Assembly: GCA_035471785.1 (NCBI GenBank)
Contig: DATIPQ010000098.1
Location: forward strand, 41,446-105,445
Length of the DNA stretch: 64,000 nt
Source of the DNA: Acidobacteriota bacterium
GTDB lineage: Bacteria > Acidobacteriota > UBA6911 > RPQK01 > DATIPO01
Direction: 5' to 3'
The notes under the pieces: generated by a model
Seen by the model: the letters and a program-made list of their open reading frames with translations, nothing else
What the model was told of the DNA's origin: nothing
Databases searched by the model: none
Part shown: in pieces, positions 1-64,000 of the stretch
Layout of the letters: every line of letters starts with the position of its first letter
Position numbering within the stretch: the stretch's first letter is position 1
Position numbers and translations under genes: made by a program

Positions 1-353
1 TCGAAAGAGATGCCGGCTACGGGCAACATGTCATCGGCCTGCTGCTGCAGGGTTTCGGCCGTGACGGTGAAACTGAAGGTCGTGTCGGCATTGAGGAAGA
101 AAACGATGGGTCCGTTAACACCTTCTGCCCCGCGGTGAATGTGGGCCGCCGTAGCGTTGTCCACGTCGTGCGTGCAATCAATCGAGAAGGCTGTTTGGAG
201 AGCGTCTAGATTTCCCGTACAGCTACCGGAGAATTCCGTGTCGACAGGGGGAACTTCCTGATCCCCCGTGAGGTCAAAACTCACCGGTTGGGCGATCACC
301 ATCGACGCCATGAACAGCGCGCAGATCGCCAAGTAAAAACCTTTCTTTAGCAT
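1..353 (-). CDS. CHRD domain-containing secreted protein (partial; C-terminus beyond window start)
   Basis: Reverse-strand ATG at 353..351. Translation is MLKKGFYLAICALFMASMVIAQP... with a signal peptide and an ...AHIHRGAEGVNGPIVFFL motif typical of CHRD domains. It lies next to chrA. Confidence 0.6.
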   Translation of the reverse strand, partial: MLKKGFYLAICALFMASMVIAQPVSFDLTGDQEVPPVDTEFSGSCTGNLDALQTAFSIDCTHDVDNATAAHIHRGAEGVNGPIVFFLNADTTFSFTVTAETLQQQADDMLPVAGISF

Positions 354-784
354 ATTGCCCCTTTCTTTCATTTGAATTCCTCGTGCGTCTCCCGCGTGTA
401 CAGGGCGACGAGCCGCCTTGGGCTGCGGCAGTGTTGTCATTCTCTGTTTGGCTCGCTTCAAGTTCTAGCTCCGATTCCTCGCAGCCGCACCCGACTGCCC
501 CCCCGTGCCATGAACTTATCGTTTGAGTGCAAAAGATACCTTACGGCTCAAAAAGTCGCACTTTCGGGCAAGCCATCGGGCGCGGAAAAAACTCTCCGCG
601 TCACGATTGTCCCAAAATTCCCATTCTTGTCAAGTCTAAATGCTTGGTTTTACGCATTATCTCCGTCAAACCAACCCCTCCGATAGCCGGAAAAGAGCGG
701 GCATGTTGCTAATTTTTACGCATTTCACCCCCCGAGTGCAAGTCGGCCCTGGGGGATGCAAGTTTTCCAGAAGATAGGAAAAGG

Positions 785-806
785 GGCGGATCCGGTTGGC
801 TCCGCC
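785..806 (-). terminator. Candidate intrinsic terminator for the 826..1389 gene
   Basis: GGCGGA/TCCGCC stem with a 10-nt loop. On the minus strand it is followed by CCUUUUCC. Confidence 0.35.
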
Positions 807-825
807 TTGTTTGGGAGGTTCTGCC

Positions 826-1389
826 CTAGCGGTCTTTGTGGGGGCTGATCCAGAGGCGCACCCTGGCGCGGTCGTCTCCGTCGACGATGTCGACCAGCGT
901 GACATCCTGCTGCGCGTAGCTGGACAAAACGTCCAAAGCGGCACTCAGGTTGAGTCTGTCCGAGGAGCCGGAAAAGAGCGCATCGACGATGGCGATGGGC
1001 AGGCGCATGTCGACCCGGTCACGAGAACCCCGGCTGGAGCGGACGATCAGGTACTCGCCTTCCAGGGCCAGAACCAATTCGCTTCGCCGGCCTCTTATCG
1101 AAGCCAGCCTGTAGTCTCCTTCCGCCTTGATGGTTTGCCAGATCTCCCGCATCTCCCGCGCGCTCAATTCGCGGTCATGGATCTCGACCTGGGAAAGATC
1201 TGCCCTCATTTCGTCCTCGACTATGGGCAAGAGCAGCTTGGCGAAGCTCAAGGGCAGATTGATCCGTACCCCTTCGTTGCTTCCTTCCTCTTCTACCGAC
1301 AGATGCAGCCATTGTCCCCCAAAGGCAGGGACCGTGAAGAGAAGCAGGGTCAAGAGCAGGGCGGTAATCGATGGTGTGTTTTTCGTCAT
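826..1389 (-). CDS. Hypothetical secreted protein
   Basis: Internal Met start MTKNTPSITALLLTLLLFTVPAFG gives a signal peptide. The longer 286-aa ORF upstream is an Arg/Gly-rich extension that would overlap the chrA end. GC3 bias is good. Confidence 0.55.
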   Translation of the reverse strand: MTKNTPSITALLLTLLLFTVPAFGGQWLHLSVEEEGSNEGVRINLPLSFAKLLLPIVEDEMRADLSQVEIHDRELSAREMREIWQTIKAEGDYRLASIRGRRSELVLALEGEYLIVRSSRGSRDRVDMRLPIAIVDALFSGSSDRLNLSAALDVLSSYAQQDVTLVDIVDGDDRARVRLWISPHKDR

Positions 1390-1481
1390 GGCTTGGTGCC
1401 TCCTTACATGAGCGCTAACGCAGTCGGGAGGCGAGAGGTTTAGCCGAAGGGACAGCATTCCCAAATCCTGAGGGACTGGCT

Positions 1482-2648
1482 TCACATCAGCAGCCAGCCC
1501 AGCAGTCCGCCCAGGACCACCACCAGGCCGCTGTTGAGCTTGAAGCGGTAGAGCAACAGCAGCGAGAGCGCCGTGATAAGGGCGGGAGGCCATCCGGTCA
1601 CCACTTGAATGCCCAGATTGACGGCCACAGCGGCCATCAAAGCCACGGCGCTGGCATTGACCGCGTCCAGAAAGGCACCGGCCCAACGGCTTTCACGCAG
1701 GCGCGGTACGAAGCGGCTGAGGACGAGAACGAAGATGAAGGAAGGGGTGAAGATGGCCACGGTGGCCACCAAAGCGCCCTGCCAGCCCTGGATGAGATAG
1801 CCGACGAAGGTCGAGGTGGTCAGCACCGGCCCCGGCGTGAACTGGCCCACGGCGATGGCGTCGATGAGCTGCTGGGACGTCAACCAGGCCTTCTCGCGTA
1901 CCAGTTCGCCTTCCAGGTAGGCGACCAGCACGTATCCGCTGCCGAAGAGGATGCAGCCGATTTTGAGGAAGAAGAGAGCCAGTCCCTGCAGGCTGGGGGA
2001 TGAAGCTTGCGTCCCCGGCGCGGCTTGGAGCAAAGGCAGGATGAGCAGCAGGGGCAATGACTTCACTCCCTTGAGGAAGGGTGCCAGCCCGGCCAGCCAA
2101 AGCATTCCCGCCAGACCGCCCCCTATGATGAGCAGCGCCTCGTCCCAGCCCAGGAAGGAAAGGGCGATGAGAAGCGCGGCCAAAATACCTAGCGAAACGC
2201 GATCGATCGCTTTGGGGACAAAGCGCCACACCGCCAGGGCGATGACGGCGATCACGGCCGGTTTGATGCCCCGCAGCAAGGGCTCTACGTTGGGGAGGTC
2301 TCCGTAGGCCACGTAGAACCAGGCCAGGAGTCCGGTCATGGCGACGGCCGGCAGTATGAAACAGGCCCCGGAGGCCAGCATCCCAGTCCATCCGCCCAAA
2401 CGCAGGCCTAGATGGATGGCCATCTCGGTGGAATTGGGTCCGGGAATCAGATTGGTGGCGCCTACCAGGTCGAGAAAGTCCTGTCGTGAAATCCACCTGC
2501 GGCGATTCACCACTTCGTCTTCCATCATGGCGATGTGGGCCGCGGGCCCTCCAAAGCCGAGGACTCCGATGCGGAAGAAGACGGCGGCCAATTCGGCCAG
2601 GCCGGGTTGCCTGACCTCCGTAGCCTTGGCGGCGGAGGGTTGAGACAT
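1482..2648 (-). CDS. chrA: Chromate transporter ChrA (CHR family)
   Basis: 388 aa. FFRIGVLGFGGPAAHIAMMEDEVV... matches the duplicated CHR-domain architecture. It is polytopic membrane protein. Confidence 0.9.
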   Translation of the reverse strand: MSQPSAAKATEVRQPGLAELAAVFFRIGVLGFGGPAAHIAMMEDEVVNRRRWISRQDFLDLVGATNLIPGPNSTEMAIHLGLRLGGWTGMLASGACFILPAVAMTGLLAWFYVAYGDLPNVEPLLRGIKPAVIAVIALAVWRFVPKAIDRVSLGILAALLIALSFLGWDEALLIIGGGLAGMLWLAGLAPFLKGVKSLPLLLILPLLQAAPGTQASSPSLQGLALFFLKIGCILFGSGYVLVAYLEGELVREKAWLTSQQLIDAIAVGQFTPGPVLTTSTFVGYLIQGWQGALVATVAIFTPSFIFVLVLSRFVPRLRESRWAGAFLDAVNASAVALMAAVAVNLGIQVVTGWPPALITALSLLLLYRFKLNSGLVVVLGGLLGWLLM

Positions 2649-2764
2649 ATCGAGTTCTTACTTTCGCGGCCTCGCGGCAGCCAGCGGAGGAAACCGCTGC
2701 GGACCGCGGGGCATCTTTGAGAAGGTGGCCAATTGACGGCACCTTCATTTGATAGGCGATCACC

Positions 2765-3541
2765 ATGACGGATGCAAGTACCAGGCGTGTCGTTTTTGAA
2801 AGCAGCCAAGGCCTGAAGCTGTCGGGCATTCTGCATCGACCTTCTGAGAGCCGGGGCTGCGTCATCCTCTCGCATTGTTTCACCTGCAACAAGAACTACA
2901 AGATTCTGGTTCGCCTGAGCCGCGCCCTGGCCCAAGCCGGCATTGCCTCGCTGCGCTTCGACTTCGCCGGGTTGGGCGACAGCGAAGGCGAGTTCGAGGA
3001 GACCACCATCTCCTCCGACAGCCATGACCTGGAGCAGGCCGTCCGCTGGGCGGTGAAGGAAGGCATGGGGCCGGTGGTCCTGGCCGGCCACTCGATGGGC
3101 GGGACCATCAGCATCGTCACCGCCGGACGGCTTCCCGAAGTGGCCGGACTGGCCGTCATCGGGACGACCTCGGATCCGGGCAACATCTACCGCCTGCTGC
3201 CTGGCCTCGACCCCGCCCGCCGTCCGCCCGAGAACTCGGTGGACGTCACCATCGCGGGCCGATCCTACCCCATCAGCCAGGAATTCCTGCGCGACCTGGA
3301 GGGACTGTCGCTCACCGGGACTTTGGCCTCCTACCAGAAGCCTTTCCTGGTGATGCACGGGACCGAGGACAAGACAGTGGGCATCGAGCATGGAATCAAG
3401 CTCTTCCAGACCGCCAAGCAACCCAAGTCCTTCCTGGCCATCCCCGGAGCCGAGCACCTGCTGGGACGGCGGCGCGATACCGACTTGGCCGGCGCCGTAC
3501 TGAGCGCCTGGGCCGACTCGTCCCTGCGTCGGGCCGTCTAA
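2765..3541 (+). CDS. Alpha/beta hydrolase (dienelactone hydrolase/S9-like)
   Basis: GHSMGG nucleophile elbow and a C-terminal His motif. 258 aa. Confidence 0.8.
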   Translation: MTDASTRRVVFESSQGLKLSGILHRPSESRGCVILSHCFTCNKNYKILVRLSRALAQAGIASLRFDFAGLGDSEGEFEETTISSDSHDLEQAVRWAVKEGMGPVVLAGHSMGGTISIVTAGRLPEVAGLAVIGTTSDPGNIYRLLPGLDPARRPPENSVDVTIAGRSYPISQEFLRDLEGLSLTGTLASYQKPFLVMHGTEDKTVGIEHGIKLFQTAKQPKSFLAIPGAEHLLGRRRDTDLAGAVLSAWADSSLRRAV

Positions 3542-4392
3542 TGAATGCTGGGCGGCTTGGCCTGCTCCACAAAGCGCCGGATGCGGCTCATGTAGGCGTC
3601 GCGGTCGACCAGATGCAGGTCGATGTGGTCAGCTCCCTCTACCCGGTAGAACTCCTTGGGTCCGGTCAGCTTCTGGTAAAGAAGATGGCCCTGATCGAGC
3701 GGGACGGTGCGGTCCCTGTCGCCGTGGATGACCAAGACCGGAAACGCGTGTTCGCGCAGGTACCTGGCGGTGGCCAGGCGGATGCGCGAAAAGAGGGAGA
3801 AGAAGCGGTACTGGGGGTAGTGGCGCAGCAAGGACGATTTGGACGGGAAGGGCGACTCCAGAATCAAGCCCTGAGGCGGCAGTTTGTGTGCGGCATAGGA
3901 GGCGAAAGCGCTCCCTAAGGAGCGTCCCCAGTAGACCAGAGGTGCTTTGGGCGCCTTGAGGTGGTCGCGAAAGTAGCGGACGGTGGTCTCGGCGTCGATG
4001 CACAGCCCTTCTTCAGAGGGGATGCCGCTGCTCCATCCGTAGCCCCGGTAGTCAACGGCCAGCACCTGGTATCCGGCCTTGTAGAAGTCCCGCAAGATCT
4101 CGTTGAGGATGCCCAGGTTAGCCCCGTTGCCGTGAAAGTAGACGATGGAGGCGATGGGGTCGGGAGGCAGCAGGTGCCAGGCGCTGAGACGGCAGCCGTC
4201 GGGCGTTTCGATGAAATGCTGCTGAAAGGGGATTCCCAGGTCGGAGGGCGTCTTGGCCACCTCTCCGCTGGGACGGAAGACGTACATCCTCTCGATGCGC
4301 GGCACGGCCCACCACAGCACGGCCCCTATCCCGGCCAAGAAAGAGAGGACGGCCACCACCAGCAACAGCAGAATCACCACGCCTGTCGACAT
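3538..4392 (-). CDS. Membrane-anchored alpha/beta hydrolase (BEM46/abhydrolase-like)
   Basis: N-terminal TM helix, GRSLGS nucleophile elbow, and HGDRDRTVP followed by a His motif. Confidence 0.8.
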   Translation of the reverse strand: MSTGVVILLLLVVAVLSFLAGIGAVLWWAVPRIERMYVFRPSGEVAKTPSDLGIPFQQHFIETPDGCRLSAWHLLPPDPIASIVYFHGNGANLGILNEILRDFYKAGYQVLAVDYRGYGWSSGIPSEEGLCIDAETTVRYFRDHLKAPKAPLVYWGRSLGSAFASYAAHKLPPQGLILESPFPSKSSLLRHYPQYRFFSLFSRIRLATARYLREHAFPVLVIHGDRDRTVPLDQGHLLYQKLTGPKEFYRVEGADHIDLHLVDRDAYMSRIRRFVEQAKPPSIH

Positions 4393-4405
4393 AAGAGCAA
4401 AGATC

Positions 4406-5053
4406 TTAACACCCCAGGCGGTTCATTTCCCTCTGGTAGGTATCCATCCATTGCTGGTGCGAGTCCTGCTCGCGAAGGTAGAAAGGCGAACCGATTCTGA
4501 CCAGGGCTTTGGAGAAGGGTTTCGGGATGCGCATCCGGTCCCAGGAACCCAGTTGCCAGTAGCGCTGGGGCTGGATGTGGAAGCAGACGATGGGACAGCC
4601 GCTTTTCCGGCTCAGGAGCAGCGGGCCGGGTTTGACCTTGTGGCGCGGTCCCCTGGGTCCGTCGATTGTGAAGGCCACGTCGCGTCCCTCTCGCAACCGC
4701 CGCTTGAGCTGCAGCAGAGCCCGCACGCCGCCTCGGGTGCTCGATCCGCGCGAGGTCGCGTAGCCGAAACTTTCGATGATGCGGGCGATGTACTCCCCGT
4801 CGAAATGCTCGCTGGTCATGACCACGATGCCGCGATTCCTCCAGAAGTAGGTGGCGACCGGGATCTGATCATGCCAGAAGGAAAGAATGGCGGGCTGATT
4901 CGCTTGCCTCAGACTCTGGTAGTTGTCCCAGCCTTCGACCTGGAAGCGCAGGGTGCGTCCGATGGCGCCGATGAGCAGACGTCCCAGGCGATAAGCCAAC
5001 CAGATCTGGGCTCGTTGCTTGAAGGTAAACCGCGGTGGCGCGCCTTTTTTCAC
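4406..5053 (-). CDS. DUF374 / lysophospholipid acyltransferase-like protein
   Basis: GTG start. FWHDQIPVAT...TIDGPRGPRHKVKPG resembles the LPLAT-like DUF374 family. Confidence 0.7.
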   Translation of the reverse strand: MKKGAPPRFTFKQRAQIWLAYRLGRLLIGAIGRTLRFQVEGWDNYQSLRQANQPAILSFWHDQIPVATYFWRNRGIVVMTSEHFDGEYIARIIESFGYATSRGSSTRGGVRALLQLKRRLREGRDVAFTIDGPRGPRHKVKPGPLLLSRKSGCPIVCFHIQPQRYWQLGSWDRMRIPKPFSKALVRIGSPFYLREQDSHQQWMDTYQREMNRLGC

Positions 5054-5109
5054 GGCGGGTCATTATAATGAACCGGCGCAGGAAGAGCAGTCGACCGAGG
5101 AGATCCGTC

Positions 5110-6072
5110 ATGGCCACGGGCATCCCCTACTGGAGCGTCGCCGAGATTCGCCGCCGCTTCCTCGAGGAAAGGCAGCCTGTCAGCAACTACCGTCTGGGCC
5201 AGATGCGCCGCGATCGCCGTGAGGGCGTACGCCGCATTGCCGCCATGCTGTCCCGGCAAATGGAGCAGGAGCGGCGGGAAGCCCTTCGCATGCAGCGTAT
5301 CCGCCGCTTGGAACGCGTGCTTTGGGGGCGGGGAGTGGAAGTGGTGGCAGGGGTGGACGAAGCGGGCGTGGGTCCGCTGGCGGGCCCGGTGGTGGCGGCC
5401 GCGGTGGCGCTGCCTCGCGGGACCGACATCGCCCGAATCGACGATTCCAAGAAACTGGACCCGCCCACCCGCCGGCAGTTGGAAAGGGAGATCTGCCGAC
5501 AGGCGCTGTGCTACAGCTTGGCCTCGGCCGATGTGGAAGAGATCGACCGGCTCAACATTTATCACGCCGCCCTGTTGGCCATGCGGCGGGCGGTGGAGGG
5601 GTTGGGCGAGAAAGCCCAATTCGTGCTCACCGACGCCCGCACCATTCCCGGACTCGACCGGCCTCCGCAGCGAGCGGTGCCCAAGGGCGACCGCAACAGC
5701 ATCAGCGTGGCCGCGGCCTCCATTCTGGCCAAGAACCATCGCGACCGGCTGATGGTGGAACTGGACCGGCGCTTTCCCCTCTACGGATTCGCCCAGCACA
5801 AGGGCTACGGCACTGATCTGCACTGCCGCTCCATTCAAAAGCATGGGCTGTGTGCCGCCCACCGGCGCTCCTTTCACGTGCTGGACGAAATCAGGGGCCG
5901 CTTCTGCAGTCTCTTCTACCGCCTGCGCGAAGAGATGAAGGAGGCCTCCTGTGCCTCCGGTCTCAAGGCGTTGGCCGATGAGATCGGGCGGCGGCGCGAG
6001 AACCTCAGCGACTCCGAATTGATCCGGCTGCGGGCGCTTTTGGCGCGGCGGCGGCGAGTTGTGAAAGACTAG
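5110..6072 (+). CDS. rnhB: Ribonuclease HII with N- and C-terminal Arg-rich extensions
   Basis: VAGVDEAGVGPLAGPVVAAAV...DDSKKL...KGD...HKGYGT catalytic core. The start is uncertain: ATG 5110 is chosen over in-frame 5035/5068 because it avoids overlap with the divergent gene. Confidence 0.8.
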   Translation: MATGIPYWSVAEIRRRFLEERQPVSNYRLGQMRRDRREGVRRIAAMLSRQMEQERREALRMQRIRRLERVLWGRGVEVVAGVDEAGVGPLAGPVVAAAVALPRGTDIARIDDSKKLDPPTRRQLEREICRQALCYSLASADVEEIDRLNIYHAALLAMRRAVEGLGEKAQFVLTDARTIPGLDRPPQRAVPKGDRNSISVAAASILAKNHRDRLMVELDRRFPLYGFAQHKGYGTDLHCRSIQKHGLCAAHRRSFHVLDEIRGRFCSLFYRLREEMKEASCASGLKALADEIGRRRENLSDSELIRLRALLARRRRVVKD

Positions 6073-6076
6073 AAAA

Positions 6077-6727
6077 ATGAGCGAGTATGACGCCCAGCGC
6101 CGCCGCATGGTCGAGCGTCAACTGGTTCCGCGGGGAATCAGCGACCGGGCGGTATTGGAGGCCTTTTACGACGTTCCGCGCCATTGCTTCGTCCCCCCGC
6201 AGCACCGCCGCCGGGCCTACGCCGACGGACCGTTGCCCATCGGCGAAGGACAAACCATCAGCCAGCCCTACATGGTGGCCATCACGGTGCAGTACGCTGC
6301 CCTCGACGGCCACTCGAAAGTGCTCGAGATCGGGACTGGAAGCGGCTACCAAACCGCCATCCTGGCCGAGATCTGCAGCCGGGTCTACACCATCGAACGC
6401 TACCCCTCGCTGTTGGAGAGAACGCGCGATCTGCTGGAGGACATGGGCTACCGCAACATCTGCTTCAGGGCCGGGGACGGCACGCTGGGCTGGCCCGGGG
6501 AAGCCCCCTTCGACGCCATCCTCGTCAGCGCCGGCAGTCCCCGCAAGCCGCCGCGTCCGCTGCTGGAGCAACTGGAAGAGGACGGGGGCCGCCTGGTTAT
6601 TCCCCTGCAAAACCGGGGAGCTCAGGTCCTCACCGTCATCACCCGTCACGGCAATCAGTACGAACACCACGAGAAAGACCCCTGCTCTTTCGTCCCGCTA
6701 GTGGGGCAGCATGGGTGGGACGAGTAA
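6077..6727 (+). CDS. pcm: Protein-L-isoaspartate O-methyltransferase
   Basis: VLEIGTGSGYQTA SAM motif. Full-length similarity to Pcm. Confidence 0.9.
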   Translation: MSEYDAQRRRMVERQLVPRGISDRAVLEAFYDVPRHCFVPPQHRRRAYADGPLPIGEGQTISQPYMVAITVQYAALDGHSKVLEIGTGSGYQTAILAEICSRVYTIERYPSLLERTRDLLEDMGYRNICFRAGDGTLGWPGEAPFDAILVSAGSPRKPPRPLLEQLEEDGGRLVIPLQNRGAQVLTVITRHGNQYEHHEKDPCSFVPLVGQHGWDE

Positions 6728-6739
6728 TTAGCCGCACTC

Positions 6740-8152
6740 CTATTTTTTGGCGAAAAAGGGCTCGTATTTTTCTTTGCGGGGAGGGGGCGTCAGCATGGAT
6801 ACAAGCCACAGCATCAAGACTGAAATGGCTACGGCGGGAAGCACGGCTCCCATTGAAGACTGGAAGAGTTCCTTGAGCCAGTACTCCCATAGCAGGGTCA
6901 CTCCGGTTCCGGCGAAGATGGAGGCCACGGCTCCTTGGGCGGTAGCCCGCTTCCAAAAGAACACGGCCAATAAGGCGGGCGTGATGCCGGCTCCGTAGAT
7001 GGTGTAGGCGTGCAGGGCGACCTCGAGGAACTTGTCGTCCAATTGAGAAATGCCGAAGGCGGCCAGGCCCAACACCAGCGTAGTGATCCTCAGCATCAAG
7101 ACTAGATGCTTGCCGCTGGCCTCGGGATAGATGAAGCGCTCGTAGACGTCGCGGATGAGGGCGGTCCCAGGCGCCAGCAAGTAAGAACCTGCTGTCGAGA
7201 GGACAATGGCCATGATGGTGGTCAACATTAGGGCTCCGACCGCCGTGGGAAGAAACTCTTTTGAAACCTCGGCGATGACATACCCGGGATTTTCCAAGCC
7301 CGGCTTGAGCGCGCTTCCAACCCAGCCGGTGAGGATGATGGTCACTTCCATGAAACCGATGCCGACGACGCACCACAGCACTGCCAGCTTGGCCACCCCC
7401 GCATCCCGCGCCGAAAGGAAGCGCTGGTACATGTTGGCATCTCCCAGAATCAGGAAAAACGAGGGCAGAAGCAGATTGAGAGCGCCGATCCACCCGATGG
7501 GGCCGAAGATCTCCAGGTGGCTGGGCTCCAGCGCCTGCCTGATCCCGTCCACGCCTCCGGCTCGGAAAAAGAGCATGGGCAGCGTGACCGTGATGCCCAC
7601 GATCATGGTGATGCCCTGAATCAGACCGATGTTGGCAATGGACTTCATGCCGGCTATGGCGGTGAAGAGTATGATGAAGGCCGCCGCCACGGCTGATGCC
7701 ACTTCGTCGCTGATAGGGTCCCACACGATGTGAAGCACCGCCCCCGCCGCCCGGTACTGGTAGGAAACGATGGTGATGTAGGCGATGGTCATGGTGATCA
7801 CGCCCAAGACTCGGGCGGTGGCGTTGTAGCGCTGCTCGAGCAGGTCCTGGATGGTGATCTGCTCGGTCAGGCGCACCCGTCCGGCCAGGAAGTAGAGCAC
7901 GATGACGCCGAAGACGCTGGAGAGCGGAATGATCAGGGTGGCGATGCCGACCTCGTAGGTGCGCTCAGCGTTGCCGAAGATGCTGCCGGTGCCGATCCAG
8001 GTGGCCAGCATGGTTCCGAAAAGGACCAGCGGCGAAAGGGTGCGGCCGGCTACTGAGAAGTCTTCCTGGCTGCGCAGTCCGCGGCCTTGCCAAACGGCTA
8101 CGCCAACCAGGGCCAGCAGGTAAATGAGGATGACGGCGAAGTAGATGTTCAT
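6740..8152 (-). CDS. Sodium:solute symporter (SSF family)
   Basis: 470 aa, about 13 TM helices, SSF-type sequence. Its ATG sits directly after the TAA of the upstream gene (TAAATG). Confidence 0.9.
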   Translation of the reverse strand: MNIYFAVILIYLLALVGVAVWQGRGLRSQEDFSVAGRTLSPLVLFGTMLATWIGTGSIFGNAERTYEVGIATLIIPLSSVFGVIVLYFLAGRVRLTEQITIQDLLEQRYNATARVLGVITMTIAYITIVSYQYRAAGAVLHIVWDPISDEVASAVAAAFIILFTAIAGMKSIANIGLIQGITMIVGITVTLPMLFFRAGGVDGIRQALEPSHLEIFGPIGWIGALNLLLPSFFLILGDANMYQRFLSARDAGVAKLAVLWCVVGIGFMEVTIILTGWVGSALKPGLENPGYVIAEVSKEFLPTAVGALMLTTIMAIVLSTAGSYLLAPGTALIRDVYERFIYPEASGKHLVLMLRITTLVLGLAAFGISQLDDKFLEVALHAYTIYGAGITPALLAVFFWKRATAQGAVASIFAGTGVTLLWEYWLKELFQSSMGAVLPAVAISVLMLWLVSMLTPPPRKEKYEPFFAKK

Positions 8153-8875
8153 TTAGGGCGTCAACTTGTAAGTCTTGCGGTCCGCCCCGAAATTGCCCAC
8201 CGAGGCTTGGGCGGCGGTAACCGTGATGGACAAAACCTCGTAGTCTTTCTCGACCTCAGGCACCTTGAAGCGCCCCTCGAATACGTTCTTGCGTCCGGCG
8301 TATGTCAACGGCATCTCCCGCACCAGCCGGTCTTGATGCTCGATGCGGGCGGCCACCTTGATCTTGTCGGCGTCCCAGAGCCCTCCGGGCTCGATGGGGC
8401 ACCCTCAAAGCAAGTGGACATGGGCTCTCAGGTCGACCTCGGCTTGGGGCTGATAGACGTCGGCCGGAGTCGGGGTCATGATGCCCACGATGAACCCGTA
8501 AAGCTGCAGGACCAGCCCGTCGCCCTCCATGTGGCGTCCGGGAATCAGCCAAGTGGTGGCCGAAGCCCTCTGCATGGAGGCCGGGAAAGCCAGGGGCCCT
8601 TCGGCCGCGACTTCCACCAGGGTCGGGCGGTCGATCCGCAACTCCACGCAAAAAGAGGCCGTCCCCGGGGTATCGAAGCGCGCCCTGCCGCGTTGGGGCG
8701 GCTGCTTCATGATCGACTCGGTGTCGCCCGAGCCGCCCTCATGAATCCCGCGGGCCAAGACATCGCCGGTTTGGCAGTCGCGCACCGTTATCCGGCATCC
8801 GCCCACCAAGGAGCCGATGATCTTGGCGTCGCAGGAGACGACGTGCACTACCAAGCGGGTTCCTTGCGTCTTCAC
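8153..8875 (-). CDS. Uncharacterised protein with an in-frame TGA (candidate selenoprotein, about 240 aa; Sec at codon 157)
   Basis: Track ORFs 8405..8875 and 8153..8356 are in the same frame, separated only by a TGA at 8405..8407. GC3 bias is continuous across the TGA. Translation reads ...RAHVHLL-U-GCPIEPGGLWDADKIKVAARIEHQ.... A SECIS-like hairpin lies just downstream. tRNA-Sec and selD are in the window. The gene is translationally coupled to the symporter. Confidence 0.5.
8374..8398 (-). other. bSECIS-like hairpin downstream of UGA 8405..8407
   Basis: CCCA-UC-GAGCCC-GGA-GGGCUC-UGGG. It begins 7 nt after the UGA. The apical GGA loop is 18 nt from the UGA. It shares the CCGGAGG apical motif with the selD SECIS. 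Confidence 0.4.
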
Positions 8876-9084
8876 GAATCCCTCCCATGCTTGACACTTG
8901 AAAGTGCTGAAGAGATTAGCAGAATCCGCCAGGAGAGAAAACTCCCCTGCTCAACTCTGGTGCCGGCGCAATAGATTTTGCGCGCCGCGCATCGCGGTTA
9001 CGCCCCTGCAACACTCCCAACAGCGCGGCGGCGGCCAACGCCGGAATTGAGGGTCAGACCCTGGCTCGGCGCCTGCCTTGAGGC

Positions 9085-10245
9085 TCACGACCACCTTCGT
9101 AAAAGGAGCACGATCGAGCGGGCCATCCTGGCAGTCACCGGGTTGCTGAGCATGCGACGGCGCAGGCGCATGGTCAAGCTGCTGTTCAGCTCCCTCACCT
9201 CGGCATCCAGATCTTCTGCATGCTTGCGGAGGAGAGGGATCAGCCACTCCAGATAGCGGGCCGCGGCCTGCATTTCGGCCTGGTGCTGCGGAGGCATGCG
9301 GGCGAATTCGTCGATGACGCTTTGGTAGATCCGCATCAGTTGACCAACTATCAGTTCAAGACCAGCCTCGCGGCGGACGCGCTCATGAACGGCTCGGGCA
9401 TCGGCGGCGTCATAGCACTCGATTTCTCTCACCAGATTTTCTGCCGTCAAGTCGTGTTCCAAGGTGTAGAGGCCAAAATTCAGCCCCCTCAAGCGGTCTA
9501 GGTTATCGCCGCTCACCATCGGTCCCAACTTTCCCAGGTCCATGACGATGACGGCTGTGCCCACGGCCAGGGCCTCGAGGGCGGCCCGTCCTTTGGCGAA
9601 TACCAGGTCGTAACGCCCCAGCTCCCTTTCGGGGTGAGGAGTGAACCTGCCTGAGATTTTGCCCAGCAGATCAAGTTCGAGACCCGCTCGTTCGCAAGCA
9701 GTTCGAACTGTTGCGACCTTGCCGCTATTCACGGTGCTGCTGAAGAGCAAGGCCTTGCGAGGACGCTGCGATAAAGGAGGGCGGGGCTGAAAGCGGTCGA
9801 GATCGACGAAATTGGGCAGCAGGGTCACCCGTCCCGCATCGATCCCCTCGGTCTCACGCAGGCGCCGTTCGTTATTCTCGTCCACGGCCAGGTAATGGAG
9901 AATGCGGGGGAAGGCAACGGGCGTCTCCTCCCAGGGAACGCTGCCGTGGCAGTAGAGGATGGCCGGCGTGGAGGGGAATCGCAGCAGGGCCTTCATGACC
10001 TCCATGTGGTGGTGTCCATGAATGATGTCGGGGGTGAAGGGAAGATCGTCGAGGCGGTCGACAACCGCGATCCCCTCCTCGCGCATCTCTTCGGCCACCG
10101 CCCCCAGGCGCGGACTGAACCCCGCCACACTCACCCCCCTGCGCACCAACGCCCCCGCCACGTCACGCACATAAAGCTCCGTCCCGGAGCGAAAATCGAG
10201 GGTGTTATTGGTGAACAGAACCTTGATTTGGAATTCCTCCCCCAC
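9085..10245 (-). CDS. Glycosyltransferase (GT4-like)
   Basis: GTG start. 386 aa with a GT-B fold-like N-terminus and a C-terminal helical domain. Confidence 0.7.
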   Translation of the reverse strand: MGEEFQIKVLFTNNTLDFRSGTELYVRDVAGALVRRGVSVAGFSPRLGAVAEEMREEGIAVVDRLDDLPFTPDIIHGHHHMEVMKALLRFPSTPAILYCHGSVPWEETPVAFPRILHYLAVDENNERRLRETEGIDAGRVTLLPNFVDLDRFQPRPPLSQRPRKALLFSSTVNSGKVATVRTACERAGLELDLLGKISGRFTPHPERELGRYDLVFAKGRAALEALAVGTAVIVMDLGKLGPMVSGDNLDRLRGLNFGLYTLEHDLTAENLVREIECYDAADARAVHERVRREAGLELIVGQLMRIYQSVIDEFARMPPQHQAEMQAAARYLEWLIPLLRKHAEDLDAEVRELNSSLTMRLRRRMLSNPVTARMARSIVLLLRRWS

Positions 10246-10308
10246 GGCAAGAGGCCTTTCAAGGCCTCCGCGAAGGAGTATAACCTGCCCCTTTGTCAGA
10301 GGGGGCTG

Positions 10309-10743
10309 CTACTGGGTGAGGAAGGTCTTGTTGATGATCTTCCAGCGGTCGGCGATTTTCTGGCAGACCAGGAAGTCGATGTAGCTGCCCCCCGCGCGCG
10401 AGATCCGCACCTTGGCCACGGCCAGGCGTCCGCCCACGACGTCGAGCGACAAGATCGACCACTCGAGTCCGTACTCCGGCTGAGGCTTCCGCCTTTCAAG
10501 CACTTGGGCGAAGGTCATCGAGCTGAGAGTCTCCTGGCCGGAAGCGTCCGACACCCACATCACCCGCCCCTCCTCCAGCGCAAAGACTTTCTCCAGCCGC
10601 TTCACATCAGCTTCCCGCCAACCCGCCACGTAGTCCTCCAACAATTGCTCAAGCTGATCCTGGTCCGAGCCTTGCCCCAAGGCGCCCAAACCGAGCCCTA
10701 TCACCAACAGAAACAAACTCCCGCCCGCAACACATCTCGCCAT
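10309..10743 (-). CDS. NTF2-like (SnoaL/DUF4440-like) secreted protein
   Basis: MARCVAGGSLFLLVIGLGLGALG signal peptide. The NTF2-like core has a ...ADRWKII C-terminus. Confidence 0.55.
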   Translation of the reverse strand: MARCVAGGSLFLLVIGLGLGALGQGSDQDQLEQLLEDYVAGWREADVKRLEKVFALEEGRVMWVSDASGQETLSSMTFAQVLERRKPQPEYGLEWSILSLDVVGGRLAVAKVRISRAGGSYIDFLVCQKIADRWKIINKTFLTQ

Positions 10744-10867
10744 CTTAGGTCTTCCTCCGTAACTGCCCTTGGCTGGCATGACTTTAGCGCATGCCGCCAG
10801 ATAATTTCAACAAATTTGAAAAATGTGCTGCCGGTACAGGTTCGAAGAAGATGGCTAGGGAAGAGTA

Positions 10868-10961
<94 letters not shown>

Positions 10962-11089
10962 GCTCGTAGGTGGGCTCGCTAGCGGGGGCAGCGAGAATCC
11001 TGCATTTTAAGGGATTTCGCGGGTGGGGTCAACGAGGCCGGCCTCCCACTTGTCGCCTCGGCGCAGTGGGAGGCGGCCTTCCAGTGTCG

Positions 11090-11797
11090 CTAGCGGACAA
11101 GGACGTCGACGTCGCGTTCCAGGCGGAAGCTGAGGAGGCGTTCCTTGCGCAGGTCGATCGTCTCGCCTTTGGTGAGCAGGACGGTGGCTCCGCCCGCTCC
11201 GCCGCCGATGGCCGCGCCGATGGCGGCTCCCTTGCCGCCGCCCGCGATCGCACCGATGATGGCGCCGATTCCGGCCGCCACGCCAACCTTCTTGGCGTCC
11301 TTGCCGGCCGATCCTTCAGCCTGAAACTCGACGGTATCGGTGACCAGGGTCTGGGGATCGTCCTCGATGTAAAGCCGGGTCAGCTCAAGGACCATGCGGG
11401 CGCGTCCTTTGACCTTGCCGGAGCTCTCCACGTCGATGAGACGGCCCTCAAGGCGGCTGCCCTTGGCGGCCACCAATTGTCCCTGCTCGTCGAAAAGATC
11501 GCGGTCGAGGATGGCTTCGAAGGTGTCGCCCGTCCGGTTTTCTTCGCTGCTCAGGTTCTCAGCCAGACGGATGGGGACGGGAGTTCCCTCAGGGATGACA
11601 TAGTTGCCCCGGCGAGGTCCTCTGACCACATCAGGGTCGCGATTGGGGTCGGTGCGACGGGGAGTGGAGGGGACGACTACCGGCCGATCCTGTTGCTGAG
11701 CCGCAAACTCGGGGGAGGCCGGATGTGCAACCAAGGCCACTCCGGTCATGCCGACCAGAAGAAAGATGATGGTGATGAGGGCAAGATGCTTTTTCAT
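11090..11797 (-). CDS. Secreted glycine-zipper protein
   Basis: Signal peptide, Pro/Arg-rich linker, and a C-terminal GxxxGxxxG-rich stretch (GIGAIIGAIAGGGKGAAIGAAIGGGAGG). Confidence 0.6.
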   Translation of the reverse strand: MKKHLALITIIFLLVGMTGVALVAHPASPEFAAQQQDRPVVVPSTPRRTDPNRDPDVVRGPRRGNYVIPEGTPVPIRLAENLSSEENRTGDTFEAILDRDLFDEQGQLVAAKGSRLEGRLIDVESSGKVKGRARMVLELTRLYIEDDPQTLVTDTVEFQAEGSAGKDAKKVGVAAGIGAIIGAIAGGGKGAAIGAAIGGGAGGATVLLTKGETIDLRKERLLSFRLERDVDVLVR

Positions 11798-11919
11798 GTT
11801 GCTGCTCCGACTTCGTTTGGTGCTTCCCGCACCTACATGAGATGAATCTGGCGGGCTGGAGTTTCAAATAGGGAGGCGATTCCAGGAGCTAATTTGAAAC
11901 GAACCCTCCGTCGCTCAAG

Positions 11920-13122
11920 CTATGGAGGGTGAACCCTGAAAGCGGTCTTGAGGACCTTGCTGCTGCCGGTGTTGAGGGCGCAGTGGATGGCCTTGCGGTA
12001 GTCTTCCAGGGCGTAGACGGCTCCCACAAATCCTTCCAGCTCCTGGCGCAGCTTGCCCACTTCGTCGATGGCCCGGGCGAAGAGAGGCAGATGGCAGGTA
12101 TAGCTCGAAGTCACCGTCAGTTCCTTGAACCAGATGGCCGTCCAATCGACGTTCTTGGGGATGCCGGGCATGCCCACCAGCATCACGGCGCCTCCCGTGT
12201 CGGTCAGACGCAAGGCGTCATCGATAGTGCGCGAAGAGCCGATGCAATCGAAACACAGGTCGGCTCCGCCCAGGAAAACAGGGCCGCCCAGTTCGGGCTG
12301 GAAAGAACGGGCCTGATAAATCTCGGCGATTTCGGAATAGAATCCGGACCCGGTGCCGATGACGATGTCGGCCCCCAGCCGGCGGGCTAATTCCTGCTGG
12401 TGCGGATGCTTGGCAACGACAGTGACGTGTGATTTGCAGCCCAGCGAGCGGATGGCGGCAAGGGTCAGGGCGCCCATGGTCCCGCAACCGATGACCAGAA
12501 TGCGCTTGTCGTCCTTGAGGGGGGCCCGGTTGGCGGCGTGGAGGGAGCAACTGAAAGGCTCGGCCAAAACGGCGATCTCGTCGGGAAGGTCGGCGGGGGC
12601 TGCATGAAGCTGCAGTTCATGGGCCACGAAGCTGTCGCTCCACCCTCCGCCGGTATCCTGACAGAAACCGGTTTGCAGACCGGCTCCGATCACCCCTTGG
12701 TCGATCTTGTGGCAGTAGATGTCGTTTCCGCCGAGGCAATAGCTGCAAGGCTGCTCGGGTTGGCGGACGCGACAGGTGAGCGGGGGCTGCAAAATGACGC
12801 GGTCTCCCGTCTTGAACCTGTCCACCTGGGCCCCGCATTCGATCACTTCGCCTACAACCTCGTGACCAAAGACGAAAGGCGAGGGCGTGAAAGGAGAGAA
12901 ATAGGCGCTGCCTTCAGCCGTCAGCGAAGCCAGGTCCGACCCGCAGATCCCGCTCAGCGAGGGGCGGACGCGCGTCCAACGGGGGGAGGGCAGAGGCTGG
13001 GGCTCGATGTCGACGTACTGCAAAGCCGCCCATCCCGAGGTGTAGAGGGACGGGAACCTGCGCCCCAGGTAGCGGGCCGTGAGATAACGAGGCACGCTCT
13101 TGACATAGCGGATGGCACGCAT
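11920..13122 (-). CDS. Zn-dependent alcohol dehydrogenase (MDR superfamily)
   Basis: GICGSDL...GHEVVGEV and GCGTMG Rossmann motifs. Start ATG 13122 is 3 nt after the stop of the HAD gene. Confidence 0.85.
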   Translation of the reverse strand: MRAIRYVKSVPRYLTARYLGRRFPSLYTSGWAALQYVDIEPQPLPSPRWTRVRPSLSGICGSDLASLTAEGSAYFSPFTPSPFVFGHEVVGEVIECGAQVDRFKTGDRVILQPPLTCRVRQPEQPCSYCLGGNDIYCHKIDQGVIGAGLQTGFCQDTGGGWSDSFVAHELQLHAAPADLPDEIAVLAEPFSCSLHAANRAPLKDDKRILVIGCGTMGALTLAAIRSLGCKSHVTVVAKHPHQQELARRLGADIVIGTGSGFYSEIAEIYQARSFQPELGGPVFLGGADLCFDCIGSSRTIDDALRLTDTGGAVMLVGMPGIPKNVDWTAIWFKELTVTSSYTCHLPLFARAIDEVGKLRQELEGFVGAVYALEDYRKAIHCALNTGSSKVLKTAFRVHPP

Positions 13123-13124
13123 AT

Positions 13125-13826
13125 TCACCGCTCCCCGGACTGCCCGACCGTCTCCTTCCACCGCAGGACGTCCCACTGGCGCTTCTCGGCCACCGCCTTG
13201 AGCCGTTTCCCAGGATTGACGACGGCCGCGTGCCCGACCTGGCTCAGCATGGGGACATCGTCCATGCTGTCAGCATACGCATAGCAGTCCTCCAGCTTCA
13301 ACGCATTGCGGCGGGCGAACTCGCGCAAGGCTTCAACCTTGGCGGCGTCGGTGATGGGGCCGAAGCTGAGTCGTCCGCTGTAGTGTCCGTTCCTTTCCTC
13401 TAGCTCGGCCGCGTAGGTCTCGTCGGCCTCCAGCCACTCGGCCAGAGGACGCAGCACCGCGGTCACGGAGCCGGTGACCAGTACCACGGCGTGTCCTTGC
13501 TGCTGGTGCCGTCGGATGCAGCGGCGGGCATCAGCATAGACGCTGGGACGCATGAATTCCTCGAAGTGCCATTGGGCCAGCTCTTCCAGTTCGGACACCG
13601 AAAAACGGGCATAGCTGCGGTAGAAGACCTCGTTGAAACGGCGGCGGCTCTTCAAGTCAAGCACAAAATAATAGGCCGCGGTGGGCAGGTAGGCCAACGC
13701 CCACAACCACTTCATCCAAGCCGGCATGGAAGCGGTACGCATGCGGGCGTAGTAGAGGACGATGTTGCCGCGGACCACGGTTCCATCGACATCGAAGAAA
13801 GCAGCGGCCGGTGAGCCTCGCTTCAC
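13125..13826 (-). CDS. HAD-IB family hydrolase (phosphoserine phosphatase-like)
   Basis: FFDVDGTV motif I. GTG start overlaps the stop of the upstream gene (GTGA). Confidence 0.8.
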   Translation of the reverse strand: MKRGSPAAAFFDVDGTVVRGNIVLYYARMRTASMPAWMKWLWALAYLPTAAYYFVLDLKSRRRFNEVFYRSYARFSVSELEELAQWHFEEFMRPSVYADARRCIRRHQQQGHAVVLVTGSVTAVLRPLAEWLEADETYAAELEERNGHYSGRLSFGPITDAAKVEALREFARRNALKLEDCYAYADSMDDVPMLSQVGHAAVVNPGKRLKAVAEKRQWDVLRWKETVGQSGER

Positions 13827-16800
13827 GGGCCAGCCTCTTGGGCCAGGCGCTGGACCGCTTGGCGGACGTCGGAAGCGATGCGCCGGTAGGTATCGCTGGC
13901 ACGGCCTCCGTTCTCACGGTAGGCGTTCATGGCGATGGGAGGCCCGAAATAGACCTCGACCTCGCCCGTGCGCGGGAGGAACGAGCCTTTGGGCATGGCC
14001 TGATAAGTACCCTTGATGTAGACGGGAATGATGGGGACGTCCAGCTCGAGTGCCATCAAACCCAGTCCCGGCTTGAAGCCCTGGATCTCGCCCGTTACGC
14101 TGCGCGTGCCCTCGGGAAAGATCAGGATCGGCTCGCCCGTTTCCAGGATCGACTTGACCAGCCTCAGTCCGGCCAGTGAGGTTTCTTCCCGCTCCAGGGG
14201 GATGACGTTGAGGAAGCTGCTGAAGAACCAACTCTTGAATCCGTTGTCGAAGAAGTAGTCGCGGGCGCCCACGCTGTGCAGCCGCTTGGCCTGGCGCGCG
14301 CCGCGAGCCTTCTTGAAGGCTGACAGTATGGCTCCGATGTCAAGGTGGCTGGAGTGGTTGGGAGCCACGATATAGGGCTTGTCCACGGGCAGATTTTCGG
14401 TGCCGTGCAGTGACAGGCGCAGGTAATAGCGGTAAATCAGGCTTAATCCCGACAGCGTCATTCCCAGACAGATGCGGTCGCGCAGAGGACGCTGGGAGAG
14501 CGGCAACGCCGAGCGGACGACGTTGGAGGGGCCCTTGCGCCCCTTGGGGCGGCGGGTTTCGACCTGCGACAGCACCTCTCCCACCGTCTGGATGGCGGAG
14601 GCCTGGTCGTCGGGAATGGTGATGCCGAAGTTGCTCTCCAGGAAGAGCAGCAATTCGATGGCCAGCAGCGAATCGAGCCCAAGGTCGGTGTAAAGATCGC
14701 TGGAGGGAGAAATCTCATGCTCCGGAAGGCCGGAGAGGCGGCTCAGTTCCTGGATGATGACCTCGCGGTCGCTGCCTTCAGCGCTTTTGCCCTCGCCGGA
14801 CGGCCGTTCTGAAGCAGCCTGTCCATCCAGCTTGCGGTCCAGCCAGCAGCGGATGGCCTGGCGGTCGAGTTCCCCGTCCTCGTTGCGGGGCAGGTGGCCG
14901 CTGTAAAGATGCATCGCCTGCAGCCGATGATAGCTGGGCAGCTCGCGGGCCAGGCTGCTCACTTCAAGCTGGATTTCGCGCTTCAGTCCGGCGCGGTCGG
15001 TATCTTCGTTGAGGTCTTCGCTGGGAACCACCACGGCATGGACTTCCTCGGTGAGGCCCGTCTTGATACCCGCCACGCAGATGTCGCGTATGGAGGGAAG
15101 CGCGCGGTAAATGGCCTCGAGGTCGATCGGGTAGACGTTCTTGCCGGCCCCCGTCACGATGACGTCTTTGATGCGTCCCGTGATGTAGACGTAGCCGTCG
15201 TTGTCGACCCAGCCCAGGTCTCCGGTATGGAACCACTGGTCGTGAATCACTTCGCGGGTGGCGGCTTCGTTCTTGTAATAGCCCTCCATCAGGCTAGGCG
15301 TCTTGACGATGATCTCGCCGATCCCTTCCTCGTCGGGATGAAAAAGGCGCAATTCCACTCCGGGAAGGGGCTTGCCGGCCGACTCGCGGCGCGAGCGCTT
15401 GAGCGGACTGACGGTCAGCACCGGAGCCGTCTCCGTCAACCCGTAGCCCTCGTAGATAGGAAATCCCATGGCGTGGTAGTCGTCGTAGAGTTCGCCTCCC
15501 AAGGCCGATCCCCCGCTGACGACGATGCGGATGTTGCCGCCGAACTCCTGGTGGATGCGAGAGAACAAGGCCTTGCCGATGTTGCGTCCGAAGCGCTTTT
15601 TGACCGTGCGGCTCAGTTGCTTTGAGGTAGCCACCCAGCTCGACTTGACTTTCGACTTGCTGGTCTTGAGGATGCGCCGCTCGATGTCGTCGCGCAGCAT
15701 GGCCAAAAAAGTGGGTACGCCAAGCAGGCAGGTGGTGCCGGTTTCGCGCATGGCCTCCAACAGGACGCGCGGCTTGAGCGAATGGGCATAGGAGATGGTG
15801 GCGCCGCCATAAATCGGCATGAGGAAGCCGCAGGAAAAGGCAAAGGCGTGGTAAAGGGGCAAAATGCACAGCAACTGGTCGGAATCGTAAATGGGCAGGA
15901 AGTGGTTGACGCCCAGCAGATTGTTGATGAAGTTGGAGTGGCTGTGCAGGGCTCCCCTGGGATTGACGATCGTTCCGCTGGTGAAGATGATGGAGGCGGG
16001 ATCGTCGGGTGCGATCTCGACCTTCTCTTCCAATTCGGGGCCGCCTTCTTCCCAACAGGTGCTGAGAGGAAAGCCGTCGACGCTGAAGGGCCGGCAGTCG
16101 TCGTTGATGTTGAGCAGCTTGCGGGGCTGCTGGGACTGCTCGTTTTCGTCGAACCCCCCGCGTTGCAGACGGCTGAAGCAGGACTCGGAGGCCAGAATGC
16201 AACGGGCTTCGGTGAAACGGGCCACTGACCAGGCCTCTTCATGCCAGGTCTGGGCGTCGATAGGCACCACGACCAGCCCGATGGAAACAGCGCCCAGATA
16301 AGTCATTCCCCATTCCGGCAAGTTCTCTGAAAAGAGTACGGCGCGGTCTCCCTTTGTCAGGCCGTAGCGCTGCAGGCGGCGGGCGATCTCACGGGATTTC
16401 TCTTCGACCTGGCGGTAGCTGAAGCGTTCCCACTGCTCGCCCCTCTTGATTTGCAGCATGGGCCGGTCGGGATAGCGTTCCACGGCCCGCCGCAAGAGGA
16501 AGGGAATGGTCAGCTCCTTGAGGGGCTCCAGCTCCCTGGGGTCGGCCACTTCCAGCGAACCGCCGCCTTCCACCTTGAGGATGAATTTCTTGACCCCCGG
16601 GATGTGCACGTTCTGCACGTAGTAACGCCAGTTGAGACGCGTTACGTCGAAATTGAACTCGACCTTCTCGTCCTCGGGCAGCTTGTGGTAGAGGCGCAGG
16701 GTGCTGTCGACCTGGAAACGGCAATCCAGGTTGAGATAGGGCTCGTAGATCTCTCCGTAGTAGTAGAGCTTTTCGTTGGCGATGCGGGTGGCCGCGATGC

Positions 16801-18169
16801 GGCGTTTGTATTTCTTGGCCACCACGTCGAAGACCGGCAACAGGTCCAGCGTCTTCTCGGCCCGTCTCAGCGGGGCGTTGCGCAGCTTGTAGCGGAAGCG
16901 GAAACGCTCGGGAGTCTGGTACTTGAGGCGCTTGATGGCGATAGGGCGGCCATCCCGGTCGAGCATCGGATTGCTCTCGAAAAAGGCGTGTATGAGGTCG
17001 TAAAGAGTCCCCAGGCGGATAGGATTCTCGAAGCCCGTGGCAACGTGGTAGATGCCCACCTCGCGCGGCGCTCCCTGTAGCGTGGGAAGCACCGCCAGCA
17101 AGGCGTTGACCACCATGTCGGCTGGAATGATGTCGAGGACCGCATCGGGGTTGAGGGGCAGGGTTTTCAGGCGTCCCTTGCCGATGGCGGCGATAAGCGG
17201 ATCGGCCATGCGCAGTCCGTCCAACCATCCGGGACTGGGTTCGGAAAGGCTGCTCTCGATCACCGAGGGTCGGACGATGGCGGTGGGCAAGTCTCCGCGC
17301 TCGCGCATCACCATCTGCTCGGCTAGAGCCTTGGTGTAGGTGTAGGTATCGTTCCAGCCACGCTGGCGGGCCCATTCCATACCGTCCTCGACCAGCTTGT
17401 CGCGCAGCCAGGAACGGCGCAGCCGTTCAACGATGTCGCGCCGCCGGCCCCTGGAAGATTTGCGGCCTTTCTTGCGGTTGCGCTCGACCAACTGCTTCAT
17501 CAGTTCGCGGCCGACTTCCTTCGACTGGGCCTGCTCTTCGATGGCCGCCACCCGAGACCTGATCTTGCTGATTTCCAGATCGAGGTCCTTGAAACCCCGC
17601 TGAGGAAAGTCGTCCTCGCTCTCGAAGGCCGAATGGTGCAGCGTTTCGGGGATGCTGGCGTTGGTGTTGCCGCACACGTAGGCGGTGGAAACATGCAGCA
17701 GTACCGCCTGGCGGCAGGACTTGGCGAAATGTGTCAGCCTCACGGCGCCGAAGACATTCAAATCCAGGGCCTCGTTGAGCGGGGCATCGAAGGACACCAC
17801 GGCCGCACTGTTGATGACGACGTCGACTTCGCCCCTGAGCCGCTCCAGCAAATCGGCTTCAATGCCCAGGTCGTCCTCGGAAATATCTCCGGCAACGGCC
17901 TCCAATTTGTCCTTGAGAAACTCTTCGATGCCATCCCCGTGGCGCGAGTAGAGGCGGTCGAAAGCGCTCGACTGAAAGAGTTCCTTCTGGATGCGCTGCT
18001 GGGCTGTGAGGGTTCCCCTTAACTGCTTCTTAGGACGGATCAAGAGGTAGATGCGGCGCACCTCGGGCGCCGACCAGAGAAGCTTTTCGACCAGCGCCTG
18101 ACCCAAAAACCCGGTCGATCCGGTAATGAAAAGGGTCTTGCCGCTGAGATAGTCCGAGATGGTTCCCAT
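13823..18169 (-). CDS. ElbD-like multidomain lipid enzyme (FAR reductase, fatty acyl-AMP ligase, ACP and AGPAT acyltransferase domains)
   Basis: N-terminal TGxxGxxG male-sterility/FAR NAD-binding domain. The central AMP-binding domain carries TSGTIVNPRG, GYGLTE and YHTGDLG motifs. A PP-binding domain carries LGLDSLLAIEL. The C-terminal PlsC domain carries NHSSHLD and FPEGTRS motifs. ATG 18169 is preferred over TTG 18199. Confidence 0.85.
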   Translation of the reverse strand: MGTISDYLSGKTLFITGSTGFLGQALVEKLLWSAPEVRRIYLLIRPKKQLRGTLTAQQRIQKELFQSSAFDRLYSRHGDGIEEFLKDKLEAVAGDISEDDLGIEADLLERLRGEVDVVINSAAVVSFDAPLNEALDLNVFGAVRLTHFAKSCRQAVLLHVSTAYVCGNTNASIPETLHHSAFESEDDFPQRGFKDLDLEISKIRSRVAAIEEQAQSKEVGRELMKQLVERNRKKGRKSSRGRRRDIVERLRRSWLRDKLVEDGMEWARQRGWNDTYTYTKALAEQMVMRERGDLPTAIVRPSVIESSLSEPSPGWLDGLRMADPLIAAIGKGRLKTLPLNPDAVLDIIPADMVVNALLAVLPTLQGAPREVGIYHVATGFENPIRLGTLYDLIHAFFESNPMLDRDGRPIAIKRLKYQTPERFRFRYKLRNAPLRRAEKTLDLLPVFDVVAKKYKRRIAATRIANEKLYYYGEIYEPYLNLDCRFQVDSTLRLYHKLPEDEKVEFNFDVTRLNWRYYVQNVHIPGVKKFILKVEGGGSLEVADPRELEPLKELTIPFLLRRAVERYPDRPMLQIKRGEQWERFSYRQVEEKSREIARRLQRYGLTKGDRAVLFSENLPEWGMTYLGAVSIGLVVVPIDAQTWHEEAWSVARFTEARCILASESCFSRLQRGGFDENEQSQQPRKLLNINDDCRPFSVDGFPLSTCWEEGGPELEEKVEIAPDDPASIIFTSGTIVNPRGALHSHSNFINNLLGVNHFLPIYDSDQLLCILPLYHAFAFSCGFLMPIYGGATISYAHSLKPRVLLEAMRETGTTCLLGVPTFLAMLRDDIERRILKTSKSKVKSSWVATSKQLSRTVKKRFGRNIGKALFSRIHQEFGGNIRIVVSGGSALGGELYDDYHAMGFPIYEGYGLTETAPVLTVSPLKRSRRESAGKPLPGVELRLFHPDEEGIGEIIVKTPSLMEGYYKNEAATREVIHDQWFHTGDLGWVDNDGYVYITGRIKDVIVTGAGKNVYPIDLEAIYRALPSIRDICVAGIKTGLTEEVHAVVVPSEDLNEDTDRAGLKREIQLEVSSLARELPSYHRLQAMHLYSGHLPRNEDGELDRQAIRCWLDRKLDGQAASERPSGEGKSAEGSDREVIIQELSRLSGLPEHEISPSSDLYTDLGLDSLLAIELLLFLESNFGITIPDDQASAIQTVGEVLSQVETRRPKGRKGPSNVVRSALPLSQRPLRDRICLGMTLSGLSLIYRYYLRLSLHGTENLPVDKPYIVAPNHSSHLDIGAILSAFKKARGARQAKRLHSVGARDYFFDNGFKSWFFSSFLNVIPLEREETSLAGLRLVKSILETGEPILIFPEGTRSVTGEIQGFKPGLGLMALELDVPIIPVYIKGTYQAMPKGSFLPRTGEVEVYFGPPIAMNAYRENGGRASDTYRRIASDVRQAVQRLAQEAGP

Positions 18170-18262
18170 AGTTGCCCGTCCCGCAGGACCAAAGGACAAA
18201 AATTGTAGCTCAAGAAATGGCCGCCGAGCAGCCGAGTCAAGGCGCCCGGCCCGAAACGGAAC

Positions 18263-19135
18263 CTATTCTAGCGGAACTACCACCCTTAAGGCAGCCCTCA
18301 TGGCTCGCGCTTCCAGCGGCGTTTCGCCGCAGATGTCGCCGTCGAACATCTTGCGCATGGGAGTTTCGGTTTCGATGCGCACGTGGGACGCGCGGTGGAC
18401 GCTGAAAGCTGGATGAGTTACGTGGGTGCCTCGATAGATGCGAGGGAAATTGAGCATCAAGTCAAGCTTCCCCACGGGGGCGATCACTACCACGTCGAGT
18501 TTGCCGTCCTCAAGCGAGGCCTGGGGAGCCATGAATTGCCCGCCGCCGCAATAGGGCGTGTTCTGGAGCAGAATCGAGGTGCAGTTCAGCTCGCGTTCTT
18601 CATCGTCCAGCCACATGCGGACGGAGATAGGCTTCATGCGTCCCAGGGCCTTGTAGACAGCCGCGAAAAAAGCCAGCGAACCTTTGAGCCGCGTCATGCG
18701 GTTGGTTTCTTCAGCCACGTGAGCCGGATAGCCGATGGCCGTCATGAGGATGAAATGGCGGTCCCGCTCCCAACCGATGTCGATGGCCTTGGTCCCTCCC
18801 TTCTCCAGCACCTCCAGAGCGCCTCCGACATTGTTGAAGGGCAACCCCAGACTCCGGGCCAGGTCGTTGCCGGTGCCCACCGGAATGAGGCCCAACTCGC
18901 AGTCGCTGCCCAACAGGCCGTTGACAGCCTCGCCGATCGTGCCGTCTCCCCCCATCACCACTACTCGCCCTTCTCCCTCAGCCACCAACTGATGCGCCAA
19001 TTGGGTGGCGTGGCCGGGCTTCTCGGTCGGCAGCAAGCGGTAGGACTGTCCACGGCCCTTGAGGAGTTTTTCCAAGCGCTGACGATGACGTTCGCTGCGG
19101 CCGCCGCCGGCAGTTGGATTATAGATGATCTTCAT
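18263..19135 (-). CDS. Lipid kinase (DAGK_cat / YegS-like)
   Basis: MKIIYNPTAGGG...GGDGT...GTGND catalytic motifs. Confidence 0.8.
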   Translation of the reverse strand: MKIIYNPTAGGGRSERHRQRLEKLLKGRGQSYRLLPTEKPGHATQLAHQLVAEGEGRVVVMGGDGTIGEAVNGLLGSDCELGLIPVGTGNDLARSLGLPFNNVGGALEVLEKGGTKAIDIGWERDRHFILMTAIGYPAHVAEETNRMTRLKGSLAFFAAVYKALGRMKPISVRMWLDDEERELNCTSILLQNTPYCGGGQFMAPQASLEDGKLDVVVIAPVGKLDLMLNFPRIYRGTHVTHPAFSVHRASHVRIETETPMRKMFDGDICGETPLEARAMRAALRVVVPLE

Positions 19136-19193
19136 GGCTGCTTCCCCAGGCCGAGTGCGCTTTGCTGCAAAGCCCTGGTATCTTATCCGATCA

Positions 19194-20147
19194 ATGGCGA
19201 AGATGGCCGTTTTAGCGGGTGGAATCGGCGGGTCCAAGCTGCTGACTGGACTTTACGCTCAGCTTGAGGGGCGCGATCTGACCGTTGTCGGCAATACTGG
19301 CGACGACTTGCGGATACACGGGCTGCGGGTCTGTCCCGACCTCGACACCATCACCTACACGCTCACCGGATTGGTAGAGCCTGAAAGAGGCTGGGGGCGG
19401 GCCGGGGAGACTTTTCACTGCCTGCAAGAATTGTCGCGGCTGGGCGCCGACACCTGGTTCCAGCTTGGGGACCGCGATCTGGCCCTGCATCTGCAGCGCA
19501 CCCGCTGGCTGGCTGAGGGTCTGCCGCTAAGCCACGTGACTCAGCGCATCGCGCAGGCCCTCGGGCTTGGCTGCCGCCTCTTGCCCATGAGCGAAGACTA
19601 TCGTCCCACCTGCCTGGAAACCTCTCAGGGACGTTTGCATGTACAGGAATACTTCGTGCGGGAAGGAACGCGTCCTCGGGTCAAGCGGCTGATTTTTCCC
19701 GAGTCGAGGCCTCCTGCCGAGGGAGTCTCGAACGCCCTGCGCCAGGCCGAAGCCATTGTCATCGCGCCCAGTAACCCCTTCCTCAGCATTCAGCCTATCC
19801 TGGCGCTGGACGGCGTCCGGCGCTGCTTGCAGGAGAGGCGGCAGCGGGTCATGGTGGTGACGCCCGTGGTGGGAGGGAAGAGCCTCAAAGGACCCACCGC
19901 CAAGATGCTGAGCGAGTTGGGGCACCAGGTCACGGCCGGCGGCGTGGCCCGAATCTACCAGCCCCTGGCCCGCCATTTCATCCTCGATCAGAGGGATGCG
20001 GGTCTTAGGCGGCAAATTGAAGCGATGGGCTACAAAGTCCACTTGGCTGATACGGTTATGAACACAAGAGGCGAAAAGATAGCTCTGGCCCGAAGGGTGT
20101 TGGACATCTTTCAAGATCATCTTTCCACTCAAAGAGAATCCTCATGA
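19194..20147 (+). CDS. cofD: 2-phospho-L-lactate transferase
   Basis: LAGGIGGSKLL P-loop-like motif and CofD/FbiA-like length. ATGA overlap with cofC. Confidence 0.85.
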   Translation: MAKMAVLAGGIGGSKLLTGLYAQLEGRDLTVVGNTGDDLRIHGLRVCPDLDTITYTLTGLVEPERGWGRAGETFHCLQELSRLGADTWFQLGDRDLALHLQRTRWLAEGLPLSHVTQRIAQALGLGCRLLPMSEDYRPTCLETSQGRLHVQEYFVREGTRPRVKRLIFPESRPPAEGVSNALRQAEAIVIAPSNPFLSIQPILALDGVRRCLQERRQRVMVVTPVVGGKSLKGPTAKMLSELGHQVTAGGVARIYQPLARHFILDQRDAGLRRQIEAMGYKVHLADTVMNTRGEKIALARRVLDIFQDHLSTQRESS

Positions 20148-20800
20148 CTGTGGTGCTGCTGCCGGTCAAGGGCCTGGACTGCTGCAAACAGCGGCTGGCA
20201 CCGGTGTTGTCGGCGGTTCAGCGGCGGGAGCTGATGTGGACCCTCTACCGGCGCACAGCGGACGTTTTGCAGCGCGCATTGAAACACCCTGAGGGAGCGG
20301 TTGTCGAGGTGGCGGTGGTGACGCCCGACGTCCAGATCGCTTCCCATGCCTCGTCCCTGGGGTGGACGGTATTGCAGGAAGAGGGCACTCTTTGCGAGAG
20401 CCGCTCCGTCGACTGGGCTTGCGGGAAGCTTTTAGCTTCCGGCGCCGCCAGCGTCCTGCGTCTTCCTTGCGACCTGCCGCTGTTGCGGCCCGAGGACATC
20501 TCGGCTTTGTGCAAGGCCGAGGGCGAGGCGGACTGCCTGTTGGTCCCCTCCCGCTCAGGAAACGGAACCAATGCGCTGCTGCGCACGCCGCCCGATGCCT
20601 TCCCTTCCCGCTTCGGCCCCGACAGCCGCAAGCTGCACCAAGCCGAGGCGCGCCGTCGGGGAATTGACCTGCGCATCCTGGAGCTGCCCTCGGTGGCCCT
20701 TGATCTGGACACGCGGGACGACCTGAGGTACTTCCTGGGCGCCGCCCGACCGCCACATCGCGTCCTCGATCTGCTGTCTTGCTGGGAGTTGAAACCGTGA
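20144..20800 (+). CDS. cofC: 2-phospho-L-lactate guanylyltransferase
   Basis: LLPVKGLDCCKQRL...FGPDS...RRG matches the CofC/FbiD MobA-like fold. Confidence 0.8.
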   Translation: MTVVLLPVKGLDCCKQRLAPVLSAVQRRELMWTLYRRTADVLQRALKHPEGAVVEVAVVTPDVQIASHASSLGWTVLQEEGTLCESRSVDWACGKLLASGAASVLRLPCDLPLLRPEDISALCKAEGEADCLLVPSRSGNGTNALLRTPPDAFPSRFGPDSRKLHQAEARRRGIDLRILELPSVALDLDTRDDLRYFLGAARPPHRVLDLLSCWELKP

Positions 20801-21555
20801 ACGATCTGCAAATCCTGCCCATAAGGCTGGAAGAGGATATCCAACCTGGCGACGACCTGACAGAGTTGCTGGCTCAAGCCCTGTACAAAAGGGCGTTGTC
20901 GCTGCGCGACGAGGACGTGCTGGTGGTCTGTCACAAGATCATCTCCAAGGCCGAGGGGAAAATCGTGGCCTTGGAGGGCGTCCGCCCTTCGGCGCTGGCC
21001 AAGTCCTGGGCCGCCCGCTTCGACCGGGACGCGCGCCTGATCGAAGTGGTGCTCAGCCAAGCGCGGCGCATCGTGCGCATGGAAGAAGGCCTCGTTATCG
21101 CCGAGACGATCCATGGATTCGTGGCGGCCAACTGCGGGGTGGACACCTCTAACGCGCCTCCCGATTGTGCCGTGCTGTTGCCCTCGGCACCCGATGTTTC
21201 GGCCAAACGTTTGGCCGAAGGCTTGGGCCGGCGGTTTGGCTGCCGCCTTTCCTGCATCGTCTCCGACACCTTCGGGCGACCCTGGAGAATGGGCTTGCTG
21301 GAAGTGGCGATAGGTGTCTGGGGCTTCGCTCCCCTCATCGACTTGCGAGGAGAGCCTGACCGCGCGGGCAGGGAGATGCGGTCGAGCATTGTGGCGCTGG
21401 CTGATCAAGCGGCGGCGGCGGCGGGTCTGGTTATGAAGAAGGACGCAGGCATTCCCGCCGTGCTCATCCGCGGACTCGAACTGCCGGGCCCACGCAGAAA
21501 CAACCGCAGTGGAAAAGATTTGCTGCGCCCAGCCGGACAAGACCTGTTCAGGTAG
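20797..21555 (+). CDS. cofE: Coenzyme F420-0:L-glutamate ligase
   Basis: ILPIRLEEDIQPGDDL...VVCHKIISKAEG is CofE-like. GTG start overlaps the cofC stop (GTGA). Confidence 0.8.
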   Translation: MNDLQILPIRLEEDIQPGDDLTELLAQALYKRALSLRDEDVLVVCHKIISKAEGKIVALEGVRPSALAKSWAARFDRDARLIEVVLSQARRIVRMEEGLVIAETIHGFVAANCGVDTSNAPPDCAVLLPSAPDVSAKRLAEGLGRRFGCRLSCIVSDTFGRPWRMGLLEVAIGVWGFAPLIDLRGEPDRAGREMRSSIVALADQAAAAAGLVMKKDAGIPAVLIRGLELPGPRRNNRSGKDLLRPAGQDLFR

Positions 21556-21559
21556 TTCC

Positions 21560-21590
21560 GTCCCGGCCCCGTGAGGCGGTGCTATAATTC
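21560..21590 (+). promoter_or_regulatory. Candidate sigma70-type promoter (-10 TATAAT at 21583..21588) for selC
   Basis: A perfect TATAAT sits 13 nt upstream of the tRNA-Sec 5' end. The -35 is weak. Confidence 0.25.
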
Positions 21591-21601
21591 CCAGCGTTTC
21601 A

Positions 21602-21700
21602 GGAGGTACGTCTCGTCTGGTGACGGGCCTGGTCTTCAAAACCAGTCGAGCCGCGTCGAGAGGCGTGGCTGGTGGGTTCGATTCCCATGTACCTCCGCCA
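21602..21700 (+). tRNA. selC: tRNA-Sec (selenocysteine tRNA, anticodon UCA)
   Basis: 8-bp acceptor stem GGAGGUAC/GUACCUCC with G discriminator and CCA. Anticodon stem CUGGU/ACCAG with loop CUUCAAA (UCA). Long variable arm. 5-bp T stem (8/5 architecture). 99 nt. Confidence 0.85.
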
Positions 21701-21806
21701 GTCCATTTCTTCGAGGGGACGATACTTGCAAGCTCAACACCTCATCGATCAGATCACCGAAGAGATCTTCCGGCGGCTGGAAGGCCAGGGCTTCAACGCC
21801 GGAGGG

Positions 21807-22583
21807 ATGGCTTGCCAGGCGGCCTGCATCGAGAAGGACGCAGACAAGGTCCGCTTTATGATCGAGTGCGGAGCTCAGAGGCTGGGCTTTCACGCCGATA
21901 AGCCATCAGCAGCCGGAGATCTGGCCAGGTATATCGACCACACCTTGCTCAAACCCACAGCCACACGCTCCCAAATCGAAAAGCTTTGCCAGGAAGCCCG
22001 CCAGTATCGATTCGCCTCTGTCTGCATCAACCCCTCTTACGTGGGCCTCGCCGCCGACCAATTGAAAGGGACGGCGGTGGCGGTCTGCACCGTCGTCGGG
22101 TTTCCTTTAGGCGCCAACGCTTACGACGTTAAAGCCTACGAGGCGCGCCGGGCCATCTGTGACGGGGCCGACGAAATCGACATGGTCATCAACATCGGTG
22201 CCCTCAAGGGCAACCAGGACGATGTCGTTCTTCGAGACATCGCGGCCGTCACCGAGGCCTGCCACGATTCGGGAGCCATCTGCAAGGTCATCATCGAGGC
22301 AGCCTATTTAAACGAAGACGAGAAGGTCCGGGCCTGCCAACTCTCTAAAAAAGCTCACGCCGACTTCGTGAAGACCTCGACGGGATTTGGCCCGGGAGGA
22401 GCGACCCTGGAAGACGTGGCCCTGATGCGGAGGACGGTCGGATCGGAGATTGGAGTCAAAGCCGCCGGTGGAATCGGCGATTCCGAGGCCACCCGAAAAA
22501 TGCTGGAAGCCGGCGCCACCCGCATCGGCGCCAGTGCCGGAATCAAGATCGTACAGGGTGAGAAGGGAAGCGAAGTCTATTAG
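21807..22583 (+). CDS. deoC: Deoxyribose-phosphate aldolase
   Basis: DHTLLKP...CINP...VVGFPLG...MVIN...KVIIE...KTSTGF...AAGGI. The start is moved downstream of the tRNA-Sec gene. An N-terminal extension is possible. Confidence 0.8.
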   Translation: MACQAACIEKDADKVRFMIECGAQRLGFHADKPSAAGDLARYIDHTLLKPTATRSQIEKLCQEARQYRFASVCINPSYVGLAADQLKGTAVAVCTVVGFPLGANAYDVKAYEARRAICDGADEIDMVINIGALKGNQDDVVLRDIAAVTEACHDSGAICKVIIEAAYLNEDEKVRACQLSKKAHADFVKTSTGFGPGGATLEDVALMRRTVGSEIGVKAAGGIGDSEATRKMLEAGATRIGASAGIKIVQGEKGSEVY

Positions 22584-22597
22584 CCGGCTCCCTTTTT
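22565..22597 (+). terminator. Candidate intrinsic terminator after deoC
   Basis: GGGAAGC/GCUCCC stem followed by UUUUU. Confidence 0.35.
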
Positions 22598-22805
22598 CGA
22601 CAGGGTAACTAGCCGCCGATAAAGGACTTAATCGACTTATCCTCGATACGCACAGCACCTCTTTCCCACAGCCCGATGAAAGCGGAAGAGAGACTTTTTC
22701 TTCCACCGCTTGGAGTGCTTTTTCAAAAGGCGATGTGAACGGATTTCAAACGTAGGAAGCGAGAGCAGCGATGCGCTTGCGGCGATTTTCACAACATCCA
22801 CAGGC

Positions 22806-22852
22806 CCTACTAGTAGGACTATTAATAAACACTCTCTTCTAGTTCACTAGAA
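22806..22852 (+). promoter_or_regulatory. Two CTAG-containing palindromes in the amidase promoter region (CCTACTAGTAGG at 22806..22817; TTCTAGT-tc-ACTAGAA at 22837..22852)
   Basis: One perfect 12-bp palindrome and one 7-bp inverted repeat flank an AT-rich stretch, 45 to 90 nt upstream of the amidase start. Confidence 0.35.
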
Positions 22853-22895
22853 GGGAATCTCGGGAACCACCGGGAGGGGAGAAAATACTGCGATT

Positions 22896-23918
22896 ATGAG
22901 CGATCTCCAGTACAACGCGGCCGTCATACAGACCGATCAGGAGAATCCCCGCAACCGCCAGGAGATGAAGCGCAACACCCGGCGCATCCTGGAGCTGATC
23001 GATTGTGCGGTGGTCGGCTACAAACCCTTCCTGCCGGTTCGCTTGCTGGTTTTTCCCGAATTCGCCCACTCCGCCCCGGCCTACCAGACGCTCAAGGAAC
23101 TGCGCGGCAAGCTGGGGGTCGAGATCCCCAACGAGCACACCGAGAAACTGTGTCGGAAAGCCAGGGAATACAACGTGTTCATCCAATCCGGGAGCATGCT
23201 CGAGGTGGACCCCAAGTATCCCAATGCGCTCTTCAATACGACCTGTCTGATCGGTCCCCAGGGGCTGCTCAGCAAGTACCGCAAGGTCTATCCCTGGATC
23301 CCTTGGGAGGTCCACACCAGTCCCCATGACATCGAAGGCTATGAAGAGGAGATGTTTCCGGTGGTCGACTGCGAGATCGGCCGCCTGGGCGCCGCGATTT
23401 GTTACGACTGGCTCTTCCCTGAAACGTTACGCCAATTGACGGCAAACGGGGCTGAGGTGCTGATCCGCGTGTCCGCTTACATGGATCCTTTCGGCGCCAC
23501 GCAACCCAACGACTGGTGGACGGTGGTCAATCGCTGCAGGGCCCTGGAGAACATCGCCTACGTGGTGGCCGCCAACCAGGCCGCCAAGCTGGTTCACTAC
23601 CCGCCTTTCTCGTGGCCGGGAGGCAGCATGATCGTTGATTACGACGGGCGCCTGGTGACGCAAGCCACGCCTGGCGACGGGGAAAAGATAACGGTTGGAC
23701 CGGTGGATGTTTCATTGTTGCGAGCTGAGCGCCGCAAACGAAGCGCACATCAAATGTTGGCTCATCTGCGCTGCGAGGCTCACCCTCTCTACCGCAAGTC
23801 CGTTTACCAGGGAGGATTTAATGGCCGCGGCGACTTCACCTATCAGGAGAACGAGGAGAAAATAGCCCAGGCCAAGGAGAAATTGGGGTACCTTGAAAGG
23901 CGAAACGAGAAGGGATGA
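22896..23918 (+). CDS. Aliphatic amidase/formamidase (nitrilase superfamily, AmiE/AmiF-like)
   Basis: LVFPEF...KYRKVYPWIPWE...AAICYDWLFPE aligns with AmiE catalytic E-K-C regions. GGGAGGGGAG RBS. Confidence 0.85.
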   Translation: MSDLQYNAAVIQTDQENPRNRQEMKRNTRRILELIDCAVVGYKPFLPVRLLVFPEFAHSAPAYQTLKELRGKLGVEIPNEHTEKLCRKAREYNVFIQSGSMLEVDPKYPNALFNTTCLIGPQGLLSKYRKVYPWIPWEVHTSPHDIEGYEEEMFPVVDCEIGRLGAAICYDWLFPETLRQLTANGAEVLIRVSAYMDPFGATQPNDWWTVVNRCRALENIAYVVAANQAAKLVHYPPFSWPGGSMIVDYDGRLVTQATPGDGEKITVGPVDVSLLRAERRKRSAHQMLAHLRCEAHPLYRKSVYQGGFNGRGDFTYQENEEKIAQAKEKLGYLERRNEKG

Positions 23919-23981
23919 CGAGTTGCTCCTGATTGCGAAAACTGTTAGGATCTAATCCTTTTTTGAGAAGAGAGGTAACAG

Positions 23982-24119
23982 ATGAAAAGGACTTTTCAGC
24001 CTAATCGCCGCCGCCGCGCCAAGAAACATGGTTTTCGTGCCCGGATGCGCAGTGTCAGCGGTCGCCGGATCATTAATCGCCGCCGCGCCAAGGGCCGGAA
24101 GAAGGTCAGCGTGTCCTAG
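23982..24119 (+). CDS. rpmH: 50S ribosomal protein L34
   Basis: [45 protein letters not shown]. It is below the ORF track's size cut-off. Confidence 0.9.
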
Positions 24120-24481
24120 TGTCCGGAGACTTTCGCTTAAGGCGGGAAATGCGGTTGCGCAAGCGCCGTCAGTTCCTCTCCTTGTACAGCGAGGCGGACC
24201 GAGTCCACACCCCTTTCTTTGTCCTGTTTCTCCGCGCCAACAACCTCCCACACAGCCGTCTCGGCGTCACCGTCTCTAGAAAGATAGGGAAGCCGATTAT
24301 TCGGAATCTCGTCAAGAGGAGGTTGCGCGAGATCTTCCGTCAAGAGCAGGCGAATATCGACCCGCCCTGCGACGTTGTAGTAAATGTCAAGAGGCCGGCT
24401 TCGCGGGCCGCCTACCAGGAGCTTCGGAAAAGCTTCGAGGGAGCGGTGAAACGCTGGAGGTTAGGAGCGAAGGAAAGGTGA
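24119..24481 (+). CDS. rnpA: Ribonuclease P protein component
   Basis: GTG start overlaps the rpmH stop. Basic RnpA-like sequence in the conserved rpmH-rnpA context. Confidence 0.85.
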   Translation: MSGDFRLRREMRLRKRRQFLSLYSEADRVHTPFFVLFLRANNLPHSRLGVTVSRKIGKPIIRNLVKRRLREIFRQEQANIDPPCDVVVNVKRPASRAAYQELRKSFEGAVKRWRLGAKER

Positions 24482-24687
24482 AAAGTTTTGTGGTGGGCTT
24501 GCTCAAGGGATACAAGCGGTTCGTATCGCCGATACTCCCTAAGGCCTGCCGGTTCCATCCCACCTGCTCTGAATACATGCGCGAAGCTGTGGAAAAATAT
24601 GGAGTGATCAAGGGCGTCGGCCTGGGCGTCCGTAGGATAATGCGTTGCCATCCTTGGAATGCGGGAGGGTTTGACCCGGTTCCTTGA
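24478..24687 (+). CDS. yidD: Membrane protein insertion efficiency factor
   Basis: YKRFVSPILPKACRFHPTCSEY signature. Confidence 0.85.
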   Translation: MKSFVVGLLKGYKRFVSPILPKACRFHPTCSEYMREAVEKYGVIKGVGLGVRRIMRCHPWNAGGFDPVP

Positions 24688-24713
24688 AGAGGGAGAATGA
24701 GGCTCGACACCCT

Positions 24714-26468
24714 ATGAACGAACTGCAGGATCCAAAAACCCAAGGATCGGAGTGGCGGGTCATCCTGGCCGTTGTCTTGTCCATGCTGGTTGTGCTGAGC
24801 TTCCAGTTCTTCATGCCGCGGCCGGCGAGCACTCCCGTTGAGTCGATTCCTCCGCCGGCCGTCCAAGGAGAAGACCCCGAAGCGTCCGCCGCAGGTACGC
24901 AGAACGCCACTGCTGAAACCGCGACTCCGCCGCCGTCCTCAAACGCCCGGCAGGGCGCCGAAGAATTGCCGCCGACGCAGGCATCCCCAACTGAGGTGGT
25001 GATGGAGAACGACGCCATGCGGTTGATATGGAGCAACCGCAGGGGCGGTCTGGTGTCGGCCGAATTACTCAACTACTTCAATGACAAAGGCCTGCCCGTG
25101 CAAGTACTTCCTCAGAACTTGCCCGAAGACGCTACGCGGCCCCTGGAAGTGAAGGTGGCCGGCGAGGTCTACGAGTCGATTCTGAGGGAAGCGGTCTACG
25201 AAGTGGAAGGGCCATCGGGCGGACGGGTTCCCGCGGGCGGAGAATTGAAGATGCGTTTCCGCCGCGGGCCTCTGCAGGTGGAAAGGCGCATCCGCATTCC
25301 CCGGGAGGGCTACACGCTGCAGGTGAGCACGGACGTGCGGGTGGACGGGGTGAGCACCGCCTACACCTTGACTATGGGCGCCGGAATCGGGCGACATGGT
25401 CCGGAGAGCGGTTGGCAAGGCGATTTCCGCTATCCCCGCGTGGTCTATCGCGGCGCCGGCGGACTCACCAGTTTCGGTTCAGGCGGTCTGGAAGGCGAAA
25501 GACATATCAGCGGCAGCCCGGTGGATTGGCTGGCTGTCGACAGCCTCTATTTCACCTACGTATTACTGAGCGGCGAACGCCTTTTTCCTCGCGCCGAGGT
25601 CTTCGAACGTAGCTACGCCTTTCCCAACGCTGAAGGCGAAGTCGAGGAGAAAGTCCTGCAACTGGCCGAGGTGCAGGTGCCGGCCGGGGCCCAGGTGGAT
25701 CTGTTTATCGGTCCCAAATACCCTGAGCGGTTGCGCGCGGTTGAGCCAAGCCTGCCCCAGCTCATCGACTACGGGTACCTTGAGATTCTGGTCGTTCCCC
25801 TCAAGTGGGCGCTCAACAGGGCCAACGATTTCATCCACAACTACGGCTTCTCCATCATTTTCCTGACCTTCGCCATCAACCTGGTGCTGGCCCCTATCCG
25901 CATCAAACAAGTCCGCTCCATGAAGAAGATGGGCGAACTCCAACCGCAGATGAAGGCCATCCAGGAAAAGTACAAGAAGATGAAGCGCGATGACCCGCGG
26001 CGCTTAAAGATGAACGAAGAGGTGATGGCGCTCTACAAACAGCACGGCGTCAATCCCCTGGGCGGATGTCTCCCGCTGCTGCTGCAGATGCCGTTCCTCT
26101 TCGCCTTTTATCAGATGATCGCCTACTCGATCGAGTTGCGGGAAGCGCCGTTCATGCTGTGGATACAAGACTTGTCGCGCCCCGATCCCTATTACATCAC
26201 CCCCCTGGTCATGGGCGCAACCATGGTAGGCCAGCAGGCCATGACGCCTTCCATGGGCGACGCGACTCAGCGCAAGATGATGATGTTCATGCCGGTGGTC
26301 TTCACGTTCTTCTTCCTGAACGTGTCGAGCGGTCTGGCGATTTACTTTCTTTTCAGCAATGTCTTCGGAATGGCCTTCCAAAAGGGATTCCAGGCCTTGA
26401 TGCCGGAAGAGGAAAAGAAAGTGTCGAGCAAACCCAAGGGTCCATCCAAGAAAAGCAGGAGGAAGTGA
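24714..26468 (+). CDS. yidC: Membrane protein insertase YidC
   Basis: Large periplasmic domain plus a C-terminal 60-kDa IMP core (LPLLLQMPFLFAFYQ). ATG 24714 is used; the in-frame TTG at 24684 is the alternative. Confidence 0.85.
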   Translation: MNELQDPKTQGSEWRVILAVVLSMLVVLSFQFFMPRPASTPVESIPPPAVQGEDPEASAAGTQNATAETATPPPSSNARQGAEELPPTQASPTEVVMENDAMRLIWSNRRGGLVSAELLNYFNDKGLPVQVLPQNLPEDATRPLEVKVAGEVYESILREAVYEVEGPSGGRVPAGGELKMRFRRGPLQVERRIRIPREGYTLQVSTDVRVDGVSTAYTLTMGAGIGRHGPESGWQGDFRYPRVVYRGAGGLTSFGSGGLEGERHISGSPVDWLAVDSLYFTYVLLSGERLFPRAEVFERSYAFPNAEGEVEEKVLQLAEVQVPAGAQVDLFIGPKYPERLRAVEPSLPQLIDYGYLEILVVPLKWALNRANDFIHNYGFSIIFLTFAINLVLAPIRIKQVRSMKKMGELQPQMKAIQEKYKKMKRDDPRRLKMNEEVMALYKQHGVNPLGGCLPLLLQMPFLFAFYQMIAYSIELREAPFMLWIQDLSRPDPYYITPLVMGATMVGQQAMTPSMGDATQRKMMMFMPVVFTFFFLNVSSGLAIYFLFSNVFGMAFQKGFQALMPEEEKKVSSKPKGPSKKSRRK

Positions 26469-26472
26469 ATCG

Positions 26473-26928
26473 ATGACGGAGCAAAGCGAGAAGCTGGCGG
26501 CCCAGGTGGAAAAATTCATGACCGAGCTGCTCGGGCATATGCAGTTGGATGTGAAGATGGAGTTGGAGGAGACGGACCAGACCATCGAAGTCCGGCTGAG
26601 CGGCGCGGACTCTGAAGTGATCCTCAGAAACGGCGCCCGCACCCTCGAGGCCTTCAACGACATCGTCAATCAGATCTTTTATCAACCTCGCGACGTGCGG
26701 GTCGAGATCGATTGTGAAGATTACCGGCTGGGGCGAGTCCTGGAGTTGGAGCTGTTGGCGCGAAGCGCGGCCGAGAAGACTCGTGTATCGGGCCAGTCCT
26801 TCCGCTTTCAGCCCATGCCGCCGGCTGAACGCCGCACCATTCATCTCACGCTGGCCAAGGAAGAGGGCGTGCGCACGGAAAGCTCGGGCCACGGCACCAA
26901 CCGCCATGTCGTGGTCATGCCCGCCTAG
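26473..26928 (+). CDS. khpB: Jag/KhpB RNA-binding protein (KH + R3H)
   Basis: C-terminal R3H-like motif (ERRTIHLTLAKEEGVRTESSGHG). Confidence 0.8.
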   Translation: MTEQSEKLAAQVEKFMTELLGHMQLDVKMELEETDQTIEVRLSGADSEVILRNGARTLEAFNDIVNQIFYQPRDVRVEIDCEDYRLGRVLELELLARSAAEKTRVSGQSFRFQPMPPAERRTIHLTLAKEEGVRTESSGHGTNRHVVVMPA

Positions 26929-26940
26929 CGAGGTGCCGAC

Positions 26941-28317
26941 GTGTCGGCTGATCTCAACGACACGATCATCGCTCTAGCCACGGTTCCCGGCCGCAGCGCT
27001 CTGGCGCTATTGCGCATCAGCGGCCCACAGTCCCTCGAGTTTCTGACCCGCCTCTGTGAGGCCCGGCAGTGGAGAGAACGTCCCCGCCAGGCACGGTTGA
27101 CGCGCCTCAACGATCTGCAAGGCGGCGAAATTGACCGCGGCCTGGTCACCTTCTTTTCCGCTCCGCATTCCTACACGGGACAGGACGTGGTCGAGATCTC
27201 CCTGCACGGGAGTTCCTGGGTTTGCCGCAAGGTCCTGGAGTGCGCACTGCAGTCGGGACTCCGTTTGGCGGGTCCGGGCGAGTTCACTCAACGCGCCTTC
27301 TTGCTGGGGAAGATGGATCTGATCCAGGCCGAGGCGGTGCGCGATCTGATCGAGAGCGAAACGGCCTTCCAAGCCAGGGTCGCGCGCAGCCAGATGGAGG
27401 GCGCTCTGAGCAGGCGCCTGCAACCTCTCAAGGATGAACTGGTCAAAGTCATATCCCACATGGAGACGGCCCTGGAGTTCGTAGAGGACCAGGTCGAACC
27501 CGAAGGCCGGGAAGCCCTGACGCAGCGTCTGCTGGAAGCGGCCGATTTTCTGGCTGAGCTGGAGGAGAGTTTCCAGGTGGGACGGCTCTTGCACGAGGGA
27601 ATTACGATAGCTCTCGTAGGTCGTCCGAACGTGGGCAAGTCGAGTCTCTTCAATGCTCTCATGAGCGATGAGCGCGCCATCGTCACCGAGATTCCGGGCA
27701 CCACGCGCGACGCTTTGAGGGAGAGGGTCGATCTGCACGGAATCCCCGCCCAGATCGTGGATACGGCCGGCATCCGGGAAACCCGGGAGGAGGTTGAAAA
27801 GCTGGGCGTGGAACGCACTTTGCAGATGGTGGCCGAGGCCGACGTGAGCGTCTTCGTGGTGGATGGGGCGGAGCCTTTCTCCGACGAGGATAGTAGATCA
27901 TGGCAGGCGGTGGAGGGACGGCGCCCGCTGCTGGTGGTCAACAAGCGCGACAAAGGGGTGTCGATCGAGCTTCCTGAGCGGGTCGAGCAAGGCTGCATCG
28001 GCCGTCTGGAAGTGTCGGCGGCGAGCGGGGAAGGGGTGGACCGGCTGCGGCAGGAATTGTGGCGCTTGGCCGGGGGAGAGGAAGTGGCGGCGGGCGGGGA
28101 GGCGGCGTTGCTGACCAATGTGCGCCAGCAAGGCTGCGTGCGCGAGTGCCGGGAGGCCCTCTTGGAGGGCTTGCAGGGATATCGTTCAGGCTTGAGCGAG
28201 GAATTTGCCCTCTATGACCTGCGCCGGGCCTTGGAGGCCCTGGGCAGGCTGACGGGCGAGGTGACGGTGGAGGAGATCCTGGGCGAGATCTTTTCCACGT
28301 TCTGCATCGGCAAGTAG
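26941..28317 (+). CDS. mnmE: tRNA modification GTPase MnmE
   Basis: GRPNVGKSSLFNAL, DTAGIRET, and a C-terminal CIGK. Confidence 0.9.
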   Translation: MSADLNDTIIALATVPGRSALALLRISGPQSLEFLTRLCEARQWRERPRQARLTRLNDLQGGEIDRGLVTFFSAPHSYTGQDVVEISLHGSSWVCRKVLECALQSGLRLAGPGEFTQRAFLLGKMDLIQAEAVRDLIESETAFQARVARSQMEGALSRRLQPLKDELVKVISHMETALEFVEDQVEPEGREALTQRLLEAADFLAELEESFQVGRLLHEGITIALVGRPNVGKSSLFNALMSDERAIVTEIPGTTRDALRERVDLHGIPAQIVDTAGIRETREEVEKLGVERTLQMVAEADVSVFVVDGAEPFSDEDSRSWQAVEGRRPLLVVNKRDKGVSIELPERVEQGCIGRLEVSAASGEGVDRLRQELWRLAGGEEVAAGGEAALLTNVRQQGCVRECREALLEGLQGYRSGLSEEFALYDLRRALEALGRLTGEVTVEEILGEIFSTFCIGK

Positions 28318-28340
28318 GGGCCAGGCGGGTGAGGCCCTGG

Positions 28341-29189
28341 CTATTCGCTTTTCCCCATCAGGCGCGAGTAGAGCCGGTTGAGATCTTCTTCGCTGTGATA
28401 GTGGAGACGGATATGTCCGGATTTGCCCCGGCCGTGGATCTCCACCTTGGTTTGCCAGTGATCTTCCAGAGTTTCCTCGGCGGCCCGGATATTGGGGTCC
28501 TTGCCGGCGGGCGCCTTTTGCTGGGAGGGTTGCAGGAGCTTTTGCACCCGGCGCTCCACGTCGCGCACGCTCAAGCCCTTCTTGCGGATGAGCTTAGCCA
28601 GCTCCAACTGGCGGTTGCGGGGCAGGGGAAGAAGGGCGCGGGCATGGCCCATGCTCAGGATGCCGGCTGAAACTTCTTGCTGGATGGCCTTGGGCAGCTT
28701 GAGCAGCCGCAACATGTTGGCCACGGCGGAGCGGCTGCGGGAGACGCGCTGAGCCACCTGCTCCTGGGTCAGTCCGAAGTCCTCAATCAGCAACTGGTAG
28801 GCGTTGGCTTCCTCGATGGGGCTGAGTTCTTCGCGCTGGATGTTTTCCACCAGGGCCAGCTCCACCATGGATTGGTCGGACACGTCCTGGATCAAGGCCG
28901 GGATGCGATGCAGGCCGGCCCGCTGGGAAGCCCTCCAACGCCGTTCGCCTGCGATGAGTTCGTATCCGTCCTCGAGGGGCCGGACCACGATGGGCTGGAG
29001 GAGTCCTTTTTCGGTGATCGATGAAGCCAACTCGTCCAAGGCCTCGGCGGAGAAGTGGTTGCGGGGCTGGAAGGCATTGGGCTTGATTCTCTCCACGGGG
29101 ATCTGTTGCAGAGGCGAATCAGGTTCTTGGGCGCTCTTGGCAGGAAGCAGGGCGTCGAGGCCTTTGCCGAGGGCTTTGCGTTTGCTCAT
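28341..29189 (-). CDS. parB: Chromosome partitioning protein ParB
   Basis: MSKRKALGKGLDALL...GERRWRAS. The real start is ATG 29189; the track ORF has a 124-aa spurious extension. Confidence 0.9.
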   Translation of the reverse strand: MSKRKALGKGLDALLPAKSAQEPDSPLQQIPVERIKPNAFQPRNHFSAEALDELASSITEKGLLQPIVVRPLEDGYELIAGERRWRASQRAGLHRIPALIQDVSDQSMVELALVENIQREELSPIEEANAYQLLIEDFGLTQEQVAQRVSRSRSAVANMLRLLKLPKAIQQEVSAGILSMGHARALLPLPRNRQLELAKLIRKKGLSVRDVERRVQKLLQPSQQKAPAGKDPNIRAAEETLEDHWQTKVEIHGRGKSGHIRLHYHSEEDLNRLYSRLMGKSE

Positions 29190-29215
29190 GGGTCGAGTCT
29201 TTCCTGTCGGAGGTT

Positions 29216-30007
29216 TTAGCCGGCGCCGGCGGTGGCGGGCTCGAGCTGAATGCGGTCCAGCAGCTCGCGGGCCAGTTGCAGATAGGAGCGGGCGCCGCGG
29301 CAGCGCGGGTCGTAGAGGAGGATGGGTTTGCCGAAGCTGGGAGCCTCGGCCAGGCGGACATTGCGCGGAATCACGGTCTGCATCAGGTGTTGGGGCAGGT
29401 GGCCGGCGATGTTTTCCTGGATTTGGGTGGAGAGGTTGAGACGGTCGTCGAACATGGTCAGAAAAACACCCTCGATGCTTAAGGCCGGATTGAGGTGATC
29501 GCGAACCCGCTGAAACGTGCCCAACAAGTCGGAAAGCCCCTCCAGGGCGAAATACTCGCATTGAATGGGGATGAGCAGGGAATCAGCGGCCGTAAGCGCG
29601 TTGACGGTGAGAATGCCCAGAGAAGGGGGACAGTCGATGAGGATCAGGTCATAGCGTCCCCAAAGAGGGCTCAAGACCTTCCTGAGGCGGAACTGGCTTT
29701 CTTCTTCCTCCAGGAGTTCCAGCGTGGCGCCGGTCAGGTCGCGGTTGGAAGGCAGCAGGGAGAGGCGGTCGACTTCGGTGGCGCAGACCGCCTCGGCGGC
29801 GGGAAGGCGGTCGATGAGGCAGTTGTAGACCGACCGCCGCAAGGAGACCTTGTCGATGCCGAAGCCGGAAGTGGTGTTGCCCTGAGGGTCGAGGTCGACA
29901 AGCAGGACGTGCAGGTCGGCTGCCGCCAGGGAGGCGGCCAGATTGATGGCCGTGGTGGTCTTGCCCACTCCTCCTTTCTGATTGACGATGGCGATGGTCT
30001 TCGGCAT
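29216..30007 (-). CDS. parA: Chromosome partitioning ATPase ParA/Soj
   Basis: [25 protein letters not shown]. Confidence 0.9.
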
Positions 30008-30038
30008 GCGAGGCAGAATAACACGAAAGGGAAGGGAA

Positions 30039-30054
30039 TGTTTCACGTGGAACA
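30039..30054. other. parS site 1 (TGTTTCACGTGGAACA; 15/16 to consensus)
   Basis: One mismatch to TGTTTCACGTGAAACA. Confidence 0.6.
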
Positions 30055-30065
30055 GAGGGGGCCGA

Positions 30066-30081
30066 TGTTCCACGTGAAACA
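30066..30081. other. parS site 2 (TGTTCCACGTGAAACA; 15/16 to consensus)
   Basis: It is the exact reverse complement of site 1 and lies 11 nt away, forming a 43-bp composite palindrome. Confidence 0.6.
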
Positions 30082-30097
30082 CTTCCCGGAAGCCCGT

Positions 30098-30703
30098 CTA
30101 GGGGAAGAAAATCAGCCTGGAGATCATGCGCCGATGGGAGCCGGGAACCGCCAGCCGAGTCTCGGCGCGCCACTTCACGGCGCCGCTCACCGGGACGTCC
30201 TGCCCGTGGAAAGCCAGCAGGGGAATCTTCCCCCCGCCCAGCGCCGCCTCCACGCGGGCGGAGGTCTTGAGGGCCCTTGCCGTTGCCGCGTCGACGTTCG
30301 TCCAGACGAAGTCCTCGGCCGGCAGGTGATGCACTTCGCCCCCCAACCCCAGACGCCGCACGGCTTCCTTCAGGAACACGGCTTTGCGATGGTGCCGCTC
30401 CAGCAAGCTGACCTCGAGGGCAGGATCGAGAACCTGCAGGCCCAGGCCCGGGAAGCCGGCTCCGCTTCCGATGTCGGCGAGCTTTCTCTCGCCCTCCTTG
30501 AGCAGCCGCAGACCCAGGAAGGACTCGAAGAAATGAAACTCCATCAGCTCGCCGAAGGAAGCCACCGTGGTCAGAGAGATCCTCCGGCTCCATTTCTGCA
30601 ACAAGGCCCAGTAGGTCTCCATCTGCTCGATCTGTAGAGGAGTCAAGGACAGGCCGAAGCGTTCTTCAAGCCCTTTCAGCCGAGCCTTCTCCTCCCCGGT
30701 CAA
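30098..30703 (-). CDS. rsmG: 16S rRNA (guanine527-N7)-methyltransferase
   Basis: GidB-like sequence. [14 protein letters not shown] motif. Confidence 0.85.
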
Positions 30704-32571
30704 ACCCGGCTCCGCTCGCTCAGGGTGAGGTGGATGTTGAGGATGGAAACCGCCGCCGGGGTAACGCCCGGGATCCGCGCGGCCTGGCCCAGGCTCTCGG
30801 GACGCACCCGTCCAAAGCGCTCCTTCATCTCGCTTGAAAGGCCCTCCACGCCGCCATAGTCGAAATCGCCCGGAATGCGCCGCGTTTCCATCTTGCGGAC
30901 TCTCTGCACATCCCTTTCCTGCCGGCGGATGTAGCCCTCGTACTTGACCTCGGTTTCAACCACGTTGGCCTCGTCTCCCCTCAATTCTATGCCGCCCAGG
31001 TCGAGCAAGGGCCGCAGGTCCTCCAGGCGGCACTGCGGGCGGCGCAAAAGCTGGGCCAGATTCAATCCGGCCTCCGCCTGCAGCCTGCCGCGCAAGTCCT
31101 CGAATCCGGGACAATCCCGCTGCAAGCCGGCGGAGTCAAGAAAGTCTACGGCCCTGTCGATCCTTTTCAGCTTCTGATGGACCGCCTCCAATTCACGGGA
31201 GGAGAGCAATCCGGCGCGATGGCCGTGCTCAGCCAGACGCCTGTCGGCGTTGTCGATGCGCAGCAGCAGGCGGTACTCGGCACGCGAGGTGAACATGCGA
31301 TAAGGCTCGTCCACTCCCCGCGTCACCAAATCGTCGATGAGGATGCCGATGTAGCTCTCCTGGCGGCCCAGCACCAGCGGTTCGCGGTCCTGCACGGCCA
31401 AGGAGGCGTTGAGACCGGCCATCAGTCCTTGGGCGGCGGCCTCTTCGTATCCCGTGGTGCCGTTGATCTGGCCGGCCAGGTAAAGGCCCTCCACCTGACG
31501 CGTTTCCAAAGTGCTCTTCAATTGACGGGGCTGCACAAAGTCGTACTCCACCGCGTAGCCCGGACGCACCACGACGGCCTCTTCCAATCCCTTGATGGCG
31601 GCTACCATGCGCTTCTGCACGTCGACCGGCATGCTGGTGGAAAAGCCGTTGATATAGATCAATGGAGAATCGAGGCCTTCCGGCTCCAGGAAAAGCTGAT
31701 GCCGAGAACGGTCGGAAAAACGGCGGATCTTGTCCTCGATGGAAGGACAGTAGCGGGGCCCGGTGGCCGTCAGAGTCCCCCCCAAGAGAGGACTGCGCCG
31801 GCTGTTCTCGCTAATCAGATCATGCACCTGCGGATTGGTGTAGGCGATCCAGCAATCGACCTGAGGAAGGGCCGGCCCGGTGGTGCGAAAGGAAAAAAAA
31901 GTCGGGTCCTCGTCTCCGGGCTGCGCCTCGAAGCGGCTGAAGTCGATGCTGGAACGCTGAAGACGCGGGGGAGTGCCCGTCTTGAGACGCCCCATTTCGA
32001 AGCCGATCCCGCTGACCGAGTCGGCCAACTTGACCGCCGCCCGTTCGCCGGAGCGCCCGGCCCGAAAACGCTCGCCGCCCACGTGGCAGACTCCGTTGAG
32101 GAAGGTGCCGGTGGTCAGAATCGCCGTCCGGCAGGAGATCTCTTCTCCGCCCGCCATCTCGATGCCGGCCACACGCCCTCCCCGGCGCACAATGGCGGTC
32201 ACTTCACCCCCCAGCAGGTCCAAGCCGGGCATGGTGGAGAGCAGTTCCTGCATGCGCAGGCGGTAGCGTTCCTTGTCGCTCTGGCAGCGAGGGGCTTGAA
32301 CGGCAGGCCCGCGGCTGCGGTTGAGGAGGCGGAACTGAATGGCGGTCAGATCGGCCTGGCGACCCATGATGCCGCCCAAGGCATCGATTTCGCGCACCAG
32401 GTGACCCTTGGCAATGCCCCCGATTGCGGGATTGCAAGACATTTGACCGATCATGTCCAGGTTGATGGTCACCAGCGCCGTGGAGGCCCCGACCGCCGCG
32501 GCCGCCGCGGCCGCTTCGCAGCCCGCATGGCCGCCGCCGATCACTACCACGTCATAATGCCGTCTGCTCAT
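30700..32571 (-). CDS. mnmG: tRNA uridine 5-carboxymethylaminomethyl modification enzyme MnmG (GidA)
   Basis: [20 protein letters not shown] motif. ATG 32571 is used; ATG 32583 is the alternative. The 96-aa track extension is spurious. Confidence 0.9.
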
Positions 32572-32650
32572 GAGAAAGGCCATTATAACGCGAGAGGCTA
32601 TCTCTCCCTTCAACCACGCCGCTTCCGGCCTCTCGTCTATAATGCCCAGC

Positions 32651-33697
32651 ATGACCGATAAGCGGAAGAGACTGACTGAACTGGTGTCCTGCGCCGGTTG
32701 AGCGTCTAAGCTGGCACCGGAGGTGCTGAAGACAGTCCTGAGCAATCTGCAGGGATGGAATGACCCGGCCGTCCTCGTCGGGTACCAGACTGCGGATGAC
32801 GGGGGAGTGTATCGTCTGTCCGACGAACTGGCACTGGTGCAAACCGTGGACTTCTTCACCCCGGTGGTCGACGACCCCTTTCAATATGGTCAGATCGCCG
32901 CCGCCAACGCTCTCAGCGACGTCTACGCCATGGGCGGAGAGCCGCGCTTCGCCCTTTCCGTCGTGGGCTTTCCCAAGTCGGGGCTGGACACCGGCATCCT
33001 AGGGGAGATAATGGCGGGAGGCAGCGCCAAGCTGGCCGAGGCCCGCGTTCCCGTCATAGGGGGCCATTCCGTCCAGGACCCTGAGATCAAGTTCGGCTAC
33101 TGCGTGACCGGCGTGGTCTCTCCCCACGCCTGCTGGACCAACGCGGCGGCCCAGGCCGGGGACGCGCTGGTGCTGACCAAACCGCTGGGCACCGGCATCA
33201 TCACGACCGGGGTGAAGTTCGAGAAGACGCCTCCACCCGTGCTGGAAGCCGCTCTGGAGGTGATGCTCAGGCTCAATGATGTCGCTGCCCGGGCCGCGGC
33301 CTCCTATTCCGTTCATTCCGCCACCGATATTACCGGCTTTGGACTCCTCGGCCACGCCCTAGAAATGGCCCAGGCCTCCGGCGCCCGATTGCGCCTGCGG
33401 GCCTCTCAGGTTCCCCTCATTGCAGGCACGCGGGATCTAGCCCAAACGGGCATGTTGCCGGGAGGAATCGAGTCCAACAGGGCTTATCTGGGGGATCGAG
33501 TCGAGTGGCATTCCACAACCCTCATTGTGCAACAGATCCTTCTCGATCCGCAGACCTCGGGGGGACTCCTTTTCAGCCTGCCGCCGGCTGACGCGGAGAA
33601 ACTCGTCGCCGACCTCGCCGGGCAGAACCAAGAGGCCGCCATAGTGGGCGAAGTCGTGGAGAAGCGCGACGAGATCCTGATTGAAGTCGTACCGTAG
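32651..33697 (+). CDS. selD: Selenide, water dikinase (selenophosphate synthetase), Sec-containing form with in-frame UGA at 32699..32701
   Basis: ATG 32651 gives [30 protein letters not shown]..., which aligns with E. coli SelD [23 protein letters not shown] with Sec in place of Cys17. The track ORF begins at GTG 32723, downstream of the UGA. SelD core motifs are present throughout. Confidence 0.8.
32714..32726 (+). other. bSECIS-like hairpin of selD (GCACC-GGA-GGUGC)
   Basis: 5-bp stem, 7 bp with G-U extensions. Apical GGA loop 17 nt after the UGA. It shares the CCGGAGG motif with the 8374..8398 hairpin. Confidence 0.45.
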
Positions 33698-33722
33698 TGA
33701 CTTTGTTGCGGGAAAGAGGCTC

Positions 33723-34001
33723 TCACTCGGGAGAGATCTTGAGTTGGCGCAGGAAGCGCTCGTCCTGGGAGGTGAGTTCGAGCTTGACTTTGGAAGACCT
33801 GCCCGGCTTGGGCTTGGGGCTTTCTTCACCATCTTCGTTCTGCTCGTTGAAGCCCACCGTGGCCTCGACAATCAAGAAAACGTCGTAACCTGTATCCTGG
33901 ATCTCGTGGATGATGGAATTGATGGCGGGCGACTCGGTTAGAGCCTCGTTGATGGCCTTCTCAAGCTTGCGCCGATATTCCTTGAGATGGTCGTCGTTCA
34001 T
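33723..34001 (-). CDS. Hypothetical small acidic protein (92 aa)
   Basis: Good GC3 codon bias within a locally lower-GC intergenic island. No family recognised. Confidence 0.4.
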   Translation of the reverse strand: MNDDHLKEYRRKLEKAINEALTESPAINSIIHEIQDTGYDVFLIVEATVGFNEQNEDGEESPKPKPGRSSKVKLELTSQDERFLRQLKISPE

Positions 34002-34116
34002 TTGCCCGAGTATCCTTGCTTTGCTACCATCCGTTCTTGCCGCCAGAAGGAGTTTGCTGCTCCGTCAATGTCATCCGAAGCCGAAAGAAGTATAGCAACT
34101 CCCGCGAGGAAAAACA

Positions 34117-35718
34117 ATGGTTCCGGCACCTCCAAAAGACTCCGCAAAAATTCCTTCCGAATCTTCCAAGAAAGCCGTTTACAAGCCGGATGACACGGCT
34201 GCGGACGACTATGCCCAGCGGCTCAATGATCCCGGCAAGTACCCATTCACGCGCGGAATCTATCCCACCATGTATCGCGGCCGTCTCTGGACCATGCGGC
34301 AGTACGCCGGCTATGCCAGCGCCGAGGAGTCCAACCGCCGCTACCGCTACCTGCTCTCTCAGGGAACGACAGGTCTGTCCGTAGCCTTCGACCTTCCGAC
34401 TCAAATCGGAATTGACTCCACCCACGAGCTGGCCGAAGGCGAGGTGGGAAAGGTGGGGGTGGCCATCGACAGCCTGGAGGACATGCGGAGACTCTTCGAC
34501 GGCATCCCGCTGGAGCGCGTCTCCACCTCCATGACAATCAATGCTACGGCCTCCATCCTGCTGGCTCTCTACCTGGCCGTAGCCGACGAACAAGGTGTGC
34601 CTTGGGAGCAACTGCGGGGCACCATTCAGAACGACATCCTCAAGGAATACATTGCCCGCGGAACCTATATCTATCCTCCTCAGCCCTCGCTGAGAATCAT
34701 CACCGATATCTTCGCCTTTTGTCATCAGCAGGTGCCGCGCTGGAACACCATCTCCATTAGCGGATACCATATTCGCGAGGCCGGCTCCACGGCGGCCCAG
34801 GAGTTGGCATTCACCTTGGCCGACGGTGAAACTTACGTGGAAGCGGCTATCGCCGAAGGCCTCTCGGTGGACGACTTCGCGCCCCGCATTTCCTTTTTCT
34901 TCAACGCCCACAATGACTTCTTCGAGGAAGTGGCCAAGTATCGTGCCGCCCGACGCATGTGGGCCACGCTGATGAAGGAGCGTTTCAAGGCCGAGAATCC
35001 CAAGTCCTGGATGCTGCGCTTCCATACCCAGACCGCCGGCAGCACGCTGACGGCCCAGCAGCCCGACACCAATGTCGTCCGCGTGGCCCTGCAAGCGCTT
35101 TCGGCGGTGCTGGGAGGGACTCAGTCGCTGCATACCAACTCCAAGGACGAGGCGCTCGGCCTCCCCACCGATTCGGCGGCGCGCCTGGCCCTGAGAACGC
35201 AGCAGGTCATCGCCCACGAAAGCGGAGTGGCCGAGACGGCCGACCCGCTTGGAGGAAGCTGGCTGGTCGAATCTCTCACCAGCCGGCTCGAAGACGAGGC
35301 GCAGGCCTACATGCAGCGCATCCGCGAAATGGGCGGGATGTTGCGGGCCATCGAGAGCGGCTATGTGCAGCGGGAGATTCAGAAGGCCGCTTACGACTAT
35401 CAGCGCGGCCTGGAAGAGAAATCGCGCATCGTTGTCGGAGTCAATGACTTCAAGGAAGGGGCGGAGACGGCCATCGAGGCGCTGAAGATTGACCCCGAGG
35501 TGGAACTCCGCCAGCGCGCCCGCCTGCAGTCGCTCAAGGACAAGCGCGACAACGACCGCACTCAAAAAGCCCTGGAGGCCGTCCGCAAGGCCGCCCGGGA
35601 AGATTCCAATTTGATGCCGCCGATCCTCGAGGCTGTCAAAGCCTTGGCCAGCGTAGGCGAAATTGCCGACGCCATGCGCGATGTTTTCGGCGAGTACCAA
35701 GAAACCGTGGTCTTTTAA
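34117..35718 (+). CDS. Methylmalonyl-CoA mutase family large (substrate-binding) subunit, without a C-terminal B12-binding domain
   Basis: [23 protein letters not shown]...[17 protein letters not shown]... GAGGA RBS. Confidence 0.8.
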
Positions 35719-35720
35719 CC

Positions 35721-36701
35721 ATGACCTCGCCTCTGCTCGCCGTTCGCGGTCTGGATATCGTTATCCGCGCCAGGCCGCATCAGGCCGAAATCCTGCGCGC
35801 CATCGACCTGTCCATTCTGGAAGGCGAAATTCACGGTTTGGTGGGGGAGTCCGGCAGCGGCAAGACCACCCTGGCCCGGGCGCTTATGCGCTTGCTGTCT
35901 CCACCTTGCCGCCGAGCCCGCGGCGAGATCTTGTTCGGGGGCCTCGACCTATGCCTCCTGCCCGAGAAGGAGATGCGCCACCTGCGGGGCGCTACCATCG
36001 CCTATGTCCCCCAGGACGCGGCCTCCGCCCTCAATCCTCACCAAAAGGTCGGGTCTCAGTTTGTCGAGACCTTGCGGGCCCACCAGTCCGTCACCGCCTC
36101 TCAGGCCAGGGAGCAAGCGATTCAGTCCCTGGCTCAGGTGGGGCTGGAGGAGGGAAACGAGATCCTGCGTTCCTATGCTCATGAGTTGTCGGTCGGCATG
36201 GCCCAACGCGTTCTCATCGCCATGGCTCTGGCCTTGCGTCCGCGCCTTTTGCTGGCCGATGAACCCACCTCCTCGCTGGATGTGGTTGCCTCGGTGCGGG
36301 TGGCCCGCCTTTTGGCTGATCTGAACGAGCGCAGCGGACTCACCATCCTCTTCATCACTCACGATCTGGAGATGCTCTTCCGGGTCGCTCACCGGATCAC
36401 CGTACTCTATGGCGGCGAGATCATGGAGCAGGGAAGCCTTGAGGAGATCAAGAGCAATCCCAGCCATCCCTATACGCAAGCCCTGTTGGCGGCCCGCCTT
36501 CTTCCAGGCGAAACGCCGCTGGCCATAAGCGGAGAGCCGCCGGAACCCGGCGCCCGTCCCCAGGGATGCGTCTTTCATCCCCGTTGCCCCGAGGCCGGCG
36601 AGGAGTGCAGCCAAGGCAGCCCGGGCGTGGAAGTGATTGCAAGCGATCATTCTGTGCGCTGCTTCCACCGATCACCGTCAACCCGCGAGGAAACAACTTG
36701 A
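35721..36701 (+). CDS. ABC transporter ATP-binding protein (DppD/OppD-like, with C-terminal oligopeptide-ABC extension)
   Basis: GESGSGKTT Walker A, LSVGMAQR signature, LLADEPTSSLD Walker B. Confidence 0.8.
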   Translation: MTSPLLAVRGLDIVIRARPHQAEILRAIDLSILEGEIHGLVGESGSGKTTLARALMRLLSPPCRRARGEILFGGLDLCLLPEKEMRHLRGATIAYVPQDAASALNPHQKVGSQFVETLRAHQSVTASQAREQAIQSLAQVGLEEGNEILRSYAHELSVGMAQRVLIAMALALRPRLLLADEPTSSLDVVASVRVARLLADLNERSGLTILFITHDLEMLFRVAHRITVLYGGEIMEQGSLEEIKSNPSHPYTQALLAARLLPGETPLAISGEPPEPGARPQGCVFHPRCPEAGEECSQGSPGVEVIASDHSVRCFHRSPSTREETT

Positions 36702-37450
36702 GCGCCGTCCTGACCGTCCGCGACGTCTGCCTTTCCTACCGCCATAAAGCCGCCCTTTCGCCGGGGCGGGATGAGGACAAACAGGTGCTACGCGGCGTCT
36801 CCTTCCAGCTTCACAAAGGCGAGTCGCTGGGATTGGTGGGCGAATCAGGATCAGGCAAAACATCGCTGGCCCGCTGTCTGCTGGGAATAAACGAGCCCGA
36901 CTCCGGAGAGATCGTTTTCTCTCGGGGCGGCCCGGGAAAAGTGCAGGCCATCTTTCAGGACCCCCTGGCTTCGCTCAATCCTCTAATGACGGTGACCAGC
37001 CTCATTCTGGAACCGCTTCGGGTCGCAAGCCGCCATCTGGCAGCCGAGGAATCGATGAAAAGGGTCCGAGATCTCTTGCCAGCGGTGTCCCTGCCTCCCG
37101 GTGTCCTTGACCGCAAGCCTTCCCAGCTCTCGGCTGGACAGCGGCAGAGGGTAGCCATTGCCCGAGCCCTGGCAACCGATCCGGAGATCCTGATCGCCGA
37201 CGAGCCCACCTCGGCGTTGGATGCTTCTCTCAGAGTGCAGATCCTGGAATTGCTGCGCTCGGCTCAGCGCAGCCGGGACTTGGCCATGCTGATGGTCACT
37301 CATGATTTGGCGGCGGCGGCCCGCTATTGCGACCGCATCGCCGTTCTCTATCAGGGCCGCCTGGTCGAGACGCTGCCGTCCCAGGACTTGTTTGGTGCGC
37401 CCCAGCACCCGTACACGCGGCGTCTGGCCCGACTGGTATTGGAAAAGTAG
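36698..37450 (+). CDS. ABC transporter ATP-binding protein (DppF/OppF-like)
   Basis: TTG start overlaps the upstream stop (TTGA). GESGSGKTS, LSAGQRQR, ILIADEPTSALD. Confidence 0.75.
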   Translation: MSAVLTVRDVCLSYRHKAALSPGRDEDKQVLRGVSFQLHKGESLGLVGESGSGKTSLARCLLGINEPDSGEIVFSRGGPGKVQAIFQDPLASLNPLMTVTSLILEPLRVASRHLAAEESMKRVRDLLPAVSLPPGVLDRKPSQLSAGQRQRVAIARALATDPEILIADEPTSALDASLRVQILELLRSAQRSRDLAMLMVTHDLAAAARYCDRIAVLYQGRLVETLPSQDLFGAPQHPYTRRLARLVLEK

Positions 37451-37471
37451 AGGCGGGGTGAGGCAGAAAGG

Positions 37472-38194
37472 CTATCCAGTCAGGGCCGCCGCCGCTTCAG
37501 CGCGCTTGTTCTCCGGCACCTTCTCATCTCTCTCGATCTGTCCATCGCGAAGGTAGATGATGCGCCTGGCGAAATGGGCGATGTCCTGCTCGTGGGTGAC
37601 GAGCACGATGGTGTGGCCGGCCCGGTGAAGGCGGTCGAAAAGACCCATGATCTCGAGTCCGGTGCGGGAATCGAGATTACCCGTGGGCTCGTCGGCCAGG
37701 ATGATGGAAGGATTGTTGACGAGGGCGCGGGCGACGGCCACGCGCTGGCGCTGGCCCCCCGAGAGCTCGTTGGGTTTGTGATCGACCCGGTCAGCCAGTT
37801 CCACCTGCGTCAGGGCTTCCAGGGCTTGTTGGCGGCGTTTGCTGGAAGGAATACCCGAATAGATCAGCGGCAGTTCGACGTTGTGAAGCGCCGTAGCCCG
37901 GGCCAGAAGATTGAAGGTTTGAAAGACGAAACCAATCTCCTTGTTGCGGATGCGCGCCAGCTCATCGTCGTGCATCTCGCTGACCAGCTTGCCATTGAGA
38001 TAGTACTCGCCCTGGCTGGGCGTATCGAGGCAGCCGATCAGGTTCATCAAGGTCGACTTGCCCGATCCCGAGGGACCCATGATGCCGACGTATTCGTTCT
38101 TTTCGATGTCGAAGGTTACGTCGTGGAGGGCGTGAATCTGCTCTGAACCCATCACGTAGGTCTTCCAGAGATTCTTAGTGCTGATCAGGGGCAC
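37472..38194 (-). CDS. ABC transporter ATP-binding protein (MacB/LolD/FtsE-like)
   Basis: [35 protein letters not shown]. Confidence 0.85.
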
Positions 38195-38197
38195 GAG

Positions 38198-39640
38198 CTA
38201 CTCCTCGCTTTCATCATCATCTTCGATCCGTACTGGGTCGCCGCTCTCCAGGTTGCGAAGGGCGCGATAGCTGCCGGTCACGATCCTATCACCCTCCTGC
38301 AATCCGGAAAGAACCTCGATTCTGATCTCTCCCGTGATGCCGGTGGCGACGGGAACGAACACGGCTTTGTTCTCTTCGATGCGGAAGACGCCTTCGCGGT
38401 CGATCTTTTTCTTTTCGGACTTGTTGCTCTTAGACGCCGAAGTACTCCCGGCAAGCGAAATGTCTGCATCGCCGTCGCTTCCGGATGCCTCGTCCTTATT
38501 CTCGATTTCCCGCAGCGTCAGGGCTTGAATGGGAATGGTAAGGACGTCGCGGCGCACCGCCGTCGTGATCTCGGCTGTGCAACTGAGCCCCGGCCGCAGG
38601 CTGGCCGGAGGGTCGGTCAACTGCACGATGACTCGAAAGTCCTTGGCCTCTTGACCGCCGCTCTGGATAGCCGAACTCCCGACTTCCGTGACGCGCCCCT
38701 CGAGAGGCGCGTCAGGGAGCGCGTCGACCAGGACCTCGGCGGTTTGGCCCAGCTCGACGTTGACGATGTCGGTTTCGTCCACCTCCACCTCGGCCTCGAT
38801 CACCGACAGGTCAGCGATCACCATCAGTGTAGCGGCGGGATTGTTGAGCGTGCCGGGAACAGCCCGCTCGCCGATCTCGACGTTCATTTGGGTGATGACA
38901 CCGCTCAGCGGAGAGCGGATGGTGGTCTTGGAGAATTCGTCCTGCTGACGTTCCAAATTGGCCTTGCTCTGGCGGACCCGTTTGAGGGCATTCTGGTAGC
39001 GGACTCTCTCTTGTTCCAGTGCCAGCTTGCTGACATTGAGCTGGGCCTTTGCCTGACCCAGCGAGAGTTCAGCCGAAGTAAGGGCCGTCTCGGCGTTGAC
39101 CAGCTCGTTCTTGGCCTGGTCGTAGATCTCGCGCGAAATCAGCCTGTCCTCGTGCATCTGCTGCTTGCGCTGAAAAGCCCTCTGAGCGATATCGTAGGCC
39201 TGACGAGCCCTCTCCGCCTCAGCTTCGGCCTTGCGGACGCCGGCTTCGTCGCGTTCCACCATGCTTTCCTGGACGCGCACCTGAGCCTGCTGATTCTCGG
39301 AGTCGGCCTCGGCTATCTCATAGCTGGCCTGCTCGGCCACGGTAGCCAGTTCCAACTGCTTGGGATTGATTTTGAGCAGCAGGTCGCCCTTGGCCACCCG
39401 GTCTCCTTCTCTGACGTAGAGCGCCGTGATAATGCCGGTGATCTCGGATTGCAGTTCGACGTACTCTTTAGGGCGAATCTCTCCGGTGGCCGTTACCTTG
39501 GCGACCAGCTCTTCGCTCCGCTCCACAACTTCGCTCTCGACCCGAACGCCTTCTCCGCGGTCCGCCGTGAGGTAATAGATGATGCCCGCAGCCCAAACCA
39601 GGGCCACGACGGCCACCAACAAGAAGATCAGTTTCTTCAT
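38198..39640 (-). CDS. Efflux transporter periplasmic adaptor subunit (HlyD/MacA-like)
   Basis: N-terminal TM anchor, long coiled-coil region, and beta-barrel C-terminus. Confidence 0.8.
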   Translation of the reverse strand: MKKLIFLLVAVVALVWAAGIIYYLTADRGEGVRVESEVVERSEELVAKVTATGEIRPKEYVELQSEITGIITALYVREGDRVAKGDLLLKINPKQLELATVAEQASYEIAEADSENQQAQVRVQESMVERDEAGVRKAEAEAERARQAYDIAQRAFQRKQQMHEDRLISREIYDQAKNELVNAETALTSAELSLGQAKAQLNVSKLALEQERVRYQNALKRVRQSKANLERQQDEFSKTTIRSPLSGVITQMNVEIGERAVPGTLNNPAATLMVIADLSVIEAEVEVDETDIVNVELGQTAEVLVDALPDAPLEGRVTEVGSSAIQSGGQEAKDFRVIVQLTDPPASLRPGLSCTAEITTAVRRDVLTIPIQALTLREIENKDEASGSDGDADISLAGSTSASKSNKSEKKKIDREGVFRIEENKAVFVPVATGITGEIRIEVLSGLQEGDRIVTGSYRALRNLESGDPVRIEDDDESEE

Positions 39641-39832
39641 CTAACTTCCCTGTCCTATTTTCATGGCCGCGGTCCCGGTCCTCCTCCCGGCCTGATAGTC
39701 CCAGTCATTGTGACGCCAGCCAGGCCCCGCGGCAACCACTCGATTCAAAATACCTTAACTCTAATCACATCCCTACGTACCGGACGCGCCTTCCATTCGC
39801 TTCCCGTTTGCAAGAGTTGCTATGCTTGCCTC

Positions 39833-41053
39833 ATGCTGTTGTCCTTCCCAGAAGCGCTCGACCGACTGCTGGCAGCCGTACCGTCACCGAAGGCGGCCCG
39901 GATGGACCTGACGGATGTCTGCGGAAGAGCCTTGGCTGAGGACATCCGCGCCGACCACGACGTGCCTCCCTTCGACAAATCGTTCATGGACGGCTATGCC
40001 CTGCGCAGCGCCGATCTCGACTCGCTGCCGCGCCGTTTGCAGGTGATCGGAACCAGGGCAGCCGGCAAGGTGGAGAAAGAACTCGAAATCGAATCGGGGC
40101 AAGCCGTCCAGATCATGACCGGCGCCCCTTTGGTGAAAGGAGCCGACGCCGTCCAAATGGTCGAAAAGACGCGCCGCATCTCGTCTTCAGAGGTGGAGAT
40201 CGAAGAAGCGGTAGCGGCAGGGCTCAACGTAGGACCGCAGGGAAGCGAAGTGCGCCGGGGCCAAGTGGTCCTCAAAGCCGGGAGGCGCCTGGGGCCAGCC
40301 GAAATCGCCGTCTTGGCGACCTTCGGGGTCAGCCGGCCCAGCGTTTACCGTCCGCCGGAAGTCGCCATCTTCACCACCGGAGACGAGCTGGTGCCAGTCG
40401 AGTCGCGGCTTGAGCCGGGACAGATCCGCAACTCCAACCTCTGGATGCTGGCGGCGCAGTGCGCCCGCATGGGATTGCAGCCTTCCTTGCAAGAGGTGGT
40501 CGGGGATACTCCAGCAGAAGTGGAGGCGGCCTTCCATCGGGCCCTCGACTTTGACGTCGCCATCTTCTCGGGAGGGGTCTCCGCCGGGGAATTCGACTTT
40601 GTCCACCAGGTGTTGGGCCAAACGGGCATGGAAGTGCTCTTTCACAAGGTCGCCATCAAGCCCGGCAAACCCTTCCTGGCAGCTCGCCATCCCCGCGGCA
40701 ATATGATTTTCGGTCTGCCCGGCAATCCGGTGTCGGCCTTCGTCACCTTCGAGGTCTTAGTCCGCCCGGCCCTGGCCAGGTGGATGGGGCTGGCGTCAGC
40801 CCAACTGCCGGCAATCCGGGGCAGGTTGACCGAGGAGGTTGCCCAAGCTCCCGGTCGTCTCTTCTTCAAGCCCGCCCGAACCCGCCGGCAGGACGGAAAA
40901 TGGATGATCGAGCCCATCGAGACGCGCGGTTCGGCTGACATCACCGCCTTTTCCTGCGCCGACTCGCTGCTCTTGATTCCGCCCGCCACCGAGCACATCC
41001 CCGAACACGGGCAGGCTGAAGTTTGGCTGCTTCCCGACCACGCGGGGAATTGA
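39833..41053 (+). CDS. moeA: Molybdopterin molybdotransferase
   Basis: MLLSFPEALDRLL...GGVSAGEFD...GLPGNPVSA. The real start is ATG 39833. The 436-aa upstream part of the 842-aa track ORF is antisense to the adaptor gene. Confidence 0.85.
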   Translation: MLLSFPEALDRLLAAVPSPKAARMDLTDVCGRALAEDIRADHDVPPFDKSFMDGYALRSADLDSLPRRLQVIGTRAAGKVEKELEIESGQAVQIMTGAPLVKGADAVQMVEKTRRISSSEVEIEEAVAAGLNVGPQGSEVRRGQVVLKAGRRLGPAEIAVLATFGVSRPSVYRPPEVAIFTTGDELVPVESRLEPGQIRNSNLWMLAAQCARMGLQPSLQEVVGDTPAEVEAAFHRALDFDVAIFSGGVSAGEFDFVHQVLGQTGMEVLFHKVAIKPGKPFLAARHPRGNMIFGLPGNPVSAFVTFEVLVRPALARWMGLASAQLPAIRGRLTEEVAQAPGRLFFKPARTRRQDGKWMIEPIETRGSADITAFSCADSLLLIPPATEHIPEHGQAEVWLLPDHAGN

Positions 41054-41062
41054 GGTGATCGC

Positions 41063-41533
41063 ATGAGTTCGTTCAGCCACATCGATGAGGAAGGCCGGGC
41101 CCGCATGGTCGACATCAGCCGCAAGCCACGCATGGCTCGGACGGCGGTAGCCGAGGGGTTCCTGCATATCCAGCCGGAAACCGCAGAGCAGATTCGTAGC
41201 CGCCGGCTGCCCAAGGGCGATCCCTTCGAAGTGGCCCGCATCGCCGGCATCCAGGCCGCCAAGAGGACCAGCAGCCTGATACCGCTCTGCCATGACCTCC
41301 ATCTCGATTTTGCCGACGTCGAGATCGAGTTGCTGGAACGGTCCTGGAAGATCCGCTCCACCGTTTCCTGCCGACGTGGGACTGGCGTGGAAATGGAGGC
41401 CTTGACCGCCGTGACCGTGGCAGCGCTGACCCTCTACGACATGTGCAAAGCCGTGGACAAGGATATGCGCATCGGGGAGATACGCCTCATCGAGAAGCGG
41501 AAGGAACCGTTGAAGGACGAGGCCGGCTCTTGA
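41063..41533 (+). CDS. moaC: Cyclic pyranopterin monophosphate synthase
   Basis: SHIDEEGRARMVDIS...LIPLCH matches MoaC. Confidence 0.9.
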   Translation: MSSFSHIDEEGRARMVDISRKPRMARTAVAEGFLHIQPETAEQIRSRRLPKGDPFEVARIAGIQAAKRTSSLIPLCHDLHLDFADVEIELLERSWKIRSTVSCRRGTGVEMEALTAVTVAALTLYDMCKAVDKDMRIGEIRLIEKRKEPLKDEAGS

Positions 41534-42887
41534 CCCACTTCCACAGATCAAAAACCAGCAACGTGTAAAAGGGGAAGTACTCCAGCCACAGAACCCAAGC
41601 CCGCTCTTCCACCTGAGGATAGGCAAACCAGTATCCGCTGTAGCTCAAGAAGGACGCCGCCCCGAGCCACAGCCCAGCCCAGTAGCGCAGACCGATCAGC
41701 GGATAAAGCGCGATGGCCCAGGTGGTATACCAGGGGTGAACGGTGTAGGAGCAGGCGTAGAAGAACATGAGCAGGAAGTAGAGGGCGGAAGCCGTTTGCA
41801 CTGTTCCGGCTCGGCTGCCGTCCCCTCGCCTGGCAAGGAAGAAGGCATAGGCCAGCAGGACCGCCCAGGCGAGAGCGAAGATCCTCCCGGCCATAGCCAG
41901 GACCTCCGGCCGGCGCGCTTCGTAAATCAAGAAGAAGGGGGAGTTGAAGCGCCACTTCTGGTGATAGGTGCGGGACACTTCCAGAAAAGCGCCCCACGAC
42001 TCGGCCAGATCTCCCTGCCAGGCGAAGTAGAGACCCGCCGGAAGCGCGAAACCGCCGGCCAGCCAAAGCAAAGAACGGATGGAGGCTCTCCAGCCCTTCA
42101 TTCTCAGCCAGAAGAAGGGCGCCGTCATCAGCGGCATCAGCTTGGTCAGCGAAGCCATCCCCAAGAGCAAGGGGGAAAGGGCGGCCCGCCATCCCCCTCG
42201 GTCGGGGGCCGCAGCCGGCAGCCACAGGATTGCGCCTACCCACATCGCGGCCGTCACCAGATCGAGGTGGCCCGAGGAATAGAATTCCAGCAGCACCAGC
42301 GGATTGAGCAGCCAAAGCGCCCAGTCCTGGGCCCGCCTGAAACCGGCTTTCCACCACAGTGCCGCCATCATTGCCTCGAAGAGCAAGAGGAGACACTTCC
42401 ATCCGATCACAGAGGGTCCCCACAAGAGGTGGTTGAGGAGAAAGAGGAACTGGGCCACCGGGGGGTAGATGGAGGTGCGGTCGGTATGGGCCATGCGCTG
42501 GTAGAGATCGGGATAGCGGGATTGGAAATCGAGGCGCTCTTGAGGCGCCCGCAGATAGGGATTCTCGCCGTGAGCGGTCAAGGCTCCGTCCCACAGGTAG
42601 CGGTAGACGTCCTCTGAGAGGCCGGGAGAGGCGGGGATCCAGAGCGCGCGCAGCAGCAGCGCCGTGACCAGCAGCCAAGGCAGAGTCAGCCGTCCGCGGC
42701 GCAACAGCAGCCAGGCTGCCGCGGCCAGCAGGTAAAAGACTGCCAGGCCGCCCAGGAACCAGGGAAGCTGCGGCCGGAAGGGCCACAGCGTCATCAGTCC
42801 CGCCTGCAGCGCCATCAGCGCCAGCGTCAACACCACCCCAAGCATCGCCTTGATTGTAAGCCACCCGCCATTTGCCGTCTGGACCAT
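41487..42887 (-). CDS. GT87/DUF2029-family membrane glycosyltransferase (PimE-like)
   Basis: Polytopic membrane protein with DVYRYLWDG...GENPY loop motif. Internal ATG 42887 is used. Confidence 0.6.
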   Translation of the reverse strand: MVQTANGGWLTIKAMLGVVLTLALMALQAGLMTLWPFRPQLPWFLGGLAVFYLLAAAAWLLLRRGRLTLPWLLVTALLLRALWIPASPGLSEDVYRYLWDGALTAHGENPYLRAPQERLDFQSRYPDLYQRMAHTDRTSIYPPVAQFLFLLNHLLWGPSVIGWKCLLLLFEAMMAALWWKAGFRRAQDWALWLLNPLVLLEFYSSGHLDLVTAAMWVGAILWLPAAAPDRGGWRAALSPLLLGMASLTKLMPLMTAPFFWLRMKGWRASIRSLLWLAGGFALPAGLYFAWQGDLAESWGAFLEVSRTYHQKWRFNSPFFLIYEARRPEVLAMAGRIFALAWAVLLAYAFFLARRGDGSRAGTVQTASALYFLLMFFYACSYTVHPWYTTWAIALYPLIGLRYWAGLWLGAASFLSYSGYWFAYPQVEERAWVLWLEYFPFYTLLVFDLWKWVKSRPRPSTVPSASR

Positions 42888-42945
42888 GGCGGGCACACCC
42901 TCCGCTTCTCCCCGATGAGGGCGGGCCCTTGCTATACTGGAAAGC

Positions 42946-43965
42946 GTGAAACGCCTACATTTCTTTTTGGCCGCGGTCCTCTGGATGGGTTCTTTTCCGC
43001 TGGCCCAGGATGAACCCGAGCAGCAGACCCAGGAGCCGATTCCCGCGGACCAGGGATTCCGCATCGACGTACGGGTGGACCAAGTCTTTCTGGCCGTCAG
43101 CGCCCGTGCCCACGGAGGAGGCTTCGTCGACGACCTGACGGCTGAGGATGTGAGGATTTACGAAGACGGGGTCGAGCAGGAGATCCGCAACTTCGCCCAA
43201 GAACTCGCGCCGGCCCACGTGGCGTTGCTGATCGATGCCAGCGGCTCAACCCGCTTCAGCCAGAGTTCCATCCAGCGCGCGGCCTACAATTTCGCTTCCA
43301 AGCTGGGCGAAGAGGACCGTGTGGCGATCATCACTTTCAGCTCTCAGGTCAAGCTGATCCAAAACTGGACGAATGATCTCGAGGAGTTGGACTATAGCCT
43401 GAAATCGATTTGGCCCAAAGGGCTGACCTTGCTTCACGACGCCATCTATCTGACTTTCGATGACCTCTTTAAAGACGTGGAGGGCAAGAAGGCCATCATC
43501 CTCCTGACCGATGGAGTCGACAGCAACAGCTACTACCGTCAGGAAGAGGTGCTGCGACTGGCCCAGTCTTCGGAGGCCTCTGTTTACGTCGTTTCGCTCC
43601 TGGATGAATACCGGCAACAGGCCATCGGGGCCCGGGCGCAGGCGCTGGCCCAGCATCGCACGGTGCCGCTCGAATTTACCGATGCCTACATCCGAAAGTC
43701 AGAAGCCTTCCTGCGCAAGCTGGCCCATGACACCGGCGCCCGCATGTTCAGCGCGGCCGCCGCCACCTACCTGAGCGAAATCTACGAAGAGGTGGCGGAG
43801 GAGATCAAGAACCTCTACTTCATTTCCTACATCCCCAGCAACAGCGCCAAAGACGGGACCTGGCGGCGCATTGAAATCGAGTCTCCGACCAAACCTGGAG
43901 TGACTCTGCGCACCCGCCCGGGGTATTATGCGGATCCGCCGGAAGTAACCACCGGGAGCCGCTGA
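42946..43965 (+). CDS. Secreted VWA domain-containing protein (Acidobacteria-type VWFA family)
   Basis: GTG start. Signal peptide and ALLIDASGS MIDAS motif. Confidence 0.75.
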   Translation: MKRLHFFLAAVLWMGSFPLAQDEPEQQTQEPIPADQGFRIDVRVDQVFLAVSARAHGGGFVDDLTAEDVRIYEDGVEQEIRNFAQELAPAHVALLIDASGSTRFSQSSIQRAAYNFASKLGEEDRVAIITFSSQVKLIQNWTNDLEELDYSLKSIWPKGLTLLHDAIYLTFDDLFKDVEGKKAIILLTDGVDSNSYYRQEEVLRLAQSSEASVYVVSLLDEYRQQAIGARAQALAQHRTVPLEFTDAYIRKSEAFLRKLAHDTGARMFSAAAATYLSEIYEEVAEEIKNLYFISYIPSNSAKDGTWRRIEIESPTKPGVTLRTRPGYYADPPEVTTGSR

Positions 43966-44030
43966 GAACGCGCCTTGCGGCGCTTTCGTCGAGACACGCG
44001 GGCGTCCCCGGACAAGCCTCGATTTTGAGG

Positions 44031-44059
44031 TTGACAGCACTCCGTTCCATTGTTACATT
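44031..44059 (+). promoter_or_regulatory. Candidate sigma70 promoter (TTGACA-17-TACATT) for rrf2-suf
   Basis: Perfect -35 at 44031..44036. 4/6 -10 at 44054..44059. Confidence 0.3.
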
Positions 44060-44066
44060 AGGCAAC

Positions 44067-44085
44067 TAGGACCAATTGGGTCCTA
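44067..44085 (+). promoter_or_regulatory. Palindromic operator-like site TAGGACC-AATTG-GGTCCTA (extra TAGGACC half-site at 44103..44109)
   Basis: 7-bp inverted repeats immediately downstream of the -10. It lies upstream of the Rrf2 regulator gene, consistent with autoregulation. Confidence 0.4.
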
Positions 44086-44153
44086 TTTTTTAGGCGCTCT
44101 AATAGGACCGGAACAGTACGATTTCGCGTCCGCATTCCGGAGCAGAAGAATCG

Positions 44154-44603
44154 ATGTTGAAGGTAAGCAAGCAGACCGATTACGGCATTCTCCTTTTGAC
44201 GGCCATTGTCAACGCCGATGACGAGGGGACCTTGAGCGCGAGGGAATTGTCGGAGATGACCCATCTTCCTTTGCCGATGGTGGGCAAGATCCTCAAAGTC
44301 CTGACGCGCGAGGAGGTGCTGGTTTCCCAACGGGGAGCCAAGGGGGGCTACAGCCTGGCGCGGCCGGCTGACGAGATCACCCTCATCGACTTGGTGCGGG
44401 CCATTGAAGGACCTGTGGCCATCACCGAATGCATCGAAACCCCCGGGGAGTGCCGTCACGAGAACAATTGCCCGGTTCAAGTCAATTGGCTGAATATCAA
44501 CAGGCTTATTCGCCAAGCCTTGAAGGGCATTACCTTGCTGGACATGACCCGTCCGCAGCAATTGCACCAGATAGCGGACCGACCGGTCCAGCTCTCGTCA
44601 TAG
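44154..44603 (+). CDS. Rrf2-family transcriptional regulator (IscR/SufR-like, three Cys)
   Basis: HTH LSARELSEMTHLPLPMVGKILKVL. CIETPGECRHENNC cluster-ligand region. Confidence 0.85.
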   Translation: MLKVSKQTDYGILLLTAIVNADDEGTLSARELSEMTHLPLPMVGKILKVLTREEVLVSQRGAKGGYSLARPADEITLIDLVRAIEGPVAITECIETPGECRHENNCPVQVNWLNINRLIRQALKGITLLDMTRPQQLHQIADRPVQLSS

Positions 44604-44642
44604 ATTTTGCAGAAACGAAAAGAGTAGAGATAAGGAGACACG

Positions 44643-46097
<1,455 letters not shown>

Positions 46098-46161
46098 GGC
46101 CTCCCTTCGAATTGACAATGCATCGATGTCCATAGATCAGGAATCTGGAGAAATAGAGAAA

Positions 46162-46923
46162 ATGCTGGAAATCAAGAACTTGAGAGTGTCGGTCGAGGGC
46201 AAAGAGATCCTCAAAGGCGTCAACCTGAAGATGAATGAGGGCGAGATCCACTCCATCATGGGTCCCAACGGCTCGGGCAAAAGCACCCTGGCCAACGTCC
46301 TGGCCGGCCGCGAAGAGTACGAGGTCACCGATGGGCAGGTCTTTTACTTCGGTCAGGACCTGTTGGAGATGGACCCTGAGGAACGGGCTTGCGAAGGCAT
46401 CTTTCTGGCCTTCCAGTACCCCGTCGCCCTGCCCGGCATCAGCAATACCTATTTTTTGCGCGCCGCCCTCAACGCCAAGCTGAAGTACCACGGCCAAGAT
46501 GAAATCGACGCCATGGAGTTCCTCAAACTGGTGCGCAGCAAGATGAAGCTGCTCAAGATGGACGACACTCTTATGAACCGTCCTGTCAACGACGGTTTCT
46601 CGGGAGGCGAAAAGAAGCGCAACGAGATCTTTCAGATGTCGGTCCTGGAACCCAAGCTGGCCATTCTCGACGAAACCGACTCGGGCCTTGATATCGACGC
46701 CCTCAAGGTGGTGGCCGAAGGAGTCAATTCGTTGCGCGATCCCAAGCGGTCTTTTCTGGTGGTGACCCACTACCAGCGACTGCTCAACTACATCGTCCCC
46801 GACTACGTGCACGTCCTCGTGGACGGCCGCATCGCCAAGTCCGGAGACAAGCAACTGGCCATCGAGCTGGAGGAGAAGGGTTACTCCTGGCTGGAAGAGA
46901 AAACCGCAGCGGTTTCGGCCTGA
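46162..46923 (+). CDS. sufC: Fe-S cluster assembly ATPase SufC
   Basis: MLEIKNLRVSVEGKEILKG...GPNGSGKST. Confidence 0.9.
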   Translation: MLEIKNLRVSVEGKEILKGVNLKMNEGEIHSIMGPNGSGKSTLANVLAGREEYEVTDGQVFYFGQDLLEMDPEERACEGIFLAFQYPVALPGISNTYFLRAALNAKLKYHGQDEIDAMEFLKLVRSKMKLLKMDDTLMNRPVNDGFSGGEKKRNEIFQMSVLEPKLAILDETDSGLDIDALKVVAEGVNSLRDPKRSFLVVTHYQRLLNYIVPDYVHVLVDGRIAKSGDKQLAIELEEKGYSWLEEKTAAVSA

Positions 46924-46960
46924 AGGGACTAACCGGACACTTCACGAGAGAGGACTGACG

Positions 46961-48301
46961 ATGTTGGAAGCAGTAAAAAGAGAGATCGACAGTTACCGCG
47001 AGCAGTTCGCGGCCTTAGAGAGGGAGTCGGGCGATGCCGGCCCCATCCAGTTGCGCTCGTTGCGCAAAGAAGCCTTCAATTACTTTTGCGACAAAGGTTT
47101 CCCGACCACGCGCGACGAGGACTGGAAGTACACCAACCTGAATCCGCTCACCCGGACGGAATTCGGCCTCCAGCAGGCCGATCCGCTGCAGGCCTCGGAG
47201 CTCAGCCGCATCCCCTTTGGAGACCTGCAATGCCCCCGGCTGACCTTTGTCAACGGGCATTTCAGCCAGGACTTGTCGACCCTGGATCAAATGCCCCAGG
47301 GCGTGACCGTCAAGACGCTGTCGCGGGCCCTTGAAGAGGACGCCGACTGGCTGGAAGAGCACCTTGGGCGTCACGCCCAATACCAGGACAAGCCGTTTAC
47401 GGCACTCAACCTGGCTTTCTTGCGCCAGGGCGCCTTCATCAAAGTAGCGCCCAACACGGTGGTGGAAAAGCCGGTGCAGGTGCTATACGTCACCACCGGG
47501 AAGGCCCAGGACGGCGCCTGCCATCCCCATAACCTGGTCCTGGTGGGCGAGAACAGTCAGTTCAAGCTGGTGGAGAACTACAGCGCCCTGGGCCAGGTCC
47601 GCTATTTCAACAACGTGGTCAGCGAAGTGGTGGTGGGCGACAATTCGGTAGTCGACCATTTCAAGATCGATCTTGAGAGCCTGCAGGCCTTTCACGTCAA
47701 CCGCACCGCGGTCTACCAGGGACGCAGCAGCAACTACCGCAACTTTTTCGTGGCCTTCGGCGGGGCCATCGTCCGCAACGACATCAACACCGTGCTCGAC
47801 GGAGAAGGTTCGCATTGCGGCTTGGACGGGCTTTTCGTGACTCGCGAGAGGCAATTGGTGGACAGTTTCACGGTGATGGAGCATGCTCAGCCCAATTGCG
47901 ACAGCCGCGAGGTTTACAAAGGCATTCTTGACGACAGTTCGCGAGGGGTCTTTCACGGACGCATCATCGTTCGTCAGAAAGCGCAGAAAACCGACTCCAA
48001 ACAGAGCAGCGACAATCTGCTCATCTCCGACAACGCCTTGGTCAACACCAAGCCGCAGTTGGAGATTTACGCCGACGACGTGAAGTGCACCCATGGGGCC
48101 ACCATCGGGCAATTGGACGACGAGGGGCTCTTCTACCTGCGTTCCCGCGGGATTCCCGAAGAAGCGGCCCGCGGTTTGATGATCTACGCCTTTGCCAGCG
48201 AGGTGATCAGCCGCGTCACCTACAAGCCCTTGCGTGAGCGTCTGCATGATTACATGGCCGACTGGCTGCCCAACGGCGATCTGGTGAGGGAGGCCGAGTA
48301 A
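46961..48301 (+). CDS. sufD: Fe-S cluster assembly protein SufD
   Basis: SufBD-family C-terminal beta-helix motifs. Confidence 0.85.
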   Translation: MLEAVKREIDSYREQFAALERESGDAGPIQLRSLRKEAFNYFCDKGFPTTRDEDWKYTNLNPLTRTEFGLQQADPLQASELSRIPFGDLQCPRLTFVNGHFSQDLSTLDQMPQGVTVKTLSRALEEDADWLEEHLGRHAQYQDKPFTALNLAFLRQGAFIKVAPNTVVEKPVQVLYVTTGKAQDGACHPHNLVLVGENSQFKLVENYSALGQVRYFNNVVSEVVVGDNSVVDHFKIDLESLQAFHVNRTAVYQGRSSNYRNFFVAFGGAIVRNDINTVLDGEGSHCGLDGLFVTRERQLVDSFTVMEHAQPNCDSREVYKGILDDSSRGVFHGRIIVRQKAQKTDSKQSSDNLLISDNALVNTKPQLEIYADDVKCTHGATIGQLDDEGLFYLRSRGIPEEAARGLMIYAFASEVISRVTYKPLRERLHDYMADWLPNGDLVREAE

Positions 48302-48305
48302 GACA

Positions 48306-49568
48306 ATGAGCGCCATCGGTACTTCCGCTGCCCAGCCCCAATCATTTCCTCAGGCCTACGATGTCGAGAACATCCGGCGCGACTTCCCCATCCTTCATCA
48401 GGAGGTGAACGGCCATCCCTTGGTCTATCTCGACAACGCAGCCTCGACACAAAAGCCGCGGGCCGTCATCGAGGCGGTGGAGGAATACTATCGGCGCGAT
48501 AACGCCAATATTCACCGAGGGGTGCATGAGCTGAGCCAGCGCGCCACCGATGCTTACGAAAAAGCGCGGAGCACGGTCCAACGATATCTGAATGCGGCCG
48601 AAAGCCGCGAGATCATTTTCGTGAGGGGTGCGACCGAGGGCATCAACCTGGTGGCGCATTGCTTGGGCCGCTCTCTGGGCGAGGGCGACGAGATCATCAT
48701 CTCGCACCTGGAACACCATTCCAACATCGTGCCCTGGCAGATGCTGGCCCAGCGCAGCGGAGCCAGCCTGCGGGTGATACCCATCAACGACGCCGGGGAG
48801 GTCGAGGTCGAGGCCTATGCCGAGTTGCTCAACGAGCGGACGCGCCTGGTGGCGCTTTCCCACGTCTCCAACGCGCTGGGGACCATTTCGCCGGTCAAGC
48901 AGATGATCCGCATGGCTCACGAGCAGGGTGCCCTGGCGCTGATCGACGGCGCTCAGGCCGTCCAGCACCTGGAAGTCGACGTGGGCGATCTGGACGCCGA
49001 CTTCTACGTCTTTTCAGGGCACAAGATCTATGCGCCCACCGGTATCGGCGCTCTCTACGGCAAGGCCGAACTGCTGGAAGACCTGCCGCCTTACCAGGGC
49101 GGCGGCGACATGATTCTCTCGGTCAGTTTCGAGGGCACCACCTACAACGAGATTCCTCACAAGTTCGAAGCCGGCACGCCCAACATCGCCGGGGCCATCG
49201 GGCTGGGCGCGGCTCTGCGCTATCTGAACGAGGCGGGTGTCGGACGCATCGCCGCCTATGAGGCCGAACTGCTCGCTTACACCACCCGGCAGGCCCGGCA
49301 GATTCCGGGCTTGAAGGCGGTCGGCACGGCCTCCAGCAAGTCGAGCGTGTTCTCATTCCTGCTCGATAACGCCCACCCCCACGACATCGGCACGATTCTC
49401 GACCAGAACGGGATCGCCATCCGCACCGGACATCATTGCGCCCAGCCTGTCATGGAGCGTTTCGGCATCCCCGCCACCGCCCGTATCTCGCTGGGGATGT
49501 ACAATACCCGCGAAGAGATCGACAAAGCCTTGCAGGCGGTGAGAAGAGTGCAGGAGATTTTCAATTGA
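48306..49568 (+). CDS. sufS: Cysteine desulfurase SufS
   Basis: FSGHKIYAPTGIGALYG PLP-lysine region. RTGHHCAQP active-site Cys loop. Confidence 0.9.
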   Translation: MSAIGTSAAQPQSFPQAYDVENIRRDFPILHQEVNGHPLVYLDNAASTQKPRAVIEAVEEYYRRDNANIHRGVHELSQRATDAYEKARSTVQRYLNAAESREIIFVRGATEGINLVAHCLGRSLGEGDEIIISHLEHHSNIVPWQMLAQRSGASLRVIPINDAGEVEVEAYAELLNERTRLVALSHVSNALGTISPVKQMIRMAHEQGALALIDGAQAVQHLEVDVGDLDADFYVFSGHKIYAPTGIGALYGKAELLEDLPPYQGGGDMILSVSFEGTTYNEIPHKFEAGTPNIAGAIGLGAALRYLNEAGVGRIAAYEAELLAYTTRQARQIPGLKAVGTASSKSSVFSFLLDNAHPHDIGTILDQNGIAIRTGHHCAQPVMERFGIPATARISLGMYNTREEIDKALQAVRRVQEIFN

Positions 49569-50011
49569 TGCTGGACGAGCTTTACCAAGAGGTCATCCTC
49601 GACCACAACAAGAGCCCCCGCAACTTCGGAGAGCTGGAAGGCGCCAGCCATCGGGCTGAGGGCCACAATCCGCTTTGCGGCGACAAGGTCAAGGTCTACC
49701 TGGAGATCGAAGACGGCGTCATCGCCGACATTCGCTTTCAGGGAGCGGGCTGCGCCATTTCCACCGCCTCGGCTTCTCTGATGACCGAGGCCCTCAAGGG
49801 CAAGACGGTCGAGGACGCCCGACAGCTATTCGGCCGCTTCCACGAGGTCGTTACGGGCAAGAGGGAAGCCGATCCCGACACCATCGGCAAACTGGCGGTC
49901 TTCCAAGGGGTGCAGAAGTATCCCGTGCGCGTCAAGTGCGCCAGCTTGGCCTGGCACACGTTGCAGGCCGCCTTGCAGGAGAAAAGCCAACCGGTCACTA
50001 CTGAATCCTGA
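49568..50011 (+). CDS. sufU: Sulfur transfer scaffold SufU (IscU/NifU-like)
   Basis: ATG overlaps the sufS stop (TGATG). NPLCGD...GAGCAIS...VRVKCASLAW. Confidence 0.85.
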   Translation: MLDELYQEVILDHNKSPRNFGELEGASHRAEGHNPLCGDKVKVYLEIEDGVIADIRFQGAGCAISTASASLMTEALKGKTVEDARQLFGRFHEVVTGKREADPDTIGKLAVFQGVQKYPVRVKCASLAWHTLQAALQEKSQPVTTES

Positions 50012-50022
50012 GCCGTCCAATA

Positions 50023-50418
50023 GTGTACCGATCCAAAACTCAGAGGATGGGCGAGATGTCTGAAGAAGAAACCACTCAAGAAGAAGCGATAGCGGAGATC
50101 CGCAGCGAGCATCCCGGCGACCTCGACAAGAAGGTGGTCGAGGCCTTGCGGGAGATCTACGATCCCGAGATTCCGGTCAACATCTACGACATCGGACTCA
50201 TTTACAACATCGACATCAGCAAAGACGCCAAGGTCGACATCAAGATGACCCTGACGTCGCCCATGTGTCCGGTGGCCGACAGCCTCCCTCCCGAGGTGGA
50301 AAACCGCGTGGCCGAAGTGGAGGGCGTCGAAGAGTCGAAAGTCGAAGTGATATGGGATCCGCCCTGGACCATGGAAAAGATGAACGAGGCCGCCAAACTG
50401 CAACTGGGACTGATCTGA
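50023..50418 (+). CDS. sufT: SufT/DUF59 (MIP18-family) Fe-S assembly protein
   Basis: IYDIGLIY...LTSPMCP motif. The start may be an internal ATG. Confidence 0.75.
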   Translation: MYRSKTQRMGEMSEEETTQEEAIAEIRSEHPGDLDKKVVEALREIYDPEIPVNIYDIGLIYNIDISKDAKVDIKMTLTSPMCPVADSLPPEVENRVAEVEGVEESKVEVIWDPPWTMEKMNEAAKLQLGLI

Positions 50419-50483
50419 GGAACCGGCGGAACGCCTCGATTCAGGGCCGAGCCGTCCCGCCCTTCTGATAAACTGACCTCTCA

Positions 50484-52310
50484 ATGTGTGGAATCATTTG
50501 CTACATGGGCAAGCGTCCGGCAGTGCCCATACTGCTGGACGGACTGAGGCGGCTTGAGTATCGGGGCTACGACTCGGCCGGAATCGCCGTCTTCAACAAC
50601 GGCTCTATCGACCGCGTGCGGGCCCTGGGCAAAATCCGCGAGCTGGAAGACAAACTCGACGATCACCGCTGCAAGAGTTGGGGCGGCATCGCCCATACCC
50701 GCTGGGCCACTCACGGCGCGCCTTCGGAAATCAACGCCCATCCTCACTGCGACAATTCCGGCCGCATTTTCTTGATCCACAACGGGATCATCGAGAACTA
50801 TCAGCAGATCAAGGAACGCCTCCTCGACAAGGGCTATCATTTCGAATCGGAAACCGACACCGAGGTCCTCACTCAACTGATCGCCGACTGCTACAAGGGC
50901 GACCTGGGCGAAGCCGTCACCCAAGCCTTGCGCCAGGTGAGAGGCGCCTTCGGCATAGCCGTCATCTCGCGCCAAGAGCCGGGCAAGATGGTGGTCGCCC
51001 GCCGCGGCAGTCCCCTCATCATCGGTCTGCGCGAGGGGGAGATCTTCGCCGCCTCCGACGTGGCCGCACTGGTCAACCACACCAAGAAAGTCGTCTACCT
51101 GGAAGACAACGACATCGCTGTCCTCACTCCCGATCAGCACGACATCTTCAACCTCGACGACGCCGACATCAGGCGCATGCCTGAAACCGTCGATTGGGAT
51201 GTCGATGCCGCCGAAAAACAGGGCTTCCCTCACTTCATGCTGAAGGAGATCTTCGAGCAGCCTCAGGCGGTACAGAACGCCATGCGCGGACGGCTGATCG
51301 AAGACGAGGGAACGGTCAAGCTGGGCGGCCTGGAACCGGTACTGAAGCGATTCCTCAACATGGACCGGCTGATCATCGTTTCCTGCGGCACGTCCTTCTA
51401 TGCCGGGCTGATCGGGCGCTACATCGTCGAGCACATGACTGAGATCGGAGTCGACGTCGACCTGGCCTCGGAGTTCCGCTACCGGCGGCTCAACCTGAAG
51501 CCGGGAACAGTCGTGCTGGCCATCAGCCAGTCGGGCGAGACGGCCGACACCCTGGCCGCCGTGCGGGAGGCCAAGCGCAAAGGCGTGCTGGTGTTGGGAC
51601 TGGTCAACGTCGTGGGAAGCAACATCGCGCGTGAAACGGCGGCCGGCGTCTACAATCACGCCGGCCCCGAAATCGGGGTGGCCTCCACCAAGGCTTTCAC
51701 CTCGCAGGTGGCCGTGCTTTATCTGCTCTGCCTGATGCTGGGCCGGCGACACCGCATGTCGCTGACCGAAGGCAAGCAGTTCATCGAGACCTTCCGCACC
51801 GTCCCCGAGAAGATGGACCGCATCCTCCATCAGGCCGACCGCATCGAATCATTAGCCCAGAAGTACAGTCGTTATTCCAATTACCTTTTCCTGGGCCGGC
51901 AACTCAACTACCCGGTGGCACTGGAAGGCGCCCTCAAGCTGAAGGAGATTTCCTACCGCCACGCTGAAGGCTATGCCGCCGGCGAAATGAAGCATGGCCC
52001 CATCGCCCTGATCGACCAGGACTTCCCCACCATCTGCATCGCCCCGCGAGACAGTTCCTACGAGAAGATGATCTCCAACATGCAGGAGATCAAGGCCCGC
52101 GGCGGGCCGATTCTGGGAATCGTCACCGAAGGCGACAGGCAGATGCGCGAACTCTGTGACGATGTCATCGAGGTGCCCCAGATCGACGATCTCTTCACGC
52201 CTTTTATGACCACCATTCCGCTCCAATTGCTGGCCTACTATATCGCCCGCGAAAACGGCTGCGAGATTGATCAGCCCCGCAACTTGGCCAAGTCCGTAAC
52301 CGTCGAATAG
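50484..52310 (+). CDS. glmS: Glutamine--fructose-6-phosphate aminotransferase
   Basis: [10 protein letters not shown]-terminal nucleophile. Two SIS domains. Confidence 0.9.
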
Positions 52311-52330
52311 CGGTTCTCAAGCGAAAGCCC

Positions 52331-55300
52331 ATGATTCATCGCGAAATACAATCCCTGCTGCACGAGCGCATCCTGCTGTTGGACGGCGCCATGGGCACCG
52401 CCATCCAGGACCAGAAGCTGGCCGAAGAGGACTATCGGGGATCCCGCTTCAAGGATCACCCTTGCGATCTGAAGGGCAACAACGATCTGCTCTGTCTCAC
52501 CCAGCCGCAACTGATCGAAACCATCCACAGGCGCTATTTGGAGGCGGGCGCCGACTTCATCGAGACCAACACCTTCTGCGCTTCGGCCGTCTCTCTGGCC
52601 GATTACCAAACGGGAGATCTGACCTACGAGATCAATCTGCAGGGGGCCCGCCTGGCCCGCCAGGCCGTGGAGGACTTCTGCCGCAGCCAAGGCACGGGTC
52701 CGCGCTGGGTGGCGGGAGCCATCGGCCCCACCAACCGCACCCTCTCCATCTCGCCTGACGTCAACGACCCCGGATACCGGGCCGTGACCTACCGCCAGAT
52801 GCAGGACTCCTACTTGCAGCAGGTTCTGGGGCTGCTGGAAGGCGGAGTCGATGTGCTGCTCATCGAGACCGTCTTCGACGCCCTCAACTGCAAAGCGGTG
52901 CTTTCAGCCATCGCTCAAGCGGCCCAGGAGACCGGCCGCCGGACGCCCGTCATGGTTTCAGGCACCGTGGTCGACAACAGCGGACGCACGCTCTCGGGAC
53001 AAACGCCTGAGGCCTTCTGGATTTCGCTGCGCCACGCCCCCCGGCTGCTGGCGGTAGGACTCAACTGCGCCCTGGGATCGGAGCAGATGCGTCCCTACAT
53101 TGAAGAGATCTCCCAGGTGGCCGACACCTACACCAGCCTTTATCCCAACGCGGGACTTCCCAACCAGTTCGGCGAGTACGACGAGAGTCCGGAGTTCATG
53201 GCCCGCCATCTGCGCGACTATGCTGAGAGCGGCTTCGTCAACATGGTGGGAGGCTGTTGCGGCACCACTCCTGAGCATATCCGGGCCTTCGCCGAGGCCG
53301 TGCGCGGCCTTCCTCCGCGCCAGGTGCCCAAGATGGAGCCATTGTTGCGGCTGAGCGGATTGGAACCGCTGGTGGTCCGCCCCGACTCCAACCTGGTCAA
53401 CGTAGGCGAGCGCACCAATGTGGCGGGATCGCCCAAGTTCAAGCGCCTCATCATGGAGGGCGAATTCGAAGAGGCCCTCTCGGTGGCGCGTGAGCAGGTG
53501 GAAAGCGGGGCCCAGATCATCGACGTCAACATGGACGAGGGGATGCTCGATTCCGAGGAGGCCATGCGCAAGTTCTTGCTGCTGCTCTCGGCCGAGCCGG
53601 ACATCGCGCGGGTGCCGGTCATGATCGATTCCTCCCGCTGGACGGTGCTGGAAGCCGGGCTGCAATGCCTGCAAGGCAAGAGCGTGGTCAATTCCATCAG
53701 CCTCAAGGACGGCGAAGACTCCTTTCGCAAGCAGGCCAGCAAAGCCCTCGAATATGGAGCCGCCGTCGTGGTCATGGCTTTTGACGAGAAAGGTCAGGCC
53801 GACAACTTCGAGAGGCGCATCGAAGTCTGCGCACGTGCCTACAAGATCCTGGTGGAAGAGGTGGGATTCCCGCCTCAGGACATTATTCTCGACCCCAACA
53901 TCCTGACCGTGGCCACCGGAATCGCCGAGCACGACAACTATGCCGTCGACTTCTTGCGTGCCACCCGCTGGATCAAGGAGAACCTGCCCTGGGCCAAGGT
54001 CAGCGGCGGAGTCAGCAACATCTCTTTCTCATTCCGCGGCAACAATGTCGTGCGCAGGGCCATGCATTCGGCTTTCCTCTACCATGCCGTGCAATCGGGC
54101 CTCGATATGGCCATCGTCAATCCGGCTCATCTGGACGTCTACCAGGACATCGATCCCGATCTGCTGGAGAAAGTGGAGGACGTGCTGCTCAATCGCCGTC
54201 CCGACGCCACCGAGCGGCTGATCGAATTCGCCGGCACCGTGCAGGAAGGCGAAATTGAAGAAAAGGCCGAGCAGGACTGGCGGGGCCGGCCGGTGGAAGA
54301 GCGGCTCAAGCACGCCCTCGTCAAGGGCGTCGCCGACCACGTGGAAGACGACGTCGAGGAAGCCCGCCGCAGATACCCTTCTCCCCTGGCCGTCATCGAG
54401 GGTCCGCTGATGGATGGGATGAACGTGGTGGGAGACCTTTTCGGCGAAGGCAAAATGTTCCTGCCCCAGGTGGTCAAGAGCGCCCGCGTCATGAAGAAAG
54501 CCGTTGCCTACCTGATTCCCTTCATCGAAGAAGAGCGGCAGGCTTCCGGGGGGAGCAACAGCAAGGGCAAGGTGTTGGTGGCCACGGTGAAGGGAGACGT
54601 CCACGACATCGGCAAGAACATCGTGGCCGTGGTCTTGCGCTGCAACAATTTCGAGGTGATCGACCTGGGGGTCATGGTCCCCAGCGAGAAGATCCTGGCC
54701 AAGGCCCGCGAGATCGGTGCCGACATCATCGGACTGAGCGGGCTCATTACGCCCTCGCTGGACGAGATGGTGCACGTGGCCAAAGAGATGGAGCGGCAGG
54801 ACTTCGAATTGCCCCTGCTCATCGGAGGCGCCACCACATCGCGCGTCCACACCGCCGTCAAGATCGAACAACGGTATCCCAAGGCTCCCGTCGTGCATGT
54901 GCTGGACGCATCGCGCAGCGTCGACGTGGTGCGCCGGCTCATCGATCCCCAATTGCGCGGAACTCTCTGGGAGGAGGTGCGGCAAGACTATGCCCGACTA
55001 CGCGAGCGCTACGCTCAGCGGGGACACTCGACCCGCCTGCTGACTCTGGAAGAGGCGCGCGGCAACCGTCATCAAGTCGACTGGGACCGCGCTCTGCCCG
55101 CACCCCGAGACAGCGGGCTTCAGGTCTTGCGCGACTTCCCGCTGAGCGAACTGCGTAACTATATCGACTGGACTCCCTTCTTCTTGACCTGGGAGCTGAC
55201 TGGAAAGTACCCCGATATTCTCGATCACCCCTCGATGGGAGGCGAAGCGCGCAAGCTGCTGGAGGACGCCCAGTCCATGCTGGACAGGCTGCAAGAAGGG

Positions 55301-56041
55301 AAACTGATCCGCGCCCACGGCGCTTTTCGGCTCTTCCCCGCCGCCCGCGTGGAGGACGACATCGAGGTTTACGCCGATCAAGAGCGCGAGGAGGTGCTGG
55401 CCGTTCTCCATACACTGCGCCAGCAGACCCAGAAAACGGGCGGCCATCCCAATCGGGCTCTGGCCGATTATGTGGCCAGCCGCGAGAGCGGACTGCACGA
55501 CCACCTGGGGCTGTTCGCCGTCACTGCAGGAGATGGCGTGGCCGAGCTGGCCCGCCGGTTCGAGGAAGAGCACGACGATTACAACGCCATTCTGCTCAAG
55601 GCCCTGGCCGACCGTCTGGCCGAAGCTTTCGCCGAGTATCTGCACCAGAAGGTGCGGCGCGAGGCCTGGGGATACGCCGCCCAGGAAGAGCTGGACATTC
55701 AAGCCCTCATCGCCGAAAAGTATCAAGGCATCCGTCCAGCTCCGGGATATCCGGCCCAACCCGATCACACCGAGAAACGCACCCTCTTCCAGTTGCTCGA
55801 CGTTGAGGACAAATTGGGAATCGTGCTGACCGAGAGTTGCGCCATGATGCCGGCGGCCTCGGTGTGCGGCATCTATTTCTCCCATCCCGATTCGGCCTAC
55901 TTCAACTTGGGCAAGATCGGGCGCGACCAGGTCGTCGACTACGCGCGCCGCAAGGGCATGCCGCTGGAAGAAACCGAGCGCTGGCTGGCTCCCGTGCTGG
56001 CCTACGACCCCGACCGTATGGAGGCGGCGGCTCCAGCCTAG
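52331..56041 (+). CDS. metH: Cobalamin-dependent methionine synthase
   Basis: 1236 aa with Hcy-binding, pterin-binding, B12-binding ([11 protein letters not shown]) and AdoMet-activation domains. Confidence 0.9.
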
Positions 56042-56110
56042 GGGTAGCGAGCGACCTCATACCGTCGAGCGCAATTGAGCATTCACCGCGGTCGCTGAAA
56101 CTTGACCCGT

Positions 56111-56140
56111 GTGTGAACTTGTTGGCCACCTAGTGGCCCT
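56111..56140. repeat. Intergenic repeat copy 1 (GTGTGAACTTGTTGGCCACCTAGTGGCCCT), containing GGCCAC-CTA-GTGGCC palindrome
   Basis: 30/30 nt identical to 62887..62916. Flanking CTTGA...CG is also shared. Confidence 0.5.
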
Positions 56141-56190
56141 TGCCCAACCACCAATTTCCTAGGACCAACTACCAAGAGAGAGATCGAGCC

Positions 56191-56631
56191 TTAACTCGGA
56201 TCCTCGTCTTGGACGCGGAACTGGGAGTGGCCTTCTTTTTTCCACTCGAAGAGACGCCTTAACAGTTGGCCGGCCTGCTCGCTATCGCCTGCTTCCACCG
56301 CCGCCTGGAACTCGTCCAAGGTGCTCAGCATCTTGTCGATGGTCTGGCGGAATTCGGCGACGAAGGCTTCACGTTCCTCCTCGGGCAGGTCGGCTGTTTT
56401 CAGCGGTTTTTCCTTCTGGGCGGCCAAGGCATGAAGGCGGAACTCCTTGATCAACTCCAGCACCGAAGCCTTGTTGGCCGCGTCGCGGGATTGACGACGA
56501 ATCTGGCGCAGAATGTCGTTCATGTTCTCCATTCGCTGCACGATCTCGGGCTTTTCCTCATCTTGAGGAGCGGCCGCAGCAGGAAGGGAAGCGCTTATCA
56601 GCAACGAAAGTGCGAGAAGGATTCTGCTCAT
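56191..56631 (-). CDS. Cytochrome b562-family protein (periplasmic four-helix bundle)
   Basis: Signal peptide. Block similarity to E. coli CybC (MENMNDILRQI vs METLNDNLKVI; ALAAQKEKP vs ALDAQKATP; C-terminal EGHSQFR vs AYHQKYR). Confidence 0.65.
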   Translation of the reverse strand: MSRILLALSLLISASLPAAAAPQDEEKPEIVQRMENMNDILRQIRRQSRDAANKASVLELIKEFRLHALAAQKEKPLKTADLPEEEREAFVAEFRQTIDKMLSTLDEFQAAVEAGDSEQAGQLLRRLFEWKKEGHSQFRVQDEDPS

Positions 56632-56673
56632 CTGTTCGACTCCGTTCAGGGGCTTATTGGGGTGGACGTAAAC

Positions 56674-57975
56674 TCAATTTTCCTCTTCCTCGGGGGGAAG
56701 AAGTTCTTCTCCCGGCGGCCAGGGGATGTTCTCGCGGATCCAACGTCTGATCAACTCGATCTCGCCGGGAGTCAGCGGATCACCCTTGGGCGGCATGGGA
56801 TAGATTTCGTTATAGGGATCCTCTTCGTCGGCCTCGATAAAAGTAACCAGCATGCTGGCGTCGGGGTCTCCGGGCACCACGGCTTTCCGCTCCATGAACT
56901 CGGCGATTTCGCCGCCTGCCAGCATCCGCTCACGCGTATCCATGCGGAATTCGCTCTTCTGCTCGCCGGGCCCGTGACAGTTGAGACAACGCCTCAAAAT
57001 GGGACGCACCTGGTAAAAGAGGGAATAATCGGCATCAGAGTTTCGCGCCGAGGTGAGATCGTCCGTTCGGACCGGCTCCTCGCCCTCGGCCGGGTCTGCG
57101 GCGTCGGTCCGGCCCAGGGGCTTCTCCCGCAAGAACTGGCGGGCGGTGAGGGGACCCAGGGCGCGCAGTTCCAGCACATGATCGGTCAGAGCTTGCAGAT
57201 CTTCTTCGCTCATGTGATCGGCGTAGGCCGGCATGTCGATGGCCTGCCGCTGCTGAAAGTAGCGGCCGGGGCTGAAGCCCAGGAAGCCCTGATCGAGGAA
57301 GGCCTGGGAGGCGCCGTCGCGAATCCACTCCAGCACTTGAGTTCGTTCGCCTGCGCCGGTGAGGGCGTCGAAGTCGTCCCCGAAAAAACCGGGGATGTAA
57401 CCTTTGAGCGAATCGAGGTTGCCGATGCCGCCCTGACCCAACGCTCCATGGCAGGAGTAGCAGGCCATCCGATGGGCTAGAGCCTCCCCTGGCGTCAGCG
57501 GGTAGTCGGAGCCTTGGCGCAGGGCCTGGTCGACTTCATAGCGATATTGTTCAAGGGCCAGATAGGCGATGATGTCGTCGATCTGCTCGACCGAGAGGTG
57601 ATGTTTGTAGGCCGGCATCTTCAGCGCCTCTTGCTGGCGCGAGGCCATGTAGACCTGGGAGTGCTCCTTTTCGTCGGTGATGCCGTCGGCGATCCATTGG
57701 CGCATCTCGGCGATCGACATGCGTTGGCTGAAGAGAGAGGGGATGCTCGAATACTCCTGGGCGGAATCATCCTTGGCCGGATTGAACGCTCCCGAGGAGG
57801 CGGGATTGTGGCAGGACCAGCAGCCGGCCTCCTCCATCAGACGCGCACCCCGCTGGGCCGGCGAGTACTCCGGAAATATCTCGTCCCTGAAGACGATCAC
57901 CAAGACTGTCAGGGTAAGGGCCGCTAAGAGCAGGAGCAACAGGGTCAAGCGGCCCTTTTTGCGTGGACGTCCCAT
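56674..57975 (-). CDS. Tri-haem c-type cytochrome with C-terminal PSCyt-like domain
   Basis: Three CxxCH motifs (CWSCH, CYSCH, CLNCH). N-terminal TM anchor. C-terminal LTPGEIELIRRWI. Confidence 0.8.
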   Translation of the reverse strand: MGRPRKKGRLTLLLLLLAALTLTVLVIVFRDEIFPEYSPAQRGARLMEEAGCWSCHNPASSGAFNPAKDDSAQEYSSIPSLFSQRMSIAEMRQWIADGITDEKEHSQVYMASRQQEALKMPAYKHHLSVEQIDDIIAYLALEQYRYEVDQALRQGSDYPLTPGEALAHRMACYSCHGALGQGGIGNLDSLKGYIPGFFGDDFDALTGAGERTQVLEWIRDGASQAFLDQGFLGFSPGRYFQQRQAIDMPAYADHMSEEDLQALTDHVLELRALGPLTARQFLREKPLGRTDAADPAEGEEPVRTDDLTSARNSDADYSLFYQVRPILRRCLNCHGPGEQKSEFRMDTRERMLAGGEIAEFMERKAVVPGDPDASMLVTFIEADEEDPYNEIYPMPPKGDPLTPGEIELIRRWIRENIPWPPGEELLPPEEEEN

Positions 57976-57979
57976 GCTC

Positions 57980-58165
57980 TCAGCAGTTCATGCAGCGGAT
58001 CTCTTCAAAAATGTCCGACTCCAGGTCGCTTTTCTCGCGGGCGAAGTCGATCAGGCAACGTACCGCCTTCGATTCGTCGATGAGGCCGTGCTCTTCGGTC
58101 ATCTCCCGCAGCCATTCATATTGGTCTTCTTTGAGTTCCACGCTGTATTCGATATTCTCGCTCAT
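57980..58165 (-). CDS. Small hypothetical protein (61 aa, possibly RHH-like, C-terminal CxxC)
   Basis: Strong AAGGAGAA RBS, good GC3 bias, and 4 nt upstream of the cytochrome c start. Confidence 0.45.
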   Translation of the reverse strand: MSENIEYSVELKEDQYEWLREMTEEHGLIDESKAVRCLIDFAREKSDLESDIFEEIRCMNC

Positions 58166-58231
58166 GCTTCTCCTTTGAATTGCAAACGGCCTCATTCTAA
58201 CATCGCTTTTAACCTTGACGGCGGAAGGGCG

Positions 58232-59332
58232 CTAAATGATTGAAGCCGCTTGATTTAGGCGATTCAGCGAGATCAACGGCGGCTGGCCGCTTCGCTGGGC
58301 CTTCTGAAAGCTCTCACGGTCGCTCAGGCCGCGCCAGCCTTCGGCGATGAGGACTTGGGCCAAGGCTCCGCCCAGCGATTCTCCCGGGCCCAGCAGCACG
58401 AAATGGTCGGGATTGTATTCCAGGGCCGCCACCCGCACGGCGGCGCTGAAATCGAAGGGGCGAAGCACTTGTTCCTCCAGGGTGTAGAGGGAGAGGGCCT
58501 CGGCCAAGGTCTGCATAGGCTTCCACTGAGCGCCCCGCCCGTCGATGGCGGGGGTGTGGGGCTGATGCCACTCCAGGTCGTTGAGTTTTCGCCGGGCGAA
58601 GCGGGAGAGAGGCTCCATCAGGGGGGTGTGGAAGGCGCTGTGGTAGGCGAGCTGAAGGGGGAATTGGCGGCCGTTGCGGGTGACCGGGGGCAGCTTTTCA
58701 CTCATGGCCTCCAGTCCTGACGGAGTGCCGCCCAGGACCGCATAGCCTCCCAGGCGGATCGACAATCCGGCCCAACAGGCGCTCTCGGACGGCGGCTCTC
58801 CTTGAGCCGCGAGGGCCTGCGCGTCGTCGTCGCTGACCGAGCGGGCCAACTCCAACACCTTCTCCAGGCTCCCGCGCCGGGGGCGCCAGTCGTGGTCTTC
58901 CACCAGCGGATAGATGATTTGTCCGCCACGGACGTTGCCGCGCTGCTGCAAGCCCATTTCATTGACCAGTCGAAAGGCCTCGGCGAAACCGAGGGCGCCG
59001 CAGAGATAGAGGGCGCTGTACCATCCCATCGAGTTGCCCACCACGGCCACCACTTCGTGATCGGGATTGAGGAGGGCGGCATCGGCGGCCGTGCAGGTGA
59101 AGATGAGCGCCGATGCGTTCTCGCCGGGCAGGTGAAGGGCGGAGCTGAAGCGTTGGGCGGCGTCCAGTTCGCTGACGGTGGGCTGGCTTCGCCGACGGCG
59201 CATTTCGTCGGCCTCTCCCACCAGCCGCTCTCGCTCTGAAAAGCGCGGATGTTCCTGAAAACGGCTCAGGTAGCCCAACTCGCTCTTGCCGTAGGTCCCC
59301 CGTCCGGGGGCCACCAGCACGATCCTAGCCAC
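58232..59332 (-). CDS. FabD-like acyltransferase (malonyl-CoA:ACP transacylase superfamily)
   Basis: GTG start. VAPGRGTYG oxyanion-region analogue and GNSMGWYSAL (cf. FabD GHSLGEYSAL). Confidence 0.6.
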   Translation of the reverse strand: MARIVLVAPGRGTYGKSELGYLSRFQEHPRFSERERLVGEADEMRRRRSQPTVSELDAAQRFSSALHLPGENASALIFTCTAADAALLNPDHEVVAVVGNSMGWYSALYLCGALGFAEAFRLVNEMGLQQRGNVRGGQIIYPLVEDHDWRPRRGSLEKVLELARSVSDDDAQALAAQGEPPSESACWAGLSIRLGGYAVLGGTPSGLEAMSEKLPPVTRNGRQFPLQLAYHSAFHTPLMEPLSRFARRKLNDLEWHQPHTPAIDGRGAQWKPMQTLAEALSLYTLEEQVLRPFDFSAAVRVAALEYNPDHFVLLGPGESLGGALAQVLIAEGWRGLSDRESFQKAQRSGQPPLISLNRLNQAASII

Positions 59333-61556
59333 GCAGAACCTCCCATCTTTGCCGTACGGCTTGAGCGATGCTTTGCCGCGAGGGGAGCACGTATTCCCAG
59401 GCCGTCCCCAGGGGGATATAAGTGTCCTCTCCGCAAACTCGCGTCAGATGGGGCATTTCGTCCTGCAGGGCCTCGCACAGCAGGGCGGCGATTTCTTCCG
59501 ACAGTCCGCCGGTTCGGCGTGATTCGTCCACCAGGATGACGCTTTTTCGTCCTCGTGCGGCGTCGACGATCGCCTGGCGATTGAGCGGCGTCAGGAAATG
59601 CAGTTCCAGGATGGCAAATTCGATGCTCTGCCGGGAAAGGTCGTGCTGAGCTTGTCGGCTCAGGTAGCATCCGTTGGCATAGCTGATAACCAGAATCTCG
59701 GCCTCCTGCCGGCCGTGAAAGCTGACGTGGCCGAAGTCGAGTGTTTCCTGAGGAGCCGGGTAGGGAAAGAGCCAGTCGTCGTCCCCGGTTAGGTCCTTGG
59801 CCATGTAAAGGGCGATGGGCTCCAGGAAGAGCACGACGGCGCCGCATTCAAGCGCCAGGCTGACGGCACAGCGCATGGCGCGTACAGCATCGGGCCCGTT
59901 GCTGGCGGTGACGATGATGATGCCCGGAATCTCGCGCAGCGAAGCGAATCCGTTGTCGTTGTGGAAGTGTCCTCCGAACCCCTTCTGGTAGGCGAAGGAG
60001 GCGATGCGCACCACCATGGGATTGCGGAACTGGCCCTGAGAGAAGAACTGCAGCGAGCAGGCCTCTCCCCTCAACTGGTCAACGGCGTTGTAGACATAGG
60101 CCAGATATTGAATTTCGGCGATGGGCAGCAGGCCTATTTGTCCGGCGCCGATAGCCAGTCCCAGGATGGCCTGCTCGTCGAGCAGGGTGTTGAAGACCCG
60201 CCCCACGCCAAAGCGCTCGTAAAGCTCGGCGGTGACGTTGTAAACGCCGCCCTTGCGCGCCACGTCTTCCCCGAAAACGGTAATGCGCCGGTCGCTGAGC
60301 ATGAGGTCCTGCAGCCCCCAGTTGATGAGTTGGGCCATGTGACGCGGCTTGGAGTCCTCGGGAAGTCCTTTGCTGAAATGGCTGCGGCGCGTCGGCCGGT
60401 CGGCGCTGACGGGGCTGGGCAGGCGCGGCGGGGTCTCGGGCAGGAGGGGAGCCATCACCGAGGCCGCGCTGCTGTGGCGATCCCGGCGCGAGGCTTCACG
60501 CCCGGCGGCGCGCACCTGTTCGGCTATGGAATCGTAAAGGTCGAGGACTTCTCCCGGCGAGAGCACCCCCCGCTCGATCAATCCCAAAGCCGTTTGGATG
60601 AGCGGGTCGAGGGCTTCCTGGGCCTCGATTTCTTCCCGCTTTTTGTAAGACAGCTCGATGTCGGTGCCGGCATGGCCCAAAAGGCGCACGGTGCGCAGGT
60701 GAAGGAAGACCGGCCGCCGCGTCCTGCGGCAATAGGCCACCGCCTCCTCAATCTCGCGGTAGCTTTTGAAGATGTCGAGGGCGTCGGACTTGTAGTAGGT
60801 CAGTCCCGTGCGATGACGGTAGTTTTTGTCGACCCATTCCCCCGGCGTCCGCACCGAGATGCCGATGCCGTTGTCTTCGCAGACCAGCAGCAAGGGAACC
60901 GGCAAGCGCTGGAAATCGGCCCAGGAGGCCGAGTTGAGGGCTCCCAAAGCGGTGGAGTGGTTGACCGAAGCGTCTCCGAAAGTGCAGATCGCGATGGCGT
61001 CGCGGGGAACTCCTCCGCAACCCATCAGGTCGAGACGGCGCCGCCGGTCCATGAAAAAGGCGTAGCCTACCGCCTTGGGCAGATGAGAGGCGATGGTGCT
61101 GGTCTGGGGAGGAATGTTGAGGCCAAGGCTGCCCCAGACCTTGTGGCGTCCGCCCGAGATGGGGTCCTGCCTGGAAGCGCACAGGCCCAGGCAAGTGTCG
61201 AATATGGGGGTTTCTCCGGCCACTTGACGGGCCCTGGCCAGGTAGAATCCGCCGCTGCGGTAATGCAGGAAGGCCGTATCGGTGGGACTCGTAAGCTGTC
61301 CCAGCATGGCGTTGCCTTCGTGTCCCGCCGAGCCGATGGTGTAGAAGCTCTTGCCCTCAGCCTTCAGTTCGCGGGCGACGTAGTCGAGCCAGCGGCTGGT
61401 GATCTGGCACTCGAGAAGCTCCACCGCGGCTGCAACGGTCAGCCGGGAGTTCCTCACCAACAGGTCGTGGGGAAGAAAAGAGACCCTTTTGAAGGCAGCT
61501 TGGCCTACGCGGGTACGGAAGTTCTCATCGACGATCTGAACGCGGTTGATCGACAT
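59325..61556 (-). CDS. 2-oxoacid dehydrogenase E1 component, fused alpha and beta subunits (TPP-dependent)
   Basis: 743 aa. The N-terminal half is the E1-alpha TPP-binding region (GDASVNHS...EDNGIGIS). The C-terminal half is transketolase-like E1-beta. Confidence 0.85.
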   Translation of the reverse strand: MSINRVQIVDENFRTRVGQAAFKRVSFLPHDLLVRNSRLTVAAAVELLECQITSRWLDYVARELKAEGKSFYTIGSAGHEGNAMLGQLTSPTDTAFLHYRSGGFYLARARQVAGETPIFDTCLGLCASRQDPISGGRHKVWGSLGLNIPPQTSTIASHLPKAVGYAFFMDRRRRLDLMGCGGVPRDAIAICTFGDASVNHSTALGALNSASWADFQRLPVPLLLVCEDNGIGISVRTPGEWVDKNYRHRTGLTYYKSDALDIFKSYREIEEAVAYCRRTRRPVFLHLRTVRLLGHAGTDIELSYKKREEIEAQEALDPLIQTALGLIERGVLSPGEVLDLYDSIAEQVRAAGREASRRDRHSSAASVMAPLLPETPPRLPSPVSADRPTRRSHFSKGLPEDSKPRHMAQLINWGLQDLMLSDRRITVFGEDVARKGGVYNVTAELYERFGVGRVFNTLLDEQAILGLAIGAGQIGLLPIAEIQYLAYVYNAVDQLRGEACSLQFFSQGQFRNPMVVRIASFAYQKGFGGHFHNDNGFASLREIPGIIIVTASNGPDAVRAMRCAVSLALECGAVVLFLEPIALYMAKDLTGDDDWLFPYPAPQETLDFGHVSFHGRQEAEILVISYANGCYLSRQAQHDLSRQSIEFAILELHFLTPLNRQAIVDAARGRKSVILVDESRRTGGLSEEIAALLCEALQDEMPHLTRVCGEDTYIPLGTAWEYVLPSRQSIAQAVRQRWEVLRG

Positions 61557-61570
61557 GCAGGAGGAGGAGG

Positions 61571-62248
61571 TTACTTGTTGATCAGGTCCCTGATGCGGTC
61601 GATCGTACCTTCGGGATTGCGCATGGCTTCCCGCCGGGCCTGTTCGGCGATTCGGCTGATGATCTGCTGTACCAGTTGGCCCTGAGTGACTCCTTCGCCG
61701 CCTTCGCCGCCGCCCACGTTCTCAAGCGTCACCTTGGGGACCTCGACTTTGAGACCCTGTGCCAAGGGCGGGAGATTGACGGTGGCAACGATGTTTTCAA
61801 CCACGACTTCTTCGATGACGAACCTCTTGCCCCCGCCTCCGTCGGCGGAGTCGTCCGACGACCGGTGCTTGCGCAGGTTCTCTTGGATCGTCTGGATGTT
61901 GGTGCGTCCTCGGGAGCCCTCAACCCAGATTTCGACATTGCTGACGTGAAGGCGCGGAGCCACGATCTTGTCCGCCAGCAGCGTTCCCAGGGAGACGTCT
62001 AGATGGAGGTCGCCTACCCGGGCCAGATGGGGCGACTGAAAGCCTTCGGGATTGTCGATTTCGAGTCCCGACAGGCTGAATCCGCCGCTGAGTATGCCCA
62101 CGTCCACCGAGCCGGCATGAACCGCCACACCGAGTGCGCGGCTGCCCTGGTTTTCGATAGCCGAGGCGGCGATGGAATCGATAAACAGACCTACTGTCAG
62201 GAAGGCCAGCAGCAGGACGACGACAACGGCGATGGCGATCTTTTTCAT
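61571..62248 (-). CDS. Hypothetical membrane-anchored protein
   Basis: N-terminal TM helix (IAIAVVVVLLLAFLTVGLF). It is the first gene of the E1/AT operon. Confidence 0.5.
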   Translation of the reverse strand: MKKIAIAVVVVLLLAFLTVGLFIDSIAASAIENQGSRALGVAVHAGSVDVGILSGGFSLSGLEIDNPEGFQSPHLARVGDLHLDVSLGTLLADKIVAPRLHVSNVEIWVEGSRGRTNIQTIQENLRKHRSSDDSADGGGGKRFVIEEVVVENIVATVNLPPLAQGLKVEVPKVTLENVGGGEGGEGVTQGQLVQQIISRIAEQARREAMRNPEGTIDRIRDLINK

Positions 62249-62383
62249 GGCTTCTCCAGGATGTCGGGCTCAGAATAGCAGATTGCCGGCCCTTTCACCT
62301 GACGGCTGTGCGGGTTGATGAACGAGGTTCGCGCCCGCAGGAGCGGGTGTTGTAGACTCTTCCATGGTATGGGAGACGCGAGT

Positions 62384-62860
62384 ATGGCATTGTCGGCGGA
62401 AAAGTTTCGCGCTGTCATGAGGAATTACGCCATGGGCGTCACGGTGGTCACCACCCAGGGCTTGGCTGGTTGCCCATACGGCGTTACGGTAACCGCCTTT
62501 ACTTCTCTCTCGCTGGACCCCTTGATGGTCCTGGTGTGTCTCGACCAAAAACTGAGCGGGTTGGAGCTGTTCGAAGACTTCGGACGCATGGGCGTGAACA
62601 TCCTGGCCGAGGGACAGGAAGACGCTTCCGTCTTCTTTTCCCGGCCCAGCACCGACCGAACCGAATTCGACTACGTTCAGGGAGAGAACGGGCTCCCGCT
62701 GCTGGCCGACTGCCTGGCCTGGCTGGAATGCGATATCGTGCAGAGCTATCCGGGAGGCGACCACAAGATTCTGGTGGGCCGCGTCACCAATGCCGTGCTC
62801 CGCAGCGACCGCAAACCCTTGCTTTATTATGACGGCGCCTACGCCAGGTTGGCGGACTAG
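62384..62860 (+). CDS. Flavin reductase (NAD(P)H:flavin oxidoreductase, HpaC/RutF-like)
   Basis: GGGAG RBS 8 nt upstream of the ATG. FRAVMRNYAMGVTVVTT...FTSLSLDPLMVLVCL. Confidence 0.85.
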   Translation: MALSAEKFRAVMRNYAMGVTVVTTQGLAGCPYGVTVTAFTSLSLDPLMVLVCLDQKLSGLELFEDFGRMGVNILAEGQEDASVFFSRPSTDRTEFDYVQGENGLPLLADCLAWLECDIVQSYPGGDHKILVGRVTNAVLRSDRKPLLYYDGAYARLAD

Positions 62861-62886
62861 AAGTAGCGAGCAGCCTCTTGATTCGG

Positions 62887-62916
62887 GTGTGAACTTGTTG
62901 GCCACCTAGTGGCCCT
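62887..62916. repeat. Intergenic repeat copy 2
   Basis: Identical 30-mer to 56111..56140. It sits 27 nt after the flavin reductase stop and 62 nt before the kinase start. Confidence 0.5.
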
Positions 62917-62977
62917 AGAAAGGCGAAACTTTCCTCTACAAGTGTCGTAATGTAACTTGGTCGTCCCCTTCACAGCC

Positions 62978-64000
62978 ATGTCACTTGAAATAGGCAGCAA
63001 AGTCGGTCCCTACAAGATCTTGGACACCGTTGGCGCGGGAGGAATGGGCGAAGTTTATCGAGCCCGCGATACTCGGCTGCAGCGCGACGTGGCCATCAAG
63101 GTGCTGCCCCAGCGCCATGTCGACAACGAAGAGGCCCGGGCACGCTTCGAACGCGAAGCCCAGGCCGTGGCGGCCTTGTCGCACCCCAACATCGTTTCCA
63201 TCTTCGATTTCGGGTTCATCGACGAGAAGCCCTATGCCGTCAGCGAGTTGCTGCAAGGCGAGAGCCTGCGCAGCCGCCTCTCCTCAGGGCCGCTATCGTG
63301 GCAGCAGGCCGCCGAATTCGGCATGGCTCTTTCCGAAGGGCTTGCCGCCGCCCATTCCAAGGGCATTATCCATCGCGATCTCAAGCCCGAGAACATCTTC
63401 ATAACCGAGGACGAGCGAATCAAGATCCTCGATTTCGGTTTGGCCAGCGTAGAAGGCGTACAGCAGTTGGGCCCTCATTCCTCGGCCCCTACCGCCATTA
63501 CCAAGACCGAGCCCGGAACGGTTCTAGGCACCGTGGGATACATGTCGCCTGAGCAGGTGCGGGGCATGCCCACCGACGAGCGCTCGGACATCTTCTCGCT
63601 GGGCGCCATTCTCTTCGAGATGATCACGGGGCAGAGGGCCTTCCAGGGAGAGACGTCCAGCGACATCATGGCCGCCATCCTGCGCGACGAGGTGTCGGGA
63701 ACCGGCGAGTCGGGGGTGTCCATCCCGCTGCAGCTCGAAAAGGTGGTGCGGGGTTGCCTGAGCAAAGATCCGCGTCAGCGTCCTCAGAGTGCCCGCGAAG
63801 TCCGGGCCGAGTTGAAGGCCGCCTTGGGGGCCGCCGACAGCGCGGCCTTTACGCCCATGCCTGAGCCGTCATCGACGCACAGCCCTCCCCCGGGCCAAGG
63901 GCGGCGCGCCTCTATCCGGCCCGCCCTCTACGCCCTTGCTGTCCTGACGGCGGCGGCCTTGCTCTTCTACGCCGGTACACTTTTTTGGGACGGCTCCGAT
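62978..64000 (+). CDS. Serine/threonine protein kinase (partial; continues beyond window)
   Basis: GxGxxGxV...AIK, HRDLKPEN, DFG, and GTVGYMSPE motifs. A C-terminal Pro-rich linker and a TM segment are starting. No stop is reached, so the gene is absent from the ORF track. Confidence 0.85.
   Translation, partial: MSLEIGSKVGPYKILDTVGAGGMGEVYRARDTRLQRDVAIKVLPQRHVDNEEARARFEREAQAVAALSHPNIVSIFDFGFIDEKPYAVSELLQGESLRSRLSSGPLSWQQAAEFGMALSEGLAAAHSKGIIHRDLKPENIFITEDERIKILDFGLASVEGVQQLGPHSSAPTAITKTEPGTVLGTVGYMSPEQVRGMPTDERSDIFSLGAILFEMITGQRAFQGETSSDIMAAILRDEVSGTGESGVSIPLQLEKVVRGCLSKDPRQRPQSAREVRAELKAALGAADSAAFTPMPEPSSTHSPPPGQGRRASIRPALYALAVLTAAALLFYAGTLFWDGSD

Follow-up and report, generated by a model that had tools for sequence, protein, structure and literature searches.

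The analysed window was a stretch of 64,000 nucleotides from an Acidobacteriota bacterium, in which a protein-coding gene was located on the minus strand at positions 8153..8875. The gene started with GTG (8875..8873), from which an open reading frame of 156 codons ran up to a TGA codon at 8407..8405 and continued for 83 more codons in the same frame up to a TAA stop (8155..8153), giving 241 codons in total. It had been predicted that two listed open reading frames were the parts of one frame split by one TGA, and reading from 8875 to 8153 indeed revealed a single in-frame TGA. The read-through product comprised 240 residues, its extent being assigned from the reading frame, the homologues and the pN/pS ratios. 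The TGA fell at residue 157 in the context LL-U-G-C-P and was assigned to selenocysteine (Sec, U157) from the Cys column of the homologues; the peptide spanning it was HLL-U-GCPIEPGGLWDADK. In the public annotation, the first 156 codons were presented as a complete "hypothetical protein" (P0001) of an Acidobacteriota MAG. A Shine-Dalgarno-like GGGAGG (8881..8886, minus strand) was found 5 nt upstream of the GTG codon, and the same position was occupied by AAGGGAGGA in the relative L001. Other TGA-joined ORF pairs of the window (829..2895, 55001..56158 and 61574..62905) had low-complexity or antisense-like translations.

Directly downstream, a sodium:solute symporter of the SSS/SLC5 family was encoded on the same strand (6740..8152, 470 aa; TIGR00813, 133 bits). 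PutP and PanF were the best equivalogs, all of them scoring below the curated cut-offs, and the nearest solved structure was that of the choline transporter CHT1, with weak similarity. The ATG of the symporter at 8152 abutted the TAA of the upstream gene, resulting in the TAAATG junction that had been described in the original prediction.

Components of Sec synthesis were found in the same window. A tRNA-Sec with the anticodon TCA lay on the plus strand at 21602..21700, where ARAGORN and Rfam (RF01852, 75 bits) were in agreement with each other and with the earlier assignment. The selD gene for selenophosphate synthetase, itself a selenoprotein, was located at 32642..33697 of the plus strand (TIGR00476, 356 bits). 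Its Sec TGA (32699..32701) was read in the context SCAG-U-ASKL and was followed by the SECIS apex GCACC-GGA-GGUGC (32714..32726), with the loop 17 nt after the UGA. For selA and selB, no suitable ORF was found beside the tRNA-Sec and no motif match within the 64-kb window.

The UGA codon was the ordinary stop of 16 of the 38 long ORFs in the window, hence the genetic code was considered standard. In most relatives, the selenoprotein gene itself terminated with UGA. A separate contig assembly (run SRR9656207) was 100% identical to the window over 3131 nt, the TGA included, and a TGA recurred in the same column of 35 species-level loci, more often than by chance. An assembly or sequencing error at this codon is therefore very unlikely.

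A search with the read-through protein returned 426 homologues. P0001 and its 74%-identical relative P0002 both ended at 156 residues, and all other top matches were 234-405 residues long (most 250-300) and covered 82-100% of the read-through protein (most 93-100%). The DNA encoding P0002 carried a TGA in the same column, then GCPIEPGGLWDAD and 83 more in-frame codons. In every full-length homologue, the UGA column was occupied by Cys within the motif C-G-C-P-x-E-P-G-G-L-W-D. The Cys opposite U157 that the original prediction had anticipated was thus present throughout, and the opposing case of homologues ending at the stop position failed, since the full-length homologues ran on with conserved sequence. 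Across 117 Cys homologues, C157, C159 and W167 were invariant; further invariant residues were D16, K18, G25, G26, G43, G50, T52, N228 and G230.

A scan of GTDB species genomes gave 414 related loci, and the 80 best among them were retained. The Cys157 column was TGA in 35 and TGC or TGT in 41 of the 76 species-level loci scored from these best 80 of 414, where the Sec fraction was inflated because the 80 loci were picked by similarity to a Sec-form query, and the counts were not independent because the Sec forms fell in only about three lineages on the neighbour-joining tree. Therefore, at least two Sec/Cys switches were deduced. The Sec forms were labelled as Acidobacteriota (including Pyrinomonadaceae and Terriglobia), Krumholzibacteriia, Nitrospirota, Cytophagia or plain "bacterium", and the Cys forms as Gemmatimonadota and Rhodothermales.

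Within the clade of the window, which comprised 22 sequences, all of them Sec forms, the 83 codons behind the TGA were under the same purifying selection as the codons preceding it, the pN/pS ratio being 0.37 before and 0.39 after the UGA. The downstream ORF was exactly 83 codons long in 19 of the 22 loci. When the family profile was compared with 1.84 billion representatives, 825 proteins were retrieved at E <= 1e-3, of which 548 reached E <= 1e-10, giving a family of about 825 representatives at 50% identity. Several library proteins ended right before the Cys column, with C-termini like ...VRML, ...VHML or ...VRLL; such entries are gene calls of Sec forms that were truncated. In two independent cases, the protein was found fused to a beta-lactamase-type serine hydrolase, both with the C-S-C-P variant of the motif.

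Immediately behind the UGA, the transcript was predicted to fold into the hairpin that had been proposed as a bacterial SECIS. It was found as described on the minus strand at 8374..8398: a lower stem of CCCA (8398..8395) and UGGG (8377..8374), a 2-nt UC bulge, a 6-bp upper stem of GAGCCC (8392..8387) and GGGCUC (8383..8378), and a GGA loop (8386..8384) located exactly 18 nt after the UGA. The predicted SECIS helix spanned 8363..8409, and a 53-nt fold had a minimum free energy of -25.4 kcal/mol (z = -2.6 versus shuffles). The geometry fits the published criteria for bacterial SECIS elements (PMC13188914). As in the consensus element, the hairpin lay directly downstream of the UGA within the ORF and its apical loop started with GG; it differed in that the loop was only 3 nt long, the minimum permitted by the model. 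The selD SECIS of the same genome shared the CCGGAGG apex, as had been claimed earlier, with a spacing of 17 nt as compared with 18 nt for the present hairpin.

The hairpin sits within the codons for the conserved E-P-G-G-L segment. This peptide was conserved in Sec and Cys forms alike, therefore the synonymous sites were the informative ones. Among the Sec loci, the stem codons were nearly fixed as GAG (34/35), CCC (33/35), GGG (34/35) and CTC (33/35), and the third base of the loop codon GGN varied (T in 12, C in 9, G in 7 and A in 7). In the Cys loci, Pro was encoded by CCC (16), CCG (16), CCA (5) or CCT (4), Gly by GGC (20), GGG (11) or GGA (9), and six different codons were in use for Leu. 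The complete 6-bp stem was present in 32 of 35 Sec loci versus 3 of 41 Cys loci. The four stem codons had a third-position entropy of 0-0.4 bit in either Sec group, as compared with 0.7-1.8 bit in the Cys forms; the loop codon was at 1.7-1.9 bit in all groups, and the flanking codons were variable in every group. When only secreted forms were compared, the stem was kept in 11 of 13 Sec loci versus 3 of 41 Cys loci (Fisher p = 2.6e-7). Compensatory base changes were not observed in the stem, which is encoded by an invariant peptide and was nearly invariant among the Sec loci. Hence, the support for the SECIS came from the contrast with the Cys homologues, as the stem was constrained only in the UGA-bearing members of the family.

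Based on these comparisons of sequences, it was concluded with high confidence that the two small ORFs are one selenoprotein gene with its UGA recoded to selenocysteine. The UGA at 8407..8405 would be recoded in response to the SECIS hairpin inside the coding sequence, and its decoding would make use of the tRNA-Sec and of the selenophosphate supplied by SelD, both encoded in the window.

Further, the read-through protein was compared with known families. Pfam and NCBIfam scans of this protein and 27 members gave only sub-threshold Ig-like matches: no NCBIfam family reached E <= 1, and no Pfam family exceeded its cut-off. A PDB sequence search with the family profile gave 0 matches. In a 2026 review (PMC13188914 Table 1), 119 families of prokaryotic selenoproteins are tabulated, every one with an identifier from Pfam, NCBIfam/TIGRFAM, CDD or PANTHER. 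None of those with a Pfam or NCBIfam/TIGRFAM model was matched, and those with CDD or PANTHER identifiers only (TlpA-like, CopZ-like, BtuF, Prx-like and Fe-S oxidoreductase) have folds that differ from the all-beta model. The unnamed hypothetical families DG, DW, DF, GOS_B and GOS_C, represented by NCBIfam models, were not matched by the window protein either. BSepDB was built from previously reported selenoprotein families, and neither Acidobacteriota nor Gemmatimonadota is named anywhere in the text of the BSepDB paper. The statement that the protein matched no known selenoprotein family thus held for Pfam and NCBIfam, curated selenoprotein models included. It was classified as a member of an uncatalogued, widespread bacterial selenoprotein family, the kind of system not being new. 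New selenoprotein families are reported regularly.

The closest comparison was provided by DUF1573 (PF07610), whose "UGC" selenoproteins were predicted in Olavius algarvensis symbionts and are included in the 2022 and 2026 reviews (PMC9312934, PMC13188914). Both families share an Ig-like beta-sandwich with a beta-strand running into a (Sec/Cys)-Gly-Cys-(Thr/Pro) motif, and both occur in Sec and Cys forms. The window family differs in its two-domain composition and in the long tail that follows the motif, an invariant P-x-E-P-G-G-L-W-D. Membership in DUF1573 was rejected, since none of the 27 members matched PF07610 even at E <= 10, and so was homology, the hhalign probability being 9.4% over 17 columns, versus a sequence scoring 154 bits on PF07610. 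Other selenoproteins with one residue between Sec and Cys are UGC TlpA/Prx-like proteins, thioredoxin-like Sec.2 (UxC) and the SO_0444 Cu/Zn efflux transporter (UxC) (PMC13188914 Table 1). The window protein shares this spacing, which implies either that a selenenylsulfide ring would be strained or that the two residues make up a bidentate site for a metal. However, those proteins are of the thioredoxin fold or membrane transporters, whereas the window family is modeled as an all-beta tandem Ig-like protein, and no match to their Pfam or NCBIfam models was obtained.

The structure of a Cys homologue with 50% identity was predicted confidently by AlphaFold (pLDDT 92.9, pTM 0.86). The model was almost wholly composed of beta-strands and showed two Ig-like beta-sandwich domains. 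A fold search with this model gave only generic tandem Ig-like matches. The C/U-G-C-P-x-E-P-G-G-L-W-D segment was placed between strands 138-147 and 165-172 of the homologue model, where it appeared as an extended and largely unstructured linker close to the beginning of the second half. The other invariant residues are distributed over the two halves and may thus line a common pocket.

A signal peptide was found at the N-terminus of most members, Sec and Cys forms alike, hence most of the family is presumed to be exported. In the Acidobacteriota clade of the window, which is presumed to be cytoplasmic, there was no room in frame for a signal peptide and no hydrophobic N-terminal segment. This clade had two extra invariant cysteines, C15 in place of R, H, Q or N and C27 in place of Ala, and Leu instead of the otherwise conserved Met155. 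It was proposed that the clade may have lost the signal peptide and gained C15 and C27.

Sec157 and Cys159 appear to form the reactive centre. The favoured reading, which was adopted tentatively, is that the protein acts in redox chemistry or chalcogen transfer by way of a selenenylsulfide. The most likely cycle would have Sec as the attacking and Cys159 as the resolving residue, and the compound reduced or carried may be a small sulfur, selenium or disulfide compound. Cys-Gly-Cys is known as a disulfide-shuttle motif from yeast Erv2, with its C-terminal CGC arm, and from CGC peptides that act as PDI mimics. The redox proposal is based on the analogy of this same tripeptide; the folds are unrelated, and neither a flavin nor a CxxC partner was evident here. 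No informative fold match and, outside the Acidobacteriota clade, no shared neighbourhood was found that would point to a function.

The main alternative, which is possible though doubtful, is that the Sec-Gly-Cys loop is a site for a soft metal or metalloid (Cu(I), Hg, Cd, Zn, As or similar) and not a redox catalyst. The secreted forms would then be periplasmic metal chaperones or scavengers, and the cytoplasmic clade would hold a four-ligand site composed of C15, C27, U157 and C159. Among the secreted forms, Met155, two residues before the motif, had a conservation of at least 90%, and a combination of Met with two Cys is typical of the ligands of Cu(I). The gain of exactly two further invariant cysteines in the cytoplasmic clade is also in line with such a site, as is the fact that several catalogued selenoprotein families bind metal (e.g., CopZ-like, YHS and SO_0444 UxC). 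Some neighbouring genes encoded a HupE/UreJ-type metal transporter or TonB-dependent receptors, and an ArsR-type regulator lay directly upstream in Roseithermus. However, the neighbourhoods were inconsistent. Outside the Acidobacteriota clade, no conserved neighbourhood of the secreted forms was found; di-heme cytochrome c, SorA/SoxA-like, ThiC, DUF523, DUF3179, TonB-dependent receptor, ArsR and amidohydrolase genes each occurred beside them in a few related genomes. Additionally, the match to CrdA was no better than dozens of generic Ig-like ones, no recognisable metal-binding domain was detected in the Pfam and NCBIfam scans, and the His at position 15 was not conserved.

The organization of the gene with the symporter was compared among the related loci. 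By tblastn, a symporter was found directly downstream in 16 related loci, all of them in the clade of the window. The stop/start junction of the original prediction was conserved: among the 19 related loci whose sequence still leads into the symporter, 17 had an ATGA or GTGA overlap, and the stop and start codons were overlapping or abutting in 18 of the 19, the window included. No terminator was detected between the two genes by a promoter and terminator scan that was otherwise uninformative, and no riboswitch or known RNA was found in the leader. The clade-A comparison revealed a conserved TTCTGCTAATCTC element at 8912..8924 of the minus strand, which resembles an extended -10 element (TGnTAnnnT). 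The same motif, in the form CTGCTAnnCTC, preceded the gene in most of the 22 loci of this clade. The extended -10-like element (TTCTGCTAnnCTC) was conserved upstream of the first gene only, and it is probably the promoter of a two-gene operon. The lack of an intergenic terminator, the -10-like element before the first gene only and the junctions taken together indicate a bicistronic, translationally coupled operon. The translation of the symporter would probably be coupled to the insertion of Sec 252 nt upstream, and it is plausibly tied to the selenium supply, because its start overlaps the stop of a Sec-requiring gene.

Both proteins probably act on the same imported solute, but the link is facultative. 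A closer bond, in which the selenoprotein is a dedicated subunit of the symporter or an enzyme processing its solute and forms an obligate functional unit with it, was considered unlikely. The 16 loci with a symporter directly downstream, the overlapping or abutting codons in 18 of 19, the lack of a terminator between the genes and the promoter-like motif conserved only before the first gene would all suit such a unit. Nevertheless, the association was confined to one Acidobacteriota clade, and secreted members had no symporter nearby. One genome had the same synteny (MCM, LarA-like, symporter and RNase HII) and no selenoprotein gene, a Pyrinomonadaceae symporter orthologue was coupled to an M1 aminopeptidase instead, and L018 and L021 kept the selenoprotein with the symporter only as a remnant. 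The role originally suggested for the protein, that of partnering or processing the solute that is transported, fared poorly on the same grounds, as most members are secreted and have no symporter beside them.

Small partner proteins are encoded just upstream of SSS symporters in E. coli (yjcH-actP and yhdT-panF) and in the two-subunit symporters of the VC_2705 type. The arrangement in the window is similar to the yjcH-actP type in that the gene lies immediately upstream and the junctions are tight or overlapping. However, the known partners are small membrane proteins, whereas a soluble beta-sandwich selenoprotein of 240 residues is modeled here. The window protein did not qualify as a small membrane subunit, given the all-beta soluble homologue model and the lack of a hydrophobic N-terminus in the clade. 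Even less likely is the proposal that, in the cytoplasmic clade, U157, C159, C15 and C27 form a Se redox or metal centre acting directly on the solute of the symporter, with the selenium status of the cell setting the transport capacity; if true, it would be a selenium-gated transport and processing module without a described precedent.

Finally, the public annotation of a complete 156-codon hypothetical protein would agree with a UGA that is read through or splits the gene without Sec (as a pseudogene or two independent small ORFs, through an error in sequencing, or by near-cognate or Trp/Cys suppression), which is hardly credible in view of the TGA at an identical column in 35 species-level genomes, the identical independent assembly, the equal purifying selection on either side, the aligned residue that is always Cys, the synonymous-site constraint on the hairpin only where the TGA is present, the tRNA-Sec and selD in the window, and the normal use of TGA as a stop elsewhere in it.

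The identification of the gene as encoding a selenoprotein adds a well-supported family to the prokaryotic selenoproteome, with members in Acidobacteriota, Nitrospirota, Krumholzibacteriia, Cytophagia and unclassified MAGs. All of the Sec-form gene calls that were checked had been cut at the UGA, and a family profile would mend such calls. The SECIS provides an example of protein (E-P-G-G-L) and RNA constraints that are superimposed and separable only by comparing Sec and Cys lineages. If the model holds, the presumed reactive Sec would be carried by a tandem Ig-like scaffold, as opposed to the usual thioredoxin fold. Since the family holds both secreted and cytoplasmic Sec forms, it offers a built-in comparison for the Sec-Gly-Cys centre.

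The selenoprotein gene and an intact symporter gene did not always occur together. In two related loci, L018 and L021, the Sec-form gene (TGA at the residue 157 column) was retained, and the symporter was reduced to a short remnant past the ATGA junction (about 5705-5790 in L018 and about 5705-5900 in L021), which resembled the symporter N-terminus (MNLYFGF...). No intact symporter was detected by tblastn in either locus. The JGI 3300060026 contig (L090) shared the synteny of clade A, the Acidobacteriota clade of the window, with genes for methylmalonyl-CoA mutase, a LarA-like protein, the symporter, RNase HII and DUF374. However, the selenoprotein gene was absent from this contig (3787-4000), and no remnant was recovered by tblastn.

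Clade-A genes were carried by two distinct populations in one sample (run SRR9656207). Their encoded proteins (L001/L002 versus L087) were 74% identical; both populations had the TGA and shared a glycosyltransferase gene upstream.

Upstream of the selenoprotein gene, the element TTCTGCTAnnCTC was located at 8912..8924 of the window on the minus strand. It occurred at the equivalent position in L003-L022 and L026, was conserved in most clade-A loci and looked like a promoter of the extended -10 type. Only about 8-10 nt separated the element from the ATG downstream in several loci, which suggests that the transcripts are leaderless there. A 295-codon antisense ORF (8087..8974, plus strand) spanned the whole selenoprotein gene, and comparable ORFs were found opposite this gene in many relatives; it was read as a by-product of the high G+C content rather than as a gene.

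Downstream of the tRNA-Sec gene (21672..28317), the translations were assigned by eye to deoC-like, nitrilase-like, yidC-like and mnmE-like genes, and neither selA nor selB was among them. Hence, the Sec machinery appeared to be dispersed in this genome.

Among the longer family members, P0127 (680 aa) and P0129 (709 aa) joined the family domain to a beta-lactamase-type serine hydrolase (PF00144), one fusion being at each end, and both carried C-S-C-P in place of the C-G-C-P motif. P0175 (424 aa) had a 270-residue N-terminal domain of unknown type and terminated at the Sec column.

In Gemmatimonadota, Cys-form genes adjoined a DUF3179-like gene (L060, L065, L069 and L071) or a DUF523/DUF1722-like gene (L046, L063 and L069). 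The products of these neighbours, assigned by eye from the motifs CPLC and SPSCG rather than by a Pfam scan, resembled Cys-containing versions of two further selenoprotein families that are already catalogued. Only one locus, L047, came from a cultured isolate, Roseithermus sacchariphilus CP030158. There, the Cys-form gene was preceded at a distance of 40 bp, and in the same orientation, by a gene (4554-4874) for an ArsR/SmtB-like HTH regulator that has cysteines near its C-terminus and was recognized by eye from sequence, which hints at regulation by a metal, metalloid or persulfide.

Follow-up and report, generated by a model that had tools for sequence, protein, structure and literature searches.

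A four-gene operon around an ElbD homologue in an uncultured acidobacterium: a candidate ether-lipid locus

ElbD systems described to date and the acidobacterial operon

Myxococcus xanthus ElbD (MXAN_1528, UniProt Q1DC43) belongs to the elbA-E cluster of Lorenzen et al. 2014, taken here from the summary given in PMC9131029. Disruption of elbD strongly reduced alkyl and vinyl ether lipids and inactivation of elbE resulted in fewer ether lipids, and in vitro evidence was obtained for the ACS and ACP activities of ElbD while its FAR and acyltransferase activities were not detected in vitro (PMC9131029). Aerobic bacteria such as Myxococcus make alkyl ether lipids without AGPS, and the reading of lipid biomarkers depends in part on which bacteria and genes are behind the ether lipids of soils and sediments.

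ElbD homologues in Acidobacteria have already been published (Sinninghe Damste 2018, as cited elsewhere). DAG kinases and acyltransferases adjoin elbD in clusters of sponge-symbiont Acidobacteriota (SD6) and Poribacteria, many of which keep elbD and elbB only, and the text of that 2026 preprint makes no mention of a Zn-ADH or Lar_N partner (bioRxiv 10.64898/2026.06.23.733905). The locus described here comes from the same phylum as SD6 but from another acidobacterial lineage, its source being an uncultured MAG whose closest relatives are all likewise uncultured MAGs.

The whole stretch of DNA analysed, referred to as the window, is 64 kb long. An operon of four co-directional genes lies on its minus strand around an ElbD homologue, and all four genes were found with the boundaries given in the original prediction. 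The features of the locus were as follows.

11920-19135, minus strand: the module, in the 5' to 3' order kinase, ElbD-like fusion, HAD, Zn-ADH
18263..19135, minus strand: predicted soluble DgkB/YegS-family lipid kinase, 290 aa, first gene of the module
13823..18169, minus strand: ElbD-like four-domain fusion, 1448 aa from its ATG, assigned by Pfam order and full-length alignment
17102..18127, minus strand: FAR Rossmann part (NAD_binding_4), with TGSTGFLG, STAY and YTYTK (YxxxK) conserved family-wide
16574..16831, minus strand: FAR C-terminal 'Sterile' domain (PF03015, E = 1e-12, 48.4 bits against a cutoff of 35.4)
14858..16495, minus strand: ANL-superfamily acyl-activating domain (AMP-binding E = 4e-71, weak AMP-binding_C)
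14570..14761, minus strand: acyl carrier protein domain (PP-binding E = 5e-12) with the invariant DSL phosphopantetheine-attachment serine
14012..14416, minus strand: AGPAT/GNPAT-type acyltransferase domain (PF01553, E = 2e-25)
13125..13826, minus strand: predicted ElbB-type HAD-IB phosphatase, 233 aa, its start overlapping the fusion stop
11920..13122, minus strand: predicted medium-chain Zn-dependent dehydrogenase of the polyol/secondary-alcohol type (Zn-ADH), 400 aa, last gene, ADH_N and ADH_zinc_N

The GTGA junction claimed earlier, in which the fusion stop overlaps the HAD start, was confirmed in the sequence, while the junction between the HAD and Zn-ADH genes reads TGA-at-ATG, with a 2-nt spacer rather than the 3 nt first given. 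A 63-nt gap between the kinase and the fusion is obtained only from an upstream TTG at 18199, a start that would lengthen the fusion to 1458 aa from the 1448 aa quoted before; from the fusion ATG the gap is 93 nt. The GC content of the locus is that of its flanks, 0.61-0.635.

The operon resembles the M. xanthus elbA-E cluster in the four-domain order of ElbD, in the HAD (ElbB) partner and in the intact FAR, ACP and acyltransferase motifs. It differs in that the HAD gene is downstream of ElbD, not upstream, and in the partners: where the myxobacterial cluster has the short-chain reductases ElbA/ElbE and ElbC (Lar_N), the window has a Zn-dependent MDR dehydrogenase and a DgkB-like kinase. ElbC (Lar_N) and ElbE had no tblastn match anywhere in the 64-kb window, a point against ether-lipid synthesis by the operon given the effect of elbE inactivation in M. 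xanthus. The kinase is absent from the myxobacterial cluster as described in PMC9131029, in line with the original prediction, yet it is conserved beside the ElbD clade to which the window protein belongs.

Domains and motifs of the encoded proteins

The fusion is 100% identical to NCBI HSR69068.1 ('AMP-binding protein [Acidobacteriota bacterium]'). The predicted fusion of FAR, adenylating, ACP and acyltransferase domains was borne out by the Pfam scan, and the claimed ElbD-like architecture agrees with the FAR-ACS-ACP-acyltransferase order described for M. xanthus ElbD (PMC9131029). Numbered on the 1458-aa ORF, the Pfam domains were NAD_binding_4 (residues 25-366, E = 5e-71), Sterile (457-542), AMP-binding (569-975), AMP-binding_C (1012-1114, weak and under the cutoff), PP-binding (1147-1210) and Acyltransferase (1262-1396). 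With NAD_binding_4 and Sterile the fusion has both domains of the Pfam 'Male sterility' (fatty acyl reductase) family, and their pairing is a mark of eukaryote-type alcohol-forming FARs. The motifs by which the original prediction was to be judged, the ACP serine in LGLDSL, NHSSHLD (HX4D) and FPEGTR, are present and conserved, as are the acyltransferase motifs GARDYFF and VPIIP. Both the window protein and the 18 family members compared carry the FAR (GxxGxxG, S...YxxxK), DSL, HX4D and FPEGTR motifs.

In tblastn searches the fusion aligned end to end, over more than 1200 aa and with 30-33% identity, with ElbD of myxobacterial-type loci. The references for this type were L020 (Anaeromyxobacter), L021, L023, L151, L154 and L163, with M. 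xanthus ElbD represented by its description only. Domain order, full-length homology, the FAR, ACP and acyltransferase motifs and the association with a HAD gene support placing the fusion in the ElbD family.

Within the acyl-activating domain, motifs A5 (YGLTE), A7 (TGD) and A8 (GRxKD) are intact, the A3 P-loop is degenerate (TSGTIVNPRG) and the catalytic lysine of A10 is replaced by glutamate (LPRNEDGELDR). These last two changes set the window protein apart from myxobacterial-type ElbD and run through the whole of its ElbD clade (at least 53%), whereas A3 (TSGTTGxPKG) and the A10 lysine are kept in myxobacterial and some planctomycete ElbD sequences, the A10 region of the myxobacterial type reading LPKTATRKVKR. 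With the lysine absent and the P-loop degenerate, acyl loading may not run as in Myxococcus, and the clade-wide loss of the adenylation lysine is a caution against transferring Myxococcus biochemistry to acidobacterial homologues, including when 'elbD hits' serve as metagenome markers. The FAAL label that the original prediction gave the domain, a fatty acyl-AMP ligase that passes acyl-adenylate to a carrier protein instead of CoA and bears a specific insertion, is at most provisional. The best NCBIfam matches of the domain were long-chain acyl-CoA ligase models, and the FAAL structure 3pbk gave a weak partial match only.

The HAD protein scored 147.8 bits against the HAD-IB model TIGR01490 (cutoff 98.3), and DVDGT (DxDxT) and DSMDD ((G/S)DxxxD) were seen in its translation. 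It is 37% identical (E = 5e-38) to the protein in the ElbB position of L163, a locus with the canonical order Epimerase (ElbA), HAD (ElbB), Lar_N (ElbC position), ElbD, Epimerase (ElbE) that is also found in Anaeromyxobacter L020. HAD homologues were present in 22 of the 34 full-length ElbD loci compared. Since HAD and FAR are fused in related loci (types B and C), with both FAR-HAD and HAD-FAR fusions occurring, the phosphatase would have to work closely with the reductase.

The kinase carries DAGK_cat (E = 3e-33) and YegS_C (E = 1e-36), reaches 170 bits against TIGR00147 (cutoff 118.65) and contains GGDGT and GTGND, a combination that places it with the YegS/Rv2252/BmrU (DgkB-like) kinases. 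Its nearest solved structure is Staphylococcus aureus DgkB (PDB 2qv7; 118 bits, E = 4e-33), with which it shares the DAGK_cat and YegS_C two-domain fold family; what sets it apart is that its gene is tied to that of an ElbD homologue, a feature specific to the lineages of the module.

The nearest solved structures to the Zn-ADH are an alcohol dehydrogenase, ketose reductase, butanediol DH, idonate 5-DH and Tdh. Its catalytic zinc ligands (Cys60, His87-Glu88, Glu188), the structural cysteines C117/C126/C129/C137 and the GCGTMG motif (G212xG214xxG217) are invariant in the family, and this set of zinc ligands, four-Cys lobe and GxGxxG points to the polyol-dehydrogenase branch. The Zn-ADH reached no NCBIfam equivalog cutoff, the best being Tdh at 111 bits against a cutoff of 380, and it is nearer to polyol/secondary-alcohol dehydrogenases than to aldehyde reductases (Ahr, 60 bits), with which the PDB matches agree.

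A proposed glycerolipid pathway

The interpretation of the locus as a prime candidate for ether-lipid biosynthesis was partly supported: ElbD and ElbB homology argue for it, but its novelty is less than was implied because acidobacterial ElbD and elbD-adjacent DAG kinases had been reported already. Judged by its sequence, the locus is a useful but not a new ether-lipid candidate, as similar loci are known in Acidobacteriota. Our reading, of moderate confidence, is that of a chromosomal operon, inherited vertically, that serves an AGPS-free ElbD-type glycerolipid pathway, the likeliest product of which would be a 1-O-alkyl (ether) glycerolipid.

In such a pathway the carrier domain of the central enzyme would receive a fatty acyl group, a reaction of the acyl-activating domain that has in vitro proof for M. 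xanthus ElbD only (PMC9131029). The N-terminal FAR would reduce part of the carrier-bound acyl to fatty aldehyde or alcohol with NAD(P)H, and the C-terminal HX4D acyltransferase would acylate a backbone at the glycerol-phosphate or DHAP level. The ElbB-type HAD-IB phosphatase may dephosphorylate an intermediate, either a lipid or the backbone. On the model of ElbE, the short-chain reductase of myxobacteria, the Zn-ADH could carry out NAD(P)H redox at a secondary alcohol or ketone, probably glycerol C2. The DgkB-like kinase would re-phosphorylate neutral alkyl(acyl)glycerol, which could then pass by way of CDP-diacylglycerol into phospholipids. Against the scheme, the kinase and the phosphatase of the operon would seem to undo each other's work if they shared a substrate.

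The scheme has likenesses to the eukaryotic peroxisomal pathway (FAR1, GNPAT, AGPS and acyl/alkyl-DHAP reductase; general knowledge and PMC9131029), including a FAR-type reductase, a DHAP/G3P acyltransferase, a C2 ketone reductase and dephosphorylation of the product ahead of head-group addition. The window module, however, has no AGPS (FAD_binding_4 / FAD-oxidase_C) gene, its reductase candidate is an MDR zinc enzyme rather than an SDR, and its activities are fused in one polypeptide with a carrier protein.

An unlikely alternative is that the operon serves the synthesis or remodelling of lipids with no ether bond, either ester lipids or neutral ones (fatty alcohols, wax esters, acylglycerols), in an Aas-like salvage where free fatty acids are activated on the built-in carrier and lysolipids are re-acylated, the kinase recycles and the phosphatase makes diacylglycerol, and the FAR gives alcohols for wax-type storage lipids. 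The Aas model PRK08633 (acyl-[ACP]--phospholipid O-acyltransferase) was the second-best NCBIfam match of the fusion, at 215 bits against a model cutoff of 1221. E. coli Aas (2-acyl-GPE acyltransferase / acyl-ACP synthetase) likewise joins an ANL domain to a PlsC-type acyltransferase that uses ACP-bound acyl, but it has the reverse domain order, a free ACP and no FAR domain. The kinase is nearest to a bona fide DAG kinase, elbD homologues occur in Pontiella where ether lipids were not detected (PMC11868695), and ether-bond formation by ElbD itself is still a proposal (PMC9131029), all of which are consistent with salvage. Against it, the sole genetic data on the four-domain architecture tie it to alkyl ether lipids (PMC9131029), the module has no wax synthase/DGAT gene, and the recurring secondary-alcohol-type dehydrogenase and LarA-like ElbC are not readily explained by simple salvage.

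Recurrence of the gene set beside ElbD

The comparison loci, of which 34 are full-length, were gathered by ElbD similarity and are in many cases related to each other, and counts of co-occurrence given here therefore do not stand for independent events. The order kinase, ElbD, HAD, Zn-ADH was found in L001, L002, L006, L008 and L166, and with an added Lar_N gene (LarA-like ElbC) in L165 (Gemmatimonadota) and L167. A reordered version (AT, ElbD, HAD, Zn-ADH, kinase) was found in a Planctomycetales MAG (L022), while the Poribacteria loci L010-L016 have ElbD and then HAD. Of the 14 loci that make up the at least 53% clade, 11 have a kinase homologue immediately upstream of ElbD, and the junctions of the module are overlapping or almost abutting in the window and in its relatives. 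Zn-ADH homologues with 46-61% identity adjoin ElbD/HAD in Acidobacteriota, Gemmatimonadota and Planctomycetales. Taken together, this gene order suggests firmly that the kinase, HAD and Zn-ADH genes are not chance neighbours of ElbD.

Among the 34 loci the Zn-ADH was present in 12 and ElbE/ElbA in 6, with both together in none, and the Zn-ADH may therefore replace ElbE/ElbA. ElbE was confined to the myxobacterial-type loci among those compared and ElbC was present in the relatives L007, L165 and L167. It is conceivable, though we regard it as unlikely, that kinase, ElbD, ElbB and Zn-ADH, with or without the LarA-like ElbC, constitute a distinct, non-myxobacterial and AGPS-independent ether-lipid pathway. 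The MDR Zn-ADH would have displaced the SDR ElbE, the DgkB-like kinase would feed the neutral ether product to phospholipid synthesis, and the acyl-activating domain, its catalytic lysine and P-loop glycines lost, would no longer adenylate and might instead, for example, dock acyl-CoA/acyl-ACP or act as a scaffold. If so, the redox partners Zn-ADH and the LarA-like protein, which could transiently oxidise C2, would mark the ether-forming chemistry. Comparison of the loci, more than the window locus by itself, offers testable candidates for the missing steps, including the ElbB phosphatase, the polyol-type zinc dehydrogenase, the LarA-like ElbC and the DgkB-like kinase.

It appears distinctly improbable that the functional unit is ElbD and ElbB only, with the kinase and Zn-ADH as housekeeping neighbours that have stayed in place near the origin through inherited synteny. 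The whole neighbourhood from cofDCE to trmE (cofDCE, CN_hydrolase, rnpA, yidC, trmE) is syntenic among acidobacterial loci, so gene order there is conserved whatever the function, and within the at least 53% clade the kinase is missing from 3 loci and the Zn-ADH from 6. However, the kinase and Zn-ADH accompany ElbD into other phyla in changed order or orientation (L022, L025, L010, L165), and the Zn-ADH is also found beside the split FAR-HAD version. A weak terminator-like hairpin lies inside the 93-nt kinase-elbD gap of the window, but terminator-like matches in the region were not in excess (9 observed against 7.6 expected from shuffling), and in L003 and L007 the kinase gene and the start of elbD overlap.

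Least probable of all, and very doubtful, is the stronger proposal of the original prediction, by which the locus would supply the ether-forming step specifically for brGDGTs or membrane-spanning lipids of iso-diabolic acid. Nothing in the 64-kb window connects it to either chemistry, with no Tes/Mss-like radical-SAM, AGPS-like or PlsA/Ger-like domains among the ORFs scanned. The cultured brGDGT producer S. usitatus is without ElbD (PMC10087280), and the Tes and Ger route to brGDGTs is now favoured (PMC10087280, PMC13023045). In S. usitatus, brGDGT synthesis goes with the joint presence of Tes and Ger homologues, and in Ca. Koribacter versatilis Tes by itself gives tetraesters (PMC13023045). 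In its favour, ElbD of Acidobacteria SD4 has been put forward as converting ester to ether bonds en route to brGDGTs (PMC10087280, PMC13023045), and a fused branched-chain-type E1 dehydrogenase gene is located at 59325-61556 of the window.

Organization and family assignment of the ElbD-like operon

Four genes running in the same direction on the minus strand lie between positions 11920 and 19135 of the window, and the original prediction of a four-gene locus around an ElbD-like fusion was correct. An identical protein, HSR69068.1 at NCBI, is annotated just as 'AMP-binding protein [Acidobacteriota bacterium]'.

Genes of the operon and domains of the fusion protein
18263-19135, minus strand, lipid kinase of 290 aa (DAGK_cat + YegS_C), above the TIGR00147 cutoff, upstream of the fusion
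13823-18169, minus strand, ElbD-like fusion of 1448 aa, central ORF, start ATG at 18169
13125-13826, minus strand, HAD-IB hydrolase, above the TIGR01490 cutoff, first gene downstream of the fusion
11920-13122, minus strand, zinc-type medium-chain dehydrogenase (Zn-ADH) of 400 aa, second gene downstream of the fusion
Fusion domain 1, NAD_binding_4, Pfam E = 5e-71
Fusion domain 2, Sterile, Pfam E = 1e-12
Fusion domain 3, AMP-binding, Pfam E = 4e-71, plus a weak C-terminal subdomain
Fusion domain 4, PP-binding, Pfam E = 5e-12
Fusion domain 5 (last), Acyltransferase, Pfam E = 2e-25

The predicted GTGA junction was recovered as the overlap of the fusion stop with the HAD start. Two predicted distances required correction, with 2 nt instead of 3 nt from the HAD stop to the Zn-ADH start and 93 nt instead of 63 nt from the kinase stop to the fusion ATG; the 63 nt figure fits only an upstream TTG, which clashes with the length of 1448 aa given in the same prediction. 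The region had no excess of terminators over the shuffled background in a promoter and terminator scan. The carrier-protein serine motif chosen beforehand as a check (LGLDSL) and the acyltransferase motifs HX4D (NHSSHLD) and FPEGTR were found in the fusion and were invariant among its relatives.

ElbD of Myxococcus xanthus has been described in a review as having a FAR1-like domain at the N terminus and, after it, acyl-CoA-synthetase, ACP and AGPAT-like domains (PMC9131029). Its operon is presented there as including the NAD-dependent epimerase-family genes elbA and elbE, the HAD gene elbB and elbC, which has no assigned function; alkyl ether lipids need elbD, and the ElbD ACS and ACP domains load a fatty acid in vitro. 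The window protein has this domain architecture in common with M. xanthus ElbD and its FAR, ACP and acyltransferase motifs are intact.

In place of M. xanthus ElbD, the comparison used myxobacterial-type loci recovered by the genome and metagenome scans. The canonical gene order was found in several of these, among them L020 (an Anaeromyxobacter MAG), L021, L023, L151, L154 and L163, being Epimerase, HAD, Lar_N, the four-domain protein and Epimerase by Pfam in L163. ElbD of these loci shared 30-33% identity with the window ElbD over more than 1200 aligned residues, and the window HAD protein matched the L163 protein in the ElbB position (37% identity, E = 5e-38). Many full-length relatives at 28-59% identity were recovered in a search of representative proteins with fusion residues 1-1190. 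One scan pattern, YEGYGLTE, occurs in acyl-CoA ligases generally, and approximately 60 of the at least 80 genome-scan loci were irrelevant stand-alone ligases. The canonical-order loci, the full-length ElbD alignments and the HAD match give good support for placing the fusion in the ElbD family and the HAD as its ElbB partner. The predicted ElbD-like architecture was borne out by both the Pfam domain order and end-to-end alignment to ElbD from canonical loci. ElbC, ElbE and ElbA gave no tblastn match within the 64-kb window.

The acyl-activating domain

Motifs A5 (YGLTE), A7 (TGD) and A8 (GRxKD) are kept in the acyl-activating domain of the fusion, while the A3 P-loop reads TSGTIVNPRG versus TSGTTGxPKG. 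The A10 lysine of ANL superfamily enzymes is needed for the adenylation half-reaction. At this position the window protein has a glutamate (LPRNEDGELDR, versus LPKTATRKVKR in myxobacterial-type sequences), a call that rests on the family alignment to myxobacterial-type sequences, the PDB alignments stopping short of the A10 region. The lysine was missing in all 13 aligned members of the clade with at least 54% identity, as well as in one poribacterial and one latescibacterial homologue, and was retained in planctomycete and myxobacterial-type homologues. Its otherwise strong conservation suggests that the domain is functional in some sense. As myxobacterial-type ElbD keeps the A10 lysine while the window ElbD combines a glutamate with an altered P-loop, the in vitro loading activity of M. 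xanthus ElbD cannot be assumed for the window protein, and the FAAL label given to this domain in the original prediction is only tentative.

Conservation of the module and a proposed pathway

Gene neighborhoods were compared in 34 loci with full-length ElbD, which were compiled among the matches listed and are not independent samples. Of the 14 loci that make up the clade with at least 53% identity to the window ElbD (Acidobacteriota plus one Gemmatimonadota MAG), 11 had the kinase directly upstream of elbD, where it overlaps or abuts the start of that gene in L003, L007 and L165, and eight had HAD and Zn-ADH genes downstream. The Gemmatimonadota locus L165 and L167 each featured five genes with overlapping junctions (kinase, ElbD, HAD, Zn-ADH and Lar_N), and L166 had the same four-gene set as the window. 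Outside the clade, a Planctomycetales MAG (L022) had the order AT, ElbD, HAD, Zn-ADH and kinase. The kinase was divergent from elbD in a Latescibacterota MAG (L025), and the Zn-ADH gene was next to a Lar_N gene on the opposite strand in a poribacterial locus (L010).

Two further cluster types were found in soil metagenomes. Type B (e.g. L117:7998-14691; L094-L099, L120, L153) has a FAR-HAD fusion ORF followed by genes for the same Zn-ADH family, an ElbC-like Lar_N protein, a 214-aa unknown protein and an acyltransferase of the PlsC type that stands alone; these 'split' clusters lack acyl-activating and ACP domains. In Type C (e.g. L116:7245-18301; approximately 40 loci within L101-L150), a HAD-FAR fusion is accompanied by another NAD_binding_4 reductase, a PS_pyruv_trans-like protein, two acyl-CoA ligases, an enoyl-CoA hydratase and a DAGK-type kinase; this is a larger putative lipid-modifying cluster that reuses FAR, HAD and kinase parts. 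HAD-reductase fusions exist in both orders.

The best structural match of the kinase was the Staphylococcus aureus soluble diacylglycerol kinase DgkB (118 bits), with much less likeness to YegS or sphingosine kinases in the PDB comparison. The Zn-ADH belongs to a large family (5893 matches at E <= 1e-30, proteins of approximately 400 aa, in the same phyla as ElbD), and 14 of its best 120 matches lie on contigs of exactly the same length as those of entries among the best 120 ElbD matches. All zinc ligands are invariant in this family, as is the Rossmann motif, and a family-specific QTGxCxDTGGG segment is present. The missing acidic residue after strand beta-2 (AKHxHQ) hints at use of NADP(H), and among solved structures the closest relatives are dehydrogenases of polyols and secondary alcohols rather than aldehyde reductases. 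Zn-ADH was present in 12 of the 34 loci and ElbE/ElbA-type reductases in six, never together, from which we infer non-orthologous displacement of ElbE by Zn-ADH, in a sample that is small and non-independent.

In myxobacterial-type loci (L163:6340-7953, L020, L021, L151, L157, L164), the elbC-position gene encodes a LarA-like protein with a Lar_N (lactate racemase N-terminal) domain (E = 6e-38). Members of this family also come after Zn-ADH in L165 and L167, and immediately after ElbD in L007, a locus that lacks Zn-ADH. A 235-aa protein encoded past the Zn-ADH gene (11090-11797, minus strand) had only sub-threshold TrbI and Gly-zipper matches, and L001 and L002 likewise have a similar-sized, equally poorly annotated gene 3' of Zn-ADH. 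The protein could belong to the module as a fifth, membrane-associated component or be just a syntenic neighbor.

The window locus belongs to an already reported kind of cluster. A 2018 study (Sinninghe Damste) had already reported ElbD homologues and elb clusters for Acidobacteria SD4, which later papers repeatedly cite as unproven candidates (PMC10087280, PMC11868695), and a 2026 preprint (bioRxiv 10.64898/2026.06.23.733905) describes elb-like clusters from Acidobacteriota (SD6) and Poribacteria that live with sponges. Many of the preprint clusters keep elbD and elbB only, with adjoining DAG kinases and acyltransferases, and neither its text nor its supplement mentions a Zn-ADH or Lar_N partner. 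What the locus adds is modest: a conserved set of partners (Zn-ADH, kinase and Lar_N) and the lost adenylation lysine. Pontiella has elbD homologues, yet ether lipids were undetected there (PMC11868695).

An ElbD-type ether-lipid pathway is, by a little, the probable role of the locus. The FAR domain would reduce part of the carrier-bound acyl, and the acyltransferase domain would move another part onto a glycerol-phosphate or DHAP-level backbone. ElbB would remove phosphate from an intermediate, Zn-ADH, in place of ElbE, would carry out a C2 alcohol/ketone redox step, and the DgkB-like kinase would re-phosphorylate the neutral alkyl(acyl)glycerol so that it could enter phospholipid synthesis via CDP-DAG. 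This scheme assigns no enzyme to formation of the ether bond. Salvage of esters or neutral lipids, with no ether formed, is unlikely but should be kept in mind. Still less plausible is that the kinase and Zn-ADH are accidental neighbors around an ElbD-ElbB core. General origin-proximal synteny is strong in the acidobacterial clade of the window, but both genes recur in different phyla and gene orders, and this recurrence, with the HAD-reductase fusions made both ways, argues for functional coupling of the module genes rather than adjacency by inheritance.

Genomic context and the brGDGT question

The operon is located in origin-proximal housekeeping DNA. Beyond cofE are genes for a DeoC-family aldolase and CN_hydrolase, then rnpA, yidC, jag, trmE and next parA, gidB and gidA, with glmS, metH, suf genes and others farther out in the window.

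Features flanking the operon
19197-21555, plus strand, cofD, cofC and cofE (F420 biosynthesis), divergent, approximately 60 nt from the kinase start
21602-21700, plus strand, tRNA-Sec, anticodon TCA (Rfam 75 bits and ARAGORN), just after cofE
10870-10961, minus strand, tRNA-Ser (GCU), approximately 1 kb past the operon end, after the gene of the 235-aa protein
4406-5053, minus strand, DUF374 protein; another DUF374 gene is near elbD in L004

MnmG identities to relatives (80%, 71%) parallel those of ElbD (84%, 65%), which fits vertical inheritance of the module. A horizontally acquired island was rejected on the strength of the housekeeping flanks and of GC content, which is uniform over the locus and its surroundings. 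The tRNA-Sec gene implies that this acidobacterium is likely to use selenoproteins. Loci L001, L002, L004, L009 and L167 also have the cof genes flanking elbD, in L004 and L167 together with an F420_oxidored (Fno-like) gene. We rejected a functional link to the F420 genes, as the adjacency is confined to a single acidobacterial clade, where it follows overall synteny and is probably inherited; a redox-cofactor link to FAR or ADH is still conceivable.

The special relevance to brGDGT chemistry that had been proposed drew no support from the locus, and a specific brGDGT role is very improbable: no radical-SAM Tes/Mss-like, AGPS-like or PlsA/Ger-like domain was found among the window ORFs scanned, the cultured brGDGT producer S. 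usitatus is without ElbD (PMC10087280), and the Tes and Ger route is now favored (PMC10087280, PMC13023045). In L003 a 587-aa FAD_binding_4 + FAD-oxidase_C protein (L003:15484-17247, minus strand) is encoded approximately 3 kb downstream of elbD, adjoining a short-chain dehydrogenase; this architecture is that of alkyl-DHAP synthase but also of D-lactate/glycolate oxidases, and the window yielded no gene of this kind. A 743-aa protein encoded at 59325-61556 on the minus strand of the window is a 2-oxoacid dehydrogenase component with E1 alpha and beta fused (E1_dh + Transket_pyr + Transketolase_C), which could supply iso-fatty-acid primers if its substrates are branched-chain oxoacids.

Follow-up and report, generated by a model that had tools for sequence, protein, structure and literature searches.

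What are the two mirror-image 16-mers that lie between rsmG and parA in the genome of an uncultured Acidobacteriota bacterium, and does their mirror-image relation carry a function of its own? We addressed this question in the window, i.e. the whole stretch of 64,000 nucleotides that was analysed, and in the corresponding loci of related and of more distant bacteria. Our analysis indicates that both 16-mers are very probably real parS sites of the chromosome, the centromere-like places at which this bacterium's ParABS system nucleates, a reading to which we give a probability of about 0.92. The pair stands in a textbook arrangement; it is ordinary, already known, and constitutes no new kind of element. 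The locus comprises the following features, given in the direction in which the genes are read:

30700-32574, minus strand: mnmG (gidA), first gene of the row mnmG-rsmG-parA-parB (Pfam GIDA, 6.5e-159)
30098-30703, minus strand: rsmG (gidB) (Pfam GidB, 1.1e-28)
30066-30081: predicted parS distal to parA, reading TGTTCCACGTGAAACA on the plus strand and TGTTTCACGTGGAACA on the parA-coding strand (orthologous site in the nearest relative, L081, at 9122)
30055-30065: the 11-bp spacer GAGGGGGCCGA between the parS sites, non-palindromic
30039-30054: predicted parS proximal to parA, reading TGTTTCACGTGGAACA on the plus strand (orthologous site in L081 at 9149)
30015-30023, minus strand: extended -10-like motif TGtTATTCT, separated by 7 nt from the parA ATG downstream of it; a Shine-Dalgarno sequence is absent
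29216-30007, minus strand: parA (soj), 263 aa (Pfam AAA_31, 5.7e-64; CbiA; MipZ; Walker A motif KGGVGKT)
28341-29189, minus strand: parB (spo0J), 282 aa, start codon ATG at 29189 (ParB_N, 2.9e-37; HTH_ParB, 4.4e-36; ParB_C, 3.1e-08)

The two 16-mers are exact reverse complements of each other, start 27 bp apart, span 43 bp in total, and occupy the positions 32-75 nt upstream of the parA ATG (30007); the rsmG stop codon TAG (30100-30098) is located 16 nt upstream of the distal site. In a mismatch-tolerant search, each 16-mer differs from TGTTTCACGTGAAACA at one position and from TGTTNCACGTGNAACA at none. A preliminary description of the locus had reported the single mismatch in each site and the reverse-complement relation of the two mismatches; both observations are correct, and the mismatched position, at which both window sites vary, is written as N in the published consensus TGTTNCACGTGAAACA (PMC7022226). 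Moreover, both window sites are the same 16-mer, in opposite orientations, as the parS inside B. subtilis parB, 5'-TGTTCCACGTGAAACA (PMC4333373). A known asymmetric parS variant, with T at the degenerate position in one half-site and C in the other, occurs here once on each strand, and this is all that the mirror image amounts to. The same description had proposed a 43-bp composite palindrome in the rsmG-parA spacer: the 43-bp span and its location stand, but the continuity does not, because the 11-bp spacer is non-palindromic and the element is consequently an inverted repeat with a spacer.

Across 100 dinucleotide-preserving shuffles of the window, parS matches at two or fewer mismatches numbered zero, versus two matches at one or fewer mismatches in the real window. 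Scattered matches of equal quality do not occur within the 64-kb window; at two or fewer mismatches, the only further match in the rest of the window is a 16-mer at 2876-2891 (TGTTTCACCTGCAACA). The two mismatches of this 16-mer break the central CACGTG core, including its CG, and the site lies inside an alpha/beta-hydrolase ORF (2765-3541), ~27 kb from parAB. By a rough estimate, chance alone would produce ~0.02-0.03 matches of this type in 64 kb; the 16-mer may be a weak or degenerate parS, or else a coincidence.

The protein that would read these sites is encoded in the canonical parA-parB operon directly downstream of them. The window ParB is 100% identical to a 282-aa protein of the NCBI entry “MAG TPA: Acidobacteriota bacterium”, with the next relative at 78% and the others at ≤67% identity. 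It contains a helix-turn-helix domain, a C-terminal dimerisation domain and the sequence GERRWRA, which carries the CTP-binding GERRxR motif. It matches PDB entries 1VZ0, 7BNK, 6SDK, 6T1F and 4UMK, and the solved ParBs of T. thermophilus, M. xanthus, B. subtilis and C. crescentus are matched at 1e-52 to 1e-60. Its DNA-recognition segment (...SRSAVAN...SMGHAR...) aligns without gaps to those of M. xanthus, B. subtilis and T. thermophilus ParB, and an Arg and a Gly in this segment are invariant in 30 Acidobacteriota ParBs. From motif mapping at a constant offset, we infer that these two residues correspond in numbering to R173 and G201 of Caulobacter ParB, which contact parS and have been reported as absolutely conserved among ParB orthologs (PMC7383237). 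Where the same mapping places Caulobacter residue 184, the window ParB has Lys; as residue 184 is variable among ParBs, permissive and no specificity switch (PMC7383237), Lys at this position is no real counter-evidence to recognition of parS. The preliminary description had also considered that ParB of this lineage might recognise a different motif; such an altered specificity is argued against by the relatives, which keep canonical parS.

The surroundings of the pair are those of a chromosomal ParABS locus. The gene order on the minus strand is mnmG-rsmG-parA-parB with both parS sites between rsmG and parA, and the same gene row is found in the eight relatives L081-L088. Beyond the 3' end of parB, and convergent with it, are mnmE, jag, yidC and rnpA; rnpA-yidC-jag-mnmE together with mnmG-rsmG-parAB make up the classic origin-region gene set. 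Searches of the 64-kb window for a dnaA gene, a DnaA-box cluster and an AT-rich unwinding element returned nothing convincing, and GC skew at the 64-kb scale is uninformative on origin location. As the window is devoid of dnaA and of a DnaA-box cluster, proximity to the origin is suggested only by the origin-type gene neighbourhood. On the other side of mnmG, a divergent gene of the AIRS/AIRS_C family (32723-33697, plus strand) is its neighbour here and in most relatives; the AIRS fold is common to SelD, ThiL, PurM and HypE. An Rfam scan of the window matched a tRNA-Ser and a tRNA-Sec only and gave no match at the parS locus; the tRNA-Sec gene (21602-21696, plus strand) was detected by ARAGORN as well as by Rfam (75.1 bits).

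The position of the pair directly in front of parA has a consequence for gene calling. Minus-strand translation from GTG 30082 gives an FHVEH/FHVKH peptide ahead of the true parA. The ParA N-terminus is identical in L081, and ParA aligns from ATG 30007 in every relative; the extension from GTG 30082 is therefore an artefact of translating both parS sites, just as the preliminary description had interpreted its FHVEHR...FHVKH segment. A further trap for gene calling, in addition to the parA extension, is the mechanical parB ORF (28341-29561, minus strand): it contains 124 codons upstream of ATG 29189, and these overlap the 3' portion of parA in a different frame.

We retrieved the loci of the eight relatives and scanned them for parS. 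The nearest relative (L081; GCA_035471925.1), whose ParB is 78% identical, has two parS sites, at 9122 and 9149, that are 27 bp apart and at the same distance from parA as in the window; both read TGTTCCACGTGGAACA and are fully symmetric. The L081 spacer is exactly 11 bp long, as in the window, and differs from it at three of the 11 bases. Because L083 and L084 share one ParB, L082-L088 represent six distinct lineages, with ParB identities of 62-67%; at the rsmG/parA junction, a single parS is present in each of these loci, either within the 3' end of rsmG or in the rsmG-parA spacer. In three of them (L085 at 10976, L086 at 10889 and L087 at 10841), a second parS directly follows the stop codon of parB and is flanked on its other side by the convergent gene mnmE. 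The window and L081 have no parS after the parB stop codon, both of their sites being upstream of parA.

Comparison of the window with L081 also delimits the conserved segment. Over the 75 nt that precede the parA ATG, 66 of 75 positions (88%) are identical, and over the final 23 nt 100% are; third codon positions of parA are 58-60% identical, and immediately beyond the distal parS, on its upstream side, the similarity is lost. The difference between 88% and 58-60%, together with the loss of similarity beyond the distal parS, shows that the module consisting of parS, 11 bp, parS, 31 bp and ATG is under purifying selection.

Taken together, a match to the 16-bp consensus, a cognate ParB with helix-turn-helix domain and GERRxR motif, an adjacent ParA and conservation at the orthologous position were all found at this locus. 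The proposal of the preliminary description that ParB is loaded here is supported by the motif, the parA-parB operon, the ParB residues, the eight related loci and the purifying selection on the segment. By analogy with established ParB biology, CTP-bound ParB dimers would bind each site via their helix-turn-helix domains, close into clamps, slide onto the flanking DNA and vacate the site for the next dimer; the ParB complex would be moved by ParA-ATP and would probably load SMC. At a distance of 27 bp, both sites could be occupied, and they would act as redundant or additive loading points, plausibly with a higher loading rate. Data from Corynebacterium indicate that a single parS suffices and that several add robustness (PMC7083940).

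Whether the tight spacing and the opposed orientation are special can be judged from other bacteria. Our cross-phylum sample comprised, among the matches listed by a profile search of genome contigs, 80 parB loci with ParB ≤55% identical. Thirty-seven of the 80 listed loci have a parS within the retrieved flanks, and seven of the 80 have two parS ≤49 bp apart: two in Acidobacteriota (L001, 41 bp; L003, 42 bp), both upstream of parA; three in Bacillota (L058, 49 bp; L064, 39 bp; L078, 28 bp); and two in Betaproteobacteria (L042, 39 bp; L066, 26 bp). In metagenomes, at least 120 contigs (L089-L208) carry two TGTTNCACGTGNAACA sites 1-31 bp apart. Close pairs of predicted parS are common across phyla.

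The spacings of the metagenome pairs are not uniform. Among the matches listed, after de-replication, 110 pairs were compared, an arbitrary sample in which start-to-start distances up to 47 bp were searched: no pair is closer than 22 bp, 16 of the 110 fall at 22-29 bp, almost none of the listed pairs lie in a trough at 30-33 bp, and a broad main class extends from 34 to 47 bp with its mode at 36-40 bp. As natural pairs exist down to 22 bp, a spacing of 27 bp is apparently sterically allowed. A Rayleigh-type test for helical phase on the listed spacings gave a weak signal (R ~0.22) that is untrustworthy given the 47-bp ceiling and the arbitrary sample; the non-uniformity does no more than hint at steric or helical-phase constraints on neighbouring ParB dimers. 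Larger arrays were also observed: six parS at 32-37 bp intervals in L196 (780-932); four parS with successive intervals of 23, 22 and 37 bp in L132 (276-373); five parS in L169 (826-1000), four of which form a 38-39 bp repeat with conserved spacers; and, in a Blautia genome (L034, 46-3154), six perfect parS ~500-700 bp apart upstream of parB.

The same material bears on the mirror-image mismatches, on which the preliminary description had laid emphasis. Among the listed pairs in which both sites are asymmetric, eight are direct and one is mirror-related, and tight pairs that are not mutually complementary exist (L093, L136, L144, L204 and L205). Two changes distributed among the four degenerate half-site positions are mirror-related by chance in ~1 of 3 cases, and the sister sites in L081 are symmetric. 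These observations together give no evidence that mirror mismatches are selected, and we reject mirror symmetry as a selected feature; the emphasis was misplaced, the two sites being the same known variant in two orientations.

Among other explanations, the one that survives best would add a function to the parS reading, with the pair serving as both centromere and operator. The extended -10-like motif at 30015-30023 suggests a putative parAB promoter that would yield a leaderless or near-leaderless mRNA. In the window and in six of seven relatives (L081, L082 and L085-L088), a TGnTAnnnT-like motif precedes the parA ATG by 7-11 nt, whereas the seventh, L083, has only a weaker -10-like sequence, TGCTAAGGT; none of these seven relatives, nor the window, has a Shine-Dalgarno sequence before parA. 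A strict sigma-70 two-hexamer scan of 29800-30400 detected no promoter, so that the conserved TGnTAnnnT-like motif is the only ground on which we propose one. In the window and in L081, 18 nt separate the -10-like hexamer from the end of the proximal parS, whose promoter-proximal half sits at the would-be -35 position. ParB nucleated at the proximal site would thus occlude the -35 region and could dampen parAB transcription, i.e. parA-parB would be autoregulated.

This dual role fits the close succession of proximal parS, conserved -10-like motif and ATG, as well as the conservation of the parS-to-ATG block (88% identity to L081 versus ~60% at neutral sites). It also has a precedent in P. aeruginosa, where ParB on the intergenic sites parS3 and parS4 represses adjacent genes (PMC7022226), and the control of ParA and ParB abundance is still described as an open question (PMC13371061). 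Other points speak against it. The promoter is a prediction that the strict sigma-70 scan did not return, and an extended -10 promoter may work without any -35 element. In L082 and L085-L088, parS and the -10-like motif are separated by between ~23 and >60 nt, which means that the operator geometry is not conserved in the more distant relatives. In B. subtilis, loss of Spo0J left the expression of parS-adjacent genes unchanged; furthermore, CTP-loaded ParB leaves parS quickly. We therefore regard an operator function as tentative and, on balance, unlikely.

A more elaborate version would join the 27-bp pair and the abutting leaderless-type parA promoter into one 75-nt module, in which the loading of ParB onto the proximal site would act back on the transcription of parAB as a chromosomal autoregulatory switch; still more speculatively, the complementarity of the arms could be kept by hairpin-templated mutation or by selection on cruciform extrusion. 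We consider this version doubtful, and less probable than the operator function by itself.

It is improbable that the inverted repeat acts as a nucleic-acid structure over and above its two protein sites, either as an RNA hairpin located where the rsmG transcript ends (terminator, attenuator or stabiliser) or as a DNA cruciform. Under such an explanation, the mirrored C-to-T and G-to-A changes relative to the sister sites would be compensatory, or would result from hairpin-templated (quasi-palindrome) mutation that keeps the arms complementary. Minus-strand RNA from 30105 to 30005 does fold such that the two sites pair with each other (-39.7 kcal/mol; z = -6.6 versus shuffles), and within the sites the window and L081 differ at exactly two mutually pairing positions, T-A here and C-G there. 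However, any two opposed copies of a near-palindrome fold in this way, so that the z-score is a by-product and the strong RNA fold follows automatically. The apparent covariation is one event between two sequences, with the one-in-three chance expectation given above. The distant relatives have only one parS at this junction, the five non-complementary tight pairs lack such arms, and direct pairs outnumber the mirror pair among the listed asymmetric pairs. No U-tract follows the hairpin, the sequence there being UUCCCUUCCCUUUCG, and a terminator scan of 29800-30400 found none on the minus strand. An intrinsic (rho-independent) terminator of rsmG was accordingly rejected: the hairpin is possible, but it stands without a U-tract and no minus-strand terminator was found.

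A chance occurrence or a non-functional parS-like relic is effectively refuted by conservation and can be set aside, given the zero matches in 100 shuffles, the position, number and spacing kept in L081, the position kept in six further lineages and the purifying selection on the segment.

With the parS pair as the preferred reading, the locus adds nothing conceptually new to ParABS biology. Its value lies in annotation. In the genome of this uncultured Acidobacteriota bacterium, the pair marks the predicted ParB nucleation point and thereby, probably, the domain close to the origin; the true starts of parA (ATG 30007) and parB (ATG 29189) are fixed; and the N-terminal FHVEH...FHVKH peptide is exposed as a gene-calling artefact of translated parS. 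The conserved parS-plus-promoter module and the non-uniform pair spacing are side observations.

Comparison with known systems places the pair among familiar arrangements. As with parS3 and parS4 of P. aeruginosa, the window sites are intergenic and immediately upstream of a gene start; in contrast to that case, the putative targets here are parA and parB themselves, for which we found no established chromosomal case in the literature consulted. In Caulobacter, the two strong sites 3 and 4 are near enough to each other for a 260-bp segment to hold both, and they have been engineered together on such a segment (PMC5815017). The parS consensus of Myxococcus xanthus is TGTTCCACGTGGAACG, with 22 sites (PMC7022226), compared to two found in this 64-kb window. 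Half-sites of the Myxococcus C/G type, GTTCCAC, form the inner halves of the window sites and both halves of the sites in L081 and L001-L003, and M. xanthus ParB (PDB 7BNK) is among the best matches to the window ParB (4e-59).

In Burkholderiales, Bacillota and other Acidobacteriota, the close pairs located at parAB or in its vicinity likewise consist of two full parS within tens of bp. Among the listed metagenome pairs, the 27-bp spacing of the window pair would fall into the tight class of 22-29 bp, which is the less frequent one (16 of the 110 listed pairs), and the opposed orientation of two asymmetric variants is uncommon (one of nine listed pairs). The closest likeness in sequence is to B. 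subtilis. Unlike the single site internal to B. subtilis parB, the window sites are intergenic, upstream of parA, and present in two opposed copies 27 bp apart; yet the parS in spo0J (parB) is the identical 16-mer, TGTTCCACGTGAAACA, and in both bacteria parS is tied to a soj-spo0J operon in an mnmG-rsmG-parAB neighbourhood whose ParB has the same domains and the same GERRxR motif.

Follow-up and report, generated by a model that had tools for sequence, protein, structure and literature searches.

An in-frame UGA near the start of an Acidobacteriota selD gene very probably specifies selenocysteine and is read as a stop in annotation

The selD gene in a 64,000-nucleotide stretch of DNA from an Acidobacteriota bacterium (contig DATIPQ010000098.1; the whole stretch is referred to here as the window) very probably, at about 95%, encodes a SelD protein that contains selenocysteine (Sec), the UGA at codon 17 being read by way of a SECIS hairpin at positions 32712-32728. 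The conservation of this UGA, the Sec/Cys column in which it lies, the reading frame around it, the family membership of the protein, a covarying hairpin downstream and a gene for tRNA-Sec are established by the analysis described below. The features concerned are collected in Table 1.

Table 1. Positions of the features discussed in the text, numbered from the first nucleotide of the window
Feature	Position	Strand	Description
selD, full coding sequence	32651..33697	+	348 codons plus stop; predicted Sec at codon 17
Truncated selD ORF	32723..33697	+	GTG start, 324 aa; from the mechanical ORF list
Perfect -10 box TATAAT	32638..32643	+	Inferred promoter of a putative leaderless selD mRNA; 7 nt upstream of the ATG
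Bacterial SECIS hairpin of selD	32712..32728	+	5' arm UGGCACC (32712-32718), loop GGA (32719-32721), 3' arm GGUGCUG (32722-32728)
selC, tRNA-Sec gene	21602..21700	+	Anticodon UCA; ARAGORN; Rfam RF01852
Probable second selenoprotein gene	8153..8875	-	240 codons; in-frame UGA 8407..8405 (codon 157)
SECIS-like hairpin of the second gene	8378..8392	-	GAGCCC-GGA-GGGCUC; loop from the 19th nt after the UGA

Translation of the stretch places the ATG start codon of selD at 32651-32653 and its TAG stop codon at 33695-33697, with an in-frame TGA at 32699-32701 as codon 17. An earlier note on this DNA had proposed that a single frame runs from ATG 32651 through TGA 32699..32701 to the GTG at 32723, and that the list of open reading frames cuts selD at the UGA. 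All of these coordinates hold, and the only entry in the mechanical list for this region is the 324-aa ORF that begins at GTG 32723. A database protein of 324 aa (P0001) is identical to the product of that ORF, and a public protein apparently derived from the same contig (HSR69085.1, NCBI; 328 aa, beginning MAPEVLK) also starts downstream of the UGA. The closest database homologs of SelD are nearly all 303-336 aa in length (most ∼322 aa) and cover ∼90% of the query. The 324-aa ORF is an artefact of the UGA being taken as a stop, and the public protein, together with the majority of its nearest homologs in databases, is likewise shortened at this codon and lacks the catalytic loop; gene callers and public annotation truncate selD because the UGA is read as a stop. 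Judged by comparison with relatives, ATG 32651 is the conserved start of the gene. An alternative ATG at 32642, which is merely TATAAT followed by G, is unconserved in relatives and was rejected. The gene is divergent from mnmG (30703-32571, minus strand) and lies in an origin-type cluster that includes rnpA, yidC, jag, mnmE, parA, rsmG and mnmG.

For protein searches, Cys was put in place of Sec at residue 17. The resulting 348-aa sequence matched both NCBIfam equivalog models for SelD, TIGR00476 (374.4 bits, with a cutoff of 125; residues 7-314 aligned to positions 1-310 of the 311 in the profile) and NF002098 (342.1 bits, with a cutoff of 299; profile positions 2-345 of 347), and contained the Pfam domains AIRS (PF00586, 92.5 bits) and AIRS_C (PF02769, 80.0 bits). 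The best match among solved structures was E. coli SelD (PDB 3U0O, E = 7e-75). In this alignment, U17 falls on E. coli Cys17 and K20 on Lys20, and the loop CAG-U-ASK lies opposite GAG-C-GCK. SelD from A. aeolicus (2YYE/2ZOD) aligns in the same way, and the UGA falls at the A. aeolicus Sec site. Given that the U17/K20 alignment lies in the upstream extension, the conserved catalytic loop exists only if the UGA is passed. Elsewhere in the protein, the same 3U0O alignment pairs D50, D67, N86, D90 and D226 with the identical E. coli residues D51, D68, N87, D91 and D227, which are known from established structural work as ATP/metal-binding residues. The conserved SelD N terminus that the earlier note had placed upstream of the UGA, to be checked against TIGR00476, is therefore present: this model is matched from its first position at 374 bits, and the E. 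coli N terminus quoted for comparison matches that of 3U0O.

To follow the codon at the Sec17 column in relatives, one genome per species was scanned, and 80 loci encoding SelD relatives with 46-71% identity were obtained. These loci were mostly from Acidobacteriota MAGs; the others included KSB1, Desulfobacterota-like and Clostridia genomes. In each, a tblastn match to the downstream portion of SelD served as the anchor, from which the frame was followed upstream. At the column, 62 loci had TGA, 16 had TGC and 2 had TGT, and no other codon was observed; the assignment of Sec to the column of Cys17, as had been claimed, is thus upheld by E. coli Cys17, by the A. aeolicus Sec site and by the 62 TGA and 18 TGY codons of the relatives. 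The peptide preceding the column is conserved as K-R-L-T-E-x-V-x-C-A-G and that following it as ASKLAP, and KRLTE-V-CAG is kept across the 80 loci. Among the eight closest loci, codons upstream of the UGA vary chiefly in the third base (ACT/ACG/ACC, GAA/GAG, GCC/GCG/GCT and GGT/GGC/GGG), the pattern of a translated region.

These comparisons bear directly on two other readings of the UGA. Were it a true stop, created by nonsense mutation, pseudogene decay or assembly error, the protein would be made from GTG 32723 or CTG 32711, and the products of 324-328 aa given by ORF calling and public annotation would be the expected ones; UGA also serves as a regular stop elsewhere in the window. However, the same TGA recurs in 62 of the 80 relatives, drawn from several phyla, and the 16 codons upstream of it vary synonymously while the peptide that they encode is conserved. 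The product would moreover lose the loop that carries Sec/Cys17 together with Lys20 and that corresponds in the alignment to the catalytic loop of E. coli SelD, and both a tRNA-Sec gene and a SECIS-like hairpin are in place. A true stop is consequently judged very improbable. Reading of the UGA as Trp, Gly or Cys rather than Sec, through a reassigned code or near-cognate suppression, would have a precedent in those bacterial lineages in which UGA is reassigned (genetic codes 4 and 25). Here, by contrast, TGA ends 12 of the 31 confidently identified genes in the window at the points where their family profiles end; the codon is an ordinary stop elsewhere in the window and is not reassigned genome-wide. 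The column alternates with Cys codons only, which is the signature of Sec, and the gene for a tRNA-Sec (anticodon UCA) lies at a distance of 11 kb, so that insertion of a standard amino acid is scarcely credible. Selenocysteine is the preferred reading of the codon.

The sequence following the UGA can fold into a small hairpin. Its 5-bp core, GCACC-GGA-GGTGC, occupies 32714-32726, with the first base as the 13th nucleotide after the UGA, and the 7-bp form, comprising five Watson-Crick and two G-U pairs, starts at the 11th nucleotide; both positions had been given in the earlier note and stand. The loop starts at the 18th nucleotide, 17 nt lying between it and the UGA. The energy of -8.0 kcal/mol calculated for a 6-bp hairpin is marginal in relation to the model threshold of -7.5 kcal/mol. 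In the bSECISearch consensus (PMC13188914, Fig. 2), the apical loop is 3-9 nt and the upper stem 4-16 bp, a G stands at the first or second loop position and is usually followed by G or U, the distance from UGA to apical loop is 16-37 nt, and the minimum free energy (MFE) is ≤ -7.5 kcal/mol. The selD hairpin falls within these published limits on loop, stem, loop G, spacing and energy.

Comparison of the hairpin across the SelD relatives was more informative than its energy. A 3-nt loop was observed in 49 of the 62 Sec-type relatives, with the start of the loop 16-22 nt after the UGA in Sec-type genes, and by hand count 54 of the 62 Sec-type genes, as compared with 10 of the 18 Cys-type genes, had a G within the first two positions of the loop. 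When the genes were recoded synonymously, native codons folded better than the recodings in all 62 Sec-type genes, and the mean z value was -1.58 for Sec-type as compared with -0.59 for Cys-type genes (Mann-Whitney p = 1.6e-4). For the selD gene of the window, z was -2.04, and 3% of recodings folded as well as the native sequence. A loop-centred hairpin alignment was re-registered into the coding frame by MAFFT, which revealed codon registers that differ from clade to clade, and covariation was therefore counted in the register of the window only. In the 14 Sec-type sequences that share this register, a subset picked by hairpin register whose members are phylogenetically related and not independent, 94.9% of cells were paired, as opposed to 35-60% when the partners were slid. 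Compensatory changes were observed at two stem positions (CG/GC and AU/GC/UA), and none of 500 shuffles reached the observed covariation score. The codon register of the hairpin differs between SelD clades, with the loop at +16, +17, +18 or +21, which suggests that the structure rather than the sequence of the hairpin is maintained across clades.

Thermodynamics alone is uninformative for the SECIS call. The local MFE of 32690-32760 was no better than that of dinucleotide shuffles (z = 0.17), and the corresponding fold pairs differently from the proposed hairpin; best-hairpin energy failed to separate Sec-type from Cys-type genes (p = 0.078), hairpins of similar energy being found in the latter. 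An Rfam scan of 32640-32800 at E ≤ 10 returned no SECIS family, the sole hits being two chance snoRNA matches. The two energy results would suit an explanation in which insertion of Sec takes place and the hairpin at 32712-32728 is only a by-product of the GC-rich codons for L-A-P-E-V-L, the determinant recognized by SelB lying elsewhere, for example in a larger or different fold; some bacterial SECIS elements in the literature do lie outside the consensus model. Against this stand the superiority of native codons in every Sec-type gene, significantly greater than in Cys-type genes, the compensatory base changes, and the maintenance of G-first 3-nt loops within a narrow range of 16-21 nt from the UGA despite differing stem sequence and codon register. 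A second candidate selenoprotein gene, described below, carries the same GGA loop one nucleotide further from its UGA. A by-product hairpin is thus considered unlikely, and the hairpin at 32712-32728 is preferred as the SECIS element. The SECIS search for which the earlier note had called therefore yields a hairpin that fits the published bacterial model (PMC13188914) and covaries, with a folding energy that on its own is unremarkable.

The window also encodes part of the Sec machinery. The selC gene lies between cofE and deoC, 11 kb upstream of selD, and scored 75.1 bits against RF01852 (gathering score 47); an Rfam gathering scan of the window returned just two tRNAs. The 45 ORFs scanned in the window with NCBIfam or Pfam models included neither selA nor selB. 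A Sec-dependent pathway in this organism, as had been proposed from selD, is accordingly supported within the window by the tRNA-Sec gene and a probable second selenoprotein, selA and selB being absent from these 45 ORFs.

In E. coli SelD, the loop with Cys17 and Lys20 handles selenide and phosphoryl transfer from ATP. A scheme for the present gene can be drawn by analogy with established knowledge of bacterial Sec decoding, from which SelB binding, selenium insertion, catalysis and the feedback loop are all taken. Here, translation would begin at AUG 32651, and the ribosome would reach the UGA at codon 17. The hairpin, 10 nt past the UGA, would recruit SelB carrying Sec-tRNA-Sec, the tRNA being supplied by selC, so that selenocysteine would be inserted and no termination would occur. 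Sec17 and Lys20 would then act in the glycine-rich N-terminal loop S-C-A-G-U-A-S-K, and SelD would make the selenophosphate that SelA uses for Sec-tRNA-Sec. Given that SelA needs selenophosphate for Sec-tRNA-Sec, selD would depend on its own product.

The region upstream of selD has a further conserved feature. A TATAAT sequence 6-7 nt upstream of the ATG is invariant in the eight closest loci amid upstream DNA that is otherwise unalignable, and was present in 8 of 8 members of the clade to which the window belongs as compared with 0 of 73 other loci. This pattern occurs once in the window, against an expectation of 0.07, and no Shine-Dalgarno sequence was found upstream of the selD ATG. The closeness of the TATAAT to the ATG, together with the lack of a Shine-Dalgarno sequence, suggests that the selD mRNA may be leaderless. 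If so, the transcript's 5' end would lie just 48 nt from the site of SelB/SECIS recoding, and the recoding ribosome would have initiated without a Shine-Dalgarno sequence. Similar TATAAT boxes precede mnmG, selC (13 nt upstream) and one other gene.

A scan of the window for other in-frame TGAs flagged the gene at 8875-8153, which probably encodes a second selenoprotein, judging from its sequence and that of its relatives. The called ORF stops at TGA 8407-8405 after 156 codons, and past this codon, 83 more in-frame codons with coding-like GC3 lead to TAA 8155-8153. For the 240-aa read-through protein there are 426 homologs that span the TGA position, most of them 250-290 aa long; no Pfam domain was found in these homologs, and no NCBIfam model was matched by the family. 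In the alignment, the TGA takes the place of the first Cys in the motif C-G-C-P-x-E-P-G-G-L-W-D, whose C-G-C is invariant in 72 homologs and is replaced by U-G-C in the protein of the window. The TGA, the frame beyond it and the hairpin GAGCCC-GG(A/C)-GGGCUC are all retained in relatives with 75% and 55% identity; in a relative with 43% identity the codon is TGC and the hairpin is missing. The hairpin in the window has an energy of -10.5 kcal/mol, and its GGA loop and spacing nearly duplicate those of selD (19th as compared with 18th nucleotide). The combination of a Sec/Cys pair with a GGA-loop hairpin in a second gene supports active Sec decoding in the organism. Another ORF preceded by an in-frame TGA (42919-43962, plus strand) was rejected as a recoding site, being an ordinary VWA-domain gene that starts internally.

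The predicted model of a Cys homolog of the second protein (pLDDT 92.6) is a two-domain beta-sandwich, whose structural neighbours are only generic Ig/FN3-like folds. The DUF1573 domain is Ig-like and has a CGC motif. The second protein resembles DUF1573 (PF07610) in the replacement of C-G-C by U-G-C, as entered for that family in the table of a review, and in the Ig-like beta-sandwich fold predicted here. Membership in the DUF1573 "UGC" selenoprotein family is not detectable: PF07610 was matched by 0 of 72 family members at E ≤ 10, and the protein of the window was also without a match. The gene may belong to a selenoprotein family absent from current catalogues, two-domain and Ig-like, with Sec in place of the first Cys of C-G-C. 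That proposal and a leaderless selD mRNA are offered tentatively as a pair, the odds lying somewhat against the two together. The second selenoprotein candidate is a more interesting lead than selD itself.

In relation to known systems, the SelD described here shares with E. coli SelD (3U0O) its family, its architecture (residues 2-340 aligned) and an N-terminal glycine-rich loop with Lys20. By contrast, Cys17 of the E. coli protein is encoded by UGC and needs no SECIS, whereas here Sec17 is specified by UGA followed by a hairpin. The arrangement of a UGA at the Cys position of the catalytic loop with a SECIS in the coding region is shared with A. aeolicus SelD (2ZOD/2YYE, crystallised as a Sec-to-Cys variant) and with the SelD-Sec of Haemophilus and other Pasteurellales. 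The motif is SSG-C(U)-AAKV in A. aeolicus and CAG-U-ASKL here. Further differences from the A. aeolicus and Pasteurellales proteins are the phylum, the closest relatives being Acidobacteriota MAGs, a Cys three residues before Sec (C-A-G-U), and what is probably a clade-specific leaderless promoter arrangement. The hairpin agrees with the bacterial SECIS consensus, of which E. coli fdhF is the prototype, in being a stem-loop within the coding region, shortly 3' of the UGA, with a GGA loop and a 7-bp upper stem; it is much smaller than the fdhF element (∼40 nt), and no bulged U is required.

Selenocysteine-containing SelD has long been known and is textbook material, and what is new here is a further mis-annotated instance. 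SelD ranks with the most widespread selenoproteins of bacteria, its Sec-containing form being the second most widespread family (PMC1794560, PMC5029168, PMC13188914), and ∼19% of the SelD genes in one reference set encode Sec (PMC4561486). Acidobacteria were listed as having selenoproteins as early as 2006. The main value of the selD finding accordingly lies in the correction of annotation, and the biology itself adds little. SelD records truncated at the UGA cause catalogues to under-report the use of Sec in Acidobacteriota, whereas the correct call for selD marks this organism as Sec-decoding and led to a second, unannotated selenoprotein candidate.

A minus-strand gene of the window, interrupted by an in-frame UGA, probably encodes a second selenoprotein. 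Its open reading frame (ORF) as called encodes 156 amino acids, which become 240 once the UGA is read through. Alignment placed this UGA on the first Cys of the C-G-C-P-x-E-P-G-G-L-W-D motif of the homologs, in which C-G-C is invariant (n = 72). In relatives of 75% and 55% identity, the TGA, the reading frame and a GAGCCC-GGN-GGGCUC hairpin are all retained; in a relative of 43% identity, the TGA is replaced by TGC and the hairpin is absent. No Pfam or NCBIfam model was found for the family, nor did it match DUF1573, and its members are predicted to adopt a two-domain, Ig-like beta-sandwich fold. The public annotation of this gene, the NCBI protein HSR69062.1, is cut off at the UGA.

A further in-frame TGA, at 42916, lies 5' of the ORF for a VWA-domain protein. 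Recoding at this codon was rejected in favor of an ORF-boundary effect, given that no hairpin is present and that the VWA domain begins only ∼100 codons inside the plus-strand ORF.

Positions of the selenium-related and neighboring features in the window
Feature	Position	Strand	Remark
TATAAT before 215-aa ORF (4406-5053)	5067-5051	minus	hexamer 7-13 nt ahead of gene start
Second selenoprotein candidate gene	8153-8875	minus	UGA read-through ORF
In-frame TGA of candidate gene	8407..8405	minus	ends called ORF
Hairpin of candidate gene	8392..8378	minus	GAGCCC-GGN-GGGCUC in relatives
TATAAT before selC (tRNA-Sec gene)	21583-21602	plus	hexamer 7-13 nt ahead of gene start
mnmE	26941-28314		close to selD
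TATAAT before mnmG	32587-32569	minus	hexamer 7-13 nt ahead of gene start
mnmG	30703-32571		divergent from selD
Perfect TATAAT and selD ATG	32638-32653	plus	box 7 nt 5' of ATG
selD	32651-33697	plus	
Publicly annotated selD region	32711-33697	plus	HSR69085.1 (NCBI protein) / P0001 (database protein)
GT87-like membrane protein ORF	41490-43064	minus	overlaps VWA-domain ORF
VWA-domain protein ORF	42919-43962	plus	overlaps GT87-like ORF
sufB-sufC-sufD-sufS operon	44643-49565		
SufS-type cysteine desulfurase	48306-49565		part of suf operon

The SECIS hairpin of selD was compared among 80 related loci (L001-L080) over the first 45 nt 3' of the Sec codon. In Sec-type loci, its codon register varies by clade (loop start 16, 17, 18 or 21 nt 3' of the UGA), and the stem sequences are unrelated between clades (GCACC, GGUCC, CUCGCC and GCCAAC). 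The Vicinamibacterales-like clade carries an extra strong hairpin immediately 3' of the first (CGCUCAGGUGCUGAGCG). Within the protein, S-C-A-G-U in the window's clade (32690-32701) places a Cys three residues N-terminal to Sec, a CxxU arrangement; this Cys is common to many relatives, others having S, A or G at that position.

Given that TATAAT lies 6-7 nt 5' of the selD ATG in all eight closest loci (0 of 73 others) and that no Shine-Dalgarno sequence was found upstream of the ATG at 32651, the selD mRNA is suggested to be leaderless. The window contains six TATAAT hexamers against 2.1 expected, four of which lie 7-13 nt 5' of a gene start (selD, mnmG, the 215-aa ORF and selC).

MnmE and MnmG make the (c)mnm5U34 tRNA modification, which is subsequently selenated by selenouridine synthase. 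The adjacency of selD to mnmG and mnmE is conserved in the two nearest relatives and is probably mere origin-region gene order; no selU/ybbB was found within the 64-kb window. The match of the SufS-type cysteine desulfurase to the selenocysteine lyase SclA was sub-threshold. One proposed role for enzymes of this class is to supply SelD with selenium (review PMC13188914).

The public selD product, HSR69085.1, comprises 328 amino acids, and its N terminus (MAPEVLK) corresponds to a non-ATG start 3' of the UGA. The nearest database homologs are, for the most part, ∼322 amino acids long. N-terminal truncation of Sec-type SelD looks systematic in metagenome-derived protein catalogues.

Follow-up and report, generated by a model that had tools for sequence, protein, structure and literature searches.

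A miniature CTAG-flanked repeat of uncultured Acidobacteriota, probably a MITE-type element

Bacterial MITEs are about 50–400 bp long and have no coding capacity; RUP is a MITE derived from IS630/Tc1-mariner elements, and the Correia/NEMIS elements likewise duplicate TA. REP and REPIN sequences typically reach tens to hundreds of copies per genome. REPs that are co-inherited with a RAYT keep their sequence while their positions differ, and long-term maintenance is a better documented property of REPIN-RAYT systems than of MITEs. MITEPsy1 of Pseudomonas syringae pv. phaseolicola, a 100-nt element derived from the IS5 family, duplicates CTAG or YTAA (PMC3189936), and IS5 itself produces YTAR target duplications (PMC5009759). 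For IS630 the target is the TA within CTAG, according to the work of Tenzen and Ohtsubo (1991) as it is cited in PMC2170065. Here we define a previously undescribed family of miniature repeats in a clade of uncultured Acidobacteriota, starting from two copies found in a single contig.

The repeat in the window

The window (by which we mean the whole 64-kb stretch of DNA analysed) contains two exact plus-strand copies of the 30-mer GTGTGAACTTGTTGGCCACCTAGTGGCCCT, direct repeats in the same orientation and 6.8 kb apart, just as a first, sequence-only reading of this DNA had noticed (Table 1). No further copy was found in the window with up to 3 mismatches allowed, and 100 shuffles gave 0 matches, with 0 expected by chance. 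The slightly longer 40-nt stretches at 56101–56140 and 62877–62916 are 93% identical. In the pairwise alignment, moreover, homology reaches upstream as far as the stop codons of the preceding genes, as CTAG-NN-GTAGCGAGC..CCT, so that the 30–40-mer is simply the right arm of a larger element. The repeat that the sequence-only reading described is therefore real, but the size of 30–40 nt given to it did not hold, the true units being 97 nt (copy 1) and 54 nt (copy 2), the latter without about 43 nt of copy 1 (about 56058–56100). A Logan contig (L001), assembled from short reads of the same strain and matching the window at 99.8% identity, breaks off precisely at 56111, where copies 1 and 2 part ways, as one would expect at a repeat. 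The coding capacity of the element is nil, all known copies being 54–103 nt long with a longest open stretch of 31 codons in any frame, and its end sequence, the one that a parent IS would have at its ends, is GGCCACTAGGTGGCCAACAAGTTCACAC.

Table 1. Positions of the repeat copies, their neighbours and other features in the window
Feature	Position	Strand	Remarks
metH	52331–56041	+	upstream of copy 1; MetH by Pfam
Left flanking CTAG, copy 1	56038–56041	+	metH stops here (TAG, 56039–56041)
Copy 1, full-length "A-type" element, 97 nt	56042–56138	+	left module, central imperfect hairpin, right terminal hairpin
Start of left module, GTAGCGAGCGACC, copy 1	56044–56056	+	
Central imperfect hairpin, copy 1	about 56082–56117	+	fold prediction
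Exact 30-mer common to copy 2, copy 1	56111–56140	+	part of right arm
Right terminal palindrome GGCCAC-CTA-GTGGCC, copy 1	56124–56138	+	6-bp stem, 3-nt loop; CTAG in loop
Right flank CTTG, copy 1	56139–56142	+	one mismatch from the CTAG that follows other copies
Stretch between copy 1 and cytochrome b562 stop codon	56143–56190		about 50 nt, includes CCTAGG
Cytochrome b562 gene	56191–56631	minus	downstream of copy 1, convergent
Flavin reductase gene	62315–62860	+	upstream of copy 2; by Pfam
Left flanking CTAG, copy 2	62857–62860	+	flavin reductase gene stops here (TAG, 62858–62860)
Copy 2, internally deleted element, 54 nt	62861–62914	+	left end GTAGCGAGC..CCT joined straight to right arm CTTGATTCGGGTGTGAACTTGTTGGCCACCTAGTGGCC
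Exact 30-mer, copy 2	62887–62916	+	
GGCCAC-CTA-GTGGCC hairpin, copy 2	62900–62914	+	6-bp stem, 3-nt loop
Right flanking CTAG, copy 2	62915–62918	+	with the next two bases, CTAGAA on both sides of copy 2
tRNA-Sec gene	21602–21696	+	Rfam, 75 bits
rnpA-yidC-jag-mnmE	24119–28317		
parA	29216–30082	minus	
parS sites TGTTTCACGTGGAACA and TGTTCCACGTGAAACA	30039–30054 and 30066–30081		perfect, inverted
101-nt inverted repeat	37109–37209 and 37683–37783		70% complementarity

The right end of the element has the shape first ascribed to it, folding and downstream sequence agreeing on the short stem, the 3-nt loop and the missing U-tract. The terminal hairpins of the two window copies are followed by CTTGCCC or CTAGAAAGG, and with CTTGCCCAACC or CTAGAAAGGCG downstream of the hairpin, without any U-tract, neither copy is an intrinsic (Rho-independent) terminator. 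A promoter and terminator scan reported no site at either window copy. The Rfam search that the sequence-only reading had proposed has now been run, and the covariance models gave no match to the element, either across the whole window at the gathering threshold or in the two local regions at up to E = 10. Sigma-70, ECF and sigma-54 promoters as well as CRP/FNR-type sites were considered by eye and rejected, since copy 1 is faced by the 3′ end of the convergent gene and neither the spacing nor the hexamers suit such sites. Read on its minus strand (CCACTAGGTGGC), the palindrome at 56124–56138 resembles the vertebrate CTCF consensus, which we regard as a coincidence. The A-type copies, window copy 1 included, have weak terminal inverted repeats (TIRs), with a similarity of only about 60% between left arm and inverted right arm.

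Both copies lie just downstream of plus-strand genes, as had been proposed, and the assignment of these genes to MetH and a flavin reductase was borne out by Pfam. On the other side, a cytochrome b562 gene converges on copy 1 with its 3′ end, and a Ser/Thr kinase gene begins 62 nt downstream of copy 2. The rarity of CTAG was likewise confirmed, with 40 occurrences in the window against 224 (mononucleotide) or 94 (Markov) expected. It is evident that these are unevenly placed, as intergenic DNA and stop codons account for 23 of the 40, yet 89% of the window is coding. TAG is the stop codon of 22 of the 54 genes called in the window. No transposase was found among the 56 window genes, nor any gene for a Y1 transposase (RAYT/TIRYT).

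Other features of the window deserve mention in their own right. The two parS sites stand at the 5′ end of parA, which adjoins gidB and gidA, with the rnpA-yidC-jag-mnmE genes close by, and the window looks like an origin-proximal housekeeping region of the chromosome; no DnaA box cluster was seen. The tRNA-Sec gene comes directly after the F420 genes cofC and cofE and overlaps the start of a mechanically called DeoC-like ORF, the true start of which is probably later. The 101-nt inverted repeat spans two adjacent minus-strand ORFs, one of them unannotated and the other an ABC ATPase.

Copies and empty sites in a sister genome

An exact scan of 185,579 species-representative genomes with an 18-nt core of the element gave five matches, four of them in one Acidobacteriota MAG, SMAG_U15852 (GCA_035471925.1), and one unrelated. 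The four MAG loci have no similarity to the window outside the element. Two of these copies (L006 and L010) have the full form and are 96–97% identical to window copy 1 over 97–103 nt, while L009 is full-length and diverged. The remaining one, L007, consists of the right arm together with an inverted copy of it, giving a near-perfect palindrome of 97 nt with arms of about 45 nt (DNA fold –40.4 kcal/mol, z = –11), and its right arm is 97.6% identical to that of window copy 2. The structural variants, namely the 43-nt deletion and the full palindrome, have no common fold beyond the 15-nt hairpin. In total, six copies are known, at six unrelated loci in two genomes, and an nhmmer profile of the full-length copies found no diverged copy beyond these six in the window and all fetched loci. 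Paired cores 1–2 kb apart were found in no representative genome in the 18-nt core scan.

Searches in other kinds of sequence were negative. A metagenome scan with a 20-mer yielded no true homologue, its matches being four copies of one low-GC, apparently unrelated locus (L002–L005) that we have set aside as a coincidence. There was no match to two sub-patterns in viral contigs, to two forms of the element in plasmid and phage BLAST, or to peptides translated from the element (spurious ORFs) in the protein database, and the element is absent from the metH loci of more distant relatives (MetH 69% identity; L012–L014). The family is confined to a narrow group of uncultured Acidobacteriota and, as far as seen, has a narrow host range and a low copy number, with 2 copies in 64 kb of the window and 4 exact 18-mer cores in the MAG, a count that diverged copies or unassembled repeats would escape.

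The genes beside the copies are metH, a flavin reductase gene, SCO1, peptidase M23/acetate kinase, HNH and a transposase fragment. Two of the MAG copies are in accessory-looking DNA (neighbourhoods L006, 3–1205, and L010, 1144–1485). One of them is separated by about 400 nt from an incomplete ORF that encodes a Mu-transposase C-terminal domain, and the other lies 44 nt from a small HNH endonuclease gene, adjoining a 1446-aa kinase-STAND-WD40 protein.

The closest MetH homologue (83% protein identity) is found on a 107-kb contig of the same MAG, in a neighbourhood (L011) that is syntenic with the window from 42.4 to 63.9 kb, at about 78% nucleotide identity over 21 kb and with the gene order glmS-metH-cyt b562-...-flavin reductase-kinase. 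The nhmmer profile found no copy of the element in this neighbourhood, and both window sites are empty there. Specifically, the spacer between metH and the cytochrome b562 gene is 0 nt in the MAG, where the metH stop is TGA, versus 149 nt in the window, and that between the flavin reductase and kinase genes is 72 nt versus 117 nt, the orthologous flank GAAACTTTCC ... GTCGTA being recognisable immediately after the element. An 11-nt similarity of the element (GCTGAAACTT) to the empty site of the MAG was judged to be due to chance (E = 7.9). Whether the element is present does not depend on the surrounding genes, and between the two genomes it is 96–97% identical versus about 78% for the syntenic DNA; these two properties are the signature of mobile DNA and not of a locus-bound regulatory site. 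With its orthologous sites empty, the element is also less likely to be a conserved operator or RNA motif that goes with these genes.

The stretch from copy 1 to the cytochrome b562 stop codon (Table 1) has no counterpart in the sister MAG, where the genes abut. Either an ancestral spacer or what is left of another insertion may account for it.

CTAG is found on both sides of three of the six copies (window copy 2, L010, and L007), and two more have a pair with one mismatch, either CTAG on the left and CTTG on the right (window copy 1) or CCAG and CTAG, respectively (L006). At L009 the left flank is not clear and the right one is TTAG. In four of the six copies the flanking tetranucleotide includes the stop codon of a real gene, the left CTAG containing the TAG that ends metH, the flavin reductase gene and the SCO1 gene (at L007), while the flank of L009, read as CTAA on the other strand, contains the TAA stop of acetate kinase. 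Since MetH ends at the same alignment position in the window and in the sister MAG, the metH stop most likely predates the insertion and served as its target, instead of having been brought by the element. CTAG is self-complementary, however, so the flanking CTAGs could be inverted-repeat ends and not a target duplication. Between the left CTAG and GTAGCG stand two bases that vary even among near-identical copies (GG, AA, AG, and AC), and no simple model fits them. Target and orientation statistics are weak because only six copies are known.

Origin of the element

The direct observations (the structure and dispersal of the repeat, its absence from the orthologous sites, and the overlap of its CTAG flanks with stop codons) are best explained, with a probability that we put at roughly 0.6, by copies of a small, non-coding and non-autonomous transposable element of the MITE type, inserting at CTAG/YTAR and moved in trans. 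Copy 1 would represent the full-length form and copy 2 an internal-deletion derivative, of the kind expected of a MITE. The element would be an imperfect palindrome, with a conserved right arm ending in the GGCCAC-CTA-GTGGCC hairpin, and would insert into CTAG or a close YTAR variant, presumably duplicating CTAG or its central TA. It would be moved in trans by the product of a transposase gene at another place in the genome, most likely a DDE enzyme, either of the IS5 type (4-bp YTAR duplication) or of the IS630/Tc1-mariner type (TA within CTAG). Because CTAG is depleted inside genes and so many genes end in TAG (22/54), harmless targets would often be the C-TAG of stop codons, and therefore copies come to sit immediately 3′ of ORFs. 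A copy in sense orientation would be transcribed within the 3′ UTR of the upstream gene, and any effect of its hairpin on mRNA 3′ ends would probably be a side effect. Counting against a MITE, besides the weak TIRs of the A-type copies, the self-complementary CTAG and the two variable bases next to it, the core scan of the representative genomes gave no autonomous element with matching ends and the window has no transposase. In addition, 97% identity between genomes that are 22% apart needs either recent horizontal spread or long-term maintenance.

The main alternative, possible although rather unlikely, is a REP/REPIN- or PATE-type repeat mobilised by a single-strand-specific tyrosine (HUH/Y1) transposase, whether RAYT, an Acidobacteria-type TIRYT or an IS200/IS605 TnpA. 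Such an enzyme would recognise the terminal hairpin and the adjacent tetranucleotide (CTAG for GTAG) without duplicating the target, and the self-complementary CTAG fits this equally well. On the minus strand the terminal unit reads as CTAG joined to a GC-rich palindrome of 15 nt, which is how GTAG-tagged REPs are laid out, and the left module begins with GTAG. However, REPs are imperfect palindromes of 20–40 nt tagged with GTAG or CGTC, and here the tag beside the main 15-nt palindrome is CTAG; the GTAG sequences at 56044 and 62863 are not followed by a compact palindrome. The layout of a REPIN, an inverted doublet forming a long hairpin, is seen in one copy only, L007, with its two inverted units about 60 nt apart. 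Conservation of 96–97% between genomes that are 78% identical, at differing positions, would be in line with inheritance alongside such an enzyme, and Acidobacteria have been reported to carry Y1 transposases flanked by long TIRs, together with derived repeat families (PMC3733652). Against this stand the seemingly low copy number (2 in 64 kb, with 4 exact cores in the MAG), the window without a Y1 gene, and the four of six copies that abut a pre-existing stop codon through the flanking tetranucleotide, which is easier to understand with the tetranucleotide as target, though this last pattern is also compatible with insertion of the IS200/IS605 type on the 3′ side of a CTAG target. A more specific version, in which the element is a REPIN-like repeat with a CTAG tag, kept long-term in Acidobacteriota by a domesticated Y1 transposase (RAYT/TIRYT), appears doubtful to us. 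If true, it would add a third class of tag to the GTAG and CGTC palindromic repeats and would make the targeting of C-TAG stop codons a systematic modifier of 3′ UTRs in this lineage. Of the three options offered by the sequence-only reading, the REP-like one came closest, in that the repeat is dispersed over unrelated intergenic sites and varies in presence, but a classical REP is not what was found, given the CTAG tag, the low copy number and the lack of a RAYT in the window.

The other two options, a structured RNA motif and a protein-binding palindrome, are unlikely, with the orthologous sites empty in the sister genome and no Rfam family matching. Their general form is a selected cis-acting sequence, be it a 3′-UTR stabiliser, a non-canonical terminator hairpin or the operator of a palindrome-binding protein, which would owe its constancy to function. 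The very high conservation relative to background could be read in this way, as could the position of copies right behind ORFs, where the four core-genome copies share the orientation of the upstream gene, and the predicted stability of the GC-rich hairpin. We consider it improbable, nevertheless, as the element is missing at both orthologous sites of a syntenic genome, the flanking genes are functionally unrelated, the variants keep only the 15-nt hairpin in common, the window copies have neither U-tract nor promoter-like site nor Rfam match, and two informative tandem-gene cases do not make the orientation bias significant. The pair of direct copies in the same orientation, 6.8 kb apart, might also have arisen by local duplication, as the sequence-only reading had allowed in case the genome held only these two, or might be att-site repeats bounding a 6.8-kb inserted island. 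This we have rejected as extremely improbable, because the segment carries housekeeping genes without an integrase, its synteny extends to the sister MAG, where both repeats are missing, and four more copies are found at unrelated loci in GCA_035471925.1.

With a MITE-type element as the preferred reading, the repeat belongs to a well-known class, that of miniature mobile repeats or selfish DNA, and current understanding is unchallenged; the main value of the analysis is that the palindrome is not to be mistaken for a terminator, an operator or an sRNA. A CTAG-specific element in a CTAG-depleted genome would land on stop codons and in doing so mimic a downstream regulatory motif. The family also breaks short-read assemblies and marks recent insertions that are usable as strain or lineage markers.

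Comparison with known systems

Like MITEPsy1, the element is about 100 nt long, non-coding and flanked on both sides by a CTAG/YTAA-type tetranucleotide, here the presumed target, and both have a low to moderate copy number and a narrow host range, the copies of MITEPsy1 being >97% identical (PMC3189936). There is no sequence similarity between the two, however. MITEPsy1 has clear 18-nt TIRs that match its parent IS, ISPsy2, and has been caught transposing (PMC3189936), whereas in the family described here strong TIRs occur only in L007 and it is solely comparative data that point to mobility.

With the MITEs of the IS630/Tc1-mariner group (RUP and Correia/NEMIS) the element shares the size class, an intergenic location beside gene ends, inverted arms able to form hairpins and, around what may be a TA duplication, the CTAG context, although its ends match no IS630 end tested and its copy number is apparently far lower than that of RUP or Correia. 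A short GC-rich palindrome with a conserved tetranucleotide also characterises the REP/REPIN-RAYT systems and the TIR families of Acidobacteria with TIRYT (PMC3733652). The likeness to REPINs extends to the inverted doublet and hairpin of about 100 nt in L007, and that to REP/REPIN-RAYT systems to the location downstream of genes and to a sequence kept across related genomes while positions differ. What separates the element from REP and REPIN sequences is the lack of a RAYT/TIRYT gene in the window, the low copy number, the CTAG tag in place of GTAG or CGTC and, finally, flanking CTAGs that coincide with pre-existing stop codons.
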